A stretch of DNA of 64,000 bases from contig CAYUNN010000003.1 in assembly GCA_964445905.1 (NCBI GenBank), positions 69,312 to 133,311 of the forward strand. The letters run 5' to 3'. The notes beneath the pieces were generated by a model. It saw only the letters and a list, made by a program, of their open reading frames with translations. It did not search any database and was not told the DNA's origin. This document shows positions 1 to 64,000 of the stretch, piece after piece (within the stretch, counting starts at the first letter, position 1; every line of letters begins with the position of its first letter). The translations under genes and the position numbers were made by a program. Source of the stretch: an uncultured Candidatus Saccharibacteria bacterium (GTDB taxonomy: Bacteria; Patescibacteriota; Minisyncoccia; Minisyncoccales; JAGGXC01).

Positions 1-1004
1 GGCGTTTTTATTTTAAGGTTTTCTATTAAAGGTTTTATCTGTTCTTCTATGTCTGGTTCTTTGACCCAATCTTTTTTCTCACAACCATTGCAATGTCCAT
101 AAATAATTCCTCTTTGTCTTTCCCAAGTTATTAGTCCTTCGCATTTTGCGCACCTTAGTAGTCTTTTAAATAAATAAAAATGTTTTGTATAGCTAGGAGT
201 TGATTTACTTTTTAGTATTTGTTGAACAGAGTTAAATAAATCTTCATTTATTAAAGGCTCTTGTTTACCTTTGTATATTTGGTTATTCCACTTTATCTTT
301 CCAAAATAAAAAGGGTCAGCCAATAATTCAGCCATTCTGCTCCTGCATAATTTATTTCCTTTTCTTGTTCTCAGCCCTTCTTTATACATTTTCTGAACCA
401 GTTTCTTTAAAGAGTATTCTCCGGAAGCATATAGGTTAAACATCTTTTTAATCAAAGAAGCTTTTTCTTTGTCTATTATGTGAATTTTATGGCCTTTTTC
501 TCCTACTGTTTTATAGCCTAGTGGTGGTTGGGTTGGGAGCCAGCCTTGAGCAATTTTCTCTTTTTGGCCCTTTTTAACTTCTTCTGAAAGATTATCAATA
601 TAGTATTGGGCAACTGAAACCTTGATATTCCAGATAAACTTTTCATTAGATTTAGAATCTTTATTTAGAATACAGTTTTCTTTAACAAAATGAACTTCTC
701 TTTCGGAATTTTCATTTATCCAATCATTTATACAAACAGCATCTTTTAGATTTCTGGTTAGCCTATCTATTTTTTCACAAATAATGATTTTAATATTATT
801 TTTCTTAGAATAGGCAACCATTTCGTTAAAAGCATTCCTTTTATAATATCCTTTAGCACTTTCAGAAATTGAAAATTTCTTAGCAATTCTAAAATCTTTC
901 CTATCAGCATAATCTTTTAGAAGTTTTTCTTGAGAGTCTAAAGAATAGCCAGTTTCTTCTTGCTCTCTGCTACTAACTCTACAAAATGATATACAAGGTT
1001 TCAT
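1..1004 (-). CDS. Large serine recombinase (resolvase/invertase family), 3'-truncated by window edge
   Basis: Reverse-strand translation from ATG at 1004: MKPCISFCRVSSREQEETGYSLDSQ...IKIIICEKIDRLTRNLKDAV... The catalytic Ser lies in the RVSSxxQ motif and the conserved DRLxR box is present. Downstream Cys pairs (CAKCEG...CNGCEKK) resemble the zinc-ribbon of large serine recombinases. The ORF runs off position 1. Confidence 0.8.
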   Translation of the reverse strand, partial: MKPCISFCRVSSREQEETGYSLDSQEKLLKDYADRKDFRIAKKFSISESAKGYYKRNAFNEMVAYSKKNNIKIIICEKIDRLTRNLKDAVCINDWINENSEREVHFVKENCILNKDSKSNEKFIWNIKVSVAQYYIDNLSEEVKKGQKEKIAQGWLPTQPPLGYKTVGEKGHKIHIIDKEKASLIKKMFNLYASGEYSLKKLVQKMYKEGLRTRKGNKLCRSRMAELLADPFYFGKIKWNNQIYKGKQEPLINEDLFNSVQQILKSKSTPSYTKHFYLFKRLLRCAKCEGLITWERQRGIIYGHCNGCEKKDWVKEPDIEEQIKPLIENLKIKT

Positions 1005-1010
1005 AGTATT

Positions 1011-1125
1011 TAAAGAGGCGCCCAGTAGCCCAATTGCTTTCCACGAAGGTCAGCTTTCGGTGGACGCCTCTCCAAAGAGCCGAAAGCAAATAAAAACTTC
1101 GTGGATTTAATAAAACTATGGGCTA
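1011..1125. promoter_or_regulatory. Inverted-repeat-rich segment immediately upstream of the recombinase start (candidate att/res site or structured leader)
   Basis: Four inverted-repeat pairs are visible: gaggcg(1014-1019)/cgcctc(1064-1069); gtagccca(~1023-1030)/tgggctac(~1118-1125); tccacgaag(~1040)/cttcgtgga(~1098); gctttcgg(~1053)/ccgaaagc(~1079). Confidence 0.3.
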
Positions 1126-1569
1126 CATCTTTATTATATTATTATTTTTTATAAATGTCGACACTTCTTTTGGCAAAAAACTTAAAGTGTTTATTTCTTC
1201 TAATTCATTAAGTTTTTCTTTAAGATTTTCAATGTTTTGAATTAAAGACTTAACTTCTTCTGGGTTGAGTTTATATTGTTCAATTACTATGGTAGAAATA
1301 ATTATTTGAAGTAGTAAACTATCTTTTATTAAGGAATTTATAGTTAGCTGTAAAAATCTTATAGCTTCTTTTTGCTTTAGATATACTTCCTCGATATTAT
1401 TTTTGTTAATTTTAGAAAGTATTTTTAAAGTATTTATAACATCTAAAATTTCTAGCCCTTTTTTATCTGGATTATTAAGAGATTTTATAATAAGTTCTAA
1501 CTTCTCTTCAGAATTTAGATTATCATATAGCATCTTAATTTTATTTTCTTTTTGACAGAACATTTTCAA
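1123..1569 (-). CDS. Hypothetical protein (148 aa), mobile-element cargo
   Basis: Intact ORF co-oriented with and adjacent to the recombinase. No recognisable motifs. Predicted coiled-coil/helical. Confidence 0.45.
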   Translation of the reverse strand: MKMFCQKENKIKMLYDNLNSEEKLELIIKSLNNPDKKGLEILDVINTLKILSKINKNNIEEVYLKQKEAIRFLQLTINSLIKDSLLLQIIISTIVIEQYKLNPEEVKSLIQNIENLKEKLNELEEINTLSFLPKEVSTFIKNNNIIKM

Positions 1570-1903
1570 GGTTTTTGATTCTTTCCTCTAGTTCAGAATC
1601 TAAAGCTTTTAAGCTTATGTTTAATAAATATCCGACACAGTTAGCTTTTTTAACAGATATTTCATCTACTCTTACCTCTCTAACCAACTTATTTATTAAA
1701 TCTATTACATCTCTATTATTTTTAACCATAATCGTGTCTTTTATCAGAGGATATTCTTTATGAGCATTTTTTCCTCCTTGAGAAAGAGCTTTCTTTCTTT
1801 TTTCTTTTACGTCTGGATTTTGAGAGTGCATAAAGCAGTACCTGTCGCCTGTTAAGGTTTTTGCATTACATCTTTTGCCATTTTTAGCATACTCACATCT
1901 CAT
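1541..1903 (-). CDS. Hypothetical Zn-finger-like protein (120 aa)
   Basis: N-terminal C-x5-C-x10-C-x2-H pattern (RCEYAKNGKRCNAKTLTGDRYCFMH). Overlaps its neighbour by 29 nt in operon-like fashion. Confidence 0.45.
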   Translation of the reverse strand: MRCEYAKNGKRCNAKTLTGDRYCFMHSQNPDVKEKRKKALSQGGKNAHKEYPLIKDTIMVKNNRDVIDLINKLVREVRVDEISVKKANCVGYLLNISLKALDSELEERIKNLENVLSKRK

Positions 1904-1933
1904 ATTTTATAAGCCGACTTATAGGGGTGGTAA

Positions 1934-2488
1934 TTATTTCCATTCTATATCTGATTCTTTACCAGCAAATTCTCTAAAATCATTTTGTCCGTGAATTACC
2001 CACCATTTCTTATTTTCGTCTCTCCACATTGACTTGTTCCAAAAATAAGGTTTTTTTGAAGAATCCTCCTTTTTATTTTTAATCCTTAAATTTGTTTCCT
2101 TACTATGGACAAGACTATCAGTCGCAGTGTGGTTAGACTGTTGGTCTTTCTTGATTGGACTATCAGCCCATTCGCTTTTATCCAATAGCAAGTACCTATT
2201 ATTAAGTTTTTTACCGACCCTTATTTTTTTAATAATATTGAATTTTTCAAGTATTTTTATGGCTCTTCCTACTTGTCTGGAAGATATTTTTAACTCTTCT
2301 GCAATTTTTCTTTGAGATGGCCAACAGAATTGTTCCTTGTTTGAATGTCTGCATAAAGATAAATAAACTCCGGTAGAATAAATGCCGCATTTTTTTGCAT
2401 AACCATTCAAATATAGGTCGTCAACAAAGAATTTAGTTTTTCCCCTTAAGTCTCTTATCTCAAATTTTTCACTGTCTTTGTTTTTCAT
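1934..2488 (-). CDS. HTH DNA-binding protein, replication-initiator/regulator-like (184 aa)
   Basis: Helix-turn-helix segment ...KIAEELKISSRQVGRAIKILEKFNII..., similar in pattern to phage/plasmid replication or regulatory proteins. Confidence 0.5.
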   Translation of the reverse strand: MKNKDSEKFEIRDLRGKTKFFVDDLYLNGYAKKCGIYSTGVYLSLCRHSNKEQFCWPSQRKIAEELKISSRQVGRAIKILEKFNIIKKIRVGKKLNNRYLLLDKSEWADSPIKKDQQSNHTATDSLVHSKETNLRIKNKKEDSSKKPYFWNKSMWRDENKKWWVIHGQNDFREFAGKESDIEWK

Positions 2489-2649
2489 ATTTACCTTTAT
2501 TTATTGCGATTCTTCTATCTATTTTTAATAACAAGTTAAAATAATCTGAGAGATTTTTCTCCAGTTGTTTTATTTCTTCATCAGTAGCTGCTTCCTTTAA
2601 CTCTTCTTCCATAGCCCTTTTCAGTTTTTTCTGGGTTTCAGTTAACATA

Positions 2650-2907
2650 TTAAAAATTAGAATAAATAAAATTCTTTAGATTTTTCTGGGCATTAAATAA
2701 ACTTAATACTGGCAGTTTGATTTTATCTTTAAAGTAATCTTCTGATACTTTGTCTATGTTTTTTTCTTGTTTAAATTTAAAGCCAACCTTCTTAGGGTTT
2801 AATTTATCTAGTCCGGTTAATTCATATCCTAGCACTACTAACGTGCTAGCAAGTCCCAAATCAAATGTCATAAATTCATTTTTTTTCATAAGAGAATTTA
2901 TAATCAT
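2650..2907 (-). CDS. Hypothetical small protein (85 aa)
   Basis: ORF in element orientation. No motifs. Confidence 0.3.
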   Translation of the reverse strand: MIINSLMKKNEFMTFDLGLASTLVVLGYELTGLDKLNPKKVGFKFKQEKNIDKVSEDYFKDKIKLPVLSLFNAQKNLKNFIYSNF

Positions 2908-2925
2908 TAAAATACAAATAAAAAA

Positions 2926-2950
2926 CTACACTTTAAGTGTAGTCTTTTTA
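2926..2950. terminator. Hairpin (actacac-tttaa-gtgtagt) with flanking T/A runs; possible bidirectional terminator
   Basis: Perfect 7-bp stem at 2926-2944. T-run follows on the + strand and, after reverse complement, on the minus strand downstream of the 2986..3579 gene. Confidence 0.35.
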
Positions 2951-2985
2951 TTGGTGAGTCAACTGAGAATTTTGTGAATTACTTT

Positions 2986-3579
2986 TTATTTAACTCGGGT
3001 TATTGTTTTTTTACTCCATATAAATATTTTTTTACCAAATCCATCCATTGTTCTTTTGTTAACTGCCTCCATCGCATCATAAACTACTCTAAGCTCTTTT
3101 TTTCCATTTTTCTTAGGTTCTTCCCCTGTCATCTTTTCATATATTATAGACCAATCTACAGGTTCTTCTATCTGGAATTCAAACATTGCCCTGCAAAGGA
3201 AGTGTTCATTTTTAAAAGCTGGTAGCTGACAAGCCTTATTTTTTAATTTAAGTTGTGCCTTATTGTCTAAAAATTCTATATTCTTATTGCTGATTATTAT
3301 GTCTTTTTCTAGTAATTCAGATATATCAATATTTTTTAAAAGATGTATCTTAAAAATAGGTATTGCTCCTTTGTGTATATGTATTATTTCAGAGGTTATT
3401 CCCTCGAATTTAATAAGTCCTAAGTCATCTAGTTCTTGAAGCATATCCGCAATCTCTTTATAGTTTACTTCTAAACTTTCTGGGAAGCTGTCTGCAGTAA
3501 TTTCTATAGGCGGTTCTTTCACTGCCTCCTTTTTTATAATATTATAAATACTTTTTAATTTTACTTTTTTGTTGCTCAT
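2986..3579 (-). CDS. Hypothetical protein (197 aa), first gene of the minus-strand element operon
   Basis: Intact ORF. Possible winged-helix-like C-terminal half. No confident family. Confidence 0.45.
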   Translation of the reverse strand: MSNKKVKLKSIYNIIKKEAVKEPPIEITADSFPESLEVNYKEIADMLQELDDLGLIKFEGITSEIIHIHKGAIPIFKIHLLKNIDISELLEKDIIISNKNIEFLDNKAQLKLKNKACQLPAFKNEHFLCRAMFEFQIEEPVDWSIIYEKMTGEEPKKNGKKELRVVYDAMEAVNKRTMDGFGKKIFIWSKKTITRVK

Positions 3580-3629
3580 TATAATTATAATTTTTAGTCT
3601 TTATTTTAAAATAACAAACTTGCCACATT

Positions 3630-3658
3630 TTGACAAGTAAGTTTTAAAATTGTAGTAT
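3630..3658 (+). promoter_or_regulatory. Sigma70-like promoter TTGACA-N17-TAGTAT upstream of the HTH/hsdM operon
   Basis: ttgaca at 3630-3635, a 17-nt spacer, then tagtat at 3653-3658. The CDS ATG at 3667 gives a very short leader. Confidence 0.35.
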
Positions 3659-3666
3659 GACTTAAT

Positions 3667-3846
3667 ATGAATTGTAAGTTTTTAACTGTTAAAGAGGTTG
3701 CAAAAAAGCTACGAGTTTCAGAACGTAGTGTGTTTCGCTATATTCATAATAGTAAGTTAAAAGCTAGCAAAGTTGGTTATTGGAGAATTGAAGAGAAAGA
3801 CTTAAAAAAGTTTATTAAAGATAATTTAAATATAAGACAAAGTTAA
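3667..3846 (+). CDS. Excisionase-family helix-turn-helix DNA-binding protein (59 aa; below the ORF-track length cutoff)
   Basis: Translation MNCKFLTVKEVAKKLRVSERSVFRYIHNSKLKASKVGYWRIEEKDLKKFIKDNLNIRQS matches the 'LTxxEvAxxLxvSxxTvyRxi...G.wRi' pattern of excisionase/MerR-like HTH domains. It ends 1 nt before the hsdM start. Confidence 0.6.
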   Translation: MNCKFLTVKEVAKKLRVSERSVFRYIHNSKLKASKVGYWRIEEKDLKKFIKDNLNIRQS

Positions 3847-3847
3847 A

Positions 3848-5287
3848 ATGACCCCAAACGAATCATTATCAAAAGCTGATATAAAAAAAGCCTGTGATAT
3901 TCTTAGGCGAGACGATGGCGTAGGTGCCGGTAACTATGTTGAACAATTATCTTGGCTGCTTTTCTTGCGTGTTTTTGAAAATGTAGAACTTCAGCTTAAA
4001 GAAATAAAAGAGGCAGAGGGCGATAAACATCAAGATATTATTGATAAGGAATATCAATGGTCTTCTTGGGCCAGAAAAGATTGGAAAGATAAAGATGAGT
4101 TAGTTCATTTTGTTTCTAACAAGCTCTTTCCTTATTTAAGAAGTCTTAAGGGAACAAATGAAAAAGAGAAAATAGGAGAAATTTTTAGAGAATTAGACGG
4201 AAACAAAATTCGCTCCCCCTTCACATTGCTAGATGTAATTGAGATTCTGGATAAAGTTGATATGGTTCACTATCAAGACACGCACCTTTTGTCGCAGGTT
4301 TATGAGGAAATATTGCAGGAAATGGGCGCTGAAGGTGGTTGGGCCGGCGAGTTCTATACGCCTCGTCCGATTATCCGTTTAATGGTTAATATTATAGAGC
4401 CAAAATTAGGACAAAGTCTTCTCGACCCATTTGTCGGCTCAGCTGGTTTTTTAGTAGAAAGTTTTCATTATATTCAAGAAAATCTTAATAAAAAATCAAA
4501 AACTGGCCTAAGAGAATGGAAAATTCTACAAAATAAAACTTTTTATGGTCAAGAAAAAAAGCCACTTCCTTATTTGATTGGAACAATGAATATGATTCTT
4601 CATCAGATTTTAGTTCCTAATCTTATAAGAGCAAACACCTTAATGGAAGATGTTCATAATGTTTCGGAAAATAAAAAAGTAGATGTAATTTTGACAAATC
4701 CGCCGTTCGGAGGAAAAGAACATAAAAGCGTACAGAATAATTTCCCAATTCCGGTAGCTGCTACAGAAGGGCTTGCCTTGCAGTATGTAATGAGGCATTT
4801 AAAAAATGGTGGACGTTGCGGCATTGTATTACCAGAAGGACAGATTTTATTTGGTGGAGGAGCATTTCAGAAAATAAGAGAAGAGCTTTTAACAAAATTT
4901 AATGTTCATACAATTATATCATTGCCTCAAGGAGTTTTTGCTTCAATGGGGGCAGGGGTTAAAACAAATTTAGTTTTCTTTGAGAAAACAGGGCCCACAA
5001 AAGAAATTTGGTATGGCGAGATAAGCGGTAAATTTACCAAAAAGATTGTTGTTATAGATTCTAATTTAGAAGATGTTTATAAGAAATGGCAAAAGAGAGA
5101 GATTTCAGAAAATAGCTGGATAGTTCCTATTAAAGAGATTAAAGAACGTAATTTTGATATTTCTCCTAAGAATCCAAATAAATTAGCAGAAGAGGAGCTA
5201 CCAGAACCAAAAGAATTAGTAAAAAGAATAGAAGAATCCCAGAAAGAAGCAAAGCAGATTTTAGATAATATAAAAAAGATTTTGTAA
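3848..5287 (+). CDS. hsdM: Type I restriction-modification system, N6-adenine DNA methyltransferase subunit M
   Basis: Carries the N6-Mtase motif ILTNPPFGG, an AdoMet-binding region and the HsdM N-terminal domain. Translationally coupled to hsdS. Confidence 0.93.
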   Translation: MTPNESLSKADIKKACDILRRDDGVGAGNYVEQLSWLLFLRVFENVELQLKEIKEAEGDKHQDIIDKEYQWSSWARKDWKDKDELVHFVSNKLFPYLRSLKGTNEKEKIGEIFRELDGNKIRSPFTLLDVIEILDKVDMVHYQDTHLLSQVYEEILQEMGAEGGWAGEFYTPRPIIRLMVNIIEPKLGQSLLDPFVGSAGFLVESFHYIQENLNKKSKTGLREWKILQNKTFYGQEKKPLPYLIGTMNMILHQILVPNLIRANTLMEDVHNVSENKKVDVILTNPPFGGKEHKSVQNNFPIPVAATEGLALQYVMRHLKNGGRCGIVLPEGQILFGGGAFQKIREELLTKFNVHTIISLPQGVFASMGAGVKTNLVFFEKTGPTKEIWYGEISGKFTKKIVVIDSNLEDVYKKWQKREISENSWIVPIKEIKERNFDISPKNPNKLAEEELPEPKELVKRIEESQKEAKQILDNIKKIL

Positions 5288-5289
5288 CC

Positions 5290-7128
5290 ATGAAAGAATG
5301 GAAAAATTATAAATTAAATGAACTCGTGGATTATAGAAATGGACTTTGGGTTGGTAAAAATCCTCCTTTCGTAACAGCAAAGGTTATAAGGGTAACGGAG
5401 TTTAACAACGATGGAACACATAACCTTGAAACCGCAAGAGAATTAAAAGTTGAGAGCAAGAAATTAAAAGAACGGGTTATTAAGCCGAATCAGATATTAT
5501 TAGAAAGGTCTGGTGGAGGAGAAAAAAAACCGGTAGGGAGAGTAATTCTCTTCAAGGATAATATTAAAGATAGTACTTATTCATTTAGTAATTTCACTAC
5601 TTTGTTGATTCCAAATGAATCAGTTGTTAATCCAAGATTTCTTTTCTATTATCTTCATTTCTTTTATATATCTGGACAAACTAATCATTATCAGAAAGCG
5701 ATGATTGGTATTAGGAATCTGGAATTTAAAAGGTATTTAGAACAAGATATTCCTATACCGCTCGAAAGCAGTCAGCCAGACCTTGAAGAGCAAAAAAGAA
5801 TAGCTGATAAAATTGATAAATTATTTGTAGAAATTGATAGAGGGATTATAGATACAAAGGTTTTTCTTTTAGATTCTCGCAAAATATTTCAAAGTAAGCT
5901 AAAAAAGATTTTTGATGCTGAGCTTTCTAAAAATTGGAGAATAAAAAAACTCGAAGAATTAGCTGCTAATACTGCCTATCCAATAGGAGATGGCGACCAT
6001 GGTCAAATTAAGCCAAGTTCTTATAGAAACGACGGTATTCCATATGTAAGAGCCGCAGATATAGGTTGGGGGGAGTTCACGCCAAATGGAATGGTTTACA
6101 TTTCTGAAGAAACTCATAAAAATAATTTAAAGAGCGAACTAAACCCTGGCGATATTTTAATTGTAAAAACAGGAGCTACTATTGGTAAATGTTGTATTGT
6201 GCCTAATGATATTAAAAAGGCCAACACAACTGCATCCGTTGGTAAAATAACTGTAAATAAAGATAAAGTTCTCCCCAGGTGGGTTTTGTTAAGATTCTTA
6301 TCCCCATCCTTTTTGAAGTTCATTTGGTCAATTAGTCATAAAGCAGCTCAGCCGAGTTTTAACAATAGAGATATAAAATTATTTGAAATTCCTCTACCAT
6401 TTAAGAATAACAGACCAGATTTGGACGAGCAAAAGAAAATCATTATAAGATTGGATAAAATTCAAGAACAAGCTAAGAAACTTGAAGAAAAATATCAGGA
6501 ACAGTTAAATAATTTCAGCAAGCTGAAGCAATCCATATTGCAGCAGGCTTTTGAGGGCAAGTTGGTGACAGCAAAAGAGCAAGCACCAGAGAAAATAAGC
6601 ATTTTTCCTATTCAGCAAGCTGTTGGAGCAATTCTTCAAAGATTTGAAAGAGGAGAGATGGTTGTAGCTAAAATCTTATATTTGGCCCAGACCATAAATA
6701 AAGTTTCTTTTTCTATACCATTCACGCCACAAAATTTTGGACCATATGATAAAGCAGTAAAACGTGCTGTAACCGCAGGATTGAGCAGAAATAATAATTT
6801 TTTTTCCAAGAAAAAATATAGTAAGGGTTTTGTTTATGGGTTGTCTCAAGGCTCTGAAAAATTGTTTAATTATAGTAATGCAAAAACGTTGAGAGAAATG
6901 AATAAATTTTTAGATGAAATGATGCCTTATTTTAAAAGAGTTAAAAGTGCTGACATTGAAAGGCTTGCAAGCGCTTGTGAAATAATAAAAAACAATAAAA
7001 CCATAAACAATGAAGAAGTTTATAAAGAACTTTCAAAGTGGAAGCCAGAAAAATTTACAGCCCAAGAAGTTGACAGAAGTTTAAATTTTATTAAATCTAA
7101 GGGATGGGATAAAATCTTAATGAAATAA
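5290..7128 (+). CDS. hsdS: Type I RM specificity subunit S with an atypical ~190-aa C-terminal extension (Panacea/SocA-like)
   Basis: Two target-recognition domains are separated by conserved coiled-coil repeats (LEEQKRIADKIDKLFVEIDRG; LDEQKKIIIRLDKIQEQAKKLEE). The protein is 612 aa versus a typical ~400-450 aa. Its tail carries ...VVAKILYLAQTINKVSFSIPFTPQNFGPYDKAV..., resembling the KLqKLLYfAq...GPv signature of DUF4065. Confidence 0.88.
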   Translation: MKEWKNYKLNELVDYRNGLWVGKNPPFVTAKVIRVTEFNNDGTHNLETARELKVESKKLKERVIKPNQILLERSGGGEKKPVGRVILFKDNIKDSTYSFSNFTTLLIPNESVVNPRFLFYYLHFFYISGQTNHYQKAMIGIRNLEFKRYLEQDIPIPLESSQPDLEEQKRIADKIDKLFVEIDRGIIDTKVFLLDSRKIFQSKLKKIFDAELSKNWRIKKLEELAANTAYPIGDGDHGQIKPSSYRNDGIPYVRAADIGWGEFTPNGMVYISEETHKNNLKSELNPGDILIVKTGATIGKCCIVPNDIKKANTTASVGKITVNKDKVLPRWVLLRFLSPSFLKFIWSISHKAAQPSFNNRDIKLFEIPLPFKNNRPDLDEQKKIIIRLDKIQEQAKKLEEKYQEQLNNFSKLKQSILQQAFEGKLVTAKEQAPEKISIFPIQQAVGAILQRFERGEMVVAKILYLAQTINKVSFSIPFTPQNFGPYDKAVKRAVTAGLSRNNNFFSKKKYSKGFVYGLSQGSEKLFNYSNAKTLREMNKFLDEMMPYFKRVKSADIERLASACEIIKNNKTINNEEVYKELSKWKPEKFTAQEVDRSLNFIKSKGWDKILMK

Positions 7129-7129
7129 T

Positions 7130-9583
7130 ATGGCATTATCTGAAGCAGATATAAAAGCAAAATATATTGACCCTAAAATTCACGAGAGTGGATGGGCAGA
7201 GGAACTTTTAACTCGCGAATATCCAATTACGCAAGATAGGTTTTTTGTTGAAGGAGAAGAGTATAAGAAAATAAATAGCAAGAAGTTTGCTGACTATGTT
7301 TTAAAATATGATGATATAAATATTGCCTTAATCGAGGCGAAAGCCGAAGATGAAAGCCCGGGAAAACATTTAAGTCAGGCTCAAGATTATGGAAAAAGGT
7401 TAGATGTCCCTTTTGTTTATATTTCTAATGGCAAAAAAACAATTTTGTATGACAGGAGAAATTTAAAAACCCAAGATGTTGACACATATTTAACTCCAGA
7501 AGAAATGTACCAAAGTTATCTTGAGTGGAAGGGGCTCAATAAGGCAAAGGTAGATGCTTTAAATTATCCACCTTATATTTCACCAACACAAAAGCCAAGA
7601 TTTTATCAAGAAGCTGCTGTTAAGGCTGTTATAGAGAATATTGTTAAGGGCAATAAAAAGACACTATTAACTATGGCGACAGGGACCGGTAAGACTTATG
7701 TTTCTTTTCAAACAGTATGGAAATTAGTTAAATCCAAACACTTTCATAGAGTTCTATTTTTGACAGATAGGATAATTTTAAGAGATGATGCTTATGAAAG
7801 AGACTTTGAGCCATTTGGAGAGGCAAGAGAAAAAATAAAAGGAGGTAAATTTAATAAGAATCGTAATATTTATTTCTCTACCTATCAAACATTATTTGCT
7901 GAAGATTTATATAAGAAAATTCCTAATGAATTTTTTGATTTAGTTATTATTGATGAATGTCATCGTTCTCGTTATGGAGATTGGGGTATAATTTTAGACC
8001 ATTTTAATACTGCTTATAATTTTGGCATGACAGCTACCCCTAAACGTCAAGACAACATTGATGTTTATGAATATTTTGGCGAACCGGTCTATGAATATAG
8101 TATGGGCCAAGCCATAGAAGATGGTTTTCTTGTCCCGTATAAGATTTATAAAATAAAAACAAACCTTTATAAGAAAGGACTTCACACCAGTGATGCAGAA
8201 GAAGTTATTTATGATGATGAAATAGACCCCGATGAGTTGAAGGATTTTTATGAACCATCTGAATATGAAAGAGCTATAAGCATTCCAGACCAAATTGAAA
8301 CTTTATCCAAAAAGGTAGTTGAGATTTTAGATAAAACAAATCCATATGGAAAAACCATTATATTCTGTGTAGATATGGCTCACGCCCAAAGCGTTAAAGA
8401 TGAGCTTAATAGGGCAAAGGGTAACGAAGAATATGCTACCAGAGTAGTTGCAGAAGATAAGGATAATTTAAGACCCTTTAGAGATAAAGAAATGACAATG
8501 CCTGTAATTGCTACTACTGTTGATTTGCTTTCTACTGGGGTAGATATACCAAACCTTGAGAATATTATTTTTATGCGTCCTGTAAGCTCTCAGGTATTGT
8601 TTAAACAGATTATTGGACGTGGTTCTAGATTATGCGAAGGAAAGGGATTTTTTAGAATAATTGACTTTACTAACGCTACTAGACTAATTGACGAATGGGA
8701 TGTACCGAAACCACCGCCTCCTCCACCGGAGCCGCCCGAAGAACCTAAGGCTCCCTTCGATAAACTTCTTTTTGGAGTGTTGGTTGATGCTAAAACAGAA
8801 AAACCAATTCCAAAGGCAAATCTTATAGCTAAAATTAGCAGATGGTTTAAGATAGGAACAACTGATAAAAATGGGATATTTAATCTTTTCGGATTACCCT
8901 CCAACGATACTATTGGCTTCTCTGCAGAGAAAGATGCTTATAAAAAATTCAATAAGAAAGTTAAGCCTCAAGAATCAGAAAGTGATGCTCCTTATGTTTT
9001 TAGTTTAAAGTCAGAAAAAGCTAAAGGCAAAAAAATAAAAATTAAGGGAATTGAGGTAACTATTGAAGAAGAAATAGAGGTTGAGTTTGAGGGCAAAAAG
9101 CTATCTTATGCAGAATACAGAAAATATTCTAAAGAGAATATTAAGAAGAAGATTCACTCAAGTGATGAATTAAGAGAAATTTGGCTGACTCCGGAGAAGA
9201 AAAAGAAGTTTCTTAAAGATTTAGAGAGCAGAAACATTAACATAGAACTTATTAAATCCATAGACAATTTTGGAGATAGTGATAGTTTTGATATTATTGC
9301 TCACCTTGCTTTTAATTCCCCTCTTTTAACCAGAGAAGATAGAGTTAAACAGTTTCTGCGTAATAATAATCAAAACATAACTCAACACGGCCAAGCCATT
9401 CAGGAAGCTATTTATAATATTTTAGATATGTATAAATATACGGGGGAGGAGAATTTATCTTCTCAAATATTTATGCTTCCGAATATGAATGCTCAAAAGA
9501 AAGAGGTCCAAAGTAAATATCCTAATGGATTAGCAGGGTTTATGAATTTCTTAAAACAAAAAATATATAGCGAAGCCAAATAA
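7130..9583 (+). CDS. hsdR: Type I RM restriction subunit R (helicase-nuclease)
   Basis: Has an N-terminal PD-(D/E)xK region (IALIEAKAED), Walker A TMATGTGKT and DEAH-like IIDECHRS. A Pro-rich linker PKPPPPPPEPPEEP is followed by an EcoEI-R C-terminal-like domain. Confidence 0.9.
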   Translation: MALSEADIKAKYIDPKIHESGWAEELLTREYPITQDRFFVEGEEYKKINSKKFADYVLKYDDINIALIEAKAEDESPGKHLSQAQDYGKRLDVPFVYISNGKKTILYDRRNLKTQDVDTYLTPEEMYQSYLEWKGLNKAKVDALNYPPYISPTQKPRFYQEAAVKAVIENIVKGNKKTLLTMATGTGKTYVSFQTVWKLVKSKHFHRVLFLTDRIILRDDAYERDFEPFGEAREKIKGGKFNKNRNIYFSTYQTLFAEDLYKKIPNEFFDLVIIDECHRSRYGDWGIILDHFNTAYNFGMTATPKRQDNIDVYEYFGEPVYEYSMGQAIEDGFLVPYKIYKIKTNLYKKGLHTSDAEEVIYDDEIDPDELKDFYEPSEYERAISIPDQIETLSKKVVEILDKTNPYGKTIIFCVDMAHAQSVKDELNRAKGNEEYATRVVAEDKDNLRPFRDKEMTMPVIATTVDLLSTGVDIPNLENIIFMRPVSSQVLFKQIIGRGSRLCEGKGFFRIIDFTNATRLIDEWDVPKPPPPPPEPPEEPKAPFDKLLFGVLVDAKTEKPIPKANLIAKISRWFKIGTTDKNGIFNLFGLPSNDTIGFSAEKDAYKKFNKKVKPQESESDAPYVFSLKSEKAKGKKIKIKGIEVTIEEEIEVEFEGKKLSYAEYRKYSKENIKKKIHSSDELREIWLTPEKKKKFLKDLESRNINIELIKSIDNFGDSDSFDIIAHLAFNSPLLTREDRVKQFLRNNNQNITQHGQAIQEAIYNILDMYKYTGEENLSSQIFMLPNMNAQKKEVQSKYPNGLAGFMNFLKQKIYSEAK

Positions 9584-9604
9584 TTATTTTAAAAAAATAA
9601 AAAT

Positions 9605-10531
9605 ATGCCCATATTTCAAATAAAAAATAAGAAACTAGTAAAAATTAAAGAAAAAGTTGCTCCTTTAGAAAAAGATATTCAAAAAGTAACGGAAGAAAAT
9701 TTAGAAGAAATATTCGGATTAAAATATATTTCTTCTGAATTTCCTTTAAATAATTTAAGAATTGATACTCTTTGTTTTAATCCGGAAACAAATTCTTTTG
9801 TAATCATAGAATATAAAAAAGATAGGAGTTTTAGTGTCATAGACCAAGGCTTTGCTTATCTTGCCTTAATGCTTAATAATAAAGCAGATTTTCTTTTAGA
9901 ATATAATGAGAAAACAAAAAAGCAGCTAAATAGAGATAATGTAGATTGGTCTCAATCTAAGATAATTTTTATTTCTCCTTACTTTACTCCTCACCAGAAA
10001 GGCGCTATAAACTTTAAAAACCTACCTCTTGAGTTATGGGAAGTCAATTTTTTTGGCAGTGATTTGATTGAATATGAACATATTGAACCAATTGAAACCT
10101 CTGAAAACATAGAAAAGATTACTGGAGGAGATAAGTTGATAAAAAGAGTGGCTAAAGATATTAAGCCTTACGACTTAGATTCGCATCTTAAAAAAGCATC
10201 TGACAAAACAAGAGATTTATATAGCTCTTTGAAAGAAAAAATATTTGAGTTGGGTGATGTTAAAGAAATTCCAAAACAACTTTATGTTGCCTACCGTATA
10301 GGAGACAGTCGTATAAATTTCTGTTCAATACATTTCTACAAAGAGAAGCTTGAAATTTATATTTTAATAGCCGATAAGAATCTTGATGACCCAAGGAAAA
10401 TGTCAAAAAAGGTTCCAAAGTCATATGGTTGGGCCAAGAATCTAAAAGTGTTCAACATAACATCAGAGAAAGACTTACGCTATGCAATGAATCTTATCGA
10501 GCAATCCTACGAGTTCAATAAAAACCGATAA
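9605..10531 (+). CDS. PD-(D/E)xK nuclease-fold protein (NucS/DUF91-like N-terminus + uncharacterised C-terminal domain), RM-associated
   Basis: D-x(n)-E-x-K pattern in ...LRIDTLCFNPETNSFVIIEYKKDRS...VIDQGFAYLALM. Tightly packed after hsdR with a 21-nt gap. Confidence 0.45.
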   Translation: MPIFQIKNKKLVKIKEKVAPLEKDIQKVTEENLEEIFGLKYISSEFPLNNLRIDTLCFNPETNSFVIIEYKKDRSFSVIDQGFAYLALMLNNKADFLLEYNEKTKKQLNRDNVDWSQSKIIFISPYFTPHQKGAINFKNLPLELWEVNFFGSDLIEYEHIEPIETSENIEKITGGDKLIKRVAKDIKPYDLDSHLKKASDKTRDLYSSLKEKIFELGDVKEIPKQLYVAYRIGDSRINFCSIHFYKEKLEIYILIADKNLDDPRKMSKKVPKSYGWAKNLKVFNITSEKDLRYAMNLIEQSYEFNKNR

Positions 10532-10545
10532 TTTTAGCTTGAAAC

Positions 10546-11397
10546 ATGAAGAAAGAATTAAAAGAATCAATAGAGAAAAGCGGAAATAAGCTTCATTTAG
10601 AAACAGCTGCTATTCTTGAAAAAAATGAATGGAATGTTGATTTAAGTTCTTATTATTATGATGATACTCAAAGAAAACCAAGAGAAATTGATATAATAGC
10701 TGATAAAGATTTTTCGATTAAAAATGAAGGTAAAGAGGTTGGGAAATTCAAGCTATTTTTATTCATTGAATGTAAATACTTAAAAAGTGATATAGGATTT
10801 ATAATGCGTGAAAATAATAGAAAGCAAGCAGAGGAGGCCATGATTTTTAGTGAAATAAATAAAGATAAAAATCTATTTTCTTATTTGGAAGGAATGCACG
10901 ATTATGGTTCTAATAAATTTACACATCATTATTTGAAAGATGAGTTTGTTGGAAAACTTTATAATACTACATCTGAGGACGAAAATAAGATTTTTAATGC
11001 GCTTACTCAGCCCATAAAATCCTTAATCTTCTTTCAGGAAAGTCTTTATAAAATGGAGCCGGAAGTTGGGGTTAAAAAGGCAATTTATTATCCTCTGGTT
11101 GTTTATTCGGGCATTGATGGAATATATCCAATTGAAGAATATGATAACTTAAATGACTTAAAGACAAAGGAAGGGGTGATATTTGCCTTAAATTATTCTT
11201 ATAAAAGTCCTACTAAAACAAAAACAGTTTATGGTGCGCAAGTTCCGATACTAACAACTCAACCCTTTTATATTGATTTTGTAAAAAAAGACGCCCTAGG
11301 TAGATTTTTAAGTAACGTTATTGGACAGGAAGCAAAAAGGTTTCAAAGATATTTTTCTAGCGTGGAGGAACAAAAAGATTTAAATAAAAATATATAG
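10546..11397 (+). CDS. Restriction-endonuclease-like fold protein (hypothetical)
   Basis: Second PD-(D/E)xK-like motif ...EIDIIADKD...LFLFIECKYL... in the same orientation as the RM genes. Confidence 0.4.
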   Translation: MKKELKESIEKSGNKLHLETAAILEKNEWNVDLSSYYYDDTQRKPREIDIIADKDFSIKNEGKEVGKFKLFLFIECKYLKSDIGFIMRENNRKQAEEAMIFSEINKDKNLFSYLEGMHDYGSNKFTHHYLKDEFVGKLYNTTSEDENKIFNALTQPIKSLIFFQESLYKMEPEVGVKKAIYYPLVVYSGIDGIYPIEEYDNLNDLKTKEGVIFALNYSYKSPTKTKTVYGAQVPILTTQPFYIDFVKKDALGRFLSNVIGQEAKRFQRYFSSVEEQKDLNKNI

Positions 11398-11416
11398 CAT
11401 TTTAAAATCTTAAGAC

Positions 11417-11650
11417 ATGAAAGAAACAATTAAGATACGTCATAAAAGAAAAGGATATAAAAAATTTTTAGCAGAAGAAGAAAGAGGATATTATCCGAGC
11501 AAAGATAAAAATAAATACCCATTAGGGGTTGATAAAATAAGAATAATTGATAAAGGAAAAAATCTGTATATAGAAAAAGTGATAGACAAAAAAACAGGGA
11601 AGATTATTAGGAACATAGAAGAATTATTAACCAAGCATAAAAAATTATAA
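11417..11650 (+). CDS. Hypothetical small basic protein (77 aa)
   Basis: Lys/Arg-rich ORF in the operon-like array. No motifs. Confidence 0.3.
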   Translation: MKETIKIRHKRKGYKKFLAEEERGYYPSKDKNKYPLGVDKIRIIDKGKNLYIEKVIDKKTGKIIRNIEELLTKHKKL

Positions 11651-11653
11651 AAT

Positions 11654-11944
11654 ATGTCATTAGAAAAATTATCAGACCGAATTGCCAAAAATCAATTTTT
11701 ATTCTCAGCTTTGTTGATTTTAATACTAACAGTTTACTTAATAGTCAATGAAGCTGACATCAAATATATAAATTTAGGGTTAATAACTTTCCTTTATTTT
11801 TATGTTTTATTTTTAACTAACTCTTTTTTTATGAAGGTTATTTATAAAGAAAAGGCTCAAGACCATAGCAGGTGGAAAGAATATATATTATTTTTCTTGT
11901 TTACTATTATATGGTTATTTATTTTGTTTAAATTTTATGAGTAA
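11654..11944 (+). CDS. Small membrane protein (96 aa, ~3 TM)
   Basis: Hydrophobic helices LFSALLILILTVYLIV, GLITFLYFYVLFL and ILFFLFTIIWLFILF. Overlaps the next gene's start. Confidence 0.4.
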   Translation: MSLEKLSDRIAKNQFLFSALLILILTVYLIVNEADIKYINLGLITFLYFYVLFLTNSFFMKVIYKEKAQDHSRWKEYILFFLFTIIWLFILFKFYE

Positions 11945-12596
11945 ATTAAGATTCATTACGGAACAACTGATAGAAGCTAACAATCTACTTTTTAATTCCA
12001 TTAAAACTTTGTATAAAGAAGATGATAAAAATAGTGGGAAATTATATCACCCCATATCTGTGATGTTGTTATCTTTTTGTTTTATTGATTGCTTAAGAAG
12101 GCTTAATTATATTTTTGAAAATGGAAAAGACGGTAAGGAGAATTTTAATAACAAAATTAACTATGAGGACTTTTTGAACCGTTTTATTATAAACAACGAT
12201 AAATATAATCAGTATAATTACTCTTTTGATGCAAATAGTTTATATCAGATAAGAAATGACCTAGTCCACTCTTTTGGATTAAAGAGGATATATAATAATG
12301 ATATTTTTAATTTTGTAGGAGGTGATTTATTTGAGAGCAAAAAAAATGTAGAAGACCTTAATATTTTAGGAAAACTAAATAATCCTTTAGCTAGAAACAT
12401 ACATACTATAACATTTAAATCTTTTTTAGAAATAATAAAAGAGGGTATGATGAAGATGTTAAGAGAGTGGGAAAAGAAGACTCTTAAAGATAAAGATTCA
12501 GAATCTTTTAAGAAGAATATAAATGATTTACACTTAGATTTAAAAGATATTACATATTTTTATTTAGGTTCAAGGTTAAAAAATAAAGTCGAATAA
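11937..12596 (+). CDS. Hypothetical protein with candidate HEPN-like R-x4-H motif (abortive-infection-like)
   Basis: ...SLYQIRNDLVHSFGL... fits the HEPN Rx4-6H signature. It follows a tiny membrane protein inside a defense island. The family assignment is unverified. Confidence 0.35.
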   Translation: MSKLRFITEQLIEANNLLFNSIKTLYKEDDKNSGKLYHPISVMLLSFCFIDCLRRLNYIFENGKDGKENFNNKINYEDFLNRFIINNDKYNQYNYSFDANSLYQIRNDLVHSFGLKRIYNNDIFNFVGGDLFESKKNVEDLNILGKLNNPLARNIHTITFKSFLEIIKEGMMKMLREWEKKTLKDKDSESFKKNINDLHLDLKDITYFYLGSRLKNKVE

Positions 12597-12615
12597 AAAT
12601 TAAATTATTATTACT

Positions 12616-13149
12616 ATGAAAAAATATATCGTAATTATTGTAGCTTTGATTCTTGTTGGAGGATTTTCTATTGTTAGTGCATCTCAAGAAGGAAATCCTT
12701 TTCAGAAAATATGGACTGCAATAAATAATCTTCAAGAGCAAATCTATAGTATAGAGCTTACTCCCGGCCCAGAAGGACCGCAGGGACCAGAGGGTCCAGG
12801 GGGTCCAGAGGGTCCGCAGGGACCGGAAGGACCACAGGGAATACAAGGTCTGGAGGGACCTGCAGGTCCTACTATTTTTCCTGAACCAGCATTTGATAGT
12901 GGTTGGGTAGAAATACCACCATATAATTCTGTAACAGATATTCACCACGATGTAGGAGGAGATGTAAATGATTATTTCATTTATGCTACATATCTTAGGC
13001 ACAATGATACCCTTACATCACATAGAACCGCAGCCGATGCAATATGGTGGGAAGATGTAGAACCTAATAATATACAGTTAATAACTAATGGAGATGTAAC
13101 TAATGAATTTAAGGCAGCTAGAATAAGAATTTGGGTTATAGGAGAATAA
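12616..13149 (+). CDS. Secreted collagen-like triple-helix repeat protein with globular C-terminal domain
   Basis: N-terminal signal/TM ([18 protein letters not shown]). Eleven perfect G-x-y triplets ([35 protein letters not shown]) sit at nt ~12769-12875. A C-terminal domain of ~95 aa follows. Confidence 0.75.
12769..12875 (+). repeat. 9-bp-unit collagen-like (GPEGPQ) tandem repeat inside the CDS
   Basis: ggaccgcagggaccagagggtccagggggtccagagggtccgcagggaccggaaggaccacaggga. The copy number stays in frame. Confidence 0.7.
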
Positions 13150-13161
13150 TAATTAAAATAA

Positions 13162-13192
13162 AAAGCTCATTGTTTTTCTTTGAGCTTTTTGT
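13162..13192 (+). terminator. Rho-independent terminator after the collagen-like gene
   Basis: aaagctca ... tgagcttttt: an 8-bp stem plus a T-run. Confidence 0.45.
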
Positions 13193-13451
13193 TTATGCTA
13201 GTAATTTTTGGGCTAGATTAAGAGTTAATTCAATATTTTGAATATAATCTGCCCATTTAGATGTTCGAAAACTGTCCCATCTGGGGAGCCGATAATTTCA
13301 AAATAAAACACCTTTTAGAAACGGTGTTTAATTTTTTTAATTCTCCTTATTCAAAGAGCAAACAAAAATTGTTCAACAGCGCGTTTTTTCTTGTCGAGAT
13401 CAGGGCACTTTGGGAGTGTTCGAACATAAGGAATATAATTAAAATTAATTT

Positions 13452-13529
13452 AGTTCACAATTTATAAGATAATTATAAATAGTCAGTTTACAATATAGTT
13501 TACAATTATATTTATCTACTTGACAATTA
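13452..13529 (+). promoter_or_regulatory. Repeated AGTT(T/C)ACAAT motifs plus TTGACAAT promoter-like box upstream of the HTH-GHKL gene
   Basis: agttcacaat (13452-13461), agtttacaat (13485-13494), agtttacaat (13497-13506) and cttgacaatta (13519-13529) lie within a 360-bp intergenic region. Confidence 0.3.
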
Positions 13530-13556
13530 TTTTAATATAGAGTAACCTTAGATTAC

Positions 13557-14582
13557 ATGAATAGAAAATACAAAATTAAAGAATTTATCAAGGTTAAAAA
13601 ACGGGTTTCTTCTACAGAAGTGGCGCGGCACTTCGGTTTTACTCGTCAGTACGCAAGCCAGCTTTTAAGAGCTATGGTTAATGCTGATACAATTGTTAAA
13701 TTTGGTTCTACCCGCTCTGCCTTCTATACTTTACCGGAATTAATTGACGAAGTTGGACCAACGGCGGTTGAGCGTCGTTTTAAGAATAAAAATGTAAAGG
13801 AGCATGAAATTTTTGATGATTTGATTTCTGCCTTTCCCGCTTTTCGTATTGTTCCCGAAAACATCCAAAGCATAGCACATTACGCATTTTCGGAAATGCT
13901 TAATAATGCTATTGAGCACTCACGCTCTGAAAATATTGAGGTCAAATTAGAAAGTAACGGCATGATTAGATTTGTTGTAGACGACTTTGGTATAGGTATA
14001 TTTAGAAATGTCATGCATCAGCGTAAACTTAAGTCAGAATTAGAAGCAATGCAGGATTTATTAAAAGGCAAGGTCACCACGGATCCAAAAGCGCATACAG
14101 GCGAAGGTATTTTCTTTACTTCGAAAGCAGCTGATCGTTTTGTTTTAGAAAGTTTTGGATACAAGATGATCGTAGATAATACGATTCCCGATGTTTTTTT
14201 TCACGAAGAAGAGCGGGTAAAACGCGGTACGCGTGTTACTTTTGCTATTGCACGAAATAGCAACAGACATCTAAATAAAATTTTTGAAAAATATCAATCA
14301 AAACCCGGCAGTTACGCTTTTGACAAAACCGAAGTACGTATTCGTTTATTTATAATGGGGACTGTCTATGTTTCGCGTTCTCAAGCGCGTCGTGTTTTAG
14401 TTGGTTTGGAAAAGTTTAAGAAAATTATTCTTGATTTCGACCGAGTGCCCAATGTTGGCCAGGCATTTGCTGATGAAATTTTTAGAGTTTTTCAAAGTCG
14501 TTACCCTAATATCTCTATTGAACCGATTAATATGAACAAGACCGTTCGTTTTATGGTCGAAAGAGTCGAAAAGCCGAATTGA
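13557..14582 (+). CDS. HTH + GHKL (HATPase_c, anti-sigma-kinase-like) + STAS-like (DUF4325-like) fusion protein
   Basis: N-terminal HTH (SSTEVARHFGFTRQYASQLLRAM). Then an N-box SEMLNNAIEHS, G1 VVDDFGIGI and G2-like HTGEGIFFTS. A ~90-aa STAS-like C-terminal domain follows. GC is visibly higher than in the neighbours. Confidence 0.55.
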   Translation: MNRKYKIKEFIKVKKRVSSTEVARHFGFTRQYASQLLRAMVNADTIVKFGSTRSAFYTLPELIDEVGPTAVERRFKNKNVKEHEIFDDLISAFPAFRIVPENIQSIAHYAFSEMLNNAIEHSRSENIEVKLESNGMIRFVVDDFGIGIFRNVMHQRKLKSELEAMQDLLKGKVTTDPKAHTGEGIFFTSKAADRFVLESFGYKMIVDNTIPDVFFHEEERVKRGTRVTFAIARNSNRHLNKIFEKYQSKPGSYAFDKTEVRIRLFIMGTVYVSRSQARRVLVGLEKFKKIILDFDRVPNVGQAFADEIFRVFQSRYPNISIEPINMNKTVRFMVERVEKPN

Positions 14583-14621
14583 AGCCCGGAGGATGTTTTT
14601 TTACCAGAGTGAAATAAATTT

Positions 14622-15275
14622 ATGAGAGGAAAAAACAAAAAAAATTTAATAATTTTAGGAATAGCCACATTAATTTTGTCTGTTTTTATTGTTTTACAAC
14701 AAAACGATTCTTATTTGCCAGCTGCTATATACCATTCTCTACAGGAAGAAAATAAAGTGACCGTTGCCGGTTGTCCCACTTTTTATTATATGCTTGATAA
14801 ATTAAGCAATAACGGGATTAATGTTATTAAAACTAATTCTACAGCAGAAAGCCTTCGTTATTTACAAGAAAGTAAAGCAGATTTAATTATTGCGGGTAGG
14901 GCTTTAAAACCGGAAGAACCTAATTTTGATTCCGGCATTATTGGGCCCGGATATTCTTTTGTTTCTGAAAATGAGTTATTAATTCTTGATAAACAAATGG
15001 GCGATTACGATTTTTTTACAGACCTTTCGGCAGAAGAAATAATAGAAAAATTTCCCTATATTATTTATGACAAAATATTAAAAGTAGAGAATGTTTACGA
15101 TTACTTAGACGCAGGAATTGTTATTACTTCTGTTGAAAATACGGACTATTCAAAAAGCGAAATCGTTCATGTTTATACGGAAGATAGATCTAGACACCTT
15201 TTTTCACGCACTCCAGTAATTTATTATTCTGAAAACGTAAATAGCCTAGATTATATTAAAAGTATCCTTAGGTAA
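14622..15275 (+). CDS. Hypothetical secreted/membrane-anchored protein (217 aa)
   Basis: N-terminal TM/signal LIILGIATLILSVFIVL. No confident family. Confidence 0.45.
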   Translation: MRGKNKKNLIILGIATLILSVFIVLQQNDSYLPAAIYHSLQEENKVTVAGCPTFYYMLDKLSNNGINVIKTNSTAESLRYLQESKADLIIAGRALKPEEPNFDSGIIGPGYSFVSENELLILDKQMGDYDFFTDLSAEEIIEKFPYIIYDKILKVENVYDYLDAGIVITSVENTDYSKSEIVHVYTEDRSRHLFSRTPVIYYSENVNSLDYIKSILR

Positions 15276-15528
15276 AAATTTAGCCAAACAAGCTCTAATG
15301 TTGTTTGCTGCTTAGAATTCTCGCCCCCGCCTGTTATTTTTGGCCGTATTTTACTTCGGAGTATAATATTCTTAGTTTTCTTGCATTATATTATTTATTG
15401 TGTTATAGTTGAATAACTATTGTTTATAGTATCTCGAAAGAATAATATTTCGATACCCTACACAACAATTTATCATTTAAAGGTGATCGACATGTTATGA
15501 CTTTCGGGGTTTTTTATATTAAAAAAAT

Positions 15529-16734
15529 ATGTATAAAAGAAAAAATAATCAAAATAGAAACAAAAACTTCAGGACTGGAAAATTTAGTTCTCACAGAAGA
15601 AATGGTCGTTCGCCACGTAAATTTCAAGGTGAACGAATTGATGCGTCTAAATATATTCAAAAACCGGCACAGAATAATCCCTTGGAAGAATATAAGCCGA
15701 AAAATGTTTTTCGGGATTTTGGATTTTGTCAAAAACTTCAGATCAATCTAGAACAGAGAAAATATTCTGTCCTGACTCCTGTTCAAGACCAGTCTATCGG
15801 GCCGATTTTAAAGGGACGTGATTTAATTGGCTTAGCTAATACGGGAACTGGGAAAACAGCAGCTTTTTTGCTTCCCCTAATTGATAGAGCTTATAAGAAT
15901 AAACAAGAAAGAATATTAATTATTGCTCCAACAAGAGAATTAGCTATTCAGACAGACAAAGAATTCCGTGCTTTTGCTAAAAATATGAATTTGTATTCTG
16001 CTATTTGTGTTGGTGGAAATCCTATTCGTAAGCAAATTTTCGATTTGAGACGCAATCCGAATTTTGTCGTTGGAACACCGGGGAGGTTAAAAGATCTGTC
16101 TAATAAAAAACTTCTTAGGTTTAGTTCTTTCCGAACTATTGTTCTCGATGAAGTGGATCGGATGTTAGACATGGGATTTATTAACGATATTACTGCTATT
16201 TTAAATTCTCTTCCTCGAGAAAGACAAACTTTGTTTTTTTCAGCTACTTTACCTGAGAAGATCAAAGGTTTGGCTAGCCAATTTTTAAAAGAAGCTGTTG
16301 TAGTACAAGTTAAGACAAGAGATACGGCTGCCAATGTATCCCAAGACATCGTCAGAGTTAAAAATAAACTTGAAAAGTTTGATAAGCTTAAAGATTTATT
16401 AAACAAGCCAGAGTTTACCAAGGTGTTAATCTTTACTGAAACTAAAAGGGATGTTGAAAAGCTTTCGGTCAGCCTTTTTAAAGAAGGTTATAAATCGACC
16501 TCAATTCACGGTGATAAAAGACAAAGTCAAAGACAAAAATCATTATCGGCATTTCGGAACGACCAATGTAAAATATTGGTAGCTACCGATGTGGCTGCGC
16601 GCGGTCTTGACATTAATAATATTTCTCATGTTATTAATTACACAGTACCTCGAACTTATAATGACTATATTCATCGGATTGGCCGCACAGGAAGAGCTTT
16701 AAAATTTGGTCAAGCTTTGACTTTTATTGATTAA
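15529..16734 (+). CDS. DEAD-box ATP-dependent RNA helicase
   Basis: Q-motif, Walker A ANTGTGKTAAF, DEVD box, SAT and HRIGRTGR motifs. Arg/Lys-rich N-terminal tail. Confidence 0.9.
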   Translation: MYKRKNNQNRNKNFRTGKFSSHRRNGRSPRKFQGERIDASKYIQKPAQNNPLEEYKPKNVFRDFGFCQKLQINLEQRKYSVLTPVQDQSIGPILKGRDLIGLANTGTGKTAAFLLPLIDRAYKNKQERILIIAPTRELAIQTDKEFRAFAKNMNLYSAICVGGNPIRKQIFDLRRNPNFVVGTPGRLKDLSNKKLLRFSSFRTIVLDEVDRMLDMGFINDITAILNSLPRERQTLFFSATLPEKIKGLASQFLKEAVVVQVKTRDTAANVSQDIVRVKNKLEKFDKLKDLLNKPEFTKVLIFTETKRDVEKLSVSLFKEGYKSTSIHGDKRQSQRQKSLSAFRNDQCKILVATDVAARGLDINNISHVINYTVPRTYNDYIHRIGRTGRALKFGQALTFID

Positions 16735-18529
16735 AAATTCTATGGAGATAAGAAACATTGCCATTATTGCTCACGTTGATCACGGTAAAACAGCCCTTAC
16801 TGACGCTTTAATGCGCCAAACGGGCATGTCCGAAGTTGAAGACAGCATGGACAGCAATACTCTTGAACAGGAAAGGGGAATAACAATTTATTCAAAAAAC
16901 ACCTCTATCTATTATAAAGATACAAAAATAAATATTGTGGATACACCGGGTCATGCTGATTTTGGTTCGGAAGTAGAACGTGTTTTACGTTCAATCGATT
17001 CAGTGCTTTTGGTGGTTGATGCCCAAGAAGGACCGATGCCTCAAACAAAATTTGTTTTAAAAAAATCTCTTGATTTAGGTTTAAAGCCAATCGTGGTGAT
17101 CAATAAAATTGATAAATCGGCCGCGAGAACTGACATTGTCCAAGAAATGGTTTATGAACTTTTTCTTGATCTGAAAGCGAATGACGAACAGCTTGATTTT
17201 ACTACAATTTATGCGATTGCCAGAAATGGCATTGCAAAAAAAGATTTAGACGACGACTCTATTAATTTGAATCCTCTTTTGGAGACGATCTTAAAAGAAG
17301 TTCCGGTTGCTTCGAGAAAGGAAGCAAAGAATAGATCCTTGCGTATCCAGCCTTTTAATCTAGCCTATGATAACTTTTTAGGAAGGTTGGCCATTGGTAG
17401 AATTTATGACGGAGAAATAAAAGACACTTCTACGGTAATTATTAAAAATTCTAAGGGAGAAATTCGAGAAGGAAAAATTTCAAAGTTGTTTACTTTTGAA
17501 GGATTAAAAAGAAAAGAAATATTATCGGCGGCGGCCGGAGACATTGTGATGATTGCTGGCTTGCCGGATATATTTATTGGGGAAACTATTTGTGAAAGTG
17601 AAGATCAGGAGGCTCTTCCGATGATTAATATCGACGAACCGACAATTTCATTAAATATGTCCGTCAACAGTTCTCCTTTTGCCGGTAAAGACGGAAAATA
17701 CGTAACTAGTAGGCAAATAAGAGAAAGACTGGAAAGGGAATTAGAAGTTAACGTTGGCTTAAAAATTGATTTCTCTTTTGATAATTATTATAAAATATAT
17801 GGTAGAGGCGAGATGCACCTTGCAATTTTATTAGAAAATATGCGTCGTGAAAATTATGAAATACAAATTTCTCAGCCTCACGTAATTATCAAAGAAGAAA
17901 ACGGAATAAAGTACGAACCTTTTGAGGAAGTAATTATTACCGTTCCAGAAGAAATGTCTGGCATTATTATTAAAAAGCTTTCTCTTCGGCGTGGGAATAT
18001 GATTGAAATGGTTCCAGAGGGCGGCAGTGCGAGGATTGTGTTTGAAATTCCAACTAGAGGATTGTTAGGATATAAAAATGAATTTGTAATTGACACTCAA
18101 GGAGAAGGAATTATTTGTACCAGAGCTATTGGATTTAAGCCATATGCTGGAAAGATTGAAAGGCATAGTTTAGGATCAATGATTTCTATGGCGACCGGAA
18201 AAACTCTTGGTTTTTCCCTTTTTAATCTTCAGAACAGAGGAGCTTTATATGTAGGTCCCAGCACGGAAGTTTACGAAGGTATGGTTATTGGAAACTCATC
18301 TAAGGGGAACGATTTAGTTGTAAATCCGACCAAAGGAAAGCAGCTAACTAATATGCGGGCGTCAAAATCTGACGAAGCTATTTGTTTAACGCCACCGACA
18401 GAACTAACCCTTGAGATGGGTATGAGTATTGTGAGCGAAGATGAATATTTAGAAATTACACCAAATCATATTCGTTTAAGAAAAAAGTTTCTGACCGAGA
18501 ACGAAAGAAAGAAACAAAGAAAAGATTAG
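16727..18529 (+). CDS. typA: Translational GTPase TypA/BipA
   Basis: G1 [22 protein letters not shown] and EF-G-like domains. 600 aa, typical of BipA. Confidence 0.92.
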   Translation: MIKNSMEIRNIAIIAHVDHGKTALTDALMRQTGMSEVEDSMDSNTLEQERGITIYSKNTSIYYKDTKINIVDTPGHADFGSEVERVLRSIDSVLLVVDAQEGPMPQTKFVLKKSLDLGLKPIVVINKIDKSAARTDIVQEMVYELFLDLKANDEQLDFTTIYAIARNGIAKKDLDDDSINLNPLLETILKEVPVASRKEAKNRSLRIQPFNLAYDNFLGRLAIGRIYDGEIKDTSTVIIKNSKGEIREGKISKLFTFEGLKRKEILSAAAGDIVMIAGLPDIFIGETICESEDQEALPMINIDEPTISLNMSVNSSPFAGKDGKYVTSRQIRERLERELEVNVGLKIDFSFDNYYKIYGRGEMHLAILLENMRRENYEIQISQPHVIIKEENGIKYEPFEEVIITVPEEMSGIIIKKLSLRRGNMIEMVPEGGSARIVFEIPTRGLLGYKNEFVIDTQGEGIICTRAIGFKPYAGKIERHSLGSMISMATGKTLGFSLFNLQNRGALYVGPSTEVYEGMVIGNSSKGNDLVVNPTKGKQLTNMRASKSDEAICLTPPTELTLEMGMSIVSEDEYLEITPNHIRLRKKFLTENERKKQRKD

Positions 18530-18675
18530 CTGCTTTTATTAGTCATTATTGATTTCACATAAGACGTAGTGCCAAAGGGATCATTTTTAATAATGGTTTG
18601 TTTTGTTGTAATCAAAACTAGACAACAAGACGATATTAAAATATAATTTATATATTAAGTAAATATCTAAAATAA

Positions 18676-19536
18676 ATGGCTTGTTTTTATTATTTACGCA
18701 TGTTTAGACTTAAAGATTGGGTGCTAGGATTTTTCTGGGTTCCAATTATAGGAGCTGTTTTGGTTTCTTCTTCTCTGAGGATTATTTTTTTTGTTGCGTT
18801 AATTTCTTTTTCTACATTAGCTTATGGTTTTATTATAAATAACTACTTTGACGTAGAAATTGACAAAAAGAACAGGAATAAAATTAAAACGAAAAAAAAC
18901 CCGCTTGCTCAGGGACTTGTAACTCAAAGAGGCACTATATTTATTATTGGGTTTTTATTATTTCTTCCTCTTGTTTTAGCCATGAGAATAAACTTTGCCG
19001 GTTTCTTTTTTGTGGCAATGAGCGTCATTGCTTCTACTCTTTATTCGATAAAAAATATTCGGCTTAAAGAAAGGCCAGGAATAGATATAATTACTCACGG
19101 ACTAATGGGTGGTTTTTTTCCTTTTTTATTCGGAGTGACTTTAGCCGGAGGAACCATTGATTCGAAATTTTTACTTCTTGGATTATTGTTTTTACTTTTG
19201 AACTGCAATGGTCTTTTGTCTCATCAGATAATTGATTATGAAGAAGATTTGGGCAATACGAAAGGTACAGTAATAAAAATTGGCCGGAAGATAAGTTTTG
19301 CTTTTTTGATTTTAATTCAAATTATTTTTTTCTTTCTTTTTGCAATAATATTCAGACACCTTCTTGTTAACATATGGATTTATTCTTTATTTGTATTTTT
19401 ATTGTTCTGGATTCCCCTAGATTGTGTCAGGAGAGCCATTAAGGCGTCTAATCAATTAACGGTCAGGACTCCCAAAAGAAAGGAAATTAAAGATTTTCTT
19501 CAAAGAAAATTAAGATTAATTTTTAAATATTTTTAG
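18676..19536 (+). CDS. UbiA-family prenyltransferase (DGGGP-synthase-like), 8-9 TM
   Basis: Asp-rich motifs NNYFDVEIDKKN and IIDYEEDLGN. Polytopic membrane protein of 286 aa. Confidence 0.7.
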   Translation: MACFYYLRMFRLKDWVLGFFWVPIIGAVLVSSSLRIIFFVALISFSTLAYGFIINNYFDVEIDKKNRNKIKTKKNPLAQGLVTQRGTIFIIGFLLFLPLVLAMRINFAGFFFVAMSVIASTLYSIKNIRLKERPGIDIITHGLMGGFFPFLFGVTLAGGTIDSKFLLLGLLFLLLNCNGLLSHQIIDYEEDLGNTKGTVIKIGRKISFAFLILIQIIFFFLFAIIFRHLLVNIWIYSLFVFLLFWIPLDCVRRAIKASNQLTVRTPKRKEIKDFLQRKLRLIFKYF

Positions 19537-19655
19537 GTTCAATATTTTCTAAATCTTATCTAATATTTTTCTCAATTTAGATTAAGTCTTAATCATCTTC
19601 TCATGGAGATGATTTTTTGGTAGGATAATAAAACAAAACAAATTTTAAGATAACT

Positions 19656-20129
19656 ATGTTAAATAAAAGAAAAGGTTTTACGTTAATTGAATTATTAGTT
19701 GTTATTGCGATTATTGGTGTTTTAGCTTCTGTAGTGTTAGTCTCTTTGGGCGGAGCAAGGGCTAAAGCTAGAAATTCCAGAAGATATTCAGATATGAGAC
19801 AATTAATTACTGCTCTGGAATTATATTAGAATGAAAATGGATATTATGTTACTAGTAGTTCTTCTCTCTACGGTCTTCCTTCTATCGGAGAATATTTAAA
19901 TCCAGCTCCAACCGATCCCTTGCATCCTGACAGGGATTATATATGGATAAAAAATGATTATGATTGTTCTGCCCCGGAGTTAAAAGAGGGTGAGTGGTAT
20001 TGTGTTTTTGCAATTTTAGAAGATGTGTCCTCGAATCTTATTATAGCTAGTCCTTATGGGCTAAAAATACATTTCTTAGGTCCTGACATGGATGTGTGTC
20101 ATCAATGTTTGAGGATAGGATCTTATTAA
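19656..20129 (+). pseudogene. Type IV pilin (prepilin-type N-terminal methylation motif) interrupted by an in-frame TAG at 19827-19829
   Basis: MLNKRKG|[56 protein letters not shown]...; the stop falls where pilins have the conserved Tyr (LELYY). The same frame continues to 20129, which the track reports as a separate 69-aa ORF. Confidence 0.6.
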
Positions 20130-20256
20130 ATAGTTTTTTACATTTTTTATAAAATATTATAAAAAATTAGTATCTTATTTTTTTATTTGATATTTAATAT
20201 TGTGCTTGCTATAATTTTAATTGAATAAAAGGATTAACATAAATTAAAGTCTGAAG

Positions 20257-20664
20257 ATGAACAAAAAAATATTGACTATTGTGATAGCAGTAATTGCAAT
20301 AATAGTAATTTCTATTGCAGTTTATTTTATTCAAAATAGAGAAAATGAAACTATCGTCAATAACGGAAAAGAGACGAATGATTTCAATAACGGAGAAGAG
20401 ATGAATGATTTAGTTCAGTGCTTGGCTGACGCAGACGTGACTATATATGGCACTAAAACTTGTCCTGCTTGCGCTTCTTTTATAGGCAGCTTTGGCGGAT
20501 ACGATGCAGTAGGGCCGATTTACGTAGATTGCAATGAAGAAAGAGAGAGGTGTGGCGAGGAAATGAAAACTAATTATATCCCTGAGGTTCAAATAAAGGG
20601 AGAGCTTTACAAGGGATTAAGAAGTCCCGAGGGCATTGCAGAAGAAGTTGGATGTAAAAAATAA
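20257..20664 (+). CDS. Membrane-anchored thioredoxin-fold protein (CPAC active site)
   Basis: N-terminal TM, then ...TIYGTKTCPACASF..., a glutaredoxin/thioredoxin-like CxxC. Confidence 0.55.
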   Translation: MNKKILTIVIAVIAIIVISIAVYFIQNRENETIVNNGKETNDFNNGEEMNDLVQCLADADVTIYGTKTCPACASFIGSFGGYDAVGPIYVDCNEERERCGEEMKTNYIPEVQIKGELYKGLRSPEGIAEEVGCKK

Positions 20665-20677
20665 AAAATCGCAGAGC

Positions 20678-21817
20678 ATGTTTAAAAAAATAACAAAACT
20701 TTTTTTATTAACAGCTATCCTGTTTTTATCTTTTGGAGGAATAGTCTTTGCAGAAACAGATGTTAATGGCGAAGAAGAAAAAGTCGTTATATATTTGTTT
20801 GATGACAGATTATGTCCGGTATGTAAAGACGCAAAAGATTTTATTCAGGGGATTCAAAATGATTATCCTCAAGTCGAGCTAAGGGTTTATCCTGTAACTG
20901 ATACGGAAAAATTAAATGAAATAGCTAGGGAACACGGAATAAATGATTACAGGATAATGGCTCCCACTATTTTTATCGGTGATTACTTTTTTCAGTTTAG
21001 AGATTTTACCTCAAGAAGTGAAGAAATGATTCTCGGTGCCATTGAAGGAAAAGTAGTCAAAGAAGACTGCTGTATAATAAAGATTCCTTTTTTAAATATC
21101 GAGGTTGATATAAGCAACTGGTCCTTGCCGTTTATAGCAATGCTTCTTGGGTCTATAGATGGACTCAATGTTTGCTCCATAGGGGCACTAATTTTAATTT
21201 TATCCATTGTTCTTGTTTTTAAATCTAAAAAGAAGGTATTTTTCTTCGGGGGCCTTTTTATCTTTACTTCAGTTGTTGTTTACGGAACCCTAGTTTTTAT
21301 ATGGGGTCAGCTTTTTGAAAAATTAATTGGTCATTTAGAAATATTAAGAACAATAATCGGATTTGCTGTTTTAGGGGGAGCTATTTATTTTTTCAAAGAA
21401 TTTTATAGATTTTTTAAGTATGGGCCAACATGTAAGTCTTCAGATTCTGTCTTAATTAAAAAAGCAACAGAGAAATTACAAAAAGCATTTGAAAGAAAAG
21501 GTCAAAGCACATTGCTTCTCGTGGTGGCAGTTGTTTCCTTTGCTTTTGTTATTACTATTGTTGAGCTTCCTTGCTCCATTGGCATTCCTATTGCTTTTTC
21601 GGGAATACTTGTTGAGGCAGGAATTACATCAGCTTCTTTTTTCTTTTATATTCTTCTTTACCTTTTCTTTTATATGTTAATTGAGCTTATTATTTTTATT
21701 GGTGCGGTATTTACAAAGCAAATTTGGCTTGCTGGATCAAAGGCAATTACCTGGATTACTTTTGCTGGCTCAATGATCCTATTCTTTCTTGCATTTTATT
21801 ACTTAATTGGTTTTTAG
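20678..21817 (+). CDS. Secreted thioredoxin-like domain fused to CcdA/DsbD-like transmembrane thiol-disulfide transporter
   Basis: Signal peptide from the ATG at 20678 (MFKKITKLFLLTAILFLSFGGIVFA). CPVC motif (LCPVCKDAKDF). A C-terminal 6-TM domain has Cys in TM helices (LNVCSIGAL; ELPCSIGIP), as in CcdA/DsbD. The track ORF starts upstream at 20636. Confidence 0.5.
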   Translation: MFKKITKLFLLTAILFLSFGGIVFAETDVNGEEEKVVIYLFDDRLCPVCKDAKDFIQGIQNDYPQVELRVYPVTDTEKLNEIAREHGINDYRIMAPTIFIGDYFFQFRDFTSRSEEMILGAIEGKVVKEDCCIIKIPFLNIEVDISNWSLPFIAMLLGSIDGLNVCSIGALILILSIVLVFKSKKKVFFFGGLFIFTSVVVYGTLVFIWGQLFEKLIGHLEILRTIIGFAVLGGAIYFFKEFYRFFKYGPTCKSSDSVLIKKATEKLQKAFERKGQSTLLLVVAVVSFAFVITIVELPCSIGIPIAFSGILVEAGITSASFFFYILLYLFFYMLIELIIFIGAVFTKQIWLAGSKAITWITFAGSMILFFLAFYYLIGF

Positions 21818-21939
21818 TTTTCGGCAAAAAATTATAAAAAGATTAAGAAAACAACGTTTTCAGAAAGAGAATGTTGTTTTTTTAATTTTTAGCGAATCTT
21901 TTTCAAGCCTTCATTTTATGGTAAGATAAAATAAAAAGT

Positions 21940-22644
21940 ATGGTAGAAAAAAGTAAAAAAATAAGAGAAAGAAATTTGTATCCAGATCCTGAATTACCGC
22001 CAACCAAAGAAGATTTTAGGGAAACATTTCAATGGAAGATATTTAGGATTATGGCAGAATTTATTGATGGGTATCATTTTCTTGCTGACCTTAAAAAAAC
22101 TATTACTATTTTCGGTTCAAGTAGTTTTCTTCCTAATAATCATTATTACAAAGAATCAAGGAAACTAGGAAATCTTTTAGCTAAAAAAGGATATACCGTA
22201 ATTACTGGTGGAGGGCCAGGCATTATGGAAGCGGCTAATCGTGGTGCCTTTGAGGTAGGAGGAAAATCGGTGGGTATAAACATCCAACTTCCCGAAGGGC
22301 AGAGAATGAACACTTATATTAATAGTTCAATTGGTTTTAATCACTTCTTTACCAGAAAAGTGATGCTTTCTTTTTCTTCAGAAGCTTATGTCTTTTTTCC
22401 TGGTGGATTTGGTACTCTAGATGAATTTTTTGAAATGATTACCTTGGTTCAAACGAACAAGTTAGCAAGGAAGGTTCCTATTATTGCTGTAGGAAAAGAT
22501 TATTGGCAGTATTTATTTAAATTTCTTGAATCAGAAGTTTATTTAAAGCATAAGGCAATTAAAAAAGAAAATTTAGACATATTCCAATTGGTTGACTCTG
22601 CGGAAGACGTAATGGGAAAAATTACAGCCAAGAAGAAAAGATAG
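21940..22644 (+). CDS. LOG-family (TIGR00730) Rossmann-fold nucleotide-binding protein
   Basis: ...VITGGGPGIMEAANRGA... GGGxGxMxA signature and the PGGFGTLDE motif. Confidence 0.8.
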   Translation: MVEKSKKIRERNLYPDPELPPTKEDFRETFQWKIFRIMAEFIDGYHFLADLKKTITIFGSSSFLPNNHYYKESRKLGNLLAKKGYTVITGGGPGIMEAANRGAFEVGGKSVGINIQLPEGQRMNTYINSSIGFNHFFTRKVMLSFSSEAYVFFPGGFGTLDEFFEMITLVQTNKLARKVPIIAVGKDYWQYLFKFLESEVYLKHKAIKKENLDIFQLVDSAEDVMGKITAKKKR

Positions 22645-22733
22645 TTTTTAAAATGATCGTTCTTGGTTTTTTCTTTGCTTGCGATCAGAATTTAAATTTT
22701 TGAAGTGAGCACAAAGATAATAAAAATTAAGAT

Positions 22734-25382
22734 ATGCAAAATTTAAACAGGAATTGGCATAATTTAGAAATAAAAGAGGTTTTAAAAACTCTTAATGTTG
22801 GTTTTGAAACAGGATTATTGGAAAAAGAAGTAATTAAAAGAAGGAAAGCTTATGGGTCCAATGAATTACCTGAAGAAAAACGCCTGTCTAAACTTCAAAT
22901 ATTTTTAGAGCAATTTAAAAGTCCTTTGATTTATGTTTTAGTTGTTGCTGGTTCCGTAACTCTATTTTTGCATGATTATACCGATACTATTATTATTTAC
23001 GGTGCCGTTTTGCTTAATGTTTTTATCGGATTTTTTCAAGAGAATAAAACATCAAAAACCTTACAAGAATTGAAAAAGGTAGTTAAATATACGGCAGAAG
23101 TTAGAAGAGATGGTAATTTTGAAATAGTAGATTCTTCTGAATTAGTTCCCGGAGATATTATCGTTTTAAATCCAGGGGACAAAGTACCTGCCGATGCGCG
23201 TGTTTTAAAAAGTCACGAACTAAAAATTAATGAAATGGCTTTAACCGGAGAATGGTTGTCATCAACAAAAGAAAAAGGGATTTTAGAAGAAGACACGCCC
23301 TTAGCAGACAGAGAGAATATGGTTTATATGGGAACTATAGCAGAAGAAGGAAAAGCCATGGCAGTAGTTGTTGCTACCGGTATCAATACTGAGATTGGCA
23401 GAATAGCTGGAACATTAAGAGGGGTCAAGGAAGAAAAAACATCGTATCAGAAAAAACTAGCCAGATTTGCTAAAGTGCTTGGAAGTATTATTGTTTTTAT
23501 TTCTTTCTTTATTTTTTTATTCGGCATAATTGGAGAAAGAGAGTTCGTTGAAATGTTTACTATTACGGTAGCTTTGGCGGTAGCAGCAATTCCCGAAGGA
23601 CTCCCGGTTGCCACAACAGTAGTTTTTACTTTCGGAATGAGAGAGATTCTTAAAAAGAAAGGACTGGTTAAAAAATTAGTGGCTGCTGAAACTCTTGGTA
23701 GCACTTCAGTGATTTGTGCAGATAAAACAGGAACATTAACAGAAGGCAAAATGGAGGTGGCAAAAATCTTTTCTCCTTATGAAATTCTTTATTATAAAAA
23801 TTCTCAAGATAAAGCTCATATTTTAGCTCTGAAGATTTCTGCCTTGAATAGCGAAGCATTTATAGAGAATGTTAATAAGCCTATTGAAAAGTGGGTTGCA
23901 AGAGGAAGGCCTACAGACAGAGCGTTGCTAGTTGCTGCCACTCAAGCAGGAATTAATAAGAAAGAAATAGAATCAAAGGAATTAAAAATTGACGAGATTT
24001 TATTTAAATCTAAAAATAAATATTCAGCAACTCTTTATCAATCTCAGGAAAAAGATAAGTTTCTTTATCTAATGGGAGCTCCGGAAATAATCTTAGAAAA
24101 ATCGAAATTTTTCCAATTTAAAGATGAAAAGAAAAAAATTGATTCGGAAAGTCTTAAAAAATTACGGGAAAAATACATCGAGCTAATGTCCCAAGGATTT
24201 AGGGTAATAGCTGTTTCTTATAAAAAGGATAATGAGATAGGAGATAAATTAAGCGAAGAGAATTTAGAGGACGTAGTTTTTGTCGGCCTTATTGCCTTAC
24301 ATGATCCTATTAGAAAAGAAACTCATAATGCTATTAATACTTGTCGTGAGGCTGGAATGAGACCCATTATTATTACTGGCGATCATAAGCTAACAGCTAA
24401 AGCTGTAGCTGAAAAAATAGGATTTAAGGTAGAGGAGAAAAATATTTTAGAAGGGAAAGAACTAGAAAAGCTTTCTGATGAAGAATTTCAAAAGATTTTA
24501 AAAGATATTCATATTTATGCAAGAATCGCCCCGGAACAAAAATTAAGAATTGTTCAGGCGTGGCAAGAGGCTGGTGAAGTAGTGGCTATGACTGGGGATG
24601 GGGTCAATGACGCCCCTGCTCTTAGAAAGGCTAATATTGGTGTAGCCTTGGGTTCAGGCACAGAAGTAGCAAAAGAAGCGTCTGACTTAACGCTTCTTTC
24701 AGACGATTTTGGAGTAATTATTGTTGCGATAGAAGAGGGCAGAAGAATTATTGACAATATTAGAAAAATTATTACTTATTTGCTGGCGGGCGGATTTGGT
24801 GAAATAATGTTAGTTTCTTTAGCCGTTATTTTCCAAATGCCTTTGCCTGTTTTAGCAGGGCAGATTTTATGGAAAAATCTTATCGAAAGTACACCGCCAG
24901 CGATGGCCTTGACCTTTGAAGAAAAAGAAAAAGATATTATGAAAAGAAAGCCAGAACCACTGCATCTTCCCTTATTTACAGGAGAGATGAAAGCTTTAAC
25001 TTTGATTATTGGAGTGGGAACGGGCATTATTCGTTTTGGTTTATTTTTATGGCTTTTAAGGATAGGGATTCCCATAGATCAAATTCGTACTATAATTTTT
25101 GCTAGCCTGGCAATTGATTCATTTTTATTTATTTTTTCTTGTCGTAGTTTAAGAAGGAATATTTGGCATTATAATCCATTTTCCAATATCCATGTCCTCT
25201 TTACCATATTAATAGCTTTCTTTGTTTTGCTAGCAAGTATTTATTTGCCGCCATTACAGCACGTTTTACAAACAGCTCCCCTGGGAATTTTTGGCTGGCT
25301 GGTAGTTTTCGGTTTTGGTTTGCTTGTTTTTGCATCAATTGAACTTGCAAAATACTGGTTTATAGTAAAACATAAGGTTTAG
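22734..25382 (+). CDS. Cation-transporting P-type ATPase (Ca2+/Mg2+-type, P2)
   Basis: Phosphorylation site ICADKTGTLT, hinge MTGDGVNDAPAL and TGE motif. 10 TM. 882 aa. Confidence 0.9.
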   Translation: MQNLNRNWHNLEIKEVLKTLNVGFETGLLEKEVIKRRKAYGSNELPEEKRLSKLQIFLEQFKSPLIYVLVVAGSVTLFLHDYTDTIIIYGAVLLNVFIGFFQENKTSKTLQELKKVVKYTAEVRRDGNFEIVDSSELVPGDIIVLNPGDKVPADARVLKSHELKINEMALTGEWLSSTKEKGILEEDTPLADRENMVYMGTIAEEGKAMAVVVATGINTEIGRIAGTLRGVKEEKTSYQKKLARFAKVLGSIIVFISFFIFLFGIIGEREFVEMFTITVALAVAAIPEGLPVATTVVFTFGMREILKKKGLVKKLVAAETLGSTSVICADKTGTLTEGKMEVAKIFSPYEILYYKNSQDKAHILALKISALNSEAFIENVNKPIEKWVARGRPTDRALLVAATQAGINKKEIESKELKIDEILFKSKNKYSATLYQSQEKDKFLYLMGAPEIILEKSKFFQFKDEKKKIDSESLKKLREKYIELMSQGFRVIAVSYKKDNEIGDKLSEENLEDVVFVGLIALHDPIRKETHNAINTCREAGMRPIIITGDHKLTAKAVAEKIGFKVEEKNILEGKELEKLSDEEFQKILKDIHIYARIAPEQKLRIVQAWQEAGEVVAMTGDGVNDAPALRKANIGVALGSGTEVAKEASDLTLLSDDFGVIIVAIEEGRRIIDNIRKIITYLLAGGFGEIMLVSLAVIFQMPLPVLAGQILWKNLIESTPPAMALTFEEKEKDIMKRKPEPLHLPLFTGEMKALTLIIGVGTGIIRFGLFLWLLRIGIPIDQIRTIIFASLAIDSFLFIFSCRSLRRNIWHYNPFSNIHVLFTILIAFFVLLASIYLPPLQHVLQTAPLGIFGWLVVFGFGLLVFASIELAKYWFIVKHKV

Positions 25383-25734
25383 CATTCTTTTGTTTTTTAA
25401 TCAGAGAAAGCGGTATTTTAAAATCATTGACATATTTTTAACTAAAAACATATTAATAGCAAGTTCTTAATATTAATAGGGTTGCTTATATTAATTATCT
25501 TTTAATACGGATAAGGAAAAGCCTAAATTAGAAAATAAAGAAAAATTGGCGCTGACAAGGCGCTTTTGTATTTATTGCACTAAACCCTGTTGACATTATT
25601 TTAATAATGATATACACTTGTTTCTAGTGTAAGCAAGCTTTTCTTATCTTTTCCTTCTAAAAATAGGTAGGCCAAAAGATAGAATAAAGTTCATTTAGGT
25701 CGGCTTACCTTACAATTTAAAATTTATTCAGAAA

Positions 25735-25995
25735 ATGGAAAACAAATTGTTTGTTGGTAATATGCCATATAATACCAACGAAGAAGCTTTGAAAGAGTTG
25801 TTTTCCCAAGCAGGAACCGTTGAATCTGTAAGTATTATTACAGACAGAAATTCTGGCAGATCAAAAGGTTTCGGTTTTGTGGAAATGTCAACTGAGGAAG
25901 AAGCAAAAAAAGCTATAGAGATATTAAATGAAAAAGATTTCGAAGGAAGAAATCTTGTAGTTAATATAGCTCGTCCTCGTAAAGAAAGAAGCTAA
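25735..25995 (+). CDS. RRM-domain RNA-binding protein
   Basis: RNP2 KLFVGNM and RNP1 KGFGFVEM. 86 aa. Preceded by a 350-bp AT-rich leader. Confidence 0.8.
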   Translation: MENKLFVGNMPYNTNEEALKELFSQAGTVESVSIITDRNSGRSKGFGFVEMSTEEEAKKAIEILNEKDFEGRNLVVNIARPRKERS

Positions 25996-26002
25996 ATCAA
26001 AA

Positions 26003-26041
26003 AGCAAAGCTCCTCTGACAAAGAGGAGCTTTTGCTTTTTA
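26003..26041 (+). terminator. Rho-independent terminator
   Basis: gcaaagctcctct-gaca-agaggagcttttgc followed by ttttt. Confidence 0.6.
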
Positions 26042-26091
26042 AAGTTGACAAATTGTCTATTTTTTATAATAAAGGAAGAGGAGGATAAAAA

Positions 26092-26391
26092 ATGAGTAAC
26101 TTAAAAATTAAATATCCAAAAATGGGAGAACATATATTATTCAGTTTAAGCAGGTTAAATTCACCAGAAAGAGGGATGTCAATATCAAGTAATATTTATT
26201 TCCGCACCCACCCGGGCCTTAGAAAAAGAATTAAAAAAACAATAAGTGATTTATGTCAAAAGGGATTTGTTTATCTTAAAGATGGAAGAATTTTTATTAC
26301 TCAAAAAGGCAATAATTTTTTGTCAAGAAAACAGTGCAACGCTGATGAAATTGCAGATGGAGCAGCAGAGGAATTAGTTATTTCAAAATAA
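26092..26391 (+). CDS. Hypothetical protein (99 aa)
   Basis: Strong RBS aggaagaggaggat 8 nt upstream. No family. Confidence 0.45.
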   Translation: MSNLKIKYPKMGEHILFSLSRLNSPERGMSISSNIYFRTHPGLRKRIKKTISDLCQKGFVYLKDGRIFITQKGNNFLSRKQCNADEIADGAAEELVISK

Positions 26392-26407
26392 TCGAAAGAT
26401 GTAATAT

Positions 26408-26444
26408 ACGAGGTTTAAATTTAAAAACCTCGTTCTATTTATTT
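26408..26444 (+). terminator. Rho-independent terminator
   Basis: acgaggttt-aaatttaa-aaacctcgt then tctatttattt. Confidence 0.5.
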
Positions 26445-26559
26445 AAAAAAATATTTTTATCTTGAAATTCAGAATTTAACCGATAAAATTATAATATTTT
26501 TCTTTAAATGTTATAATAAATAATTGCTTTAGTTATATTTTTTTTGATAGCAGATAAAT

Positions 26560-27741
26560 ATGCAAGAATTTCTTTCTTTCTTTATCGTTATATTTGCAGG
26601 TGTATTTTTTTCAGAAGCCTTTAAACGTTTTCATCTGCCTTGGGTAGTAACATTGATTTTAGGAGGAATAATTATTGGTCCTCATGCGTTAGGCATTCTT
26701 CATGTAAACGAAACCATTGATTTTATTGGGCAAATAGGCCTTATTTTTTTAATGTTTATGGCTGGGCTGGAGACAGAATTTTCTAGTTTTAAAAAATTCA
26801 GAAAAGGAATATTCGGATTGTCTCTCTTAAATTCTGTTATTCCTTTTTTTGTTGGAATTGCAATCGGGATATTTTTTAATTACGATTTGTCAACATCAAT
26901 TCTTTTGGGGATTGTTTTTGTTTCTTCTTCTATTGCAATTGTTGTCCCGTCTTTAAAGGTAAATAAAATGCTTGATTCTAAGCTGGGGAAATCAATCGTT
27001 GCCACAACGGTAATGGGAGATGTGGCTAGCTTGATACTTCTTTCTTTGTTTTTACAAATAGTTAATCCAGTCAGCAGAATTCCTCTTCCTCTGTTTTATA
27101 TTTTATTGGTCTTTTCTTTATTTGCTATTAGATGGCTTGTTCCAAAAATCCGCTTTTTATTTTCTCTTTATCTTAGAGACAGAGAAGATCTTTTTCAGGA
27201 AGAACTTAGATCAATTCTTTTTATACTAATAGGGGTAGTAATTATTTTTGAAGTTTTAGGGCTTCATCCTATTGTCGCCGGTTTCTTTGCTGGTTTTGTC
27301 TTGTCTGATTCAATTAAAACAAAAAAGATGAGGAAAAGACTTCATATTTTGAGTTACGGTCTTTTTATTCCGACTTTCTTTGTTATTATAGGAGCGAAAA
27401 CAAACATTTCTGTATTCTCAGAGGCAAAAGGAGTTTTGCTCTTTGTTCTTTTAATTATTCTAGGATCAACACTCTCTAAGTTTATTAGCGGTTGCCTAGG
27501 AGGGAGATTAAACGGCTTTAGCAAAAAAGAATCTTTAATTATTGGAGTCTCTACCATTCCTCAGCTTTCAACAACTTTAGCGGTTGTTTTTACTGCCAAC
27601 AAGCTTGGTTTATTTGATCAGAAAATAATGGTAGCCATGATAACCTTGAGCATTGTTAGCACTATCATTAGTCCTATTTTAGTAAAAATTCTTTCTGATC
27701 AAAAAGAAGAAATAGAAGAAGCAATCAATGATCAACATTAA
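26560..27741 (+). CDS. Cation:proton antiporter (CPA/Kef-type Na+/H+ exchanger)
   Basis: About 12 TM helices and glycine-rich exchanger motifs. 393 aa. An extended -10 tgttataat sits at ~26506-26514 upstream. Confidence 0.8.
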   Translation: MQEFLSFFIVIFAGVFFSEAFKRFHLPWVVTLILGGIIIGPHALGILHVNETIDFIGQIGLIFLMFMAGLETEFSSFKKFRKGIFGLSLLNSVIPFFVGIAIGIFFNYDLSTSILLGIVFVSSSIAIVVPSLKVNKMLDSKLGKSIVATTVMGDVASLILLSLFLQIVNPVSRIPLPLFYILLVFSLFAIRWLVPKIRFLFSLYLRDREDLFQEELRSILFILIGVVIIFEVLGLHPIVAGFFAGFVLSDSIKTKKMRKRLHILSYGLFIPTFFVIIGAKTNISVFSEAKGVLLFVLLIILGSTLSKFISGCLGGRLNGFSKKESLIIGVSTIPQLSTTLAVVFTANKLGLFDQKIMVAMITLSIVSTIISPILVKILSDQKEEIEEAINDQH

Positions 27742-27756
27742 TAATTAATTAAATTT

Positions 27757-28236
27757 ATGAAATTGAATAAAATATTTAAATTAATATTTTCTATTTTAAT
27801 TTGTCATTTAGCAGGAATTATTGGGTCTTTTTTTACAGCTCCTGCTATTCCCGAATGGTACGCAAGTCTTCAAAAACCTTTTTTTGCTCCTCCTAATTGG
27901 GTTTTTGCTCCTGTTTGGATTTCCTTGTTTACTTTAATGGGAATTGCCTTTTATCTTATCTGGGAGAAGGGGACGGAAAGAGACAAAGTTAAGCTAGTTC
28001 TTTTTGTTTTCTGCGTTCATTTAGGATTGAATACTCTTTGGTCTGTTTTGTTCTTTGGTCTAAGATCTTCTTTTCTAGCTTTTTTAGAAATAATTGTTCT
28101 TTGGTTTTTCGTCTTGTGGATAACTCGTAATTTCTATAAACTTTATAAATTAGCTGGAATATTGCTTTTTCCTTACCTTGCTTGGTTGAGCGTTGCCGCG
28201 TTACTTAATTTCTTCATTTGGAGAATTAATCTTTGA
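27757..28236 (+). CDS. TspO/MBR tryptophan-rich sensory protein
   Basis: 5 TM, Trp-rich (WYASLQKPFFAPPNWVFAPVWISLF...), ~159 aa. Confidence 0.75.
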   Translation: MKLNKIFKLIFSILICHLAGIIGSFFTAPAIPEWYASLQKPFFAPPNWVFAPVWISLFTLMGIAFYLIWEKGTERDKVKLVLFVFCVHLGLNTLWSVLFFGLRSSFLAFLEIIVLWFFVLWITRNFYKLYKLAGILLFPYLAWLSVAALLNFFIWRINL

Positions 28237-28284
28237 TTTTTTTTAAAATATCAGTAGCATATTTAAAAGAAGGAGGAGAATGAA

Positions 28285-28542
28285 TTGGTAATTAAAATTG
28301 AAAATAAAGAAAAAGCAGAAAAAATCAACAGATTAGCTAGAAGATTTCCAAACATTGTTGGAGTCTATCTGTCTGATTTCGGTTTCTTAAAAGAAATCAA
28401 AATTTATTACGTTGGTCGCGAAGACAAGGGTTTTGAAAAAGAAGTAAGAGAGTCTTTAAGAGAAGAAATTCTTCCTGATTTTAAGATAAGCCTTTATTTT
28501 ATCGCGCCACGTCCAGCGCTTTTTGAAATGTATTGCAATTAA
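28285..28542 (+). CDS. Hypothetical protein (85 aa)
   Basis: RBS aggagga upstream. No motifs. Confidence 0.4.
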   Translation: MVIKIENKEKAEKINRLARRFPNIVGVYLSDFGFLKEIKIYYVGREDKGFEKEVRESLREEILPDFKISLYFIAPRPALFEMYCN

Positions 28543-28770
28543 TTAAAGGAAGAGCATTATTCTTCCTTATTTTTTTAATTCACCCCTTGACAAAAAATAT
28601 TATTATGATAAGATTTTAGTACTTAAAGAAAGGAATTTTTTATTTAAATTCTTAAATTATTGGAGGTGCTCATTATTATTATTTTTAGTTCTTTCATATC
28701 AATTCAATTTCGTTAAAAGATTATTAAGCGTCTTGTCCGTCTTGTTAGTAGGACAGGTAATAAGATTTAT

Positions 28771-28810
28771 AGGTCAAGCTATTTACAAGTAGGTCAAGCA
28801 TAGGTCAAGC
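28771..28810 (+). promoter_or_regulatory. Three direct copies of AGGTCAAGC upstream of the giant surface-protein gene
   Basis: Copies at 28771-28779, 28791-28799 and 28802-28810. Confidence 0.3.
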
Positions 28811-28867
28811 TATTAATTATAGTTTAACCTTAGTATTAACTAACATTAAAAGTAATAATCAAATTAT

Positions 28868-31800
28868 ATGTTAGGACATAAACAATTTATTATTACTGAA
28901 TTCTTAATTAAAAACATGAATAAAATATTAACTTTAATCAAAGAAACTAATTCTTCTAAAAGAGCGTTAGTTTTTGCTTTCGCTGTTTTCTTTGTCAGCG
29001 TTTTTATTTTTAATTTAAACGTTGCTAAAGTAAATGGTTGCGTTCAAGATGATCCTGGCAGTATTACGGTTTGCAAGATTATAATTGACGAAGAGGGAAA
29101 TATAATAACAGATGCTTCTGATTATTCTCCTGCTAGTTTTAATATTCCTTTGTCAGGTGAATCAGCAAGTTTTTCTGATCATATTTTTGAAGCTCAGGAT
29201 TTTTCTCCGAACACTAAATTGATTAATAATTACGACGATGCAGAATGTGTTACTTATGATAATCTTGAGTTAGGAAATTACTATTATGGCGAAGAAATTA
29301 TTAGCCCAGAAGAAAATTGGGAAGAGCCATTGTATAATGATCAATTTTCTCATCAAGTAAATAGCCTCGGTGACTTTTTCGTTTATGACGGAGATCTAAA
29401 TGATGAAAGCAGAAATAAAAACTCTGACGGTCATATTGTATTAAGTCAGGGCAGACCGGAAAGAACACTGGTTATTCTTAATCAATATAAAGTACAGGAA
29501 CCGTCGCTAGTAACTATCCATGCTCTCAAGGTGGTTTGCGAAGGAGAAGAATATTTGCCTGATTGGGCAAGGACTTCCAGTAATCCCTCAATGATTACCG
29601 AAGATCTCGTCAACCAATATGTTGATGATTCGGATGGCAAGTGCTGGTTTGAACCGGGCTGGGAATTTGAATGGGGAGAAACAAGCGCTCCCGAAAAGAA
29701 TGGTGATTACATTGGTTATGGAGGTCAAGGTTGGAATACCTTTGGTCCGACCGATAACGAAGGAAAGGTAATAGTTGAAATTGACTATGTAGAAGGAAGA
29801 CAATATTTCTGGATGAGAGAAGTATTACAGGAAGGATACATTCCTTTTAGCGATTCAGGAGACGGTTCTGAATCTGTAAGCGCTGAAATGCTTTGTCATA
29901 TAGACGCATACAAATACGACAATTATGATCGCGTAGACAATCCAGAAGCGGGCGAGACTTATTATTGTGTTGCCTTTAATGCTCCAATGCCTACTTATTC
30001 TATATCTGGAAAGAAATGGGAAGATCTCAATGGTAACGGAGAAGAGAACTGTGGAGAAAATGGACTAGAAGGATGGGAGATAACCCTAAGTAACGGAGAA
30101 GAGGTCATCGCTACTACTACAACTGACAGCAATGGTTATTATATCTTCGAAGACTTATTGCCTGGTGCCTACGAAGTTTGCGAGGTATTAGTAGATGGCT
30201 GGGAGAATACTTATCCCGGAGAAGGGAATCTTTGTCACAGCGTAGAGATAGAAGAAAGCGATATCACAGACATTAATTTTGGTAATAATCTTATTGAAGA
30301 AGAAGAGTCTTTATTTATTTATGCTAGAAAGGTAGTTTGTGAAGAAGAACAATATTTGCCTAATTGGGGAGCAGATTCTAATAACCCCCCTCAAATTACA
30401 GGAGAAACAGCTGAAGATTATGTTCTTAATTCAAACGGAATGTGTCACTTCGAAGCATGGGATTTCCAATGGGGAATTCCCGAGGGAGCTGTAAAAAAAC
30501 CGGGAGAATTTATTGGTTTTGCTCCTGAACCAGGCTGGAATGTTTTTGGTCCTCATGATGAAGATTTAAGATCAATTGCGGAAATTAGCGGAACTGAATT
30601 AGGAGAAAATACTATAATCTGGGTAAGAGAAGTCTTAAGACCCGATTTTGTTATTTTTACTGATGGTTATACTTCCGAGGATGATTATAGTGCTGAAATG
30701 TATTGTCACATTGACGCATATAAATATGACAATTATGATCGCGTAGACAATCCAGAAATGGGAGATGAATATCACTGTGTCGCCTTTAACGCGCCTACTT
30801 GTACTATTAATTCTAATAATTGGAATCAAGTGGACAGAATAAATCTTGGTGATTCTGAAAGTATGGATGATCATGACGCTCAAGAATGGTGGGACGACCC
30901 GGGAGTAGGAAATTACGGAGGAAGAGATGGAGGAAACCTAATTGCTATCGTAAGAGGAGGAGATGAGTGCTCTGAAGAAACTGCTGCAGCTTCTTTTACT
31001 CTTCAAGCAGGAGCTAGCGCGTCAAGCCTTGTCTTAAGGCACTTGGATGGCTTGAGCAATCTTGATAGCTTTGATGTTTATATCAATGGAATAAAAATTG
31101 GAAGGTATCTAGATTCTCAAGACAGTGAAGAGATTTGGATTACTACTCATTTTTCATTGCCAGAAGGAATGTCCGGTCAATTGGAGGTTGAAATTGTTAA
31201 CATTAATAATCCTTGGGTAAACTGTTCAACATGTGGTCAATTAGCCTTTAATTGGGCTGAAGTTGGTTACTGCGGAGAAACTCCTCCTGCTAAAAGCACC
31301 CTTTATATTATTAAGGATGTTGTTGGAGGAACAGCTGTGTCTGGAGATTTTACAATTTATGTTGTTGGAAACAATCCATCTATAATGTCTTTTCCCGGTG
31401 AAGAATTTCCCGGAACCATAGTAACGCTTGACCATGGGCCTTATAGTGTCTCAGAATCAACTAGCTCAGACTATATTAGCATGCTTTCTGCTGATTGTTC
31501 TGGAACAATAGCGGAAGGAGAAGTTAAAACCTGTACTATAACTAACAGTTTTGACGAGCCTCCTTATTGTGGTGATGGAATATGTAATGGTGATGAGTAT
31601 TGTTATAATTGTCCAGAGGACTGTGGTAGTTGTGGAGGACCAGGTCCTGATCCTGATCCAGACCCTGATCCGGAGCCTGAACCAGAACCCTATTGTGGCG
31701 ATGGAATAGTAAACGGAGATGAAGAATGTGATGGAGAAGAAGGCGTCCCAGAAGGTTATGTCTGTAACGAGCATTGCGTTTTAGAAAGAACGATTTGCGA

Positions 31801-33136
31801 AATGGATTTGAATGTAATGATAGTAATAGATGTTTCTGGAAGTATGGCAAACGATATTCCAACAAAACTTTCTCAAGTTCAAATTAATGCTAATAACTTT
31901 ATTGGCAATTTAAGGAACAATGATAAATCTGGAGTAGTTTCTTTTAGCGGAATAGCTACTTTAGAAAAAGGCTTGTCAACAGATCATGCTTCTACTCAAT
32001 CTGTCATTGATGGTTTAGTTGCGTTTGGAGCTACTAATATAGGAGATGCTATTTATACAGCTAATCAAGAATTAATATCAGAAGATGATATTTCAGACGC
32101 AGCTAGAATAGAAATTCTCTTGACTGACGGTAAAGCTAATCGTCCAAATGGTGATGGTATTAATGAAAATTCAGCTGACCTAGCTTTAGCTTTAGAAAGA
32201 TCTTTAGAGGCAGCTGATAACGGAATTACTATTTTTACTATTGGAGTAGGCAATGAAGTTAACGAGGTTATGCTTCAAACCATAGCTGATAATACAGGCG
32301 GTACATATTACTTTATTCCTACTGCTGGAGAGCTAGAAGATATATTTAATCAAATATCTTCCGAAGCTTGTTTGATTGATGACGAAATAGAGGAAGAGTT
32401 GTCTGTAAAAGTTTTCGATTCAAGAATTATGTCTGTGTCAGATAATAGCGTTACTGTGTCTTGGTTAACTAATATACCAGCTACTAGTAGGGTTATTTAT
32501 GATACTGTTCCTCATCCCGTCCTAGGAGATGCTCCAAATTATGGTTATGAATGGTCAACTGAAGAGTATAGTACTAAGACTTACTTCCACGTAGTAACTA
32601 TTGCGGGAATAGATCCAGGAGAAACTTATTACTGGAGACCAGTCTCTCATGGCTCAGGAGAAAAAGTAGGAGAAGAAACTTCTTTTTCTATCAAGTCTCT
32701 TGAAGATAACATGAATGAGAACAATCAGAACAATCAGGGAGAACAGGAAGAAAGAGAAGAGGAAAAGCAAGAAGAAATGGTAGAAAACGAAGAAGGTCAA
32801 TCCAGAGCAGAAAATATTGTTGAAGAAGAAGAAAAAGGAGAAATGGCAGGTCTTATCGCTGCTATCGGAGAATTCTTCCGAGTAGAAAATCCTTGTTTAG
32901 TAGCGACAATTCTTCTATCAATTCTTGCAATTATATATGTCTTTACAAGAATGAGAAAAGGAAAAAGAACTACCGGAAAGAACAAGTATTCAGATTTAAT
33001 TGCAGGAATGATTATTTTAGCAATATTAGCAATTATATTTAAGTGTGCTTTGTTGCTAATTCCTGTGATTATATTAGCTATTCCTCTCTTGAAGGATAAG
33101 TTTTTAAAGCAAGAAAAAGAGCAAACTCAAATGTAA
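28868..33136 (+). CDS. Giant multidomain cell-surface protein (1422 aa): two paralogous ~160-aa domains, SdrD-B/CnaB-like, Cys-rich CGDG repeats, vWA, FN3-like, acidic tail, C-terminal TM anchors
   Basis: N-terminal TM. A duplicated module ends ...AEM(L/Y)CHIDAYKYDNYDRVDNPE.G..Y.CVAFNAP. SdrD-B-like ISGKKWEDLNGNG...GYYIFEDLLPGAYEV. PDPDPDPDPEPEPEP linker. YCGDGICNGDE / YCGDGIVNGDEECD Cys repeats. vWA MIDAS IDVSGSM...TDG. FN3-like SVTVSWLT...YYWRPVS. Two C-terminal TM helices. Confidence 0.8.
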   Translation: MLGHKQFIITEFLIKNMNKILTLIKETNSSKRALVFAFAVFFVSVFIFNLNVAKVNGCVQDDPGSITVCKIIIDEEGNIITDASDYSPASFNIPLSGESASFSDHIFEAQDFSPNTKLINNYDDAECVTYDNLELGNYYYGEEIISPEENWEEPLYNDQFSHQVNSLGDFFVYDGDLNDESRNKNSDGHIVLSQGRPERTLVILNQYKVQEPSLVTIHALKVVCEGEEYLPDWARTSSNPSMITEDLVNQYVDDSDGKCWFEPGWEFEWGETSAPEKNGDYIGYGGQGWNTFGPTDNEGKVIVEIDYVEGRQYFWMREVLQEGYIPFSDSGDGSESVSAEMLCHIDAYKYDNYDRVDNPEAGETYYCVAFNAPMPTYSISGKKWEDLNGNGEENCGENGLEGWEITLSNGEEVIATTTTDSNGYYIFEDLLPGAYEVCEVLVDGWENTYPGEGNLCHSVEIEESDITDINFGNNLIEEEESLFIYARKVVCEEEQYLPNWGADSNNPPQITGETAEDYVLNSNGMCHFEAWDFQWGIPEGAVKKPGEFIGFAPEPGWNVFGPHDEDLRSIAEISGTELGENTIIWVREVLRPDFVIFTDGYTSEDDYSAEMYCHIDAYKYDNYDRVDNPEMGDEYHCVAFNAPTCTINSNNWNQVDRINLGDSESMDDHDAQEWWDDPGVGNYGGRDGGNLIAIVRGGDECSEETAAASFTLQAGASASSLVLRHLDGLSNLDSFDVYINGIKIGRYLDSQDSEEIWITTHFSLPEGMSGQLEVEIVNINNPWVNCSTCGQLAFNWAEVGYCGETPPAKSTLYIIKDVVGGTAVSGDFTIYVVGNNPSIMSFPGEEFPGTIVTLDHGPYSVSESTSSDYISMLSADCSGTIAEGEVKTCTITNSFDEPPYCGDGICNGDEYCYNCPEDCGSCGGPGPDPDPDPDPEPEPEPYCGDGIVNGDEECDGEEGVPEGYVCNEHCVLERTICEMDLNVMIVIDVSGSMANDIPTKLSQVQINANNFIGNLRNNDKSGVVSFSGIATLEKGLSTDHASTQSVIDGLVAFGATNIGDAIYTANQELISEDDISDAARIEILLTDGKANRPNGDGINENSADLALALERSLEAADNGITIFTIGVGNEVNEVMLQTIADNTGGTYYFIPTAGELEDIFNQISSEACLIDDEIEEELSVKVFDSRIMSVSDNSVTVSWLTNIPATSRVIYDTVPHPVLGDAPNYGYEWSTEEYSTKTYFHVVTIAGIDPGETYYWRPVSHGSGEKVGEETSFSIKSLEDNMNENNQNNQGEQEEREEEKQEEMVENEEGQSRAENIVEEEEKGEMAGLIAAIGEFFRVENPCLVATILLSILAIIYVFTRMRKGKRTTGKNKYSDLIAGMIILAILAIIFKCALLLIPVIILAIPLLKDKFLKQEKEQTQM
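29505..29988 (+). repeat. Intragenic paralogous domain copy 1 (of 2) in giant surface protein
   Basis: LVTIHALKVVCEGEEYLPDW...CHIDAYKYDNYDRVDNPEAGETYYCVAFNAP. Shares an identical nt stretch gacaattatgatcgcgtagacaatccagaa with copy 2. Confidence 0.6.
30313..30798 (+). repeat. Intragenic paralogous domain copy 2
   Basis: LFIYARKVVCEEEQYLPNW...CHIDAYKYDNYDRVDNPEMGDEYHCVAFNAP. Confidence 0.6.
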
Positions 33137-33157
33137 GATTTGATTGCGAAAGAAGAA

Positions 33158-33188
33158 GAGGCTAGGTTTTTACTAGCCTCTTTTTTTA
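33158..33188 (+). terminator. Rho-independent terminator after the giant gene
   Basis: gaggctag-gtttttta-ctagcctc followed by ttttttt. Confidence 0.5.
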
Positions 33189-33257
33189 TAAAAAAGGACT
33201 TATCCACAGAAAACTTGATTGACTATACTTCCTATTAGTAATATTATTTAAATAGGA

Positions 33258-33644
33258 ATGATTACTAATAATAAAAAAGAAAGATTGACTCCGCAAAGGA
33301 AGATCATTATTGATTATTTAAAGAGTGTTAAAACCCATCCTACCGCCGAAGAGGTTTATTCGGCGGTAAAGAGGAAACTTCCCCGAATAAGCTTGGGAAC
33401 TATTTATCGTAATCTTCAAAAGCTAAAATGTTCTGGAGAGATTAGGGAGATTGATTGTAGAACGTGCGGAGTTACTCGTTACGACGGTAATATGTTTTCT
33501 CACGACCATTTTTTATGTGAGAAATGCAATAAGATATTTGATATTAAAAGGTCAGTTGATTTAAAAAATAAAATTAAAATAGGAAAAATTAAAAGTTACC
33601 AAATATATTTTTATGGAATTTGCAAAAAATGTTCAACAAAATAA
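33258..33644 (+). CDS. Fur-family transcriptional regulator (PerR-like peroxide regulon repressor)
   Basis: Winged-helix N-terminus (TPQRKIIIDYLKSVKTHPTAEEVYSAV...ISLGTIYRNLQKL). Metal sites HDHFLCEKC and CKKC. Sits at the head of the rubrerythrin/Dfx cluster. Confidence 0.8.
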   Translation: MITNNKKERLTPQRKIIIDYLKSVKTHPTAEEVYSAVKRKLPRISLGTIYRNLQKLKCSGEIREIDCRTCGVTRYDGNMFSHDHFLCEKCNKIFDIKRSVDLKNKIKIGKIKSYQIYFYGICKKCSTK

Positions 33645-33912
33645 AGCTTATTGTTATGATTGCAAGAAAAAAATTGAGATTAAAAACAATGAAGTCCAAA
33701 ACGGAGTCCTTCTTGGGTACAATGACAATGGAGAGAAATTAATGGTTTTTAAGTGCAATCAATGCTTTGCTAAGGATCCAAGCTTGAGCAAATTTAGGAA
33801 ATGCGAAGTTTATTCCAGGATAGTTGGTTATCTTAGGCCCATTAAGCAATGGAACAAAGGAAAGAAAAGAGAATTTGAGGAAAGAAAAAATTACGAGCAA
33901 AAAGAAGCTTAA
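33613..33912 (+). CDS. Standalone NrdD C-terminal domain homolog (zinc ribbon + glycyl-radical motif), 99 aa
   Basis: CYDCKKK...CNQC zinc ribbon, then ...CEVYSRIVGYLRPIKQWNKGKKREFEERK. This parallels the E. coli NrdD C-terminus ...TRRVCGYLGSPDARPFNAGKQEEVKRR (RxxGYL glycyl-radical site). Overlaps the Fur gene by 32 nt. Confidence 0.55.
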   Translation: MEFAKNVQQNKAYCYDCKKKIEIKNNEVQNGVLLGYNDNGEKLMVFKCNQCFAKDPSLSKFRKCEVYSRIVGYLRPIKQWNKGKKREFEERKNYEQKEA

Positions 33913-33926
33913 ATTAATTATTTTCT

Positions 33927-34370
33927 ATGGTAAAAAAAGAAAACATTACTGGGCTTATGCTCAAAAGTCATTGCAAGTTAGAAGTTCTTCTTAAAAACTT
34001 TAAAGTAGGGACAGATAAAGATGTTGATAGCATTAGTGATAATTTTGAAGAATTTGCAAAAGAACTTAAAAATCATTTATTTGTTGAAGAAGAAGCGATA
34101 TTTAAATTTATAGGTCCAATGCGAAACGAAGAGTATCAAGAGATTATCCCTGATCTCATAAGCGAACATAACTTGCTTTTAGAAAAGTTGAGCGATTTAA
34201 AAGAAAAAATTGTTGAAGGGAATGATATTGATATTACTAATTTTGAGAAATTATTAGTTCAGCATAAAAATTACGAAGAAGAATTTTTTTATCCTCAACT
34301 TGAGGAAAAATTAGAAGAATCTCAAAAAGAAAAAATAATTAAAAAGGTTAAAAAATTATCTATTAATTAA
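33927..34370 (+). CDS. Hemerythrin-like (HHE cation-binding) domain protein
   Basis: Repeated H...E / H..EE..F motifs (HCKLEVLL; NHLFVEEEAIF; SEHNLL; QHKNYEEEFFYPQLEE). Confidence 0.5.
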   Translation: MVKKENITGLMLKSHCKLEVLLKNFKVGTDKDVDSISDNFEEFAKELKNHLFVEEEAIFKFIGPMRNEEYQEIIPDLISEHNLLLEKLSDLKEKIVEGNDIDITNFEKLLVQHKNYEEEFFYPQLEEKLEESQKEKIIKKVKKLSIN

Positions 34371-34379
34371 TAAAAAAAT

Positions 34380-34964
34380 ATGGAAAAAACAATAAAAAAT
34401 TTGACAAAAGCATTTATTGGCGAAAGCCAAGCAAGAAACAGATATTCTTTTTATGCAAAGATTGCTAAAAAAGAAGGCTTTGAGCAAATCTCAGACATAT
34501 TCCTGTTAACAGCTGAAAACGAAAGAGAACATGCTAAGTGGCTTTTTCGCTTGATTAATGATTTAAAGGAAAAGAGCGGAGAAGACCTAGAAGAAATTGA
34601 AGTAGAAGCTTCAGCTCCAACAATTATCGGAGATACTGTTCAGAATCTTAAGTCGGCTATTGACGGAGAGCATTATGAAAATACAAAAATGTATCCTGAA
34701 TTTGCTGACACGGCAGAGGAAGAAGGTTTTCCGGAGATTGCTAAAAGATTGAGAGCCATTAGCAAAGCAGAAGAGCATCACGAAGAGAGATATGTAAAAT
34801 TACTGGCAGAAGTGGAAAACAATACAGTATTTAGCAAGGAAGAAAAAACTTATTGGGTTTGCAGGAAATGTGGCTATGTTCATGAAGGAGAAAAGCCTCC
34901 CGAAGAATGTCCTTCTTGCAGTCATCCCAGTAATTATTTTGAACTTAAGTGTGAAAAATATTAA
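34380..34964 (+). CDS. rbr: Rubrerythrin
   Basis: Ferritin-like diiron E..H motifs ([10 protein letters not shown]; [11 protein letters not shown]) plus a C-terminal rubredoxin-like domain [10 protein letters not shown]...CPSCSHP. Confidence 0.9.
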
Positions 34965-34970
34965 TTAAAA

Positions 34971-35360
34971 ATGACAGAAAAAAAACAAATCTATAAGTGC
35001 AATATTTGCGGGAATATTGTCGAAGTTATTCATGTCGGCCAGGGAGAGTTAGTTTGTTGTGGTCAACCGATGGAATTGCAAAGAGAAAAGACAGAAGACG
35101 CTGGAGAAGAAAAGCATGTTCCAGTAATTGAGAAAACAGAAGATGGCGTAAGAGTTAAAATCGGATCTCATCCTCATCCAATGGAGGAACAGCACTACAT
35201 TGAATGGATAGAGATTATTGTTAATGGAAGGTCTTATCGTAAGTTTCTAGGTCCAAACGACAAGCCAGAAGCAGATTTTGAAATCCGAGCAGATAACATT
35301 CAAGCAAGAGAATATTGCAATATTCATGGCCTGTGGAAAACTCATTACCAGAAAGATTAA
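34971..35360 (+). CDS. dfx: Desulfoferrodoxin (superoxide reductase, class I 2Fe-SOR)
   Basis: N-terminal desulforedoxin [10 protein letters not shown]...LVCCGQPM, then a SOR centre with [23 protein letters not shown] and CNIHGLW. Confidence 0.88.
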
Positions 35361-35396
35361 TGATAAAAAAATACGTGAATAAAATATTCACGTGTT

Positions 35397-35933
35397 TTAT
35401 AACGCTGGAAAAAGCTGATAAGCAATAGCTGTTAAGATAAAAGCTCTAAAGATATTCCCTAGAAAAAGGATAGGAAGAGCTTTTTTTATTTTTAATAATC
35501 TTGCTGCTATTATCGTTATCGTAGGGAGTTGTGGCAAAGGAATGAAATTAAGGGTTAAAGTTACCCAATTTTTTTGGTTTACTAGCCAAAACACTCCTTT
35601 TTCTTTTGTTTTTTCCCCGAATCTCAAATTGCTTTTAACTTTTTTCCACCATCTATTCAATATTTTAATTAAACAGTTTATACTTTTCCATCTTATCATC
35701 TTTCTGATTGCCCAATCTGTTCCATAATAGGTTATTATTAATGTTCCTGTCCAATAAATAATTGTAAAGGACAGAGTAATATGGAAAGGCACTCCGAGCA
35801 AACGATAAGCTGTTATTCCTCCAAAACCATTTAAAAAAAGAAGAGGGAATCCGGTGATTAATTTTCCTAACATCTTTTCTCCTAGCTTTAAAAGAGCTAT
35901 CCAAAAATTAGCATATTTTAGCTGAAACGTCAA
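35397..35933 (-). CDS. Hypothetical polytopic membrane protein (178 aa)
   Basis: 4-5 hydrophobic helices. The only minus-strand gene in this stretch. No confident family. Confidence 0.4.
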   Translation of the reverse strand: MTFQLKYANFWIALLKLGEKMLGKLITGFPLLFLNGFGGITAYRLLGVPFHITLSFTIIYWTGTLIITYYGTDWAIRKMIRWKSINCLIKILNRWWKKVKSNLRFGEKTKEKGVFWLVNQKNWVTLTLNFIPLPQLPTITIIAARLLKIKKALPILFLGNIFRAFILTAIAYQLFPAL

Positions 35934-36077
35934 TTTAATGATTATTTTATATAAAATAATAAAAAATATTAATTAACAAAATCATCAAAAACCTCCCCCT
36001 TTGTTTTAGCGGTTTTTTTTAGTATAATTATATTAATAGGGAAGAAATTTATTTTTCTTACTTTTTATAATTTTTAA

Positions 36078-37775
36078 ATGAAAATCAGTTCTAAAAAATT
36101 CAGAAAACTTTTAGTAGATCCTGGCTTTGTAAACGAGAAAGATTTTGACATTGCCGAGAAAAAAGCAAAAGAAAGTGATAAAGATTTGGAAGAGGTTTTA
36201 ATAGGCAATGGTTTAATTTCTGACGAAGACTTAGGGAAAATTATTGCTGAAGAGCTTGATTTTCCTTTCATTGATTTAACAAAAGAAGGGGTCTCTGAAG
36301 AAGCATTTAAGATAATCCCCGAGCTTGTTGCTAAAGTGCAACAAGTTATTGTTTTTGATCGGGAAAGCCAAGAAGAAGGGGATGTTCTTAAGGTGGCTAT
36401 GGTTGATCCGTCTAACCATGACATGATTAACTGGCTGGAAAAGAAGACTGGAGATAGAGTTGAGGCCTACTATACCACCCCTTCTTCCATTAGAGATGCC
36501 CTCAAGTTCTATAAAAAAGAAATCAAAGAAGAGTTTGACGATATTATTAAAAGTCAGGTGATAGAGGCTCAAAAAAAAGAAGCCAAAGCAAAAGATGTCC
36601 CCGTCATCAAGATTGTTGATACCCTGATTAATTATGCTTATGAAAATAGAGCTTCTGATATTCATATTGAACCATTGGAAGGAGAAACAAGAGTAAGATT
36701 CAGGATAGATGGAATCTTGCATAATGTGGTTGATCTTCCTAGTAATATCCATAATTTAGTTGTTGCCCGAATAAAAGTTTTATCTAAATTGAGAACAGAT
36801 GAAAGATTTGCCTCTCAAGACGGAAAGTTCTCAGCTAGGTTCGACAAAGAAAAATTTGATATCCGGGTTTCAATAATACCGGTTACAGAAGGAGAAAAGG
36901 TGGTAATGAGATTATTGTCAGAAAGAATAAGAAAGTTTAGCTTAGACAATCTTGGTCTTATCGGTGAGAGTTTGAAAAAAGTTCAGTCCGCAGCGAAAAA
37001 ACCTTACGGAATGATTTTAGCGACAGGTCCAACTGGTTCCGGCAAGACAACCACTCTTTATAGTATTTTAAAGATTTTAAATAAGCCGGAAGTTAATATT
37101 TCTACCATTGAGGACCCTGTGGAATATGATATTCGAGGAGTAAATCAAATTCAGGTAAATCCTAAAAAGAATATTAATTTTATCAATGGTCTTCGCTCAA
37201 TAGTAAGACAGGATCCAGACATTATTATGGTGGGAGAAATAAGAGATTCTGAAACTGCCAATATTGCTATTAATGCTGCTATGACCGGACATTTAGTCCT
37301 TTCAACTATGCATGCTAATACAGCGGCTACTAATCTTCCTAGGTTGATTGATATGGAGATAGAGCCTTTTTTAGTTGCTTCCTCTGTTAACATAATCATT
37401 GCTCAAAGATTGGTGAGGAAAGTATGTACTCGTTGTAGGGAAAGCTATGAATTATCTAAGAAAAAGGCGATAGAAAAGAATTTTCCCGAACAAGTTATAG
37501 AGAAGGTATTTAAGAAAAAAGAAAAAGTAAGAGTTTTTCATGGAAAAGGATGCAAGGCTTGTGTCGGAACTGGTTTTTCTGGTCGAATAGGAATATTTGA
37601 AGTTTTAGAGATGACAGACAAGATTCAAAAACTAGTTATGGAAAAAGCCAATGCGGGGGAGATTAATCAAGCAGCAATCGGATATGGAATGATTACTATG
37701 CTTGATGACGGAATAGAAAAAGCTTTGCTTGGTTTTACTACAATTGGAGAAGTTCTTAGAGCTACAAAAACTTAG
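36078..37775 (+). CDS. pilB: Type IV pilus assembly ATPase PilB/GspE
   Basis: N-terminal T2SE_Nter-like domain, Walker A LATGPTGSGKTTTLYS, His/Asp boxes, tetracysteine CTRC...CKAC. Confidence 0.9.
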   Translation: MKISSKKFRKLLVDPGFVNEKDFDIAEKKAKESDKDLEEVLIGNGLISDEDLGKIIAEELDFPFIDLTKEGVSEEAFKIIPELVAKVQQVIVFDRESQEEGDVLKVAMVDPSNHDMINWLEKKTGDRVEAYYTTPSSIRDALKFYKKEIKEEFDDIIKSQVIEAQKKEAKAKDVPVIKIVDTLINYAYENRASDIHIEPLEGETRVRFRIDGILHNVVDLPSNIHNLVVARIKVLSKLRTDERFASQDGKFSARFDKEKFDIRVSIIPVTEGEKVVMRLLSERIRKFSLDNLGLIGESLKKVQSAAKKPYGMILATGPTGSGKTTTLYSILKILNKPEVNISTIEDPVEYDIRGVNQIQVNPKKNINFINGLRSIVRQDPDIIMVGEIRDSETANIAINAAMTGHLVLSTMHANTAATNLPRLIDMEIEPFLVASSVNIIIAQRLVRKVCTRCRESYELSKKKAIEKNFPEQVIEKVFKKKEKVRVFHGKGCKACVGTGFSGRIGIFEVLEMTDKIQKLVMEKANAGEINQAAIGYGMITMLDDGIEKALLGFTTIGEVLRATKT

Positions 37776-37780
37776 TAATT

Positions 37781-38995
37781 ATGAAATTTGACTATATTGC
37801 TCAAACAAAAGAGGGCGAGAGTAAAATAGGAGATATTAGCGCGTCAGATCTTCGGGAAGCGAAGGAAAAACTTTTAGAAAAAGATTTGATTTTGATTTCT
37901 GTTGAACAAGTTAGAAAAAAAAGATTTTACATTCCCCTTCCTTCCAGAGTTTCTCATTTAGACAAGCTTCTTTTCGCTCGTCACTTAAGGATGTTAATTA
38001 AAGCAGGGCTGCCTTTAAGGGAAGCGGTAGCAGAGATTAAAGATCAGGCTCAATCCAGGAAATTCAAGAAGGTATTGGAAGACGTTTTAGCTCAGCTGGA
38101 TAATGGAGAGTCTTTATCAAACAGCTTGGCTTCTCATCCAAAAGTTTTTGATGAACTTTCAGTAAGTTTAATCGAAATAGGAGAAGCAAGCGGTACGCTT
38201 GAGAGAAACCTCTCTTATTTAGCTGATCAATTAGAGAAAAAGCATGATTTAAGAATGAAAATAAAAGGAGCGATGATTTATCCGGTTATTGTTTTGTCTG
38301 CTACTTTTGGTTTAATTGCAATTTTAGCCGTATTTATTCTTCCCAAACTTCTTCCTTTATTCAGAAGCTTTGACATTGAGCTTCCTTTGCCGACAAAAAT
38401 ATTGCTCTTTTTCATTTCTGCAGGAGAAAGTTATGGTGCCTATATCGCCGTTTCAATAATTGCTTTTATTTTATTCATGTTTTTTATTTACCGTTTCAGA
38501 CCGGTGAAGTCTTTTTTCCACAGAATTATATTAAAACTTCCTGTTTTTGGAAAAATTACAAAAGAAGTTAATCTGGCTTACTTTTCCCGAACTCTTGGGA
38601 TACTTATAAAAAGCGGAGTTCCGATAGTTGAAGCTTTTGATATTACAAGTAAAAGTTTAAGTAATACTGTTTACCAGAAAGAAGTAGAAGGAGTTATTCC
38701 AACGATAAAGCAGGGAGGGCAGATAGCAGGATATTTTAAAGATAAACCTAAGATTTTTCCTTCCGTTTTTTCAAGAATGATAAGGGTAGGAGAAAGAACA
38801 GGAAAAATAGATGAATCATTGTCTTATCTTGCCAGTTTTTATGAAAAAAATGTTGATGACGCTACCAAGAACATTTCCTCAACTTTGGAGCCGGCTTTAT
38901 TGATATTTATTGGAATGATTATTGCTTTCATTGCCGTCTCTATTATCATGCCAATTTATGAAGCCACTCACGGCTTAAGTGGCTTAAGAAGATAA
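37781..38995 (+). CDS. pilC: Type IV pilus inner-membrane platform protein PilC/GspF
   Basis: Two GspF repeats, 3 TM, 404 aa. Adjacent to pilB. Confidence 0.88.
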   Translation: MKFDYIAQTKEGESKIGDISASDLREAKEKLLEKDLILISVEQVRKKRFYIPLPSRVSHLDKLLFARHLRMLIKAGLPLREAVAEIKDQAQSRKFKKVLEDVLAQLDNGESLSNSLASHPKVFDELSVSLIEIGEASGTLERNLSYLADQLEKKHDLRMKIKGAMIYPVIVLSATFGLIAILAVFILPKLLPLFRSFDIELPLPTKILLFFISAGESYGAYIAVSIIAFILFMFFIYRFRPVKSFFHRIILKLPVFGKITKEVNLAYFSRTLGILIKSGVPIVEAFDITSKSLSNTVYQKEVEGVIPTIKQGGQIAGYFKDKPKIFPSVFSRMIRVGERTGKIDESLSYLASFYEKNVDDATKNISSTLEPALLIFIGMIIAFIAVSIIMPIYEATHGLSGLRR

Positions 38996-39000
38996 ATATT

Positions 39001-39948
39001 ATGAGGGCATTTACTTTTATTGAGCTCTTAATTGTAATAGGTATTATTTCTGTTCTTTTACTTTTAACGATCCCATTAGGGATTGGTTTTTATAAAGGAC
39101 AGCAATTAGATAGTGTAGCCGAAGGAGTTCTTCAAAATTTAAGGAGAGCTCAACTAAGAGCTATGTCTCAGTCTGATTATGACTTCGGAGTTTATTTTGG
39201 TTCCGGAAACATCGAAGAATATATTCTTTTTCAGGGAGATTCCTATGCTAACGGTGAGAATGAAGAAGTATTTGATGTCCCCAAAGGAATTTATTTTAGC
39301 GGATTGGAAGAAGTGGTTTTTTCAAGAACTGCCGGAGAGCCTTTTTTGACAGGAGATATCAGCATAACCAATGAGATTTCAAATGTTATTATCAGTATTA
39401 ATAACTTAGGGAGAATAAGTTATGCTCCTCCTGAGCCTCCACCTCCCCAGGGCTGCTGGGGAACAGGAGGAGAATGTGATCCTCTTTGCCATTATACTGA
39501 TTACGGCATTCCGACAGCAGCTTATCGAGAACCAATCCCTCCCTGCAACAGAGAATGCAATCCAGCCAGAAATATATTTATTGATCCTTCAGGAGCGTGC
39601 AGAGATGACGGAACGGATAACTGCTACAAAATGACAGATCCAACAACCGGATACACTGAATGCATCCAGAGAGAATCATGCGAAGGAAGGTGTGAGGGGA
39701 TATGTACTCCTTGTCGAGAGATAATAGATCCTCAGGAATGCGAACAGCAAGAAGGGTGCAGAGCTATTTCATCTCCAGGAGTTTTTATATGTCGTGGAGA
39801 ATGTGTTTCTTGCGAGGAGTTTTCTGAAGGAGGAAACTGTTCCAATCAGCTGGGTTGCGGTTGGGATGCTACTGCCTGGTACTGGGAACTTGCCAGTCCC
39901 CAATCAGGCTACTTTAATTATGTAACTTGTGAATGGTATGAAGAATGA
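39001..39948 (+). CDS. Prepilin-type (pseudopilin/minor pilin) protein with C-terminal ~165-aa Cys-rich module, paralog 1
   Basis: MRAFTFIELLIVIGIISVLLL class-III signal. The C-terminal GCWGTGGECDPLCHY...CNRECNPAR...CEGRCEGICTPC...NCSNQLGCGWDATAWYWELASPQSGYFNYVTCEWYEE carries ~22 Cys. Confidence 0.8.
   Translation: MRAFTFIELLIVIGIISVLLLLTIPLGIGFYKGQQLDSVAEGVLQNLRRAQLRAMSQSDYDFGVYFGSGNIEEYILFQGDSYANGENEEVFDVPKGIYFSGLEEVVFSRTAGEPFLTGDISITNEISNVIISINNLGRISYAPPEPPPPQGCWGTGGECDPLCHYTDYGIPTAAYREPIPPCNRECNPARNIFIDPSGACRDDGTDNCYKMTDPTTGYTECIQRESCEGRCEGICTPCREIIDPQECEQQEGCRAISSPGVFICRGECVSCEEFSEGGNCSNQLGCGWDATAWYWELASPQSGYFNYVTCEWYEE
39451..39948 (+). repeat. Cys-rich-module nucleotide repeat, copy 1 (~498 bp)
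   Basis: Begins ggctgctggggaacaggaggagaatgtgat and ends gtaacttgtgaatggtatgaagaatga. Near-identical to the copies at 40361 and 41625. Confidence 0.85.
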
Positions 39949-40858
39949 AGGATTTACTTTAATTGAGTTAATAATATATATTGCTATTGTTTCATTGATT
40001 CTTATTCTGTCTAGTAATTTTGCTTGGGATATTATTCAGGGAAATGTTAAATCTAATTCTTCTCGAGAAGTACAACAAAATGCCCGCTTTGCAATGGAAA
40101 GAGTTTCCCGCAGTTTAAGAGAGGGAAATGATCCGCTTATTTTTAGTGTTGTCGATGGCGTTCTTTATGAAAGTGATGCCCCCTTAACTAGCGAACAGGT
40201 TAGGGTTGTTGATTTTAGTATTACTTCTGTCTCAAATACTTATAAGATTAGTTTAACTGTTGAGTATAATAATATTAGCGGGAGAAGAGAGTATGAAGCG
40301 GAATCAACCTTAGAGTCAACAATTGCTTTATTTTCAGGAGACATATCTCCACCTCCCGAGGGCTGCTGGGGAACAGGAGGAGAATGTGATCTTCTTTGCC
40401 ATTACGCTAATTACGGTATCCCGACAGCAGCTTATCGAGAACCAATTCCTCCCTGCAACAGAGAATGCAATCCAGCCAGAAATATATTTATTGATCCTTC
40501 AGGAGCGTGTAGTGATGATGGAACAGGCGATTGTTACAAGATGGCAGATTCAACAACCGGGCCTACCGAATGTATCCAGAGAGAATCATGCGAAGGGAGA
40601 TGCGAAGGAATATGTACTCCTTGTCGGGAGATTGTGGATCCTCAAGAATGCGAACAACAAGAAGGGTGCAGAATGATTGCAACTCCAGGAGGTTTTATGT
40701 GTCACGGAGAATGTATTGCCTGTGAAGAATTCCCTGATGAAGAAAACTGTTCCAATCAGCTGGGTTGCGGTTGGAACGCTACTGCCTGGTACTGGGAACT
40801 TGCCAGTCCCCAATCAGGCTACTTTAATTATGTAACTTGTGAATGGTATGAAGAATGA
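39938..40858 (+). CDS. Prepilin-type protein with the same C-terminal Cys-rich module, paralog 2
   Basis: ATG at 39938 gives MKNEG|FTLIELIIYIAIVSLILIL. The start is embedded in paralog 1's terminal ...gaatggtATGaagaaTGA. The track ORF begins earlier at an alternate GTG. Confidence 0.78.
   Translation: MKNEGFTLIELIIYIAIVSLILILSSNFAWDIIQGNVKSNSSREVQQNARFAMERVSRSLREGNDPLIFSVVDGVLYESDAPLTSEQVRVVDFSITSVSNTYKISLTVEYNNISGRREYEAESTLESTIALFSGDISPPPEGCWGTGGECDLLCHYANYGIPTAAYREPIPPCNRECNPARNIFIDPSGACSDDGTGDCYKMADSTTGPTECIQRESCEGRCEGICTPCREIVDPQECEQQEGCRMIATPGGFMCHGECIACEEFPDEENCSNQLGCGWNATAWYWELASPQSGYFNYVTCEWYEE
40361..40858 (+). repeat. Cys-rich-module nucleotide repeat, copy 2
   Basis: Same start and end strings as copy 1. 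Internal differences are clustered, e.g. RMIATPGGFMCHGECIACEEFPDEEN vs RAISSPGVFICRGECVSCEEFSEGGN. Confidence 0.85.
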
Positions 40859-42125
40859 GAGAGGACAATCTTTTATAGAACTGCTAATTGCTATGGGAAT
40901 TTTTGTTGCATTGATGTCTGCCGTTACTTTTCTCGTTCTTAATTCTCATATAAGCAACAGGATTGGTCAGGAAATTACTCTGGCCGATTATCTGGCTCAA
41001 GAGGGATTAGAAGCGGCAAAGTCAATAAGAGATAATAACTGGGATGATTTAACAGATGGATCTCATGGAATTGACATTTTTGATGATAGATGGATTTTCC
41101 AAGGAACAGAGAATGATTTAAGCGATAAACTTAACGATGGGAAAAGATCGATAGTCGTGGAAACAAAAAGTTCTGATGTTAAAAAAATTATTTCTTCCGT
41201 TGAATGGAAATTTACAGGAGGAAGAATTCAAAAAGTTGAACTGGTTAGTTATCTGACAAATTGGCAAAAAGAAACGTCGGGGATTACGGTTTTTTTCAGT
41301 TCAAGTGAATATTCAGTTTTAGAAAGTGCAGGTATTTTTACTGCTGAAGTCAATCTTTCCGAGGCATACGAAGGTGAAATTACTGTAAGATATAGAACAG
41401 AAAATGGAAGCGCTGTTTCCCCGGATGATTATTTGAAAGCTGATGATATTTTAGTTTTTGATCCCGGGGTTATTTCCCAAACTTTTGACATAGAGATTGT
41501 GGATAACTTATTAGAAGAGTCGGATAAATATTTTAGCCTGATCCTTTATGGTCCTCAAAATGCTATGCTTGGATCTCCCAGTATGGCAACGATAGTAATT
41601 ATTGACGATGATGGTCCTCCCCAGGGCTGCTGGGGAACAGGAGGAGAATGTGATCTTCTTTGCCATTATACTGATTACGGCATTCCGACAGCAGCTTATC
41701 GAGAACCAATCCCTCCCTGCAACAGAGAATGCAATCCAGCCAGAGATATCTTTGTCAATCCTTCAGGAGCGTGCAGAGATGACGGAACGGATAACTGCTA
41801 CAAAATGATAGATTCAACAACCGGATACACTGAATGCATCCAGAGAGAATCATGCGAAGGAAGGTGTGAGGGGATATGTACTCCTTGCGAAGAAATTATA
41901 GACCCAAGAGAATGCGAACAGCAAGAAGGGTGCAGAGGATTTAATGTTCCAGGAGGAGGTTTTAGATGTTTGGGCAGATGCGTTGTTTGTGGAGAGTTTC
42001 CCGACGAAGGAAACTGTTCCAATCAGTTAGGTTGTTGGTGGGATGCTACTGCCTGGTATTGGGAACTTGCCAGTCCCCAATCAGGCTACTTTAATTATGT
42101 AACTTGTGAATGGTATGAAGAATGA
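40848..42125 (+). CDS. Prepilin-type protein with Calx-beta-like domain + the same Cys-rich module, paralog 3
   Basis: MKNERGQSFIELLIAMGIFVALMSAV class-III signal. Calx-beta-like ...YRTENGSAVSPDDYLKADDILVFDPGVISQTFDIEIVDN... The C-terminal module ends ...CEWYEE. Confidence 0.78.
   Translation: MKNERGQSFIELLIAMGIFVALMSAVTFLVLNSHISNRIGQEITLADYLAQEGLEAAKSIRDNNWDDLTDGSHGIDIFDDRWIFQGTENDLSDKLNDGKRSIVVETKSSDVKKIISSVEWKFTGGRIQKVELVSYLTNWQKETSGITVFFSSSEYSVLESAGIFTAEVNLSEAYEGEITVRYRTENGSAVSPDDYLKADDILVFDPGVISQTFDIEIVDNLLEESDKYFSLILYGPQNAMLGSPSMATIVIIDDDGPPQGCWGTGGECDLLCHYTDYGIPTAAYREPIPPCNRECNPARDIFVNPSGACRDDGTDNCYKMIDSTTGYTECIQRESCEGRCEGICTPCEEIIDPRECEQQEGCRGFNVPGGGFRCLGRCVVCGEFPDEGNCSNQLGCWWDATAWYWELASPQSGYFNYVTCEWYEE
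41625..42125 (+). repeat. Cys-rich-module nucleotide repeat, copy 3 (~501 bp)
   Basis: Same start and end strings. One extra codon (GGGF). Confidence 0.85.
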
Positions 42126-42519
42126 GAATCAAAAAAATGGATACATTGCTTTAGTTTCTGTCCTTATTATTTCTTCAATTACCTTATTTTTAGCAATTAA
42201 TGCTAATTTATTTGGTATTTCAGAATCAGGAATGGCTTTGAGGAAAAGCCATTCTTCCAAGTCTTTTTATCTGGCTAATCTTTGCGCTGAAGACGCTTTA
42301 ATGAAGTTAAAAAATAATTTGGATTATTCCGGAGATGAAACATTGAGTCTTGACGGAGGAAGCTGCTATATTTCTTCACTTGAAGGAAGCGGCAATGAAG
42401 ATAGGATAATTAAAACAAGCGGAAACTTCAATGATCAGACAAGAAGGATTATAATAGAAATAGGCAGGGTTAATCCTTTAATGGAAATTAGTTCATGGAG
42501 AGAAGTATCGAGTTTTTAA
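42115..42519 (+). CDS. Prepilin-like small protein (no Cys module)
   Basis: MKNENQKNGYIALVSVLIISSITLFLAINA hydrophobic N-terminus. The start again overlaps the preceding CEWYEE* terminus. Confidence 0.55.
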   Translation: MKNENQKNGYIALVSVLIISSITLFLAINANLFGISESGMALRKSHSSKSFYLANLCAEDALMKLKNNLDYSGDETLSLDGGSCYISSLEGSGNEDRIIKTSGNFNDQTRRIIIEIGRVNPLMEISSWREVSSF

Positions 42520-42531
42520 TGAAATATAATT

Positions 42532-44028
42532 ATGTTCCGCGGAAATAAAATTTTTGGCATAGATATAAGTGATTTTTCGATAGAAATTTTACAGCTCAAT
42601 TCTAGAAAAAAACCAATGGCATTTGGCAGAATTGTTATTGAAGAAGGAATTGTAAGAGATGGGTTTGTTTTGAAAAAAGAAGAATTGAAAAAGAAAATAG
42701 AAAAAGTCGTTTCTAAATCAAGGGTTCGAGGAAACAAGGTTATCTTGTCTTTGCCCGAATCAAAAGTTTTTACCAGTCTTTTTAGTATTCCCGGAGAAAT
42801 CAAAGGAGACAGGCTTAAAGAAGCAATTGAGAATGAAGCTAGAAAAACTATTCCCATTGAGTCTTCAAAAATATACTGGGATTGGCAGGTAGTTTTTACG
42901 GATCCCAAGAGCAATCAGCAGTTAATACTTTACGTTGGAACATTAAAAGAAATCATTGATGATTATCTTGATATTTTCAAAGACCTGGGAATAGAAATTA
43001 TTGCTTTTGAATTAGATTCTGTTGCTCTAGCCCGGGCCTTACTGGTAAAAAATAAACCAAGAAATGGAGTGCTGATTATGGATATCGGGGCTCGGGTGAC
43101 CGATATTAGTATTTTTGACAAAGATATTATCCTAAAAGATTCCAATGTAGTCTCTGTGGGAGGGGATTATTTAACCAAAATATTAGCGGAAAAATTAAAA
43201 ATATCAGAAGAAAAAGCAGAAAGAGCCAAAAGGAAGTTTGGCGTGGATGGAGAGAACGAAAAAGTGAGCAAAATTTTAAAAGAAGAATTAGAACCTGTTA
43301 TTGAAAGAACGAATAAATCAGTCAGTTATTACAGGGGAAAATTAGATGGGGCATTTTTAGCTGGAGGATCAGCTCAGATTCCTGGCTTGTCCAGTTATTT
43401 TGCTTCTAAAATAAACCTTAATACCAGTATTGGTGTTTCTCCTCTTCTAGCTCAAATCAAAGAAGGTTCGGTTCTTTTTAATACCGTAGCAGGATTAGCC
43501 TTGAGAGGAATAGAAAAAGATCCTAAAAAAGCAGGCGTGAATCTTCTGCCTAAAAAAGAAAAGAGAACCAGTTTAGTTAGTCAGGAAACAAGCAAAAAGA
43601 ATTATTTCCGGGTCTTGGCTATTATAATAGGAATAATCGGTTTTGTTTTTCTTAGCTGGGTAATTTATAAATTTATTATTGAACCTCTTGATCAAAAACC
43701 AAAACCTCCTCCCTTATTAGAGGAAGTACCTGTGGCCACCGGCACAGAAGAAGAAGTTCAACCAGAGCCAGAGCCGGAGCCGGAGCTAGAACCGGAAGTG
43801 GAAGTAGAAGAAATAGAAGTCGTTATTATTTTGGAAACAGAAGAAGGTTGGATTGATGTAAGACAGGGGCCTGATGATAACTATCCTTCTGTAGCCAGAA
43901 TTAATGCCGGGGATAGTTTTCCACTATTGGCTGAATTTGATAATTGGTATAGAATAGAATTAACAGACGGTACTACTGGTTGGGTTTCTGGTAAAAGTGT
44001 TATAATAGAAAAACAATCTACCAACTAA
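42532..44028 (+). CDS. PilM-like actin-fold ATPase fused to PilN-like TM segment and C-terminal bacterial SH3 (SH3b) domain
   Basis: N-terminal FGIDISDFSIEILQL and a second actin-like subdomain. A TM helix YFRVLAIIIGIIGFVFLSWVIY. A Pro/Glu-rich linker PEPEPEPELEPE. SH3b-like GWIDVRQGPDDNYPSVARINAGDSFPLLAEFDNWYRIELTDGTTGWVSGKSV. Confidence 0.72.
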   Translation: MFRGNKIFGIDISDFSIEILQLNSRKKPMAFGRIVIEEGIVRDGFVLKKEELKKKIEKVVSKSRVRGNKVILSLPESKVFTSLFSIPGEIKGDRLKEAIENEARKTIPIESSKIYWDWQVVFTDPKSNQQLILYVGTLKEIIDDYLDIFKDLGIEIIAFELDSVALARALLVKNKPRNGVLIMDIGARVTDISIFDKDIILKDSNVVSVGGDYLTKILAEKLKISEEKAERAKRKFGVDGENEKVSKILKEELEPVIERTNKSVSYYRGKLDGAFLAGGSAQIPGLSSYFASKINLNTSIGVSPLLAQIKEGSVLFNTVAGLALRGIEKDPKKAGVNLLPKKEKRTSLVSQETSKKNYFRVLAIIIGIIGFVFLSWVIYKFIIEPLDQKPKPPPLLEEVPVATGTEEEVQPEPEPEPELEPEVEVEEIEVVIILETEEGWIDVRQGPDDNYPSVARINAGDSFPLLAEFDNWYRIELTDGTTGWVSGKSVIIEKQSTN

Positions 44029-44066
44029 AAAAAGGTCAAAATAATATTTATTTAAATAAAAAGGTT

Positions 44067-44507
44067 ATGTTTAAATCAGAAAAGGGTTTTACTTTAATTG
44101 AAATTCTTTTAGTAATTGGTTTAATTGCAATTTTAGCTGCAATAGTAATTATTGCTATTAATCCTGCTCGTCAGTTTGCCCAGGCAAGGAACACTCAGAG
44201 ATCCAGTGATGTTAATGCTATTCTAAATGCTGTTCATCAAAATATGGTTGAAAACCAAGGAGTTTGGACATGTTCTGAAGATATTCCTACCACCTCTACA
44301 GGTATAAAGGCTACTGGCACCGATATTTATAGTTGCTTGGTAGATACTTATTTGGCTGAATTGCCTTTGGATCCGGTAGAAGGATATTTTACTAGCGAAA
44401 CTGATTATGATTCCGGCTATGAAATTATGCAGAGCGGAACAACCGGCAGAGTAACAGTGTCTGCTCCCGAAGCTGAGCTTGGTGAAACAATCAGTGTTAC
44501 CAGATAA
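44067..44507 (+). CDS. Type IV pilin (PilA-like major pilin candidate)
   Basis: MFKSEKG|FTLIEILLVIGLIAILAAIVIIAINPARQFAQARNTQRSSDVNAILNA, a canonical class-III signal plus alpha1 helix. Confidence 0.8.
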   Translation: MFKSEKGFTLIEILLVIGLIAILAAIVIIAINPARQFAQARNTQRSSDVNAILNAVHQNMVENQGVWTCSEDIPTTSTGIKATGTDIYSCLVDTYLAELPLDPVEGYFTSETDYDSGYEIMQSGTTGRVTVSAPEAELGETISVTR

Positions 44508-44608
44508 TTTTTTAAAATAGATTAATTGTGAAGCATAAGGTTCGGAAGTTTTTCTTTCGGGCCTTTTATGTTAAAATGTATTAACCTATTAATTTTTTGA
44601 TTATTTAA

Positions 44609-45316
44609 ATGATAAAGAGAAAACAAAAAAGAACTAAAATATCAGATCCTGGTTCTGTACTGGCTCATCAATTAAAAAATCCCATCTCTGTTCTTAATGG
44701 TTATCTTGAGGTTTTACTTTCTGAGGAGATAGGAGAGATTAATAAAAAACAAAAAGAATATCTTTCCGATGCGATAGAAAACGTTAAAACTATGAGCAGA
44801 ACGGTTAATGACCTTCTTGATGTTTCTAAGATTGAAGAAGGTTATTATAAATTAAACCCAAAAAATATTAATTTGGCAGAAGTTGTTCAAGGGGTGATTG
44901 ACGAACTTTCTCCCTGGATTAAAGCGTCTAATGTAAATATTAATTTTGAAAAGCCGAAAGATATTAAAGTTTTTGCTGACCCGTTAAAGATTAGATACGT
45001 AGTAGAAAATTTAATTTCTAATTCCGTAAGGTACAAGGGACCAGGAGTGAGTTTTGTTCGGATAGAACTTAATAAGAAAAATGAAAAAGTTATTTTCTCT
45101 TGCGAAGATAACGGAATAGGAATTCCTAAAAAAGACTTTGATAAAGTTTTTTCCAAGTATTACAGGTCAGAAGAAGCGCTTAATTTTTATCCTTCCGGAA
45201 CAGGGCTCGGCCTTTATATCAGCAGGGCAATAGTTGAGCTTAGCGATGGGAAGATTTGGTTTGAGAAGAATAAAAACAAAGGAATAACTTTTTATTTTAC
45301 TTTGCCTTCTGCTTAA
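44609..45316 (+). CDS. Cytoplasmic sensor histidine kinase (HisKA + HATPase_c)
   Basis: H-box LAHQLKNPISVL. N, G1 (EDNGIGI) and G2 (GTGLGL) boxes. No TM segment. Confidence 0.8.
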   Translation: MIKRKQKRTKISDPGSVLAHQLKNPISVLNGYLEVLLSEEIGEINKKQKEYLSDAIENVKTMSRTVNDLLDVSKIEEGYYKLNPKNINLAEVVQGVIDELSPWIKASNVNINFEKPKDIKVFADPLKIRYVVENLISNSVRYKGPGVSFVRIELNKKNEKVIFSCEDNGIGIPKKDFDKVFSKYYRSEEALNFYPSGTGLGLYISRAIVELSDGKIWFEKNKNKGITFYFTLPSA

Positions 45317-45328
45317 TTTCTTATAACC

Positions 45329-45715
45329 ATGGGGAAAAAAACTGAAGAAAAAAGAAAGAAAATATTGATGGTTGAGGATAATATCTTTTTAAGAAAACTT
45401 TATAGAGACAAATTAACTCGGGCTGACTTTGCGTTTGTTGAAGCAACCAACGGAGTGGAAGGGATTAATAAAATTGTTTTTGAAAAACCTGATCTAGTCC
45501 TACTTGACTTAATCTTGCCGGGAAAGAATGGTTTTGATGTCCTATCGGAGATTAAAAGCAAGCCGGAAGTTAAAAATATTCCGGTGATAATCTTATCTAA
45601 CTTGTCCCAGGAAGCGGACATTAAAGAAGCAATGAGCCTTGGAGCAAAAGATTATTTAGTTAAAACAGAAGTGAGATTGTCTGAGGTCGTAGATAAGATT
45701 AAAAAGATTATTTAA
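45329..45715 (+). CDS. Single-domain response regulator (CheY-like receiver)
   Basis: ILMVEDN...DLVLLDLILPGKNGFDV...SNLS...K receiver signature. Confidence 0.8.
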   Translation: MGKKTEEKRKKILMVEDNIFLRKLYRDKLTRADFAFVEATNGVEGINKIVFEKPDLVLLDLILPGKNGFDVLSEIKSKPEVKNIPVIILSNLSQEADIKEAMSLGAKDYLVKTEVRLSEVVDKIKKII

Positions 45716-46157
45716 AAAATTAATAATTGTTGCCTGTGGAAAACTTAGGGAAAACTTAGAGGATAATTTTCCCTTGACTTATTTTCTGAAATATAATAAA
45801 TTGCTTACTACAAAGGTTAATTACATAAGATTGGAGGGATTGAACAGTGTGATCAATTTATCTTATTATTTGTTAAAATTTAATATTGAAAAAGGGAGTG
45901 TTGGTTCGCTATTGTGTGCGAATTTTTGTTTTCTTGATCTTTAGATAAAGCGTGAGCTTTGTCTTTTTATTTTTTAGAAGGACAAAGCTTGGACTTTATA
46001 TGTCCAAAAGATTAAAAAATTAAAGGTCGATAGAAGGGTAATTCTCTCTAGATTCTTTAGGGGGAGACGAGCGCTTAGGTCACGAAGAGACCTAGGGCAA
46101 AATTACTCTTTGAAAATGTAAAAAAGGTTAAAAATAATTATTAAATCTTTAATATAT

Positions 46158-47472
46158 ATGAACAAAAAAATTATATTAAGTTTAAGCGTAATTGGTATCG
46201 TTGCAGCTATCGTTGTTGGCGGAACCGTTGCTTACTTCAGTGATACTGAAGTTAGCGAAGGCAATATCTTTACTGCCGGGACAATCAGTTACGCACTGGG
46301 TTGATGTTGAGAATAAAAGCTCTGAAATTCAGCCAATAGGAGTTGAGGTGATTGATTATTCTTCCTGTATTAGCGATTGTTTTTCCGAACAATTAGAATT
46401 AACAATTAGCAATGGTTCAGCAAGCTATACAGCATCTTTAGATGAATTCTTTACTGCGGGAAATATAAAACTTTCTGATTTAGCGGCTGGAAATACAACG
46501 AGATACTACTTTACTGTAACTTTCCTGCCAGAGTCCGGTAATAAATATCAGGAAAAAACAGTTAATTTTGATTTTAAGATTGGATCCCTGGGCAAAGAAT
46601 CTATTGGCGGTGAAATGGGCGGAGGAGAAACAGGTAATGGAGAAACAAGCGGAGACGGGGGTGGAGGATTCTTCATAACCGGTTTAACGATTTTTGAAGA
46701 AGCAGCTTCAGGCGTTGAAGAAAATGAAGTAATTATCAGTTGGAGAACAAATAAGTTTGCAACTAGCAGGGTAATTTATTCTTCAGAAAATCAATCTCAC
46801 ACTTTATTATTAGATAGTCCGCCGAATTATGGTTATTATGACTCAACTGAAGAAGATTCAACACCTAAAACAGTTCATCAAATGACTATTAGCGGATTAG
46901 AGCCAGAAACAACTTATTATTTTAGATGTGTTTCCCGGGGCTCTTTGGCGGTTAGCAAAGAACTTAGTTTTACTACTTCAAAGGCGGGAGACGAGAAAAT
47001 TGTTTTTCAGCCAATAGATTTTGAATCACCTTCAAGTCCTGATAGCCCTTCAAGTCCTGATAGTCCATCATCGATTTCTGGTATTTACGGTCAAGGAACT
47101 GGAGAAGAGGGCGATTCGGAAGAGGAGCTATCATTAGAAGAATATGAGGGTGTTGACGAAAAAGATGAAGGGTTTGGTAGCGCATTTTTAGCAACAATCG
47201 GTAAATTTTTTAACTCTGATAATTTCTGCTGGATTTTCTTTCTTCTTATAGTGGTATTAGTTATCGTATCTCTTATGTCAGAAAAGAAAGCTAAGGGAAA
47301 GAAAAAATGGATTCTGCTCCTTGTTATCATTTTAATGATCATTGCATATTATTTTTTATGCGGTTTTCTTTATTGGATTTTTATTATTGCCGCGATTACT
47401 TTGTTTATCTATCCTTTTATTAGAAAAGCAAAACTTTTAATTAAAAAAATAAAAAACAGAGAAAATCAGTAA
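46158..47472 (+). pseudogene. TasA/camelysin-like (SipW-cognate signal) FN3-domain surface protein with a +1 frameshift near 46285-46300
   Basis: The ATG at 46158 gives MNKKIILSLSVIGIVAAIVVGGTVAYFSDTEVSEGNIFTAGT... (TasA/CalY-type N-terminus), ending at an in-frame TGA at 46302-46304. The protein continues in the +1 frame (track ORF 46192..47472). The +1-frame body carries the FN3-like VIISWRTNKFATSRVIYSS...YYFRCVS, SPSSPDSPSSPDSPSS repeats and C-terminal TM helices. Confidence 0.5.
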
Positions 47473-47577
47473 AGAAAATTAAAATTCAAGGTATTTAGAA
47501 TGCTTTACAGCATTTTTTTATTTGTTTTTTTTATTTTAATAATTTATAATTAAGTAATAATTAATAATAATTATTTT

Positions 47578-47955
47578 ATGGAAAAGAAAACTAAAATTTT
47601 AATGATTGAAGACGATCCCTTTTTCGGCAGACTATGCAGCAAGGCTTTGGAAGATGAAGGATATGATGTAGAAATAGCTCCTGACGGAGAAACAGGTTTA
47701 AATATAATAGAAAGGGTAGATCCTGATTTAATCCTTTTAGATATTATTCTTCCCAGAATGAATGGTTTTGAAGTATTGAAGAATATAAGGGAACATGAGA
47801 ATGAAAAAGTGGCTAATAAGAAAGTTATTATTTTGTCTAATCTTTACGCTAAAGAAGAAGAAGAGAAAGGAGAGAAATTAAGAGCCCAGGATTATTTAAT
47901 TAAAGCTAATGTTACTTCCGATGATTTATTAGAAAAAATTAAAAAAGTTCTGTAG
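47578..47955 (+). CDS. Single-domain response regulator (receiver)
   Basis: ILMIEDDPFF...DLILLDIILPRMNGFEV... Confidence 0.75.
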   Translation: MEKKTKILMIEDDPFFGRLCSKALEDEGYDVEIAPDGETGLNIIERVDPDLILLDIILPRMNGFEVLKNIREHENEKVANKKVIILSNLYAKEEEEKGEKLRAQDYLIKANVTSDDLLEKIKKVL

Positions 47956-48020
47956 TTTTTTCAAAAAAAGAAAGCTCTTAACCCGGATAAAATTATCCGG
48001 GTTTTGTGTTAAAATGAAAG

Positions 48021-48884
48021 ATGATTTTGAAATTCTTAAAAAGAATTGCTCCTTTTATCTTGGGGGTTTTATTATTGGCTAACATTCTAGCTTGGCTTAC
48101 CGTTTATGAATTATCTCAACCTCAAATTCTTAAGATTTCTTTTTTTGATGTAGGCCAGGGAGACAGTATTTTTATCCAAACTCCTCAGGGCCACCAAGTT
48201 TTAATTGATGGGGGTCCTGATTCTACTGTTTTAGAAAAATTAGGCCAAGAGATGCCTTTTTGGGATAGAGATATTGATTTAATAATCCTTACCCATCCTG
48301 ACCATGATCATATCGCCGGGCTAATAGAAGTATTAAAGGTTTACGAAGTAGATAATATTTTATGGACGGGCGTCGCGGGGAATACCCAGCAATACGGAGA
48401 ATGGGAAAGGTGTCTTGAAGAGGAAAATGCTAGTATAATAATAGCTGAAAGCGGTCAAAAGATTATAATGGGAGATGTTTATTTTGAAGTGATTTATCCT
48501 TTTGAAAACTTAGAAGGAGAAGAAGTTAAAAACATTAATGATACTTCTGTCGTCGGCCGCCTGGTTTTTAAAAACAATTCTTTCTTTTTCACCGGGGATA
48601 TTTCTAAATCGGCAGAGAGGAAGATTGTTGAGAGCGGAGCTGAAATAAAATCAGACGTGTTAAAAGTAAGCCACCATGGGAGTAAAACATCTACTGCCGA
48701 AGAATTTGTTTTTAGTGTTTCTCCCGACTTAGCAGTTATCCAGGTAGGCAGAGATAACTCCTATGGGCATCCTTATCAGGAAGTCTTGGATACTTTAGAT
48801 AATTATGGTATAAAAATCCTAAGGACTGATATCCATGGAGACATTGAAATTTTAAGTGACGGTTTAAATTATGTTATAAAGTAA
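48021..48884 (+). CDS. ComEC/Rec2-related metallo-beta-lactamase-fold protein (membrane-anchored)
   Basis: N-terminal TM, then ISFFDVGQGDSIFIQTP...ILTHPDHDHIAGL (HxHxDH), as in the ComEC C-terminal MBL domain. Confidence 0.65.
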   Translation: MILKFLKRIAPFILGVLLLANILAWLTVYELSQPQILKISFFDVGQGDSIFIQTPQGHQVLIDGGPDSTVLEKLGQEMPFWDRDIDLIILTHPDHDHIAGLIEVLKVYEVDNILWTGVAGNTQQYGEWERCLEEENASIIIAESGQKIIMGDVYFEVIYPFENLEGEEVKNINDTSVVGRLVFKNNSFFFTGDISKSAERKIVESGAEIKSDVLKVSHHGSKTSTAEEFVFSVSPDLAVIQVGRDNSYGHPYQEVLDTLDNYGIKILRTDIHGDIEILSDGLNYVIK

Positions 48885-48902
48885 TTTTTTTATTTTAAAA
48901 CT

Positions 48903-49964
48903 ATGGAATTTCCAATTTTTAAGACAAAAATGGAGGGTGTGGATAAAAGTTTTGATTTAACTAATCCGCAAGAACGAAAAGAATATTTTGAACTCAAAAC
49001 AGGGCCTGAGATAAAAAAGATTAAGAAATATTTAGAGAACAACAGTTTTATTGTTTACTTGTTAGGGAAAAAGAATTCTGGCAAGGGGACTTATGCGAAG
49101 ATGTTCGGTGAGATTGTTGGCTCTGATAAGGTTGCTCATGTCTCAATTGGAGATGTTGTAAGAGAAGTTCATGAAAATATTCTTTCCAGCGAAGAAGAAA
49201 AAGAAAAAATAGTGGGTTGGCTTAGAGAAAACTACAGAGGATATCTGTCAATGGATGAAATTATAAATTCTCTGTTAAATAGAAGTACAAAAACTCTGTT
49301 GCCCACAGAGTTTATTTTAGCTCTAGTTAAAAGAGAAATAGACAAGATGCCCAAGAAGTCTCTTTTTATTGATGGGTTTCCAAGAGATCTAGATCAAATA
49401 TCTTATTCCTTATTTTTTAGAGATTTAATTGATCACAGAAAAGATCCGGATATTTTTGTTTTAATCAGTGTTCCTGAAAATGTAATTAATGAAAGGATAA
49501 AGTGGAGAAGAATTTGCCCTTCTTGTAAGACCTCCAGGAACTTGAAGCTTCTTCCTACATCAAAGGTAGGACATAAAGAAGATAGATTTTATTTAATTTG
49601 CGATAATCCGGAATGTGAGAGCAAGAGAATGATAGCCAAAGAAGGGGATGAACAAGGGATAGGTCCGATAAGAGCTCGCTTAGACAAAGACGAAGAATTA
49701 ATTAAAAAAGCCATCTCTTTGCATGGCATTCCTAAAATTCTTTTAAGAAATTCAGTTTCGGTGGAAAAAGCAAATGAATGTATTGATGATTACGAAATTA
49801 CTCCAGAATATAGTTATAATTTAAAAGAAAATGGAGAAATAGAGATTATTAAAAAACCTTGGGAGATAGATAATGATCAAGGCATTCCTTCTTATAGCTT
49901 AATGCCTCCTCCTGTTGTTGTTTCAATGATAAAACAAATGGTAGAAGCGCTTAGAATTGACTGA
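48903..49964 (+). CDS. Adenylate-kinase-family protein with N-terminal extension and Zn-LID
   Basis: P-loop GKKNSGKGTYA, H.S.GD..R motif (HVSIGDVVRE), LIDGFPR motif, and a LID with CPSCKTS...CDNPEC. Confidence 0.55.
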   Translation: MEFPIFKTKMEGVDKSFDLTNPQERKEYFELKTGPEIKKIKKYLENNSFIVYLLGKKNSGKGTYAKMFGEIVGSDKVAHVSIGDVVREVHENILSSEEEKEKIVGWLRENYRGYLSMDEIINSLLNRSTKTLLPTEFILALVKREIDKMPKKSLFIDGFPRDLDQISYSLFFRDLIDHRKDPDIFVLISVPENVINERIKWRRICPSCKTSRNLKLLPTSKVGHKEDRFYLICDNPECESKRMIAKEGDEQGIGPIRARLDKDEELIKKAISLHGIPKILLRNSVSVEKANECIDDYEITPEYSYNLKENGEIEIIKKPWEIDNDQGIPSYSLMPPPVVVSMIKQMVEALRID

Positions 49965-50158
49965 TTTTTAGCTTGACTAGGGCGGCAGATAAGATAAAAT
50001 AGCATATAGCCCTACTGAAGTCTTCTAGTTAAATTCTGGGAACAAAATTATTCAGAGGGAGTCTAATATTTTCTTAGTCTGTGGACTAAGAGTGCGGACA
50101 CCCACTTGGATTCTTTTTCCAGAAAACTTCAGGAAGATAAAAGTAGGGCCTTGAATTT

Positions 50159-50178
50159 ACCCTTCTTTGAAGAAGGGT
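50159..50178. terminator. Perfect hairpin between convergent genes (acccttctt-tga-agaagggt)
   Basis: 9-bp stem directly abutting the minus-strand stop at 50180. Confidence 0.35.
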
Positions 50179-50179
50179 T

Positions 50180-51199
50180 TTAACGTAATTCTTTTAGTTC
50201 TTCTATAATGCTTTTCCAATCTAATGTTGTTGAATCAACTACATTCCAGAGGGTATATCTTTCCGGTCTTATTTCAGAAGCTTCTTTTAACCAATCCGGG
50301 TTAAACCTCCCATCTTTCAAGGGTTCTATTGCAAAATTGAGAACATTTTCTTTTTTCATTCCTTGAACTATTAAATCAAATATTTTCTTGGAATCAAATC
50401 TTAATTCTGGAAACTTCTCTGAGAACATTGAATAAATCTTTGCCGATATCAATGTTCCTGTTCCTGCCAATTGACCATGAAGATAAGTGTTTTGAAAGTT
50501 TTCTTCTAATAATCTTTCAAGTATGTGCTCCGAACCCGAGCAGTACCTTGATGTTTCTTCCATGGCCAGACCGGACAAAATTAAAGCATGGGCAAAATGC
50601 CTTTCTGTTTCAAAATTTACAAGTTTTGTTGCTTCAAAACTAAGATATTTGTATAAGCAGCTGAATTTCTCTCCTTTTTTCTCTGACAAGCTTAAGTCTT
50701 GAAGAGCAATATAATTTGAAAGAAGATCGCAGATTCCTGATTTTCTTAAATTACCCGAGTTTCTCCAGAGGTTTAAAGGAATAATTAATTCTTTTGGATA
50801 AACAGCCGGAATTGTTTTTCTCCTGTTCTCATTGTCATAAAGAGAACAGTTTTTTGAGATAAGGCCGTCATGAGAAGGGGCGGTAGGAAATGATATTAAT
50901 CTTATATCCAAATCGGCTGCTATTTTTTTTCCAACATCAATTGCTTTTCCTCCACCGATAGCAACAACCTCTTTTGCTCTTATATCTTTCATCTCTTCTT
51001 TTATAGTTTCTACGGTGTCAAGACTTGCTTTTTCTACTACGTGAAAAAAAAGAAACCCTGCGTCCTGTAGCAGGTTTCTGGTAAATTCGTTGTCGTTGGT
51101 AATAATTTCTTTTCTTCTTATTCTGTTAAGAGCTTTTTTCTCATTCTCGAAGAATCTTAGTTTTATTCCTCTTTGTCTGAGAAGTTTATTTATTCTCAT
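50180..51199 (-). CDS. sn-Glycerol-1-phosphate dehydrogenase-like (EgsA/AraM; DHQS-like superfamily)
   Basis: VVAIGGGKAIDVGKKIAADLDIRLISFPTAPSHDGLIS closely parallels the archaeal EgsA GGGKSIDVAK...PFISVPTSASHDGIAS. Confidence 0.6.
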   Translation of the reverse strand: MRINKLLRQRGIKLRFFENEKKALNRIRRKEIITNDNEFTRNLLQDAGFLFFHVVEKASLDTVETIKEEMKDIRAKEVVAIGGGKAIDVGKKIAADLDIRLISFPTAPSHDGLISKNCSLYDNENRRKTIPAVYPKELIIPLNLWRNSGNLRKSGICDLLSNYIALQDLSLSEKKGEKFSCLYKYLSFEATKLVNFETERHFAHALILSGLAMEETSRYCSGSEHILERLLEENFQNTYLHGQLAGTGTLISAKIYSMFSEKFPELRFDSKKIFDLIVQGMKKENVLNFAIEPLKDGRFNPDWLKEASEIRPERYTLWNVVDSTTLDWKSIIEELKELR

Positions 51200-51206
51200 A
51201 AATAAG

Positions 51207-51280
51207 TCGGGGCACTGGGATTTGAACCCAGAATCTTACGCACCCCATGCGCAAATGTTAGCCAATTACACCATGCCCCG
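51207..51280 (-). tRNA. tRNA-Pro (anticodon GGG)
   Basis: Reverse complement CGGGGCATGGTGTAATTGGCTAACATTTGCGCATGGGGTGCGTAAGATTCTGGGTTCAAATCCCAGTGCCCCG. 7-bp acceptor stem, T-loop GTTCAAATCC, anticodon loop AT-GGG-GT. Confidence 0.85.
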
Positions 51281-51283
51281 TTT

Positions 51284-51475
51284 TTACTTCTTTTCTTTAG
51301 ATTGAGCTTTAATGCACTTAGCACAAGCTTTTATTCTTTTACCATCAGAAAGCTTAGTCCATTGCAAGTTGGGATGTTTTCTTTTTTTAGAAGTTGGATT
51401 ATATCTTCCACGGAGTTTCTTTCTTTTCTGAACGACAACTCCTTTTTTTCCACATATTTGACATTCTCTACTCAT
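51284..51475 (-). CDS. rpmB: 50S ribosomal protein L28
   Basis: MSRECQICGKKGVV...HPNLQ...matches the L28 N-terminus (E. coli MSRVCQVTGKRP...). The start is taken at the internal Met of the track ORF. Confidence 0.85.
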   Translation of the reverse strand: MSRECQICGKKGVVVQKRKKLRGRYNPTSKKRKHPNLQWTKLSDGKRIKACAKCIKAQSKEKK

Positions 51476-51559
51476 ATTTAACAATATATATGTTTTTAGA
51501 AAATTTGGCAAGGGTTAAAATTTTTGCTATTATTCTAAGATACTGTTAATAATAAAAAA

Positions 51560-52174
51560 ATGACTTATATATTTTTAATAGTTATTCTTATTTTTTCAAT
51601 TATAATTCATGAAATTGCTCATGGGGCAGCAGCTTTTCATTTAGGAGATCCCACTGCAAAGATGATGGGAAGGTTAAGCTTGAATCCTATTAAGCATTTA
51701 GATCCTATTGGATCAGTAATTGTTCCGCTTTTTCTTGTTATAGTTCAAAGTCCTATCCTAATTGGTTGGGCTAAACCTGTTCCTGTTAATCCTGCTAATT
51801 TTAGAGATCAGAAATATGGAGATGCTAAAGTTTCTTTGGCTGGTCCAGGAGTGAATATTTTAATTGCTTTGATATTTGGATTAATTTTGAGATTTACTTT
51901 TGGTTTTGGCAACCCTGAAGTTTATGTAATATTTAGCTATGTTGTTCTTATTAACTTAATTTTAGCAGTATTTAATTTAATACCAATTCCTCCTTTAGAC
52001 GGTTCTCATATTTTGTTTACTTTTCTGCCTGACTCCATGAATGAATTTAAAATATTTCTTCAGAGGTACAGTTTGTTTATTCTAATATTTTTTATATTCT
52101 TTTTTCTTCAGTTCCTGTTCCCTTTGATTACTTTCATTTATAAATTAATTGTCGGCGCTTCTCTTTCTTTTTAG
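51560..52174 (+). CDS. Site-2 protease family (M50) zinc metalloprotease
   Basis: HEIAHG (HExxH) in TM1 and NLIPIPPLDGSHIL (LDG motif). Polytopic. Confidence 0.75.
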   Translation: MTYIFLIVILIFSIIIHEIAHGAAAFHLGDPTAKMMGRLSLNPIKHLDPIGSVIVPLFLVIVQSPILIGWAKPVPVNPANFRDQKYGDAKVSLAGPGVNILIALIFGLILRFTFGFGNPEVYVIFSYVVLINLILAVFNLIPIPPLDGSHILFTFLPDSMNEFKIFLQRYSLFILIFFIFFFLQFLFPLITFIYKLIVGASLSF

Positions 52175-52267
52175 AAAATAATTCTTTATAAAACTATTGA
52201 CACAAATTGATTTATTTGTTAGTTTTAACTGCGAGCGCAGAGCGCTTGTTAATTTTTAAATATCATT

Positions 52268-52681
52268 ATGCCCACCATTCATCAATTAATTAAAAAAGGA
52301 AGAAAAGAAAAAAAGGCCGTTAAGAAAAGCCGGGCTTTGAAGTTTGGTTTTAATTCTTTAAAGAATAGGCCATCAGGATATCTAGCTCCTTTTAAAAGAG
52401 GAGTGGTTACTAAAATTTCTACAGTAACTCCAAAGAAACCTAACTCTGCCTTAAGAAAAGTTGCTCGAGTAAGACTAAGTAATGGAAAGGAAGTTTCTGC
52501 CTATATTCCTGGTGAGGGACATAACTTGCAAGAACATTCAGTAATTTTAATCAGAGGCGGAAGAGTCAAAGATTTACCAGGAGTAAGATATCATGTGGTA
52601 AGAGGGGTTTTGGATACAGGAGGCGTAGAAGGCCGAAAAAACGAAAGATCAAAATATGGAGCTAAGAAACCTAAATCATAA
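52268..52681 (+). CDS. rpsL: 30S ribosomal protein S12
   Basis: [12 protein letters not shown]...[16 protein letters not shown]... Confidence 0.95.
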
Positions 52682-52683
52682 TT

Positions 52684-53145
52684 ATGGCAAAAAAGAAAAA
52701 AATACCAATTTTACCGGATCCCATTTATGACAGTGTTGTTATTGCTAAGTTTATAAACCAGATAATGGAAAGAGGCAAGAAAACAGTTGCTGAAAGGATT
52801 GTTCACGAGGCCTTCGATGAAATAAAGATAAAAACAAAAAGAGACCCTGTTGAAGTTTTTGAACAGGCGATGCAAAATGCTTCCCCTTCTCTCGAGGTTA
52901 GGTCAAAGAGAGTAGGAGGAGCGACCTATCAGGTTCCTGTTCCCGTAGGAAAAGAAAGAAAATTAACCTTGGCCATGCGTTGGATAATTGGAGAGGCAAG
53001 AAAAAGAAAAGGAGAAAATATGGGGAAGAAGCTAGCTAAAGAATTGATGGAAGCATCAGAAAATACCGGCAAGGCAATTAAAAAGAAAAACGATGTCCAT
53101 CGAATGGCCGAAGCTAATCGTGCTTTTGCCCATTTTGCTTGGTAG
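52684..53145 (+). CDS. rpsG: 30S ribosomal protein S7
   Basis: Conserved S7 sequence. Follows rpsL. Confidence 0.93.
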   Translation: MAKKKKIPILPDPIYDSVVIAKFINQIMERGKKTVAERIVHEAFDEIKIKTKRDPVEVFEQAMQNASPSLEVRSKRVGGATYQVPVPVGKERKLTLAMRWIIGEARKRKGENMGKKLAKELMEASENTGKAIKKKNDVHRMAEANRAFAHFAW

Positions 53146-53196
53146 GAATTAACTATTAACCCTTTTTTAAAACGGAGGGAATTTATTATTTAAATT

Positions 53197-55302
53197 ATGT
53201 TAAGAGAATATCCCATAGAAAAATACAGAGACATTGGAATTATTGCCCACATTGACGCTGGGAAAACAACAGTTTCTGAGCGAGTTTTGTTTTATACGGG
53301 AATTTCTCATAAGATTGGAGAGGTTCATGAGGGAGGGGCTATTATGGACTGGATGGTGCAAGAAAGAGAGAGAGGAATTACTATTACTTCTGCAGCTACT
53401 ACCTGTTTTTGGACTCCCGGAGCAACACAAAGAGTTAAGGGTCAGGAGTACAGAATAAATATTATTGATACTCCCGGACATATTGATTTTACTGTAGAAG
53501 TTCAGAGATCTTTGAGGGTTTTGGATGGAGCGGTAGTTGTTTTTGACGGAGTAGCGGGAGTGGAACCTCAGTCGGAAACTGTTTGGCGTCAGGCGGACAA
53601 ATTTTTAGTTCCCAGAATATGTTTTATTAATAAAATGGATCGAATGGGGGCTAATTTTGAAAAAAGTTTAAATTCAATTCATCAAAAATTAACAGATAAG
53701 GCAGTAGCCTTGCAATTGCCTATTGGAGAAGAAGAAAACTTTGAAGGAGTGATTGATTTGATAAAAATGAAAGCAATAAAATTCAAAGGTGATTTTGGAG
53801 AAAATTTAGTAGAAGAGGAAATTCCTAGTGACTTAAAGGGCGTGGCAGAAGAATGGAGAAAAAATATGCTTGAAAAAGTGGTAGCAGAAGACGGAGCTTT
53901 ACTTGAAAAATATTTAGCCGGAGAGGAAGTGCCTGAGCAGGACTTTAAATTAGCACTAAGAAAAGCTGTTTGTGATTATAAGCTGGTTCCTGTTCTCCTG
54001 GGTACTGCTTTGAAAAATAAAGGAATTCAGCCTTTGCTAGATGCTGTTTGCGAATACCTTCCTTCTCCTCTTGATTTACCTCCGGTAAAAGGAGTAGACC
54101 CACAAAGCGGAGAAGAAATTATGAGAGAACCAAGCGATTCCGAACCTTTTGCTGCCCTGGCTTTTAAGGTTGCTACAGATCCTTTTATGGGGACTCTTAC
54201 TTATTTCCGAGTTTATTCTGGAATTTTAAATAAAGGCTCTTATGTTTTAAACACAGCCACAGGAGAAAGAGAAAGAATCAGTCGATTAGTTTTAATGCAT
54301 TCTCATGACAGAGAAGAAGTAGATACTCTTTATGCTGGAGATATTGCTGCAACGGTAGGATTGAAAAAAACTTCTACTGGCAATACTTTATGCGACTTAG
54401 ATCGCCCAGTCGTTTTAGAAAATATTACTTTTCCAGAACCAGTAATTTCTATCAGGGTTGAGCCGAAGACTAAAGCAGATCAGGAAAAAATGGGGCTAGC
54501 TCTTAAAAAATTAGCCGATGAAGATCCTACCTTTAAGGTAAGGACAGACGAGGATACGGGCGAAACAATAATTTCTGGGATGGGAGAATTACACCTTGAA
54601 ATTATTACAGACCGTCTTAAAAGAGAATTTAATGTTGAAGCAAATATTGGCAGGCCCCAGGTAGCTTATAGAGAAACGATCAAGAAAGAAGCTGAAGCTG
54701 AAGGCAAGTATGTCAAGCAGTCAGGAGGAAGAGGTCAGTACGGACATGTCTATATCAGAGTTAAACCTAAAGAGAGAGGAGAAGGATATGGATTTAATGA
54801 TGAAATAAAAGGAGGAGTTATTCCCAAGGAGTTTATTTCGTCAATAGAAAAAGGAGTAAAAGAAGCTATGAGCAAGGGAGTATTAGCTGGCTATAACATG
54901 GTAGATATGGAAATTTCTTTGTTTGATGGTTCTTATCATGAAGTTGATTCTTCAGAGGCAGCTTTTAAAATAGCTGGTTCTATCGCTCTTCAGTCAGCAG
55001 TAAAGAGAGCCGATCCTGTATTGCTTGAGCCAACAATGAAATTAGCTATTACTATTCCTGCTGAGTTTTTTGGTGATGTAATAGGAGATTTGAGTTCCAG
55101 AAGAGCAAAGGTTGAAGAGACAGAAGACAGAGACAATGCTAAAATTATTAACGCTAAAACTCCTCTGTCTGGAATGTTTGGCTATGCTACTGATTTAAGG
55201 TCTTTGACGCAGGGAAGAGGTACCTTTACTATGGAGTTTAGCCATTACGAGGAAGTTCCTCGTAATATTGCTCAGGAGATTATTGAAGGAAGAAGAAGAT
55301 AG
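53197..55302 (+). CDS. fusA: Elongation factor G
   Basis: [21 protein letters not shown]. 701 aa. Confidence 0.95.
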
Positions 55303-55304
55303 TG

Positions 55305-55332
55305 TTGACAAAAATTTTGAAATAGATAAAAT
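55305..55332 (+). promoter_or_regulatory. Candidate internal promoter for tuf (TTGACA-N16-TAAAAT)
   Basis: ttgaca at 55305-55310 and taaaat at 55327-55332, in the 146-nt fusA-tuf spacer. Confidence 0.35.
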
Positions 55333-55448
55333 AATTAAGTATAATAAAGATTACATTATAAAATAAATAATAATTAAGTAATGGACACTAAATAGTGAAC
55401 GCTGAACAATTTTTTGTTATTGTTCGTTATTCTTTGTCCTCTAATATT

Positions 55449-56648
55449 ATGGCAGAAAAAGAAAAATTTGAGAGAGGGAAACCTCACTTAAACATAGGGA
55501 CCATCGGTCACGTAGATCATGGCAAAACTGCTCTTACAGCCGCCATTCTTCATGTCCTTAATAAGAAAGGATTTAATGTAACAGAAAAAGCAGTTGATCA
55601 GATTGATTCTGCTCCTGAAGAAAGGGCCAGAGGGCTAACTATTAATATTGCTCACGTTGAATACGAAACAGAGAACAGGCACTATGCTCATATTGATTGT
55701 CCCGGACACGCTGATTATGTTAAGAACATGATTACAGGTGCCGCACAGATGGACGGTGCTATTCTTGTTGTTTCTGCTCCCGATGGGCCAATGCCTCAGA
55801 CAAGAGAGCATATTTTATTGGCTCGTCAGGTTGGTTTGCCTTCTTTAGTTGTTTTCTTGAACAAGGTTGACTTAGTTGACGATCCGGAAATTATTGAATT
55901 AGTTGAATCAGAAGTAAGGGAGCTTTTAAAGAAATATGAATATCCAGGAGACGAGATTCCAGTAATTAGAGGTTCGGCTGTAGAAGCTGCAAAAACAGAA
56001 TCTGCAGACGATGAAGCAGCTAAACCTATTTTAGAATTAGCAAAAGCTCTGGACGAATATATTCCTGCTCCGAAAAGAGAAACCGATAAACCGTTCCTTA
56101 TGTCTGTAGAAGATGTCTTTACTATTGAAGGAAGAGGGACTGTTCCAACAGGAAGAGTTGAAAGAGGAGTTATTAAGCCAGGAGAAGAAATCGAAATAGT
56201 TGGTTTAAGAGATACTCATAAAACCGTCGTTGTCAGCGTTGAGATGTTTAATAAAACTTTGGATGAAGGACAGGCTGGTGATAATGTAGGTATCCTTTTA
56301 AGAGGGATTAAGAAAGAAGAAATTGAGAGAGGTCAGGTTTTAGCTAAACCAGGTTCAATTACTCCTCATACTGATTTTGAGGCAGAGGTTTATGTTCTAA
56401 CTAAAGAAGAAGGTGGTCGTCATACCCCTTTCTTTACTGGTTATAAACCCCAGTTCTTTATCAGAACAACTGATGTTACTGGAGATGTAATTTTACCCGA
56501 AGGAACTGAAATGGTTATGCCTGGCGATACTACGAATGTTCAAGTTAAATTAATTGCTCCAGTTGCCCTTGAGGAACAGCAAAGATTTGCTATTAGGGAA
56601 GGAGGTAAGACTGTTGGAGCAGGTGTTATTACGAAGATAATAAAATAA
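55449..56648 (+). CDS. tuf: Elongation factor Tu
   Basis: [30 protein letters not shown]...; the start is taken at the internal Met (the track ORF begins 18 codons earlier). Confidence 0.95.
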
Positions 56649-56665
56649 AGGGAAAATTTAGCGAG

Positions 56666-57013
56666 ATGGTTACAAAAAAGACTGTTACCAAAAAAGAGAA
56701 AGAAAAATTAAAGTTAAAAATTCGAGTAAAGCTCAGAGCTTACGATCACAAAATTATTGATAATAGCGCTCGTCAAATAATCGAAAGTGTTAGGCGGGCC
56801 GGTTCTGAGGTAATAGGACCTATTCCTTTGCCTACAGAAATACATAAATATACAGTGAATCGTTCCAGCTTTGTTCATAAAGATGCTCGAGAACAGTTTG
56901 AGATGAGAATCCATAAAAGATTGATTGAGATTCCCGAACCATCTGCTAGAATTATTGATACCTTGCAAGACCTTACTTTGCCCGCAGGAGTTGACATTGA
57001 GATTAAGACTTAG
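56666..57013 (+). CDS. rpsJ: 30S ribosomal protein S10
   Basis: ...[23 protein letters not shown]... Confidence 0.93.
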
Positions 57014-57139
57014 TTCATAATATATCGTTAAAGTTTGTTATATTATTTATGATAATATATTTTGAATCAGGTTAATTTCTGATTGACTTTATGCTAGTCT
57101 AGAAAATAGCAATCCTAAACTGTCTTTAAGATAGAGGAA

Positions 57140-57172
57140 GCTGGGCTAGTAGCCCAGTTTTGCTTTGAAGAA
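57140..57172 (+). promoter_or_regulatory. Hairpin + T-run in the unusual 165-nt rpsJ-rplC spacer (attenuator/terminator-like)
   Basis: ctgggctagtagcccagttttg: a 7-bp stem ctgggct/agcccag, then tttt. Confidence 0.3.
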
Positions 57173-57178
57173 AAAAAT

Positions 57179-57760
57179 ATGAAATTTATTCTTGGAAAAA
57201 AATTAGAAATGAGTCAGATATTTGGAAAAGAAGGGGAAGCAATCCCGGTGACTTTGGTTGAAGCGGGACCTTGCGAGATTGTTCAGGTAAAAACAGAAGA
57301 AAAAGATGGTTACTCTGCTGTTCAGATTGGTTTTGAGAAATCAAAAAAGAAAAAGAAAACAATGAAAGGAAAAGAATATGTTCATATTAGGGAGTTTAAG
57401 AATGGAAATGATCTTAAAAAAGGAGATAAAATTGATATTTCTATCTTTAAAGAAGGAGATAATGTAAAAATTTCTGGTGTGTCAAAAGGAAAAGGATTTC
57501 AAGGAGGAGTAAAAAGATGGGGATTTAGCGGAAGAAATGCTACTCATGGTACGAAGCATGAAGAAAGAACGCTAGGCTCTATCGGATCTGCTTTTCCGCA
57601 AAGAGTTCTTAAAGGAAAGAAAATGCCTGGCAGGACTGGTTTCGAAAGAATTACTGTTAAAAATTTAAAAATAGTTAAGGTTAATTCTGATAATAATATA
57701 TTAGCAATAAAAGGAGCGGTTCCGGGAAGGAAAGGAACCTTGCTTGAAATTAGAGGATAA
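57179..57760 (+). CDS. rplC: 50S ribosomal protein L3
   Basis: Conserved L3 sequence (GKKLEMSQIF...VTLVEAGPC...). Confidence 0.92.
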   Translation: MKFILGKKLEMSQIFGKEGEAIPVTLVEAGPCEIVQVKTEEKDGYSAVQIGFEKSKKKKKTMKGKEYVHIREFKNGNDLKKGDKIDISIFKEGDNVKISGVSKGKGFQGGVKRWGFSGRNATHGTKHEERTLGSIGSAFPQRVLKGKKMPGRTGFERITVKNLKIVKVNSDNNILAIKGAVPGRKGTLLEIRG

Positions 57761-57767
57761 TCCAATC

Positions 57768-58397
57768 ATGAAAGTCCCAGTTTACAACAAAGATGGTAAG
57801 AAAATTGAAGATATTACTTTGCCCAAAGAGCTATTTGGAGTTTCGATAAACTCTGATTTAGTTCATCAGGTTGCTGTTATTCAGATGTCAAACAGAAGAC
57901 AGGGAACCGCACATGCTAAAGATCGAGGTGAGGTCAGCGGTGGAGGAAAAAAGCCTTGGGCTCAAAAGGGAACTGGCAGGGCAAGGCACGGCTCTACCCG
58001 ATCTCCTATTTGGGTTGGCGGAGGGGTGACCTTTGGTCCCACCAAAAATAGAAATTTCAAGAAATCAGTTTCCAAAAAGATAAGAAGAAAAGCTTTGCTT
58101 ATGGTTCTTTCTGCTAAAGCAAAAGAAAAATTATTGATTGTTTTAGATAAGTTTGATTTAGAAAAGATAAAAACTAAAGAATTCAATAATATTTTGAATA
58201 ATCTTCCTTGCGAAAAGAAAAGTTGTTTGTTTGTTTTACCGGAAGCAACAAAGGAATTAGTTCTGTCAGCTAGAAATATTGATGGCATTGAAACGATGGA
58301 AGCAAGGAATTTGAATCCTTTGGATTTGCTTTCTTTTAAATATTTAATAATATCTAAAGATTCTATTAATATCATTAAGGATACTTTTTTGAAATAA
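57768..58397 (+). CDS. rplD: 50S ribosomal protein L4
   Basis: MKVPVYNKDGKK... The start is at the internal Met of the track ORF. Confidence 0.9.
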   Translation: MKVPVYNKDGKKIEDITLPKELFGVSINSDLVHQVAVIQMSNRRQGTAHAKDRGEVSGGGKKPWAQKGTGRARHGSTRSPIWVGGGVTFGPTKNRNFKKSVSKKIRRKALLMVLSAKAKEKLLIVLDKFDLEKIKTKEFNNILNNLPCEKKSCLFVLPEATKELVLSARNIDGIETMEARNLNPLDLLSFKYLIISKDSINIIKDTFLK

Positions 58398-58403
58398 ATA
58401 GCT

Positions 58404-58808
58404 ATGAGTATTTTTGATAAATTAAAAAAAGAAGAGAAAGGAGAAAAGAAAGTTGAAAAGAAGAAAGAAAAGAAAGAAGAAATAAAAGAAGAGAAAAAAT
58501 CTGGAAGGAAAAGAACAGGTAAATACCTTGATAGCTTTAAAGTTTTAAAAGAACCACACATTACTGAAAAGGCTACCGACCTTACTGGCAACAATCAATA
58601 CGTTTTTAAAGTTTTTCCAAGAGCGAATAAGGTTGAGACAAAGAAAGCCATTGAGGAATTATATAATGTTGATGTTTTAAAAGTGCGCATCATTAATGTT
58701 CCTCCAAAACCGAAAAGATTAGGTAAAACAGAAGGAGAGAGGTCAAGTTATAAAAAAGCTATTGTAAGAATAAAAGAAGGTCAAAAAATAGAATTATTGC
58801 CAAGATAA
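58404..58808 (+). CDS. rplW: 50S ribosomal protein L23 (with Lys/Glu-rich N-terminal extension)
   Basis: ...YQYVFKVFPRANKVETKKAIEELYNVDVLKV... preceded by a ~45-aa KEKK-rich extension. Confidence 0.88.
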   Translation: MSIFDKLKKEEKGEKKVEKKKEKKEEIKEEKKSGRKRTGKYLDSFKVLKEPHITEKATDLTGNNQYVFKVFPRANKVETKKAIEELYNVDVLKVRIINVPPKPKRLGKTEGERSSYKKAIVRIKEGQKIELLPR

Positions 58809-58815
58809 TTTATTT

Positions 58816-59643
58816 ATGAAAAAATATAAGCCAACAACTCCATCAAGACGAGGAATGACTAGCAAGGACTATTCTCTTCTTACCAAAAAGAAACCAGAAA
58901 AGAAATTGACCAAACCTTTAAAAAAGAAAGCAGGAAGGGGTAATTTGGGCAGAATTACAGTAAGACACAAGGGAGGCGGAAGGAAAAGACTCTATCGAAT
59001 GGTAGATTTTAATCAAAAGAGAATTGATGTTAAGGCAAAAGTAGTTGCGTTGGAGTACGATCCGAATAGAACAGCTTTTATCTCTTTAATAGAATATCCC
59101 GACGGAGAAAAAAGATATATCTTAGCCCCTCATAATATTAAAGTTGGAGATGAAATTGAATTTTCTGAGAAAGCTCCTATTTCTATCGGCAACAGAATGA
59201 AATTGAAAAATGTTCCTGTAGGAACTGGCGTTTACAATGTTGAAATGAGGCAGGGAGAAGGAGGAAAAATAGTAAGAGGAGCAGGGACCACAGCTATAGT
59301 TTTAGCTCACGAAAATAAATTTTGTCATTTGAAAATGCCCTCTACTGAAGTAAGAAAAATATCAGAAGAATGTTTTGCTTCAATCGGAGAAGTTTCTTGT
59401 CCTGAGCATAGATTTATTAATATAGGAAAAGCAGGCAGAAAGAGACATAAGGGTATAAGACCCACTGTTCGTGGTTCTGCTATGGGTGCTCATGATCATC
59501 CGCATGGCGGAGGAGAAGGAAGAGCTCCGATTGGATTAAAATATCCAAAGACTCCTTGGGGTAAAATAGCCATAGGAGGAAAAACAAGAAAAAAGAAAGC
59601 TTCAGATAAACATATAATCCAAAGAAGGAAGAAAAGAAAATAA
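58816..59643 (+). CDS. rplB: 50S ribosomal protein L2
   Basis: ...[16 protein letters not shown]...HPHGGGEG... Confidence 0.95.
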
Positions 59644-59648
59644 AATTT

Positions 59649-59948
59649 ATGACTAGATCGCTTAAAAAAGGTCCATTTGTTGACCCAAAACTTCAAAAGA
59701 AAATAAAAAAAGCAAAAGAAAAGGGATCAGAAGAGGTTATAAAGACCTGGTCTCGAAGTTCGGTTATCACTCCCGAGATGATAGATCTTACCTTTGGAGT
59801 TCATAATGGCAAAGAACATATTCCAGTTAAGGCAACAGAAGAAATGGTTGGTCATAAATTAGGAGAGTTTGCTCCAACTACTAGGTTTGGCAGGCATGGT
59901 GGAAAGATGCAAAGGGAAATTGAAGCAAAGAAATCAGAAAAAGACTAA
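59649..59948 (+). CDS. rpsS: 30S ribosomal protein S19
   Basis: [12 protein letters not shown]... Confidence 0.93.
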
Positions 59949-59968
59949 GTAATTTCTTTATTATAATT

Positions 59969-60496
59969 ATGAAAGCTACTGCTAAATTAAAACATTTAAG
60001 AACCGCTCCCAGGAAAGTTAGGCTGGTTGCAGATATGGTTAGAGGGAAGAAGGCTGTAGAAGCTCAGCACCTTTTGGCTTTTTGCACCAAAAAATCTGCA
60101 AAACCAATTTTAAAGCTTTTGAATTCTGCAGTGGCAAATGCAAAAGGTAGCCTGATTAACGGAGACGAATCAAACTTATATATTTCTAAAATTACTGTTG
60201 ATGAAGGGCCAAAACTTAAAAGATGGAGAGCAAGAGCAAGGGGTCAGGCTTATGAAATTCAGAAAAAGACTTCCCATATTAATTTAGTTTTAGACGAAAT
60301 AAAAGAAACAGGAAAAATGAAGAAAACTAAAGAGAAAACTAAGAAACCAAAAATAGAAAGAGTAAAATCAAAAGATGTTAAGGTTGAACCTAAGAAAATA
60401 GACAAAAAGAAGATGCAGAGACAGGACAAAGATTATTTAAAGCCAAAAAAGAGTGATGGTGCAGGTAAAAAAATCTTTAGAAGAAAAGTAATGTAA
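59969..60496 (+). CDS. rplV: 50S ribosomal protein L22 (with basic C-terminal extension)
   Basis: MKATAKLKHLRTAPRKVRLVADMVRGK... plus a ~60-aa Lys-rich tail. Confidence 0.9.
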   Translation: MKATAKLKHLRTAPRKVRLVADMVRGKKAVEAQHLLAFCTKKSAKPILKLLNSAVANAKGSLINGDESNLYISKITVDEGPKLKRWRARARGQAYEIQKKTSHINLVLDEIKETGKMKKTKEKTKKPKIERVKSKDVKVEPKKIDKKKMQRQDKDYLKPKKSDGAGKKIFRRKVM

Positions 60497-60498
60497 AT

Positions 60499-61146
60499 AT
60501 GACACATAAAGTAAATCCAAAAATTTTTAGAACAAGTGAAAATAAAGACTGGGATTCTCGCTGGATTGGCGGTAAGAAGTATTCTAAGTACCTAGAAGAA
60601 GATTTTAAAATTAGAAAGTTTTTAGAAGAAAAATTAAAAGATGCAGCAATTGAAAAGATTGAAATTGAAAGATTTTCTGACAAAATTGATATTATAATTT
60701 CTACTTCCCGTCCCGGATTAGTTATTGGCAGAGGAGGAGAAGGCGTAGACGAATTGAGAAAAACTTTAATTGACAAGGTTTTAAAAAGCAAAGAAAAGCA
60801 AAGATTGAAGTTAGAGATTAAAGGAGTCAGAGATCATTGGACTAGCGCTAATTTGTCTGGCCAATGGATCGCTCGACAAATTGAAGGAAGAGTTCCTTTT
60901 AGAAGAGTAATGAAGAGCGCTTTAAGCAAAATTATGTCTAATAAGAATACTAAAGGAGTGAGAATCCAAGTTTCTGGAAGATTAAATGGAGCAGAGATTG
61001 CAAGGACTGAATGGATGAAAGAAGGTAATCTCCCTCGTCAGACATTAAGAGCAAATATTGATTATGCTGAAAACCGAGCTCGTTGTACTTATGGTGCAAT
61101 TGGAGTAAAGGTTTGGCTTTATAAAGGAGAAGAATTCAACGAATAA
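60499..61146 (+). CDS. rpsC: 30S ribosomal protein S3
   Basis: KH domain + S3_C ([12 protein letters not shown]...). Confidence 0.93.
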
Positions 61147-61157
61147 ATAATTTTAAA

Positions 61158-61571
61158 ATGTCTTTATTGTATCCCAAAAAAGTTAAACATAGAAAGCAGC
61201 ACAAAGGAAGAACAAAAGGAGTTGCCACTAGAGGCAGCACCCTTGAATTCGGTTCCTATGGACTGAAAAGCATGGAGGCTAAATGGATTACTTCTCGTCA
61301 GCTTGAAGCGGCAAGGAGAGTTATTATCAGGTACCTGAGGAAAGGTGGAAAGCTTTGGATCAGAATTTTTCCAGACAAGCCGATAACAAGAAAGGGTAAC
61401 GAAGTTCCTATGGGAGGAGGAAAAGGATCAGTTGAATTTTATGTTTATCCGATCAAGCCAGGTCGTATTATTTTTGAATTAACAGGTATTCCGGAAGAAA
61501 AGGCGAAAGAAGCTCTAAGAAGAGCAACTGATAAACTTCCTGTGAAAACTAAATTTGTTAAGAAATCATGA
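61158..61571 (+). CDS. rplP: 50S ribosomal protein L16
   Basis: [21 protein letters not shown]... Confidence 0.93.
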
Positions 61572-61756
61572 AAATAAAGGATATAAGAAGAAAAAGTAAG
61601 TCAGAATTGATCAAAGATCTAGAGAGCTTAAGAGAAAAATTAAGAGAGCTGAGGTTTAATTTAGCTTCAGGAAAGGTAAAGAATATTAGAGAGATTAGAT
61701 CGGTGAAAGATGATATAGCTCGGATATTAACAATAATTAATAGTCAGAAAAAATAA
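61568..61756 (+). CDS. rpmC: 50S ribosomal protein L29
   Basis: Small helical protein overlapping rplP by 4 nt. Carries the L29 pattern ([13 protein letters not shown]). Confidence 0.85.
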
Positions 61757-61768
61757 CATATTAACATT

Positions 61769-62002
61769 ATGCCAAAACGTAGATTAAAAGGAATTGTAGT
61801 GTCAGACAAGATGGATAAAACCGTTGTGGTTAAGGTTGAAAGAAAAAAGAATTATCCGAAGTATAAAACTTCTTATATGATTGACAGAAAATACAAAGCT
61901 CATTCAGAGACGAATGATTTAAGGGTGGGGGATAAAGTTTTAATCGAAGAATTTCGTCCTCAAAGTAAGGGGAAGAGGTGGAAAGTGGTTGAGAAATTAT
62001 AG
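61769..62002 (+). CDS. rpsQ: 30S ribosomal protein S17
   Basis: ...KGIVVSDKMDKTVVVKVER... Confidence 0.9.
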   Translation: MPKRRLKGIVVSDKMDKTVVVKVERKKNYPKYKTSYMIDRKYKAHSETNDLRVGDKVLIEEFRPQSKGKRWKVVEKL

Positions 62003-62014
62003 TTTTAAATTATT

Positions 62015-62383
62015 ATGATTCAGACTCAAACAAAATTAATAGTAGCGGATAATAGTGGAGCAAAGATAATTCAATGCATAAGAGTGTTAGGCGGAACCAG
62101 AAAAAGATATGCTCGTGTCGGAGACTTAATAGTGGCTGCAGTTAAAAAAGCAGAGCCAAGGAAAACTGTTAAAAAACATGAAGTGGTGAAGGCGGTAATT
62201 GTTAGACAAAGAAAGGAATTTAGAAGAAAGGATGGTACTTATGTGCGTTTTGATGATAACGCTGCTGTGATTGTTAATAATAAAAAAGAGCCTGTTGGGG
62301 GAAGAATTTTCGGGCCGATCCCGGCAGAGTTAAGAGAGAAAGGATTTGAGAAAATAGTTAATTTAGCCAAAGAAGTGGTTTAA
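62015..62383 (+). CDS. rplN: 50S ribosomal protein L14
   Basis: [17 protein letters not shown]... Confidence 0.95.
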
Positions 62384-62385
62384 TC

Positions 62386-62691
62386 ATGAAAATTAAAAAA
62401 AACGACAAAGTTCTTGTTATCTCAGGAAAATATAGGGGTAAAAAAGGAAAGGTTGTTAGAATTATGCCTTCTCAGGGCAAGGTTGTGGTTGAAGGAGTGA
62501 ATTTGGTTAAGAGACATGTAAAACCCAAGAAGTCAGGAGAAAAGGGGCAAATTGTTGAAATGCCTTCACCTTTTGATATTTCCAATATTAAATTAATTTG
62601 TCCTGCTTGTAACAAAGCAGTTAAGATTGGTTACGAAATAAAAGGAGATGACAAAAAAAGGATTTGCAAAAAATGCAGAAAGGAAGTATAA
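62386..62691 (+). CDS. rplX: 50S ribosomal protein L24 (with C-terminal CxxC...CxxC zinc-ribbon extension)
   Basis: KOW motif KIKKNDKVLVISGKYRGKKGKV plus a C-terminal CPACNKAV...CKKCRK. Confidence 0.88.
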   Translation: MKIKKNDKVLVISGKYRGKKGKVVRIMPSQGKVVVEGVNLVKRHVKPKKSGEKGQIVEMPSPFDISNIKLICPACNKAVKIGYEIKGDDKKRICKKCRKEV

Positions 62692-62699
62692 GTTTATAT

Positions 62700-63275
62700 A
62701 TGATTACTCATCTTAAAGAAAAATATAATAAGGAAGTATTGCCAGAGATGAAGAAAGAGTTTGGTTATAAAAGCAGTATGGCAGTACCGAAAATAGAAAA
62801 AGTTTCAGTAAATGTAGGCTTCGGCAGATCAGTGGTTGGCAAAAGTGCTCAAGAAAGAAAAAAAATACAAGAAGGGATCATAAAAGACCTTAGTCTTATC
62901 ACTGGCCAAAAAATGGTTTTACGAAAAGCGAAAAAATCTATTTCTAGTTTTAAAACAAGAAAAGGAATGTCTATTGGTACTTCATGCATGCTAAGAGGAA
63001 AAAAAATGAATGATTTTTTAGAAAGATTAATTCATGTTGCTCTGCCTCGGTCACGTGATTTTAAGGGTATAGACCCTAAATCTGTAGATCAGAGTGGAAA
63101 TCTAAGTATTGGCATTAAAGAGCACATTATATTTCCTGAAGTTTCTCCGGAACAAGCAAAGCAAATTTTTGGATTAGAAGTAACGATAGCAACTACTGCA
63201 GAAAACAAGGAAGAAGGATTAAAGCTTTTTAAATTACTGGGTTTTCCAATTAAAGAAGAAGAAAAGAAAAAATAA
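62700..63275 (+). CDS. rplE: 50S ribosomal protein L5
   Basis: [17 protein letters not shown]... The start is at the internal Met of the track ORF. Confidence 0.9.
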
Positions 63276-63292
63276 TTAATTTTGAAATAATA

Positions 63293-63478
63293 ATGGCCAA
63301 GAAATCACAAATAGCAAAATCTAACAAGGAGCCAAAATATAGCACTCGAATTAGTCGTCGCTGCTTTAGATGTGGAAGAAAGAGAGGATATATGAGAAAA
63401 TTTGGTTTATGTAGAATTTGTTTTAGAGAATTGGCTAATAAAAGTTTAATACCAGGAGTTAAAAAATCTTCTTGGTAA
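63293..63478 (+). CDS. rpsN: 30S ribosomal protein S14 (type Z, zinc-binding)
   Basis: 61 aa with [20 protein letters not shown]. Confidence 0.92.
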
Positions 63479-63493
63479 ACTAATTAATGTATC

Positions 63494-63886
63494 ATGGCAG
63501 ACAAAATAGCTGATATGCTTACACAAATAAGAAATGCGCAAATTCTTTCTCATCCAAGGATTGAGGTTCCCTTTTCTAATTTAAAATATGAAATTGTAAA
63601 GATGCTTCAGAGGGAAGGTTTTGTAGAAGACATTAAAAAAAAGGGCAAAGAGCCAGATAAAATTATTTTGATTGAATTAAAATATAGTGCCGATGGCGTG
63701 CCAGCTATTTCAGGCTTGAGTAGAATATCTAAATCCAGCAGGAAAGTTTATAAGCCAGCGAAGAAGATAGATCGAGTTAGAGGAGAATATGGCATATATA
63801 TTGTTTCCACTTCTAAAGGATTGAAAACTGACAAGGAAGCAAGAAAAGAAAATTTAGGGGGAGAAATTATTTGTGAAATTTGGTAA
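63494..63886 (+). CDS. rpsH: 30S ribosomal protein S8
   Basis: MADKIADMLTQIRNAQ... Confidence 0.93.
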   Translation: MADKIADMLTQIRNAQILSHPRIEVPFSNLKYEIVKMLQREGFVEDIKKKGKEPDKIILIELKYSADGVPAISGLSRISKSSRKVYKPAKKIDRVRGEYGIYIVSTSKGLKTDKEARKENLGGEIICEIW

Positions 63887-63892
63887 AAATTA

Positions 63893-64000
63893 TGTCTAGA
63901 ATAGGTAAAATTCAAATTGAAATACCGAAAGGAGTAGAAGTTAATAAAGAAGACAGAAAGATTACTGTTAAAGGGCCCAAAGGAGAGCTTTCTTATGAGA
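63893..64000 (+). CDS. rplF: 50S ribosomal protein L6 (5' fragment, continues past window end)
   Basis: MSRIGKIQIEIPKGVEVNKEDRKITVKGPKGELSYE... Confidence 0.85.

Follow-up and report, generated by a model that had tools for sequence, protein, structure and literature searches.

What is the role of a kinase-like domain when the partner built into the same polypeptide chain cannot be phosphorylated? This question is raised by a gene in the stretch of DNA that we analyzed (64,000 nucleotides, hereafter the window). The gene is a single forward-strand ORF at 13557-14582 and codes for a protein of 341 aa with a winged helix-turn-helix (wHTH), a GHKL domain and a DUF4325 domain, in that order. A first-pass annotation of this DNA had placed the start of the gene at 13452, which is the start of the first upstream box rather than of the coding sequence; the ATG lies at 13557. 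A gap of 407 bp (13150-13556) separates the gene from the preceding ORF, and the next gene, at 14622-15275, has no Pfam match.

The same annotation had read the protein as an HTH head, a GHKL core and a STAS-like tail, and Pfam, an AlphaFold2 model and Foldseek all agree on this three-domain architecture (Table 1). Pfam recognizes HATPase_c at aa 107-231 (E 1.4e-7; 32.3 bits versus a cut-off of 26.4), HATPase_c_2 at aa 106-197 (E 3.8e-6; 27.4 bits, which is exactly the cut-off) and DUF4325, the 'STAS-like' family PF14213, at aa 276-330 (E 7.5e-15; 54.8 bits versus a cut-off of 23), along with weak winged-HTH matches at aa 4-61. PF14213 is also matched by 43 of 43 diverse C-terminal domains of the family. 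In Foldseek searches with the model, the head resembles winged helices of the Zalpha/MarR/BlaI type, the GHKL part resembles the anti-sigma kinases UsfX and RsbW (probability 1.0, TM 0.61-0.71), and the tail resembles RsbS (6jhk_B) and the STAS domains of SLC26 proteins (prestin, SULTR; probability 0.99-1.0). The modeled tail has the alternating STAS-type fold, with strands at 259-265, 289-296 and 320-324 and helices at 274-281, 302-315 and 328-336. The model has a pLDDT of 77.9 and a pTM of 0.55; given this pTM, the inter-domain geometry is uncertain and any contact between the STAS-like and GHKL domains is only putative.

The GHKL motifs comprise the N-box E113-N117 (SEMLNNAIEHS), the G1 box D143-G147, the lid K170-T175 and the G2 box G182-G184. 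In an alignment of 100 diverse relatives with 31-100% identity, E113, N116, N117, D143xGxG147 and G182xG184 are invariant, which bears out the motifs quoted in the first-pass annotation. A PDB sequence search with the single protein as the query returned no match, and family profiles produced only weak PDB matches, to wHTH proteins, DesK and VapS. The BFVD viral fold library holds no entry with an equal architecture, and NCBIfam searches of the protein and Rfam searches of the upstream region gave only noise.

Table 1. Features of the wHTH-GHKL-DUF4325 gene and its upstream region, in window coordinates.
Feature	Position	Strand	Basis or remark
Distal box TTCACAAT, one mismatch	13454..13461	+	Within AGTTCACAAT of the first-pass annotation, 13452-13461
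Box TTTACAAT, first of the 12-bp-spaced pair	13487..13494	+	Within AGTTTACAAT, 13485-13494
Box TTTACAAT, second of the pair	13499..13506	+	Within AGTTTACAAT, 13497-13506
Proximal box TTGACAAT; bases 1-6 form the -35 hexamer of the predicted promoter	13520..13527	+	
Probable -10 hexamer TAACCT, 17 nt past the -35 and 8 nt ahead of the ATG	13543..13548	+	
Winged helix-turn-helix, aa 1-66	13557..13754	+	Pfam, AlphaFold2, Foldseek
GHKL ATP-binding domain, anti-sigma-kinase type, aa 71-246	13767..14294	+	Pfam, Foldseek, alignment
STAS-like DUF4325 domain, aa 259-336	14331..14564	+	Pfam, AlphaFold2, Foldseek, alignment
Q302 codon CAG, counterpart of the phospho-acceptor serine (VapS S48/SpoIIAA S58)	14460..14462	+	Alignment, model

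The tail had been proposed to serve as the phospho-acceptor partner of the kinase to which it is fused. Residue Q302, at which helix alpha2 begins in the AlphaFold2 model, lies 7 residues past strand beta3, with the spacing of the SpoIIAA acceptor S58, and it is aligned to VapS S48. At this position, 99 of 100 diverse family members have Gln, the remaining one has Pro, and none has Ser or Thr. The STAS-like domain therefore cannot be a canonical phospho-acceptor, and this part of the proposal falls. The broader idea of a fused kinase and partner is evolutionarily sensible, since the tail's Pfam family also includes VapS, a STAS protein whose phosphorylation by the GHKL kinase VapK has been shown experimentally (Chambers et al., EMBO J 2026, PMC13373217). 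In a self-contained partner switch, phosphorylation of the STAS-like domain by the GHKL domain of the same protein, in cis or between subunits, would toggle DNA binding. Such a mechanism would be in keeping with this kinship to a proven kinase substrate and with the intact kinase motifs. It could also draw on non-canonical acceptors, of which the lid residues T174 and T175 are candidates, as are S273 and S275 at the start of STAS helix alpha1; the two serines belong to an invariant SRSQARR motif (aa 273-279) and leave non-canonical phosphorylation possible. We nevertheless consider such a switch decidedly unlikely, given the near-invariant Gln at the canonical position and the lack of a conserved PP2C phosphatase or other resetting enzyme among the neighbors at about 75 loci.

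The resemblance of the GHKL domain to anti-sigma kinases raises the alternative that the protein is a DNA-tethered anti-sigma factor, which, in the manner of SpoIIAB and RsbW, would bind and sequester a sigma factor and would carry its antagonist as the fused STAS-like domain. The HATPase_c_2 match agrees with this, as do the best structural matches of the GHKL part, which are anti-sigma complexes with sigma F or an antagonist (8jzt, 8ih8, 6m36). However, a sigma factor gene is never a conserved neighbor at the roughly 75 loci, and CapK and VapK, which have an equal fold, act on STAS proteins and not on sigma factors (PMC13373217). We regard this alternative as the least probable of those weighed here.

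Upstream of the gene, the repeats described in the first-pass annotation are present at the positions given in Table 1. They form a set of four TT(T/G/C)ACAAT boxes, arranged head-to-tail, whose starts are 33, 12 and 21 bp apart. Dyad symmetry had been suggested as a check on them; no box-based dyad is found, and the boxes are direct repeats in the lineage of the window gene. Since spacings of 11-12 and 21-22 bp give a 33-bp period, the boxes lie on one face of the helix. Single boxes are not enriched in the window (9 found versus 10.8 expected), no second pair of boxes was found in its 64 kb, and the region upstream of this gene is the only one where three boxes of like orientation fall within 41 bp.

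The boxes overlap a predicted sigma-70-type promoter, and in many relatives they cover the -10 as well as the -35. The box at 13499 could double as the -35 of an alternative promoter, TTTACA-17-GACAAT. At the matching place, relatives have TTGACA or TTTACA followed after 17 nt by TATACT, TATGCT, TAGAAT or TACAAT, and a promoter that matches at least 9 of 12 positions is present at 81 of 82 loci. The distance from the -10 to the ATG clusters at 6-11 nt across the 82 loci, so the mRNA is predicted to be leaderless or nearly so and to have no Shine-Dalgarno sequence; cores that resemble one occur at only 9 of the 82.

Equivalent boxes precede the relatives of this gene at about 80 further loci, at a density of about 3 per 165-nt upstream segment versus 0.083 per kb in the flanks. 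Their positions are conserved in relatives of 60-82% identity and throughout the family. The distal box has counterparts in the boxes at -98/-86 of loci L003 and L004, the box at 13487 has counterparts at about -67 in L001, L003, L004, L007 and L010, and the box at 13499 has counterparts at about -55 in close relatives. At any one locus, all boxes have the same 3' extension (AAT, AAC, ATAG, ATT or AGT), and this extension varies together with the lineage and with the sequence of the recognition helix, which in the window protein lies around aa 30-42 (RQYASQLLRAMVN). A branch with 38-45% identity instead has inverted GTTGACAACTT sites on either side of the -10. In metagenomes, 27 of 34 exact three-box arrays are directly upstream of a family gene, and two of the remaining seven are too near a contig end to judge; the orphan three-box arrays in metagenomes number three. 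At other loci, boxes are very rare in the flanks, and most of these flanks showed no second target. Two Syntrophaceae relatives have a second full box array ahead of the following gene, which suggests that the boxes are a portable regulatory unit.

Given that the boxes are conserved across about 80 loci and that their 3' part co-varies with the recognition helix, the earlier proposal that they are autoregulatory operators is strongly supported; the protein would bind them where they overlap its own promoter. It can be asked whether the boxes are instead promoter elements only, for example UP-like repeats or sigma-70 promoters that overlap or stand in tandem, and not binding sites of the protein. 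Each box contains TTGACA or TTTACA together with TACAAT, and the 21-22 bp spacing yields consensus -35/-10 pairs, so promoter function alone could account for part of the conservation. Several features argue against a role limited to the promoter and make it very unlikely. The lineage-specific 3' extensions are common to all boxes of a locus and track the recognition helix, the boxes above the -35 keep an 11-12 bp phase that has no role in RNA polymerase contacts, and the distant branch places inverted sites downstream of the -10. Furthermore, the AAT extension is absent from the other promoter-like sites of the window. Of 92 TTKACA occurrences in the window, only 9 have AT as the next two bases; this 3' extension is thus not a general promoter feature.

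On sequence similarity, the gene belongs to a large uncharacterized family that is common in Patescibacteria (CPR). A family search returned more than 7,400 matches of uniform length (about 340 aa). Clustering at 50% identity gives 679 clusters with E<=1e-30; most of them are patescibacterial and some derive from phages. In GTDB, a relative is present in at least 583 species, nearly all of which are Patescibacteria. We found no description of a wHTH-GHKL-STAS family in CPR in the literature, in which DUF4325 is mentioned only incidentally. Among about 75 loci, the family gene has no conserved neighbor. Fic-like genes are the most frequent one, at 8 of the loci and in varying positions, and no PP2C phosphatase, sigma factor or effector gene is conserved. 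The downstream gene varies by locus and shows no strand or distance bias; at about half of the loci it has the opposite orientation. Synteny with the flanks of the window is limited to L163, a contig of the same strain.

Horizontal acquisition had been suggested on the ground that the gene is visibly richer in GC than its neighbors. The 64 ORFs compared have an average GC content of 0.339 (sd 0.041), and that of the gene is 0.373 (z=+0.85); its GC3 has a z of +1.38 in the same set. The GC argument for transfer fails since the difference lies inside the gene-to-gene variance. What does stand out is the CpG observed/expected ratio, which at 1.59 is the highest among the 64 ORFs (z=3.5), and the use of CGN codons for 22 of 29 Arg residues, versus usually less than 30% elsewhere. 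Other signs of exchange are this atypical codon usage, the absence of shared neighbors, and a mosaic allele, with a recombination tract in the gene relative to a near-identical strain.

These signs bear on a further alternative, namely that this is a mobile conflict gene and not a housekeeping regulator: a single-gene phage-defense, exclusion or addiction module, or the sensor and regulator of one. Thirty-nine relatives are on IMG/VR viral contigs, and in one gut phage the family gene occupies an accessory ('moron') slot, with the late regulator on one side and the small terminase subunit on the other. In the window, the gene comes after a Type I restriction-modification (R-M) and PDC-S18 island, and at L003 it is surrounded by GmrSD, AAA_21 and UvrD genes; the Fic neighbors, the lack of common synteny, the mosaic tract, the codon usage and a GC content that in the family is usually below that of the flanks point the same way. 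CapK/CapS and VapKSC are themselves immune regulators or effectors (PMC13373217). On the other hand, no PADLOC v2 defense model matched the protein at E<=1, an effector domain such as a nuclease, pore or NADase is lacking, no partner gene is conserved at the roughly 75 loci, and the very strong conservation across all CPR classes is unusual in defense genes. We therefore judge a conflict role to be unlikely, if somewhat less so than phosphorylation of the protein's own tail.

Taken together, the gene probably encodes a stand-alone, monocistronic, self-regulated one-component regulator that combines a wHTH, a SpoIIAB/RsbW/CapK-like GHKL domain and DUF4325. Bound to the boxes through their winged helices, several copies of the protein would repress the promoter of their own gene. 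Signal sensing would fall to the GHKL and STAS-like domains, in which ATP/ADP and a ligand could change oligomerization or DNA binding, and the STAS-like domain would be a built-in, non-phosphorylatable partner and not a substrate, comparable to the internal STAS domain of CapK. It speaks against this reading that no second target is seen in the 64-kb window or in most flanks; a purely self-regulating gene has no obvious output. A further output might lie in sigma binding, in a regulon in trans or in the phosphorylation of another protein. A more specific version, which we think improbable but worth stating, is a single-chain, closed-loop GHKL/STAS switch in which the Ser-to-Gln change makes the tail a permanent VapS-like pseudo-substrate and the protein forms a filament on the direct repeats. 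The STAS-like domain would dock and undock in response to the bound nucleotide or to a ligand, for instance ssDNA, and its movement would drive assembly and disassembly of a head-to-tail filament on the operators. If this were true, Patescibacteria would have in this protein one of their few dedicated transcription regulators with broad conservation. It would possibly couple energy state or DNA damage/phage attack to gene expression, and copies in other phyla would be carried by phages. The genomes of Patescibacteria are tiny, and studies of their regulators are few. The family described here spans at least 583 species and has a cis-element of unusual clarity, which makes it directly testable, and the co-variation of operator and recognition helix is a natural data set for the DNA-recognition code of the winged helix.

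With respect to known systems, winged-helix regulators of the OmpR/PhoB type occupy direct repeats in head-to-tail fashion; these repeats recur every 11 bp and overlap the -35 or take its place. This is a functional analogy only, since the window protein lacks a receiver domain, shares with OmpR/PhoB only the generic winged helix, and has GHKL and STAS-like domains as its control module. With the SpoIIAB-SpoIIAA and RsbW-RsbV pairs it shares the GHKL fold and motifs of anti-sigma Ser kinases and a STAS-fold partner, and a chain that fuses kinase and antagonist has a precedent in the multidomain Rv1364c of M. tuberculosis. It differs from these pairs in having no phosphorylatable Ser at the start of alpha2 and no associated sigma factor or PP2C phosphatase near the family genes, and the classical partner switches lack the N-terminal DNA-binding domain and own-promoter operators that the window gene has.

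The closest characterized systems are CapK/CapS (PDB 9Z71-9Z73; loci L164 and L165 were used for comparison) and VapK/VapS (PDB 9Z7O). VapS and the tail are both DUF4325 domains (a VapS fragment matches with E 3.3e-14, and VapS homologs carry PF14213), and VapS is the top PDB match of the tail profile, albeit a weak one (E 0.26); searches for VapS on plasmids or phages gave no useful match. VapK is a GHKL kinase with a similar N-box and G1 box (N..EHS.S, DFGxGI), although the similarity between the kinase domains is marginal (hhalign E 4.5e-4, probability 33%). VapK and VapS are separate polypeptides. In VapK the order is STAS-GHKL and a DNA-binding head is lacking, and VapS has a conserved Ser/Thr acceptor (S48) where the wHTH-GHKL-DUF4325 family has Gln. 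VapS binds a PIN toxin and VapKSC is a toxin-antitoxin system (PMC13373217), whereas the window locus has no PIN gene.

CapK/CapS use all three kinds of domain found in the window protein. CapS, a wHTH repressor under its own control, binds cooperatively to its promoter and may polymerize along DNA, and the internal STAS domain of CapK is not a substrate and forms an ssDNA-sensing groove with the GHKL domain (PMC13373217). The wHTH of Vibrio CapS resembles that of the family (hhalign probability 73%, E 3e-5), and capKS is often just downstream of an R-M system, as is the window gene. However, the domains of CapK are arranged HTH-STAS-GHKL and capS (STAS-wHTH) always comes directly after it, whereas the window family has the order wHTH-GHKL-STAS and no capS-like neighbor. 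CapK aligns only over the stretch from the N-box to G1 (about 50 residues; BLASTP E 0.007-0.02, hhalign probability 14.6%), and, unlike the tail of the window protein, CapK and CapS have no DUF4325 match. CapS binds palindromes and CapKS controls a downstream operon, in contrast to the direct repeats and the usually monocistronic gene seen here. Given the marginal similarity and the different domain order, we rejected membership in the CapK or VapK kinase families. The window protein is, as judged from its domains, a single-chain, reordered, stand-alone relative of CapK/CapS and VapK/VapS, and it extends their newly described GHKL-STAS pairing to one chain in which the acceptor serine has been replaced by glutamine.

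The target gene is a single open reading frame in a window of low GC content (33.7%), and the feature under study comprises this frame plus the final 105 bp of the 407-bp gap that precedes it. The first-pass annotation had placed the start at 13452, which corresponds to the first upstream box; the open reading frame itself begins at 13557. In the encoded protein, Pfam recognizes a DUF4325 ("STAS-like") domain (aa 276-330, E 7.5e-15), HATPase_c (aa 107-231, E 1.4e-7) and, right at the cut-off, HATPase_c_2 (E 3.8e-6), and winged-helix matches at aa 4-61 are sub-threshold. An AlphaFold2 model of the protein with 96 homologues as input (pLDDT 77.9, pTM 0.55) contains three folded units, each of which was matched separately against the PDB using Foldseek. 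The head unit resembles winged helices of the Zalpha, MarR, BlaI and IclR types, the middle unit resembles the anti-sigma kinases UsfX and RsbW (8jzt, 8ih8 and 6m36; probability 1.0, TM 0.61-0.71), and the tail unit resembles RsbS and the STAS domains of prestin and SULTR4;1. Whole-chain queries gave only weak E-values (>1e-3), which is no surprise for a model with three domains and flexible linkers between them. Thus, the earlier proposal of an HTH, a GHKL ATPase and a STAS-like domain in one chain stands, and the C-terminal domain does model as STAS-like.

Features of the target locus and of two comparison loci
Feature	Position	Strand	Remarks
Type I restriction-modification operon	3848-9583		hsdM 3848-5287, hsdS 5290-7128, hsdR 7130-9583
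PDC-S18/DUF5655 candidate defence gene	9605-10531		
Four genes	10546-12596		without family match; 3' of the PDC-S18/DUF5655 gene
Collagen-repeat protein gene	12616-13149		177 aa
Box TTCACAAT	13454	+	direct repeat
Box TTTACAAT	13487 and 13499	+	direct repeats
Box TTGACAAT	13520	+	direct repeat; proximal
-35 element TTGACA			supplied by proximal box (13520)
-10 element TAACCT			17 nt past -35; ATG 8 nt beyond
Target gene	13557-14582	+	one ORF, 341 aa
Gene 3' of target	14622-15275		217 aa, zero Pfam matches
DEAD-box helicase, TypA/BipA	beyond 14622-15275 gene		identity read from position and sequence
Second operator and promoter array, Syntrophaceae locus L083	4985-5045		next gene unrelated, 259 aa
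Second operator and promoter array, Syntrophaceae locus L085	4960-5010		next gene unrelated, 483 aa

The window protein has more than 7,400 matches in databases. The best 120 relatives (60-95% identity; 255-398 aa, nearly all 339-348) come from Patescibacteria MAGs and are named only "DUF4325 domain-containing protein" or "anti-sigma regulatory factor". When 1.84 billion cluster representatives were searched exhaustively, 679 clusters scored E<=1e-30, nearly all of about 340 aa and matching end to end. A relative is present in at least 583 species when species-representative genomes are considered; the matches listed span every major CPR class and also include a few Syntrophaceae, Ignavibacteria, Omnitrophota and others. 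We found no published study of this family in the literature, and databases know it merely as a DUF-containing protein. In 100 members spanning 31-100% identity, the ATP-binding residues E113, N116, N117, H121, S122, D143, G145 and G147 are invariant, as are G171, T174, H180, G182 and G184, and the tail motifs S273-R-S-Q-A-R-R and G301-Q302-x-F304 are comparably conserved. IMG/VR viral contigs hold 39 more distant relatives (31-43% identity; loci L090-L128), which are full-length, have normal Shine-Dalgarno sequences and carry repeats of their own that flank the promoter. In one of these, a gut phage (L108), the relative occupies 4983-6032, flanked by a phrog_36 late regulator on one side and the small terminase subunit on the other. 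Like the window protein, this relative matches phrog_3364, of unknown function.

The upstream boxes start 33, 12 and 21 bp apart. Inverted repeats in the same region proved to be AT-rich noise. A single box occurs in the window at chance level (9 found, 10.8 expected), and the paired form occurs there only upstream of the target gene. Relatives of 60-82% identity in unrelated contexts carry boxes at equal distances from the ATG (about -98, -86, -67, -55 and -34), and a rhythm of 11-12 or 21-22 bp is the rule for arrays across about 80 loci, with about 3 boxes per 165-nt upstream segment versus 0.083 per kb in the flanks. All boxes of a locus share one 3' extension after TTKACA (AAT, AAC, ATAG, ATT or AGT), and this extension shifts with protein lineage and with the sequence of the recognition helix. 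In a branch of 38-45% identity, inverted GTTGACAACTT sites flank the -10 element instead. The exact three-box pattern has 34 matches in metagenomes, 27 of them immediately upstream of a family gene and 2 too near a contig end to judge. Taken together, this comparative evidence makes it very likely that the encoded winged helix reads the boxes. The earlier annotation was right to regard them as operators, with binding inferred from the roughly 80 loci and the co-variation with the helix.

Exact three-box arrays without a family gene downstream were observed in L130/L158, where the array faces a gene on the opposite strand, in L151, and in L145, where visual inspection of a 219-aa ORF 500 nt downstream suggests an AbiEii-type nucleotidyltransferase; the array of L162 adjoins a family copy truncated at residue 89. 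These orphan arrays may be remnants, or they may mark additional targets. In two Syntrophaceae MAGs, the stop codon of the family gene is immediately followed by another complete array, placed before the next gene; that neighbouring gene is probably under the regulator's control as well in these lineages.

The -10 element at the equivalent place in relatives is TATACT, TATGCT, TAGAAT or TACAAT, and 81 of 82 loci have a promoter in which 9 or more of the 12 positions match. Since the start codon typically follows the -10 element by 6-11 nt in these loci, and Shine-Dalgarno-like cores occur in just 9 of them, the target mRNA is predicted to be leaderless or nearly so. The boxes overlie the -35 element and, in many lineages, the -10 element too, an overlap that would also suit a rival reading in which they are pure promoter elements. 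Only 9 of the 92 TTKACA occurrences in the window are followed by AT; the extension is therefore no requirement of RNA polymerase in this genome. Because operators so placed should block RNA polymerase when occupied, we prefer autorepression to activation. Upstream of the boxes, about 300 bp (13150-13450) appear non-coding, with short ORFs only, a terminator-like hairpin near 13302-13340 and no Rfam match.

The first-pass annotation had also read the protein as a kinase fused to its phospho-acceptor. VapK phosphorylates Ser48 of VapS, a STAS antitoxin (Chambers et al., EMBO J 2026, PMC13373217). We found that a VapS fragment matches Pfam DUF4325 (E 3.3e-14) and that PF14213 is present in all VapS homologues; therefore, the tail of the window protein shares a family with a proven kinase substrate. 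Both HMM and MAFFT alignments place S48 of VapS opposite Q302, the residue at which helix alpha2 begins in the AlphaFold2 model. Of 100 family members, 99 carry Gln at this position, and none carries Ser or Thr. Its spacing from beta3 is 7 residues, as in SpoIIAA. Thus, the kinase-plus-acceptor reading agrees with where the parts came from in evolution, yet it is at odds with the chemistry that the canonical site now has. A switch by self-phosphorylation at a non-canonical site is a less likely rival that would suit the invariant ATP-binding residues; we favor instead a STAS-like domain that would serve as a built-in, non-substrate partner.

Upstream of the target gene, 3848-12596 is a defence island; one of the four genes without family match shares 27% identity with a homologue from the L003 defence island. 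The collagen-repeat protein has a hydrophobic N-terminal segment and a GPEGPQ repeat (Pfam Collagen, E 4e-5). Among about 75 family loci we found no conserved neighbour family, the best being Fic-like (8 loci, at varying positions), and the downstream gene is co-directional in only about half. None of the window's flanking genes recurs beside other family members, except in a same-strain contig.

The earlier suggestion that the gene is GC-rich, and hence horizontally acquired, fails at the level of GC (z=+0.85). Across 78 loci, gene GC usually lies under flank GC (mean -0.05). At 1.59, CpG observed/expected in the target gene exceeds that of every other ORF among the 64, and CGN makes up 76% of its Arg codons, a profile resembling copies in hosts of 42-45% GC. 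CpG observed/expected is 1.1-1.6 across 13557-18529, the target and the next three genes (14622-18529), where CGN-Arg is also raised; it is about 0.6 in the upstream defence island and most of the window. The compositional boundary is one of dinucleotides, not GC. Compared with a near-identical metagenome contig (L163), 50 of 51 differences fall inside 13733-14390 (the 658-bp GHKL core, 7.6% divergence), with just 1 across the 635 aligned bases outside it, which take in the promoter, the two ends of the gene and the beginning of the next one, pointing to an intragenic recombination tract and a mosaic allele. CpG/CGN usage, the gene-flank GC gap and this tract point to exchange of the target gene; a less likely rival reading, a mobile conflict gene, draws on the same signs.

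The feature is real and well defined. At the level of sequence, its core comprises the architecture, an intact ATP site, an operator array that is conserved, co-varies and overlies a promoter predicted to be leaderless, and a tail with no canonical acceptor. In the mechanism that we propose, several copies would bind head-to-tail along one face of the DNA and repress their own promoter, with the GHKL and STAS-like domains acting as an ATP- and ligand-dependent switch. A DNA-tethered anti-sigma factor is an unlikely rival reading that would suit the likeness to UsfX and RsbW. The gene offers a clean, testable entry to regulation in Patescibacteria, and it poses the puzzle of a kinase-like domain fused to a partner without a phosphorylatable canonical site.

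The closest points of comparison are CapK, an ssDNA-activated HTH-STAS-GHKL kinase that phosphorylates Ser54 of the autoregulated STAS-wHTH repressor CapS, and VapK (PMC13373217). We recovered two capK/capS loci (L164, L165) and one vapKSC locus (L166). CapK and VapK share with the window kinase domain the N-box flavour N-x-x-(E/D)-H-S-x-S, and the winged helix of CapS resembles the head of the window protein (probability 73%, E 3e-5). Alignment of either kinase with the window protein is restricted to the N-box-to-G1 segment (hhalign probability 14.6% for CapK and 33% for VapK; BLASTP E 0.007-0.07), their domain order differs, Pfam finds no DUF4325 in CapK or CapS, and the target gene, unlike capK and vapKSC loci, lacks a capS-like or PIN neighbour. 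We therefore rejected membership in the CapK or VapK family on the grounds of alignment extent, domain order and neighbours. On Vibrio gigantis plasmid p1 (L164 1-3689), capK and capS directly follow a Type I restriction R subunit and precede a CBASS operon, in agreement with the upstream restriction-modification arrangement of about 20% of capKS loci (PMC13373217); a Type I restriction-modification operon likewise precedes the target gene by 4 kb. The internal STAS domain of CapK, which forms an ssDNA-binding groove, parallels the role proposed for the STAS-like domain here. The window protein is a relative in kind of CapK and VapK outside both kinase families, and the target gene is no new kind of system; we regard its family as a new variation on the GHKL/STAS regulator theme in which all parts occupy a single chain.

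Follow-up and report, generated by a model that had tools for sequence, protein, structure and literature searches.

A standalone glycyl-radical domain of class III ribonucleotide reductase encoded with a PerR-like regulator and oxidative stress genes: a candidate spare part for NrdD

The analyzed stretch of DNA, referred to here as the window, covers 64 kb with a G+C content of about 33% and resembles a CPR genome of the Paceibacterota type. Five genes on the plus strand form a putative operon. The first gene (33258..33644, +) encodes a Fur-family, PerR-like regulator of 128 amino acids (PF01475 FUR, 2.5e-25), for which the best NCBIfam models were PerR models (NF052545, 1.8e-29; NF047406, 5.8e-27), both scoring below the curated cut-offs. 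The second (33613..33912, +) starts with an ATG codon and encodes a protein of 99 amino acids, which profile matches characterize as a standalone glycyl-radical domain of class III ribonucleotide reductase (RNR) and which is designated mini-NrdD here. It is followed by the genes for a hemerythrin-domain protein (147 amino acids; 33927..34370, +; PF01814, 8.4e-09), a rubrerythrin (194 amino acids; 34380..34964, +; NF045767, 3.5e-78, above the cut-off), and, as the last gene of the operon, a desulfoferrodoxin/superoxide reductase (129 amino acids; 34971..35360, +; TIGR00320, 5.4e-62, above the cut-off). The hemerythrin-domain protein also gave a weak and partial match to the Fe–S repair di-iron protein RIC (TIGR03652, 1e-05), which is far below the cut-off of this model. 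The gaps from mini-NrdD to the hemerythrin, rubrerythrin, and desulfoferrodoxin genes are 14, 9, and 6 nucleotides long, respectively. The mini-NrdD gene overlaps the regulator gene by 32 nucleotides; its ATG lies in the +1 frame within the codons for YGICKKC at the C-terminus of the regulator, so that translation starts at the Tyr-Gly codons of the conserved YGxCxxC zinc motif of the latter. This overlap probably explains why the N-terminus of mini-NrdD, which is otherwise predicted with low confidence, has been kept. The mini-NrdD is probably cotranscribed with the PerR-like repressor and the peroxide and superoxide scavengers, and its translation is probably coupled to that of the repressor. 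An earlier note on this DNA had described an ORF with its own start and a 32-nt overlap with the Fur gene, located next to PerR, rubrerythrin, and desulfoferrodoxin genes and lacking an NrdD catalytic barrel upstream. The start, the overlap, and the neighborhood were found as described, the 99 amino acids are exactly those quoted, and the regulator is more precisely termed PerR-like. Searching the window in all frames (tblastn) with two full-length NrdD sequences returned the mini-NrdD ORF alone and no NrdD barrel, and tblastn with an NrdG sequence detected no nrdG in the 64 kb.

Upstream of the regulator gene, a promoter-like sequence TTGACT-17-TATTAT (33219..33247, +) was identified in a consensus scan with 10 of 12 matching positions; it is a consensus match alone, and sites of this kind are no more frequent in the region than expected by chance. 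The −10 element is overlapped by a candidate operator, TAGTAATATTATTTAAATAGGAAT (33236..33259, +), a direct repeat of TAGKAAT that ends at the start codon of the regulator gene. This 24-nt motif is unique in the 64-kb window. A PerR box, which the earlier note had considered, is absent: the region upstream of the operon contains no match to the B. subtilis consensus within three mismatches, and the different, conserved operator-like 24-nt motif is found there instead. The regulator may sense peroxide, since its best, sub-threshold matches are the PerR models.

The mini-NrdD was matched by the Pfam profile PF13597 (NRDD; E = 1.6e-12, 47.3 bits, gathering cut-off 26.2), and this HMM check bears out the previously noticed likeness to the extreme C-terminus of NrdD: residues 12–94 correspond exclusively to the last profile positions (509–562 of 562). 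The NCBIfam model TIGR02487 (NrdD) was likewise matched at its end (positions 540–580 of 581; E = 5.8e-11), with 41.6 bits compared to a cut-off of 326.35. With only 99 amino acids, a score far below the cut-off for the full-length enzyme, and no ten-stranded barrel with a finger-loop cysteine encoded in the window, mini-NrdD is a domain homologue of NrdD and not an NrdD enzyme. Neither PF01228 (Gly_radical) nor GrcA was matched at E ≤ 1 in Pfam and NCBIfam. In the absence of any glycine-radical signal of the pyruvate formate-lyase (PFL) type, mini-NrdD is an analogue of GrcA/YfiD and not a member of that family.

The N-terminal part is a zinc ribbon (33652..33765, +) with the cysteine pairs C14-x2-C17 and C48-x2-C51, which are separated by a β-hairpin insert of about 30 residues typical of the mini-NrdD family. 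It is followed by the glycyl-radical loop and the C-terminal helix, C64-EVYSRIVGYLRPIKQWNKGKKREFEERKNY (33802..33897, +), with the sequence R69-I-V-G72-Y73 in the RIVGYL loop; the codon of G72 is located at 33826–33828. In an alignment of 32 diverse homologues, the four cysteines C14, C17, C48, and C51 were invariant, as were E65, V66, R69, V71, G72, Y73, L74, R75, Q79, W80, K84, E87, and R91, so that the CxxC...CxxC ribbon and the subsequent RxxGYL site recognized earlier are shared by all of these homologues. The radical glycines of NrdD are G580 in T4 and G681 in E. coli. The loop and helix of mini-NrdD were aligned to residues 611–644 of Thermotoga maritima NrdD, and in this alignment, which is sub-threshold and was used for residue correspondence, G72 is equivalent to Gly621, the radical site of that enzyme (PMC4493059). 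The C-terminal domain that carries this glycine in T. maritima NrdD also harbors the Zn site and is in contact with the activase (PMC4493059). The loop of mini-NrdD shares 81% identity with its counterpart in the NrdD from a Paceibacterota genome (locus L057). The loop consensus of 120 mini-NrdDs (CEVYSRIVGYLRPVQQWNkGKKQEYKERKEYK) is practically the same in 120 full-length NrdDs of the Paceibacterota type, and the per-position entropies of the two sets are correlated with a Spearman rho of 0.89, which means that the same constraints act on the loop in mini-NrdD and in NrdD. The AlphaFold model of the isolated protein (pLDDT 67, pTM 0.37) contained β-hairpins at residues 20–48 with low confidence. 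A Foldseek comparison of this model with the PDB yielded nothing at E ≤ 0.001, and a profile search of the PDB sequences gave no match at E ≤ 0.01.

Homologues were found in at least 185 clusters (90% identity) among the 5.8 billion protein clusters searched. Among the matches listed (120 of the 185 clusters), the proteins are 68–128 amino acids long with PF13597 as the sole domain, and the source names of the clusters, where given, are "anaerobic ribonucleoside-triphosphate reductase" or "hypothetical". A profile was also run exhaustively against 1.84 billion representatives of clusters at 50% identity and yielded 669 sequences at E ≤ 1e-10. The best 150 of these have lengths of 42–159 amino acids, and most cover both ribbon and loop. 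When the C-terminal 40 amino acids alone were used as query, only short proteins were retrieved. The mini-NrdD family was found in CPR bacteria, Desulfobacterota, and tailed phages. With dN/dS values of 0.03–0.16, the family is under purifying selection.

The genomic contexts were gathered from look-ups of exact proteins, a scan of GTDB species genomes, a metagenome scan, and the classification of ORFs combined with BLAST. The standalone copies in Desulfobacterota and Syntrophales have a conserved N-terminal helix, no conserved neighbors, and no Fur partner. In the viral sequences, 42 of the 80 best IMG/VR loci carry a mini-NrdD of the ribbon type with neither nrdD nor nrdG within 8 kb; one of the loci (L250) belongs to an unambiguous tailed phage, in which the gene is flanked by genes for tail sheath (7.8e-104), tail tube, and tape-measure proteins. 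Membership of DPANN archaea, as the label "Pacearchaeota" on P0047 would imply, was rejected, as the neighbors of this copy are bacterial (DnaB, DNA polymerase III gamma/tau, UvrD/AddB).

A Fur gene preceding mini-NrdD was detected in nine lineages (the window with L001–4, L005/6, L007–9 with L017, L014/15, L016, L020, L021, L096–99, and L116). The two reading frames overlap by 28–32 nucleotides in every lineage measured; an exception is L014/15, in which an ORF of 84 amino acids separates the genes. Rubrerythrin, desulfoferrodoxin, peroxiredoxin, or superoxide dismutase (SOD) is encoded directly downstream in five of the nine lineages, and the survey thus upholds the link of mini-NrdD to a PerR-like regulator and ROS defenses suggested from the single locus. 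The cargo comprises hemerythrin–rubrerythrin–desulfoferrodoxin, the same set with a ferritin-like protein and peroxiredoxin, rubrerythrin–desulfoferrodoxin, Fe/Mn-SOD, or nothing related; no ROS defense gene follows the pair in L007, L016, and L020. Because the downstream genes vary, the Fur–mini-NrdD pair is the conserved core and the ROS-scavenging genes are a frequent cargo. A counterpart of the 24-nt motif is the locus-wide best match in L005, L016, L096, and L021, 22–67 nucleotides 5′ of the Fur start, and is located immediately upstream of the Fur gene in L116. These counterparts have 0–5 mismatches, compared to 5–8 for the best matches in unrelated loci. The motif, present upstream in six lineages, is a candidate operator of an autoregulated repressor.

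A second arrangement, nrdD–mini-NrdD–nrdG, was found in 15 genome loci of Moranbacteria, Parcubacteria, and relatives. Eight of these (group B1) encode a complete NrdD with its own loop in addition to mini-NrdD. The two loops are 81–97% identical within a genome, and among the 45 NrdD loops compared, that of the same genome comes out on top, alone or in a tie; the loop of mini-NrdD co-varies with that of its cognate NrdD in B1. A comparison with the C-terminus of a full-length NrdD from the same genome had been proposed in the earlier note. In the remaining seven loci (group B2), NrdD ends shortly past the ribbon and the loop is missing or visibly decayed, with C-termini such as "...CPKCVIEQKTEVFLKVGEEEL...", "...STVYLKVVMAD", or "...KDYRSR" (the latter two followed by the stop codon). 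No GY[LI]R is encoded in any frame before the start of mini-NrdD in the B2 loci. The loop-less NrdDs are 75–83% identical to the B1 NrdDs and are highly constrained: the comparison of L031 and L036 gave a dN of 0.042, a dS of 1.57, and an omega of 0.027 over 711 codons, that of L036 and L049 an omega of 0.037, and overall the dN/dS of loop-less NrdDs next to mini-NrdD ranged from 0.027 to 0.05. A frameshift or artefact as the source of the loop-less enzymes was rejected, given seven different C-terminal decays, the lack of GY[LI]R in any frame, and the strong purifying selection. Since a barrel without radical glycine cannot work alone and is nevertheless kept by selection, it is a strong inference from these sequences that mini-NrdD delivers the glycyl radical in trans to the loop-less barrel in B2. 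The B2 NrdDs keep the barrel and the ribbon and end just before the position of the glycine; they essentially resemble the product expected from oxygen cleavage of NrdD at the radical glycine. In the B1 loci and in phages, mini-NrdD is evidently retained as a supplement, either alongside a complete enzyme or for the use of one. Other split forms, located directly after a truncated nrdD, are ORFs of 44–46 amino acids covering the loop only and ORFs of 68–74 amino acids covering helix and loop. Among the best 120 relatives of a Paceibacterota NrdD (74–100% identical), all 120 have their own loop, and an obligately split enzyme is therefore unlikely for the Fur-linked lineages. Class III RNR is standard equipment in the clade, as can be concluded from the conserved block pth-lepB-hisS-ybeY-ftsA-ftsZ-nrdD-nrdG. 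Among the metagenome contigs listed in a scan with a degenerate DNA pattern, none stems from the samples of the window, and the NrdDs P0337 and P0294, whose source profile is similar to that of mini-NrdD, belong to other samples.

The role of mini-NrdD as an NrdD glycyl-radical domain acting in trans, which was no more than a suggestion at the outset, is well supported by comparison of the sequences, namely by the nrdD–mini-NrdD–nrdG order, the co-varying loops, and the seven constrained loop-less NrdDs. NrdG presumably installs the radical on mini-NrdD, as nrdG is part of the same operon in the 15 loci and the loop is conserved as in NrdD. We consider it probable, with considerable room for doubt, that mini-NrdD is such a trans-acting domain of class III RNR and serves at the present locus as a spare part for NrdD induced by oxidative stress. 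The spare-domain idea is favored by the fact that the mini-NrdD of the window is unlinked to nrdD and located in a stress operon, together with the presence of loops in the NrdD relatives. A spare part against oxygen damage would thus be the best-supported mechanism for the operon in the window. The repair of oxygen-cleaved NrdD is an extrapolation from the B2 loci, because these display trans-complementation and not repair.

Cleavage of E. coli NrdD by oxygen at the radical glycine is established, and no glycyl radical enzyme is known to escape destruction by oxygen in this way. The operon extending from the perR-like gene via mini-NrdD and the hemerythrin gene to rbr and dfx would be silenced by the Fur-family protein that it encodes and released from repression upon peroxide or oxygen stress. 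The same stress would cleave a putative NrdD of the organism at the radical glycine, and the barrel would keep its ribbon and lose the last ~30 residues. Oxidants would first be removed by rubrerythrin and superoxide reductase, before NrdG generates the radical on G72 of mini-NrdD. Judging from their conservation, NrdG may recognize the same ribbon and loop in mini-NrdD as in NrdD. The loop of mini-NrdD might then insert into the damaged or loop-less barrel and restore ribonucleotide reduction, for which the natural two-piece NrdDs serve as model. The rescue would cost 99 residues compared to the re-synthesis of an enzyme of ~700 amino acids. The rescued complex would contain both ribbons, that of the barrel and that of mini-NrdD.

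The alternative named in the earlier note, that mini-NrdD is a relic of nrdD, has, like the related views of a pseudogene fragment or an ORF arisen by chance, nothing but the small size of the protein in its favor. It is refuted by the purifying selection acting on a large family and by the lack of nrdD debris in the 64-kb window; hundreds of members of uniform length whose motifs do not vary, low dN/dS values, the absence of nrdD fragments nearby, and a gene order conserved across lineages leave it with virtually no probability. More weight has to be given to a split NrdD with mini-NrdD as its obligate second subunit; the nrdD encoded elsewhere would then be loop-less, and mini-NrdD would be the sole and constantly used radical carrier. 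The seven B2 loci have this very architecture, maintained by selection, and the loop-only and helix-plus-loop ORFs after truncated nrdD genes are further split forms. However, the small ORF is located directly between nrdD and nrdG in every split case observed, whereas the mini-NrdD of the window lies apart from these genes and is probably coupled in its translation to a stress regulator. In addition, the 120 NrdD relatives mentioned above all have their own loop, and an essential enzyme part controlled by a peroxide stress repressor would be odd in an anaerobe. An obligate subunit is therefore unlikely for the copy in the window, and as loop-less NrdDs are apparently rare in the clade, a spare part is favored over an obligate subunit for the Fur-linked copies.

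A regulator or sensor, that is, a decoy titrating NrdG or blocking the barrel, or a partner of the PerR-like repressor that reports oxygen through its radical or zinc site, would fit the overlapping Fur–mini-NrdD pair, which forms the conserved core even at loci without ROS defense genes and suggests stoichiometric co-production. Nonetheless, this function is very unlikely: the loop retains exactly the residues conserved in catalytic NrdDs, the members in nrdD–nrdG operons and the maintained loop-less NrdDs require a catalytic role at least in those lineages, and the copies in Desulfobacterota and phages have no Fur partner. We assign a similarly low probability to a routinely exchangeable radical cofactor that is activated before NrdD and serves an intact, radical-less NrdD, with a benefit independent of oxygen cleavage. 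The B1 loci, which retain an intact NrdD loop and mini-NrdD together, are in accordance with such a cofactor, as is the work of Kammel and Sawers (2022), as far as it is cited in a review on glycyl radical enzymes. Yet the loop of an intact NrdD occupies the barrel, its displacement is not indicated by the present data, and the stress operon around the copy in the window points to damage. Two more far-reaching concepts, taken together as one view, are highly improbable. The PerR-like regulator and mini-NrdD might form a sensing unit, in which mini-NrdD, with its radical or its zinc ribbon, is consumed by oxygen and signals to the Fur repressor or is titrated by it; the state of the glycyl-radical pool would then directly control the oxidative stress operon. 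Class III RNR might also be a two-component enzyme whose radical part is separable, exchangeable, and supplied by phages, in concept like class I RNR, where the radical resides on a subunit of its own.

Returning to the spare part for NrdD, a review from June 2026 states that formate lyases are the sole class of glycyl radical enzymes with identified spare-part proteins and that it is yet to be determined whether there are others (PMC13450708), in agreement with the earlier note, whose author was not aware of an established NrdD spare part; a study on YfiD from 2021 says the same on spare parts (PMC8683613). A standalone glycyl-radical domain of NrdD was described neither in the surveys of RNR phylogeny and phage RNRs (PMC9669993, PMC3653736) nor in the other full-text literature searched. 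The mini-NrdD family is large, conserved, and undescribed, and with it the spare-part principle would reach a second glycyl radical enzyme, which is an essential one. The family is a concrete and testable candidate for the open question of spare parts beyond pyruvate formate-lyase, and it concerns the enzyme making DNA precursors in anaerobes. Natural experiments are at hand in the genomes with complete NrdD plus mini-NrdD, those with loop-less NrdD plus mini-NrdD, and the phages carrying mini-NrdD. If the proposed role holds true, it would help to explain how CPR bacteria with tiny genomes and strict anaerobes recover DNA synthesis at low cost after oxygen exposure, and phages would gain a new auxiliary metabolic gene. 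The widespread mis-annotation of these proteins of ~100 amino acids under the two source names given above would also be corrected.

RNR functions distributed over two polypeptides have precedents in the class II NrdJa/NrdJb of Pseudomonas and the genes-in-pieces nrdA of the Aeromonas phage Aeh1 (PMC9669993, PMC3653736), and phage nrdD genes can be split by an intron, intein, or HEG (PMC9669993, PMC3653736). The B2 loci and the loop-only forms share this feature and are true two-piece NrdDs. In contrast, the known splits cut the barrel or the C-terminal redox domain or are spliced back; a class III enzyme with its radical-bearing domain detached is not among them, nor is an additional copy that accompanies a complete enzyme. 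With the C-terminal domain of NrdD, mini-NrdD shares the Pfam region, the RxxGY loop, the helix motif QWNxGKxxEF, and the zinc site adjacent to the loop, which is implicated in the interaction with the activase in NrdD (PMC4493059). Unlike that domain, mini-NrdD is free-standing, and its ribbon is of the type CxxC-(~30 aa)-CxxC with a β-hairpin instead of the CxxH-(~11 aa)-CxxC of CPR NrdDs. The closest functional parallels are the E. coli protein GrcA/YfiD and the phage T4 protein Y06I, autonomous glycyl radical cofactors that act as spare parts for PFL. These are small standalone glycyl-radical domains that mirror the C-terminus of a large enzyme, are encoded apart from it, have phage versions, and are proposed to replace its loop, once cleaved by oxygen, after activation by the activase of the enzyme. 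Mini-NrdD differs in being derived from NrdD and not from PFL, with NrdD and NrdG as presumed partners, in having a Cys4 zinc ribbon where GrcA has a disordered N-terminal half, in its setting with a PerR-like repressor and ROS scavengers, and in being known from sequences alone. The phage-borne mini-NrdDs parallel T4 Y06I, the corresponding phage protein for PFL.

The start codon of the mini-NrdD, the 99-amino-acid protein consisting of the zinc ribbon and glycyl-radical loop of the class III ribonucleotide reductase NrdD, lies within the preceding PerR-like Fur-family regulator gene. The ATG arises where the Tyr codon (TAT) meets the Gly codon (GGA) in the conserved C-terminal YGxCxxC motif of the regulator, and the same DNA encodes, in two frames, the zinc site of the regulator and the first approximately 10 residues of the mini-NrdD (window 33613-33644). 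The N-terminus of the mini-NrdD ('ME.AKN') is conserved, yet has a low pLDDT, probably because of this dual coding. In one Fur-linked lineage, the Fur gene and the mini-NrdD gene are separated by an ORF of 84 amino acids (L014 9750-10004, also in L015), which overlaps each of the two neighboring genes by a few bases and had no Pfam match.

Besides the arrangement in which a loop-less nrdD is followed by a ribbon-type mini-NrdD and nrdG, a second two-piece type was found, in which nrdD ends past the zinc ribbon and is followed by an ORF of 44-46 amino acids and nrdG. This ORF encodes the glycine loop only (MSPIKTKRQxCEVYSRVVGYLRP...) and was present on five metagenome contigs (L113, L187, L117, L160, and L136), in two genomes (L071 and L064), and among proteins P0123-P0242. 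A spacer of approximately 140 nt containing a hairpin precedes it in L117, L160, and L136. PF13597 proteins of 40-69 amino acids form at least 278 clusters, and some of them are encoded on contigs larger than 100 kb. In a third architecture (L173, L143, and L118), the C-terminus of NrdD is an amphipathic helix (…ILSEITELKELLEQNAR, directly followed by the stop codon), and the next ORF, encoding 68-74 amino acids, combines a helix (MEKKDIMAKIEELETRLQQVKG) with the glycine loop. The helices may serve as a coiled-coil tether joining the barrel to the loop peptide.

Several nrdD genes are unusually long, with products of 1000-2500 amino acids (L012 6742-9978; L052, L053, L149, L273-L279, and L304). 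The NrdD of L012 contains an intein with LAGLIDADG matches and has also lost the glycine loop. The gene order pth-lepB-hisS-(HIT/YqeY)-ybeY-ftsA-ftsZ-nrdD-nrdG-comEC is kept in Paceibacterota-type genomes (L012, L100, L101-L110, and L311-L312), so that cell-division genes immediately precede those of the anaerobic reductase.

Ribbon-type mini-NrdD genes are also frequent on IMG/VR viral contigs (L231-L272), with neither nrdD nor nrdG within 8 kb. In a tailed phage, the gene is located between the tail sheath and tape-measure genes (L250 7833-8258). The viral mini-NrdD is possibly an auxiliary metabolic gene product targeting the host class III reductase. Divergent mini-NrdDs of 112-128 amino acids are encoded amid dozens of small unannotated ORFs on L010 (ENA NODE_9, 32 kb) and L011. 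A TATA-box-binding protein is among the products of L010, which suggests that this contig comes from an archaeon or an archaeal virus.

Elsewhere in the window, positions 3848-9583 encode HsdM, HsdS, and HsdR, which make up a complete type I restriction-modification system, and type IV pilus genes similar to pilB and pilC (36078-38995) and pilM (42532-44028) lie farther along. Immediately upstream of the regulator-mini-NrdD operon lies the gene of a putative surface protein of 1422 amino acids (28868-33136), which combines SdrD_B and VWA domains with a stretch of acidic sequence (PDPDPEPEPEP) and carries a membrane anchor at its C-terminus; its counterpart in the relative L005 comprises 1917 amino acids, and synteny is retained. 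Directly downstream of the mini-NrdD, the operon encodes a hemerythrin-domain protein (33927-34370), whose similarity to the di-iron iron–sulfur cluster repair protein RIC/YtfE is weak and partial (TIGR03652, 1e-05, far under the cut-off). If this similarity is real, the operon could, speculatively, also mend the activase NrdG at its oxygen-labile 4Fe-4S cluster.

Follow-up and report, generated by a model that had tools for sequence, protein, structure and literature searches.

A probable type IV pilus cluster of a Patescibacteria bacterium with one cysteine-rich module repeated on three minor pilins

The type IV pili (T4P) of Saccharibacteria are essential and serve attachment and motility (PMC10633639, PMC9894109). 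The described systems, T4P1 and T4P2 of Southlakia epibionticum and the pilus of TM7i, are used for host attachment and twitching and have no secretin, and the saccharibacterial clusters include pilT (PMC9894109). A second group of relatives is that of the modular type IV pilins defined by Raynaud et al. in 2021, with CPR examples in the catalogue (PMC8179133), in which a small pilin module with a class III signal carries a bulky C-terminal tip module (PilB-vWA and PilC-lectin of Streptococcus sanguinis, CofB/TcpB, ComZ and GspK). The locus described here lies in a stretch of 64 kb of DNA, which was analyzed as a whole and is called the window. It likewise lacks a secretin, comes from the same lineage and has a likely episymbiotic use, as the saccharibacterial clusters. 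Unlike them, it shows no pilT in the window, its PilM continues into a PilN-type segment and an SH3b domain, a Cys-rich module is carried by three minor pilins, and a kinase/CheY pair is attached to it.

The pilus cluster and its lineage

The core pilus unit (36078-45715; the genes from 36078 to 49964 are on the + strand) begins with pilB and pilC, followed by the genes of three minor pilins and a small pilin, then by those of a PilM-PilN(N-terminus/TM)-SH3b fusion, the major pilin, a histidine kinase and a CheY-like receiver. Pfam and NCBIfam searches bore out the gene inventory of an initial annotation of this DNA, including its positions. The order pilB-pilC-minor pilins-small pilin-(pilM)-pilin is kept in the related loci L007, L009, L011, L014, L021 and L088-L091, which have Patescibacteria titles or close synteny, in such a way that the comparison with CPR loci proposed in that annotation showed the core gene order to recur in Patescibacteria (CPR) MAGs. 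Among the nearest relatives of PilB, at 51-62% identity, the titles read Levyibacteriota, Roizmanbacteria, Magasanikbacteria, WWE3 or "Patescibacteria group", the remaining relatives being in syntenic MAGs with automated titles of Gammaproteobacteria, Pseudomonadales or Bdellovibrionales. In the ribosomal operon of the window, the gene calls place S5 directly before L15, without L30 between them. The PilB relatives and the missing L30, the sole basis for the assignment, point to a Patescibacteria-like lineage, in agreement with the monoderm/episymbiont style first proposed, and from such a lineage a secretin-less pilus would therefore be expected. Apart from its Cys modules, the locus is an ordinary type IV pilus cluster of a tiny CPR bacterium. 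As a whole, with tip adhesin modules and kinase/receiver control included, it is best explained as probably encoding a T4aP-like type IV pilus of a Patescibacteria (CPR) bacterium. The lineage, the secretin-less pilus and the kinase/receiver link of the initial annotation were thus retained, but not its competence-like character, its DNA uptake, or the lack of PilT and PilD beyond the window.

The extension ATPase PilB (565 aa, 36078-37775) consists of an MshEN/GSPII N-domain and a T2SSE core (Pfam T2SSE E 5.7e-126, MshEN 2.5e-11), and the platform protein PilC (404 aa, 37781-38995) matched T2SSF in two stretches (Pfam, E 1.2e-57). The actin-like PilM (42532-44028; PilM_2 E 2.9e-32, NCBIfam TIGR01175 pilM E 1.3e-34) continues into a PilN-type "NLLP" motif and one TM helix, both seen in the sequence (GVNLLPKKEK plus the TM segment), a Pro/Glu-rich linker and an extracytoplasmic SH3b domain (SH3_3 2e-11), and L088 has this fusion too. 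The major pilin (146 aa, 44067-44507, N_methyl 2.3e-6) begins with MFKSEKG/FTLIE (the slash marks the cleavage site) and has a GspG-like globular part; its orthologues, with 37-64% identity, keep the same position in relatives, and a terminator-like hairpin of 12 pairs with a T-rich tail follows the gene (44537-44565, + strand, consensus scan only). In the machine that we propose, PilB would drive assembly on the PilC platform of a shaft made of the 146-aa pilin. The PilM ring would be tied, through the fused NLLP/TM segment, to the external SH3b domain, which probably holds the machine in the cell wall, replacing the PilNOPQ alignment complex and the secretin.

Some of these proteins would also suit a T2SS-like pseudopilus, a piston that secretes proteins and forms no long surface pilus. 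The major pilin aligns along the whole GspG model (TIGR01710 gspG, positions 1-132 of 134, E 2.3e-9, below the cut-off), the NCBIfam score of PilB on GspE (523 bits) nearly matches that on type_IV_pilB (540 bits), and the four minor (pseudo)pilins equal in number the GspH-I-J-K set. However, the GspG/GspE-type matches are all under the curated cut-offs, genes for GspC/D/L/M and a secretin are absent, PilM is a T4P component, and a cell without secretin or outer membrane has no periplasm-to-outside step to drive. Moreover, the bulky C-terminal modules on three minor pilins fit an exposed tip, and pili have been observed on CPR cells (PMC9894109), so that a secretion piston seems very improbable.

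PilB was the only T2SSE-type ATPase detected in a six-frame search of the whole 64-kb window, with no second one (PilT), and in the nearest relatives pilT was likewise not found at a distance of up to 10 kb from pilB. Pfam scans of the ORFs of at least 100 aa in the window, which left out nine ORFs of the ribosomal-protein operon (57744-63275; six of the nine are ribosomal proteins by gene calls), detected neither Peptidase_A24 (PilD) nor Secretin. The reported lack of PilT, PilD and secretin holds in this way for the window only. Every pilin has a class III prepilin-peptidase cleavage site, as in the major pilin, which implies that PilD would be encoded elsewhere in the genome. PilT probably is as well. 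As seen in the window the machine is incomplete, with no PilT, PilD or PilN/O periplasmic domains, and this counts against the best explanation.

Minor pilins and the repeated Cys-rich module

Four minor pilin genes separate pilC from the PilM fusion. The first, mp1 (39001-39948), has the leader MRA/FTFIE, a pilin module with weak N_methyl and ComGD/GspH-like matches, and a Cys-rich module (39436-39945). The ATG of mp2 (39938-40858, a JGI gene call) lies inside the last codons of mp1, and the junction alignment shows its ORF to be open from a GTG at 39929; it has the leader MKNEG/FTLIE (N_methyl E 8.8e-6) and the same two modules, and a full-length model of low confidence (pLDDT 66) placed a beta-sheet after a long N-terminal helix. 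In mp3 (40848-42125, ORF from 40839; MKNERG/QSFIE, N_methyl 4.8e-5), a Calx-beta domain (5e-22) is placed between the pilin module and the Cys-rich module. The small fourth pilin (134-137 aa, 42115-42519, ORF from 42106) starts with MKNENQKNG/YIALV, lacks Glu5 and gave no match in Pfam or NCBIfam; its position is kept in L007-L009, L021, L088, L089 and L091, with 25-63% identity. By this position, where such a subunit is expected, and by its N-terminus, it may be the PilX/GspK-like tip subunit. The filament would be primed by mp1, mp2, mp3 and this PilX-like cap, which would remain at the tip.

The truly unusual feature of the locus is that mp1, mp2 and mp3 have in common a previously undescribed module of ~170 aa with 20 conserved Cys. 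The initial annotation had recognized "Cys-tip" pseudopilins but missed that all three tips are one near-identical repeated module. At the DNA level it forms a ~510-nt repeat on the + strand (39437-39948, 40347-40858 and 41611-42125; repeat families D1/D2, 86-93% identity), in which pairwise nucleotide identities are 84-91% and the last 49 nt, ending at the stop codon, are identical in all three copies. Between genomes, the Cys modules have only 60-70% nucleotide and 41-59% amino acid identity, the copies of this genome reaching 41-50% in protein to those of relatives; for the pilin modules, orthologues were identified in other genomes with 44-57% identity (for mp1, in L089 and L090). The two copies of L090 are 92% identical in nucleotides. 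As the copies are alike within a genome, divergent from relatives and mosaic in their identity, with blocks at 100%, these patterns indicate a probable homogenization by gene conversion. The copies have overall dN/dS values of 0.17-0.36 (dS 0.23-0.62), with a dN 5-9 times higher at codons 108-135, so that gene conversion between mp1-3 would keep the modules alike save for this variable patch.

A repeat of this kind could also arise as an assembly artefact or by a very recent duplication without functional meaning. Metagenome contigs L003, L005 and L006 break inside mp1, and contig L002 fuses the mp1 pilin module to an mp3-type Cys module, skipping two genes, with the junction in an 88-nt exact repeat. 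Nevertheless, the window shares the three-copy arrangement with a JGI contig of 117 kb, with 3 differences in 20,539 positions, and every copy has a different orthologous pilin module as its in-frame fusion partner. Divergence among the copies is 9-16% and, with the dS values given above, they are under purifying selection, which does not correspond to collapsed or duplicated reads. The second lineage, L090, also has at least two modular minor pilins with its near-identical modules, and we give hardly any credence to an artefact.

The 20 Cys are conserved across all aligned pilin-borne copies, together with W/Y positions, and when two divergent relatives are added 15 Cys remain invariant and 5 nearly so. 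An AlphaFold2 model of the module reached a mean pLDDT of 85.9. Unlike the modules of the catalogued modular pilins, it was without a match in Pfam and in the PDB, by sequence as well as by fold, and it is carried, gene-converted, by three minor pilins of one tip complex, whereas the bulky module sits on a single subunit in S. sanguinis and on one subunit, a homotrimer, in CofB. An exhaustive search of 1.84 billion proteins yielded just 34 matches, mostly minor pilins, as were all ten with values below 1e-30. Its archaeal relatives are the first genes of archaeal type IV filament (T2SSE/T2SSF) operons, and one of them carries a ConA-like lectin domain. The module is most likely a tip adhesin module, and adhesive minor pilins of modular build have precedents, also in CPR bacteria (PMC8179133). 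The tip would then show three near-identical acidic Cys modules, with a Calx-beta domain added by mp3, and these would most likely bind a host or surface ligand. The cysteines might bind metal instead of forming disulfides, because a disulfide-rich domain would be hard to reconcile with a strict anaerobe for which no Dsb system is in sight.

Downstream genes and the question of DNA uptake

The TasA-like surface protein first annotated (TasA-like/fn3, 46158-47472) has TM anchors at its C-terminus. Its gene is frameshifted: a 48-aa ORF of its own (46158-46304) holds the SipW-type signal peptide (GGTVAYFSDTE), and the body (46192-47472) is read in another frame. An independent JGI contig, L001, shows the identical frameshift, and the protein is probably not part of the pilus machine.

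Further downstream, a 287-aa protein (48021-48884) is homologous to the C-terminal metallo-beta-lactamase (MBL) nuclease domain of ComEC/Rec2 (TIGR00361 ComEC_Rec2, positions 421-663, E 1.4e-40; solved ComEC structures, PDB chains, E 1e-40 to 1e-36). Its motif, THPDHDH, is of the HxDxDH type, and a TM helix at the N-terminus would put the nuclease-like domain outside the membrane, as in ComEC. As annotated, it stands alone without the channel region: unlike ComEC/Rec2, it has neither the OB-fold (DUF4131) nor the Competence domain, and its partner is not a pilus or com gene but an adenylate-kinase-like paralogue (353 aa, 48903-49964, ADK 4e-12), the last gene of the locus, which had not been named before; the canonical adk (229 aa) is in the spc operon downstream. 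The MBL and ADK-like genes are paired in all six close relatives with downstream sequence (L098-L103), and M50-rpsL come next in the three whose contigs extend further (L098, L099, L101). In L099 and L102, the two loci whose sequence reaches 6 kb upstream of the MBL gene, no T4P genes were found there, nor was an MBL gene found within 10 kb in the T4P loci of relatives. On this synteny, the MBL gene does not appear to be part of the pilus cluster, its conserved partner being the ADK-like gene.

These data bear on whether the locus encodes a competence (Com-like) pilus that, with the MBL nuclease, takes extracellular DNA for transformation or nucleotide scavenging. Such a pilus would account for a ComEC-nuclease-domain homologue 3.5 kb downstream on the same strand and for the window without PilT, as in ComG systems; CPR bacteria do not synthesize nucleotides, and natural competence via ComEC has been described in Saccharibacteria (PMC10633639). 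By contrast, PilB is a long T4aP/GspE-type ATPase that scores only 244 bits on ComGA, and the term competence-like is not supported. The integrated DNA uptake first proposed is likewise unsupported, because the MBL gene is syntenic with ADK-like and M50-rpsL genes and not with T4P genes, and three terminator-like hairpins (consensus scan) and the frameshifted gene stand between it and the pilus genes. The window contains no Competence channel domain, ComEA, DprA or ComFC, and the strongly acidic major pilin and tip modules (pI about 4.1-4.2) would not favour DNA binding. In S. epibionticum, T4P essentiality does not depend on comEC. A DNA-uptake pilus is thus unlikely.

Kinase and CheY-like receivers

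In described T4aP, the CheY-like PilG and PilH of the Chp system act in motor control, and PilS-PilR is a further regulatory pair. The pilus proposed here likewise has a kinase and single-domain receivers linked to pilB and pilC, but without CheA/CheW/MCP, a DNA-binding output domain, or a sensor or TM segment in the kinase, the linkage being by synteny only. The soluble histidine kinase (44609-45316) consists of DHp and CA only (HisKA 6.6e-15, HATPase_c 1.8e-24), and RR1 (45329-45715, Response_reg 9e-23) is a CheY-like single-domain response regulator. Their orthologues follow the pilin gene in L088 (kinase 63% identical, then RR1 73%), whereas in L089 the kinase (45%) lies between pilB and pilC (RR1, 55%). 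A second CheY-like receiver, RR2 (47578-47955, Response_reg 4e-22), is 42% identical to RR1 and is followed by a terminator-like hairpin (47980-48003, consensus scan); its link to the pilus is uncertain. The sensor-less kinase and at least one receiver would control the motor by protein-protein contact. Of 20 related loci of Patescibacteria type, 7 have kinase and receiver genes inside or beside their T4P genes (L010, L012, at 1.4 kb from pilB, L013, L014, L024, L088 and L089), in agreement with the integrated signalling of the initial annotation, and the same proximity was detected in two Omnitrophota loci.

Core genes and lineage of the pilus locus

Every gene that the initial annotation had named was confirmed by Pfam and NCBIfam scans of the window, which has a G+C content of around 33% and carries nearly all its genes on the + strand. 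In the order of this strand, the locus starts with PilB (36078-37775), a T2SSE ATPase of the extension type with an N-terminal GSPII/MshEN domain, and PilC (37781-38995), the platform protein, with two T2SSF domains in Pfam. These are followed by three prepilin-type proteins with N_methyl segments (39001-39948, 39929-40858 and 40839-42125), here called minor pilins mp1, mp2 and mp3, by a 137-aa pilin-like ORF (42106-42519, the small pilin), by a PilM fusion protein (42532-44028, PilM_2 and SH3_3) and by the 146-aa major pilin (44067-44507, N_methyl), all on the + strand. From pilB to the pilin gene, the genes overlap or are separated by gaps of 39 nt at most, and a terminator-like hairpin is found 3' of the pilin gene. 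An Rfam scan of the whole window detected only a tRNA-Pro, the 443-nt gap at 45716-46157 being empty.

PilB scored 540 bits on the NCBIfam PilB model, below the equivalog cut-off of 675, and is thus a divergent member of this family. Its N-terminus (36078-36250) also shows, besides MshEN, a sub-threshold MshE-type c-di-GMP-binding motif (NF053729, 23 bits vs a cut-off of 38). Class III signal peptides (G/A↓F/Q-x-x-x-E, the arrow marking cleavage) were recognized in the major and minor pilins from N_methyl matches and motif reading. N_methyl reached the Pfam cut-off in mp2, mp3 and the 146-aa pilin and was weak in mp1 (16.6 bits vs 21.2), and the small pilin has neither Glu5 nor an HMM match. 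The full-length model of mp2 was of low confidence (pLDDT 66, pTM 0.33) and its fold search against the PDB returned noise, in such a way that the minor pilins cannot be placed in the GspH/I/J/K classes.

The PilM protein runs on into the sequence GVNLLPKKEK, which we take to be the NLLP motif of PilN, and then into one transmembrane (TM) helix, a Pro/Glu-rich linker and SH3_3. Its description as a PilM-PilN-SH3b fusion is fair for these parts, but the periplasmic PilN domain is missing: PilN is represented by the NLLP motif and the TM helix only, and the SH3b domain stands in place of the periplasmic PilN/PilO domains. With PilNOPQ absent, this ectodomain probably anchors the machine to peptidoglycan.

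The lack of PilT, PilD and secretin, claimed at the outset for the 14 kb of the locus, was found to apply to the window. A six-frame search with the PilB core detected PilB only, with no second T2SSE ATPase (PilT) in the window. The Pfam scans, which took in every ORF of 100 aa or more apart from nine of the ribosomal-protein operon (57744-63275), revealed no secretin PilQ in the window, and no Peptidase_A24 (PilD) among the scanned ORFs or in around 9 kb downstream. Our view beyond the window covered around 0.6 kb more upstream and these 9 kb downstream, where ribosomal and housekeeping genes and no pilus genes are found. In the nearest relatives, too, no PilT was found at less than 10 kb from pilB; saccharibacterial T4P clusters include PilT (PMC9894109). 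The class III cleavage sites on all the pilins imply that the prepilin peptidase must be encoded elsewhere.

A scan of a genome collection with PilB showed two groups of closest relatives at 51-62% identity, one of them with the titles Levyibacteriota, Roizmanbacteria, Magasanikbacteria, WWE3 or "Patescibacteria group", and the other made up of syntenic MAGs with automated titles of Gammaproteobacteria, Pseudomonadales or Bdellovibrionales. The remaining PilB lineages (Bacillota, Thermodesulfobacteriota, Verrucomicrobiota and others) were at 48% identity or less. The ribosomal operon downstream of the window has the order S8-L6-L18-S5-L15-SecY-Adk-Map, and the gap between S5 and L15 is of 6 nt, so there is no L30 between them. 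The absence of L30 is a hallmark of the CPR, and both this absence and the nearest relatives point to the Patescibacteria (CPR). A pilus without secretin is thus expected and no surprise; the secretin belongs to diderm systems only and is not expected in Patescibacteria. Comparison with related loci (numbered with the prefix L) showed one gene order, pilB-pilC-minor pilins-small pilin-(pilM)-pilin, in the relatives L007, L009, L011, L014, L021 and L088-L091 as well. The locus is an ordinary secretin-less CPR T4P cluster and not a new kind of system, and it is best read as coding for the T4aP-like pilus of a CPR bacterium.

A cysteine-rich module on three minor pilins

The pilin modules of mp1, mp2 and mp3 are unrelated, each being orthologous to a different minor pilin of related loci (44-57% identity), and all three proteins terminate in one domain of around 170 aa, the Cys module. 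The three proteins thereby fit the concept of modular pilins set out by Raynaud et al. 2021 (PMC8179133), in which a pilin module at the N-terminus is extended at the C-terminus by a further module that has no specific role in pilus biogenesis. Across 12 aligned pilin-borne copies, 19 of the 20 Cys are invariant and the other one nearly so; when two more divergent relatives are added, 15 are invariant and 5 nearly. Several W/Y residues are conserved as well, the consensus being CWGxGGxCDxxCxY...DGTGxCYKM...CxGxCTxC...CxxQxGCxW...TxWxWNL...GYSSYTxCxWY, and the module is acidic (pI around 4.2; D+E 28 vs K+R 10).

Nothing credible was found for the Cys module in Pfam at E <= 10, no match in NCBIfam, and nothing at E <= 1 with its profile among PDB sequences. 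An AlphaFold2 model built with 13 sequences was fairly confident (mean pLDDT 85.9, pTM 0.63) and showed long beta-hairpins, and a fold search with it against the PDB and BFVD at E <= 0.001 came back empty. Among 1.84 billion representative proteins, only 34 matches were obtained in an exhaustive HMMER search; a word-indexed homologue search with the isolated module had yielded none, due to a limitation of the index. All ten matches below 1e-30 belong to minor pilins of the bacterial type, in some cases with Calx-beta or with the module in duplicate, and the weaker ones include minor pilins with only a sub-repeat of around 25 aa (CxGTCTxC...QxGCxW).

Seven of the matched proteins have archaeal-type N-termini (e.g. 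MNNKAQSALEYLL...). Two of these were located, and each heads an operon with a T2SSE ATPase and a pair of T2SSF proteins at its end. A 618-kb contig of 25% G+C holds one of the genes together with eIF-1A, RIO1 and Topo VI A/B, indicating that this organism is an archaeon. The Pfam family of archaeal class III signal peptides was not detected in the archaeal homologues, which are assigned to this class from their N-terminal sequences, from the marker genes (eIF-1A, RIO1, Topo VI) and from operons shared with T2SSE and T2SSF. In both archaeal type IV filament operons (L092, 10001-20933; L093, 10001-22034; T2SSE and two T2SSF), KaiC-like ATPases and a receiver are encoded upstream, and the product of the first gene is large, has a signal peptide of the archaeal type and bears a Cys module split by an inserted domain; that of L092 also carries a ConA-like lectin domain.

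The three copies of the module, each of around 510 nt, have 84-91% DNA identity. Their final 49 nt are identical and end exactly at the TGA, and they hold the overlapping start of the next gene (ATG-AAG-AAT-GA), which gives mp2, mp3 and the small pilin their common N-terminus MKNE. The identity is a mosaic, with blocks of 100% between particular pairs and a segment of 60-73% at nt 331-390. Between copies, dS is 0.23-0.62 and dN/dS 0.17-0.36. In codons 108-135 dN is raised 5-9 times with omega below 1; positive selection on this variable patch was considered and is not supported, as dN is raised and omega stays at 0.3-0.6. Compared with related genomes, the copies of the window show only 41-50% protein identity. 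A second case is found in L090, with two copies at 92% DNA identity, and the carriers vary by genome: in L089 only the orthologue of mp2 has the module, in L090 those of mp1 and mp3, and in L091 that of mp3. The identity pattern and the differing carrier sets bear the marks of gene conversion within the locus and of a spreading domain.

A chimeric minor pilin was observed in a contig from another sample (L002, JGI 3300077564, 12924-13874), with the pilin module of mp1 joined to an mp3-type Cys module and followed directly by the small pilin, two genes being skipped. The junction lies within an exact repeat of 88 nt, so the chimera may have arisen by recombination, with loss of the two genes, or by collapse of the assembly across this repeat, and it was not used as proof of recombination.

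Four minor pilins forming a priming or tip complex are in line with established T4P knowledge and with the modular-pilin concept, and the four of this locus would form such a complex, presumably at the filament tip. There, mp1-3 would display their common Cys module as an adhesin, with the variable patch possibly tuning specificity. Putative ligand binding at the tip is indirectly supported by the Calx-beta domain in mp3 and by the lectin domain in the archaeal Cys-module protein P0014. What is new is the undescribed, triplicated and gene-converted Cys module within modular pilins, and its presence on archaeal filament proteins. A wider reading, which we hold as tentative and rather doubtful, is that the module would be a previously undescribed fold, a "tip cassette" common to type IV filaments of CPR and of archaea with archaeal-type pilin signal peptides. 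Here it would have spread to all three core minor pilins and been kept nearly identical by gene conversion, giving a pseudo-homotrimeric adhesin with one hypervariable patch. Its presence in both domains of life would come from organisms of the episymbiont type that share anoxic habitats and pass on, horizontally, modules for recognizing hosts or surfaces.

The T4P of cultivated Saccharibacteria serve attachment and motility and are essential independently of comEC (PMC9894109, PMC10633639). T4P are the best-supported host-attachment organelle of the CPR and indispensable in the single species open to genetics, and a rare and defined tip module is a concrete candidate for the recognition element. 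For minor-pilin complexes, gene conversion that keeps three different tip subunits identical is not described, which bears on tip assembly and possibly on pseudo-trimeric display, and a Cys module heading archaeal type IV filament operons suggests cross-domain exchange of adhesion modules.

Signalling and surface-protein genes next to the pilus

The pilin gene is followed on the + strand by a 235-aa kinase (44609-45316) with HisKA and HATPase domains and, in agreement with its first reading as cytoplasmic, no TM or sensor domain, and by two receiver-only proteins (Response_reg; 45329-45715 and 47578-47955). A kinase with a CheY-like receiver is a recurrent accessory of related pilus loci: both come after the pilin in L088 (63% and 73% identity, respectively) and sit between pilB and pilC in L089, and kinase and/or receiver genes adjoin pilB in L010, L013, L014, L024 and two Omnitrophota loci, and lie 1.4 kb off in L012. 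As neither receiver has an output domain, control would naturally be exerted on the motor by protein contact.

Between the receivers lies a membrane-anchored protein with fn3 (46192-47472, +; Pur_ac_phosph_N/fn3), first taken as TasA-like. A SipW/TasA-type signal peptide is indeed found, in a 48-aa ORF at 46158-46304 (MNKKIILSLSVIGIVAAIVVGGTVAYFSDTEVSEGNIFTAGT), but out of frame with the body of the protein. An independent JGI contig, with 3 differences to the window over 20,539 positions, shows this frameshift identically. Neither a Peptidase_M73 match nor a gene for a SipW-type signal peptidase was found in the window; the related locus L088 has a Peptidase_S26 gene in its vicinity. Upstream of pilB, a 1422-aa surface protein (28868-33136, +) carries SdrD_B/SpaA-like and VWA domains, and its C-terminal region of fn3, acidic linker and TM anchor shares 33% identity with the C-terminus of the TasA-like protein, pointing to a common anchoring module.

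The MBL-ADK pair and other neighbours

The locus had also been read as competence-like, with DNA uptake integrated into it through a stand-alone ComEC-type MBL protein (48021-48884, +). The protein itself was as described: it matches Lactamase_B families only, it aligns with ComEC/Rec2 (TIGR00361) only at positions 421-663 (E 1.4e-40), without the channel region, ComEC structures are its top matches in the PDB (E 1e-40 to 1e-36), and the metal-binding motif THPDHDH and an N-terminal TM helix are present. A split ComEC, with a channel gene beside the MBL gene, was discarded, as no ORF with a Competence domain is adjacent in the window or in L099 and L100. Neither a Competence domain nor ComEA was found in the window. 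The competence-like label was not supported, PilB reaching 244 bits on the ComGA model, over the core only, vs 540 for PilB, and the ComGC/GD/GE/GF matches being weak and far below cut-off.

Downstream of the MBL gene lies an adenylate-kinase-like gene (48903-49964, +; ADK; 353 aa), a paralogue, since the canonical adk of 229 aa is present in the spc operon. Among the six closest metagenomic MBL relatives with downstream sequence (52-62% identity), all six have the 353-aa ADK-like gene immediately downstream, and M50 and rpsL come next in the three contigs that reach that far. No pilus genes were found in the 6 kb upstream of the MBL relatives in L099 and L102, nor an MBL gene within 10 kb of the T4P loci of relatives. 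With its partner being the ADK-like gene and no linkage to T4P, the integration of DNA uptake reduces to a coincidence of neighbourhood, and the MBL gene is a neighbour and not a component of the pilus cluster. The two genes (48021-49964, +; L098-L103) are a conserved pair, upstream of M50-rpsL where the contigs extend; as a speculation, they may couple an extracellular nuclease for DNA degradation with nucleotide salvage by the kinase.

A second GspG/PilA-like prepilin gene (19656-20129, +; MLNKRKG↓FTLIELL...) lies 16 kb upstream of pilB, with 32% identity to the pilin at 44067-44507, and is interrupted by an in-frame TAG at 19827-19829. The first part of the window (1-11400) carries a type I restriction-modification system (HsdM, HsdS, HsdR) beside small HTH/RepL-like genes and hypothetical ORFs on the opposite strand, with a negative GC skew, and could be a mobile or integrated element. 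Finally, a 99-aa protein (33613-33912, +) corresponds to the C-terminal end of NrdD only, with a CxxC...CxxC zinc ribbon and the glycyl-radical motif RIVGYLRP. Its gene and the end of a Fur-family gene overlap, and genes for hemerythrin, rubrerythrin and desulfoferrodoxin come next. The protein might serve an anaerobic ribonucleotide reductase damaged by oxygen as a "spare part" radical domain, in the manner of GrcA/YfiD.
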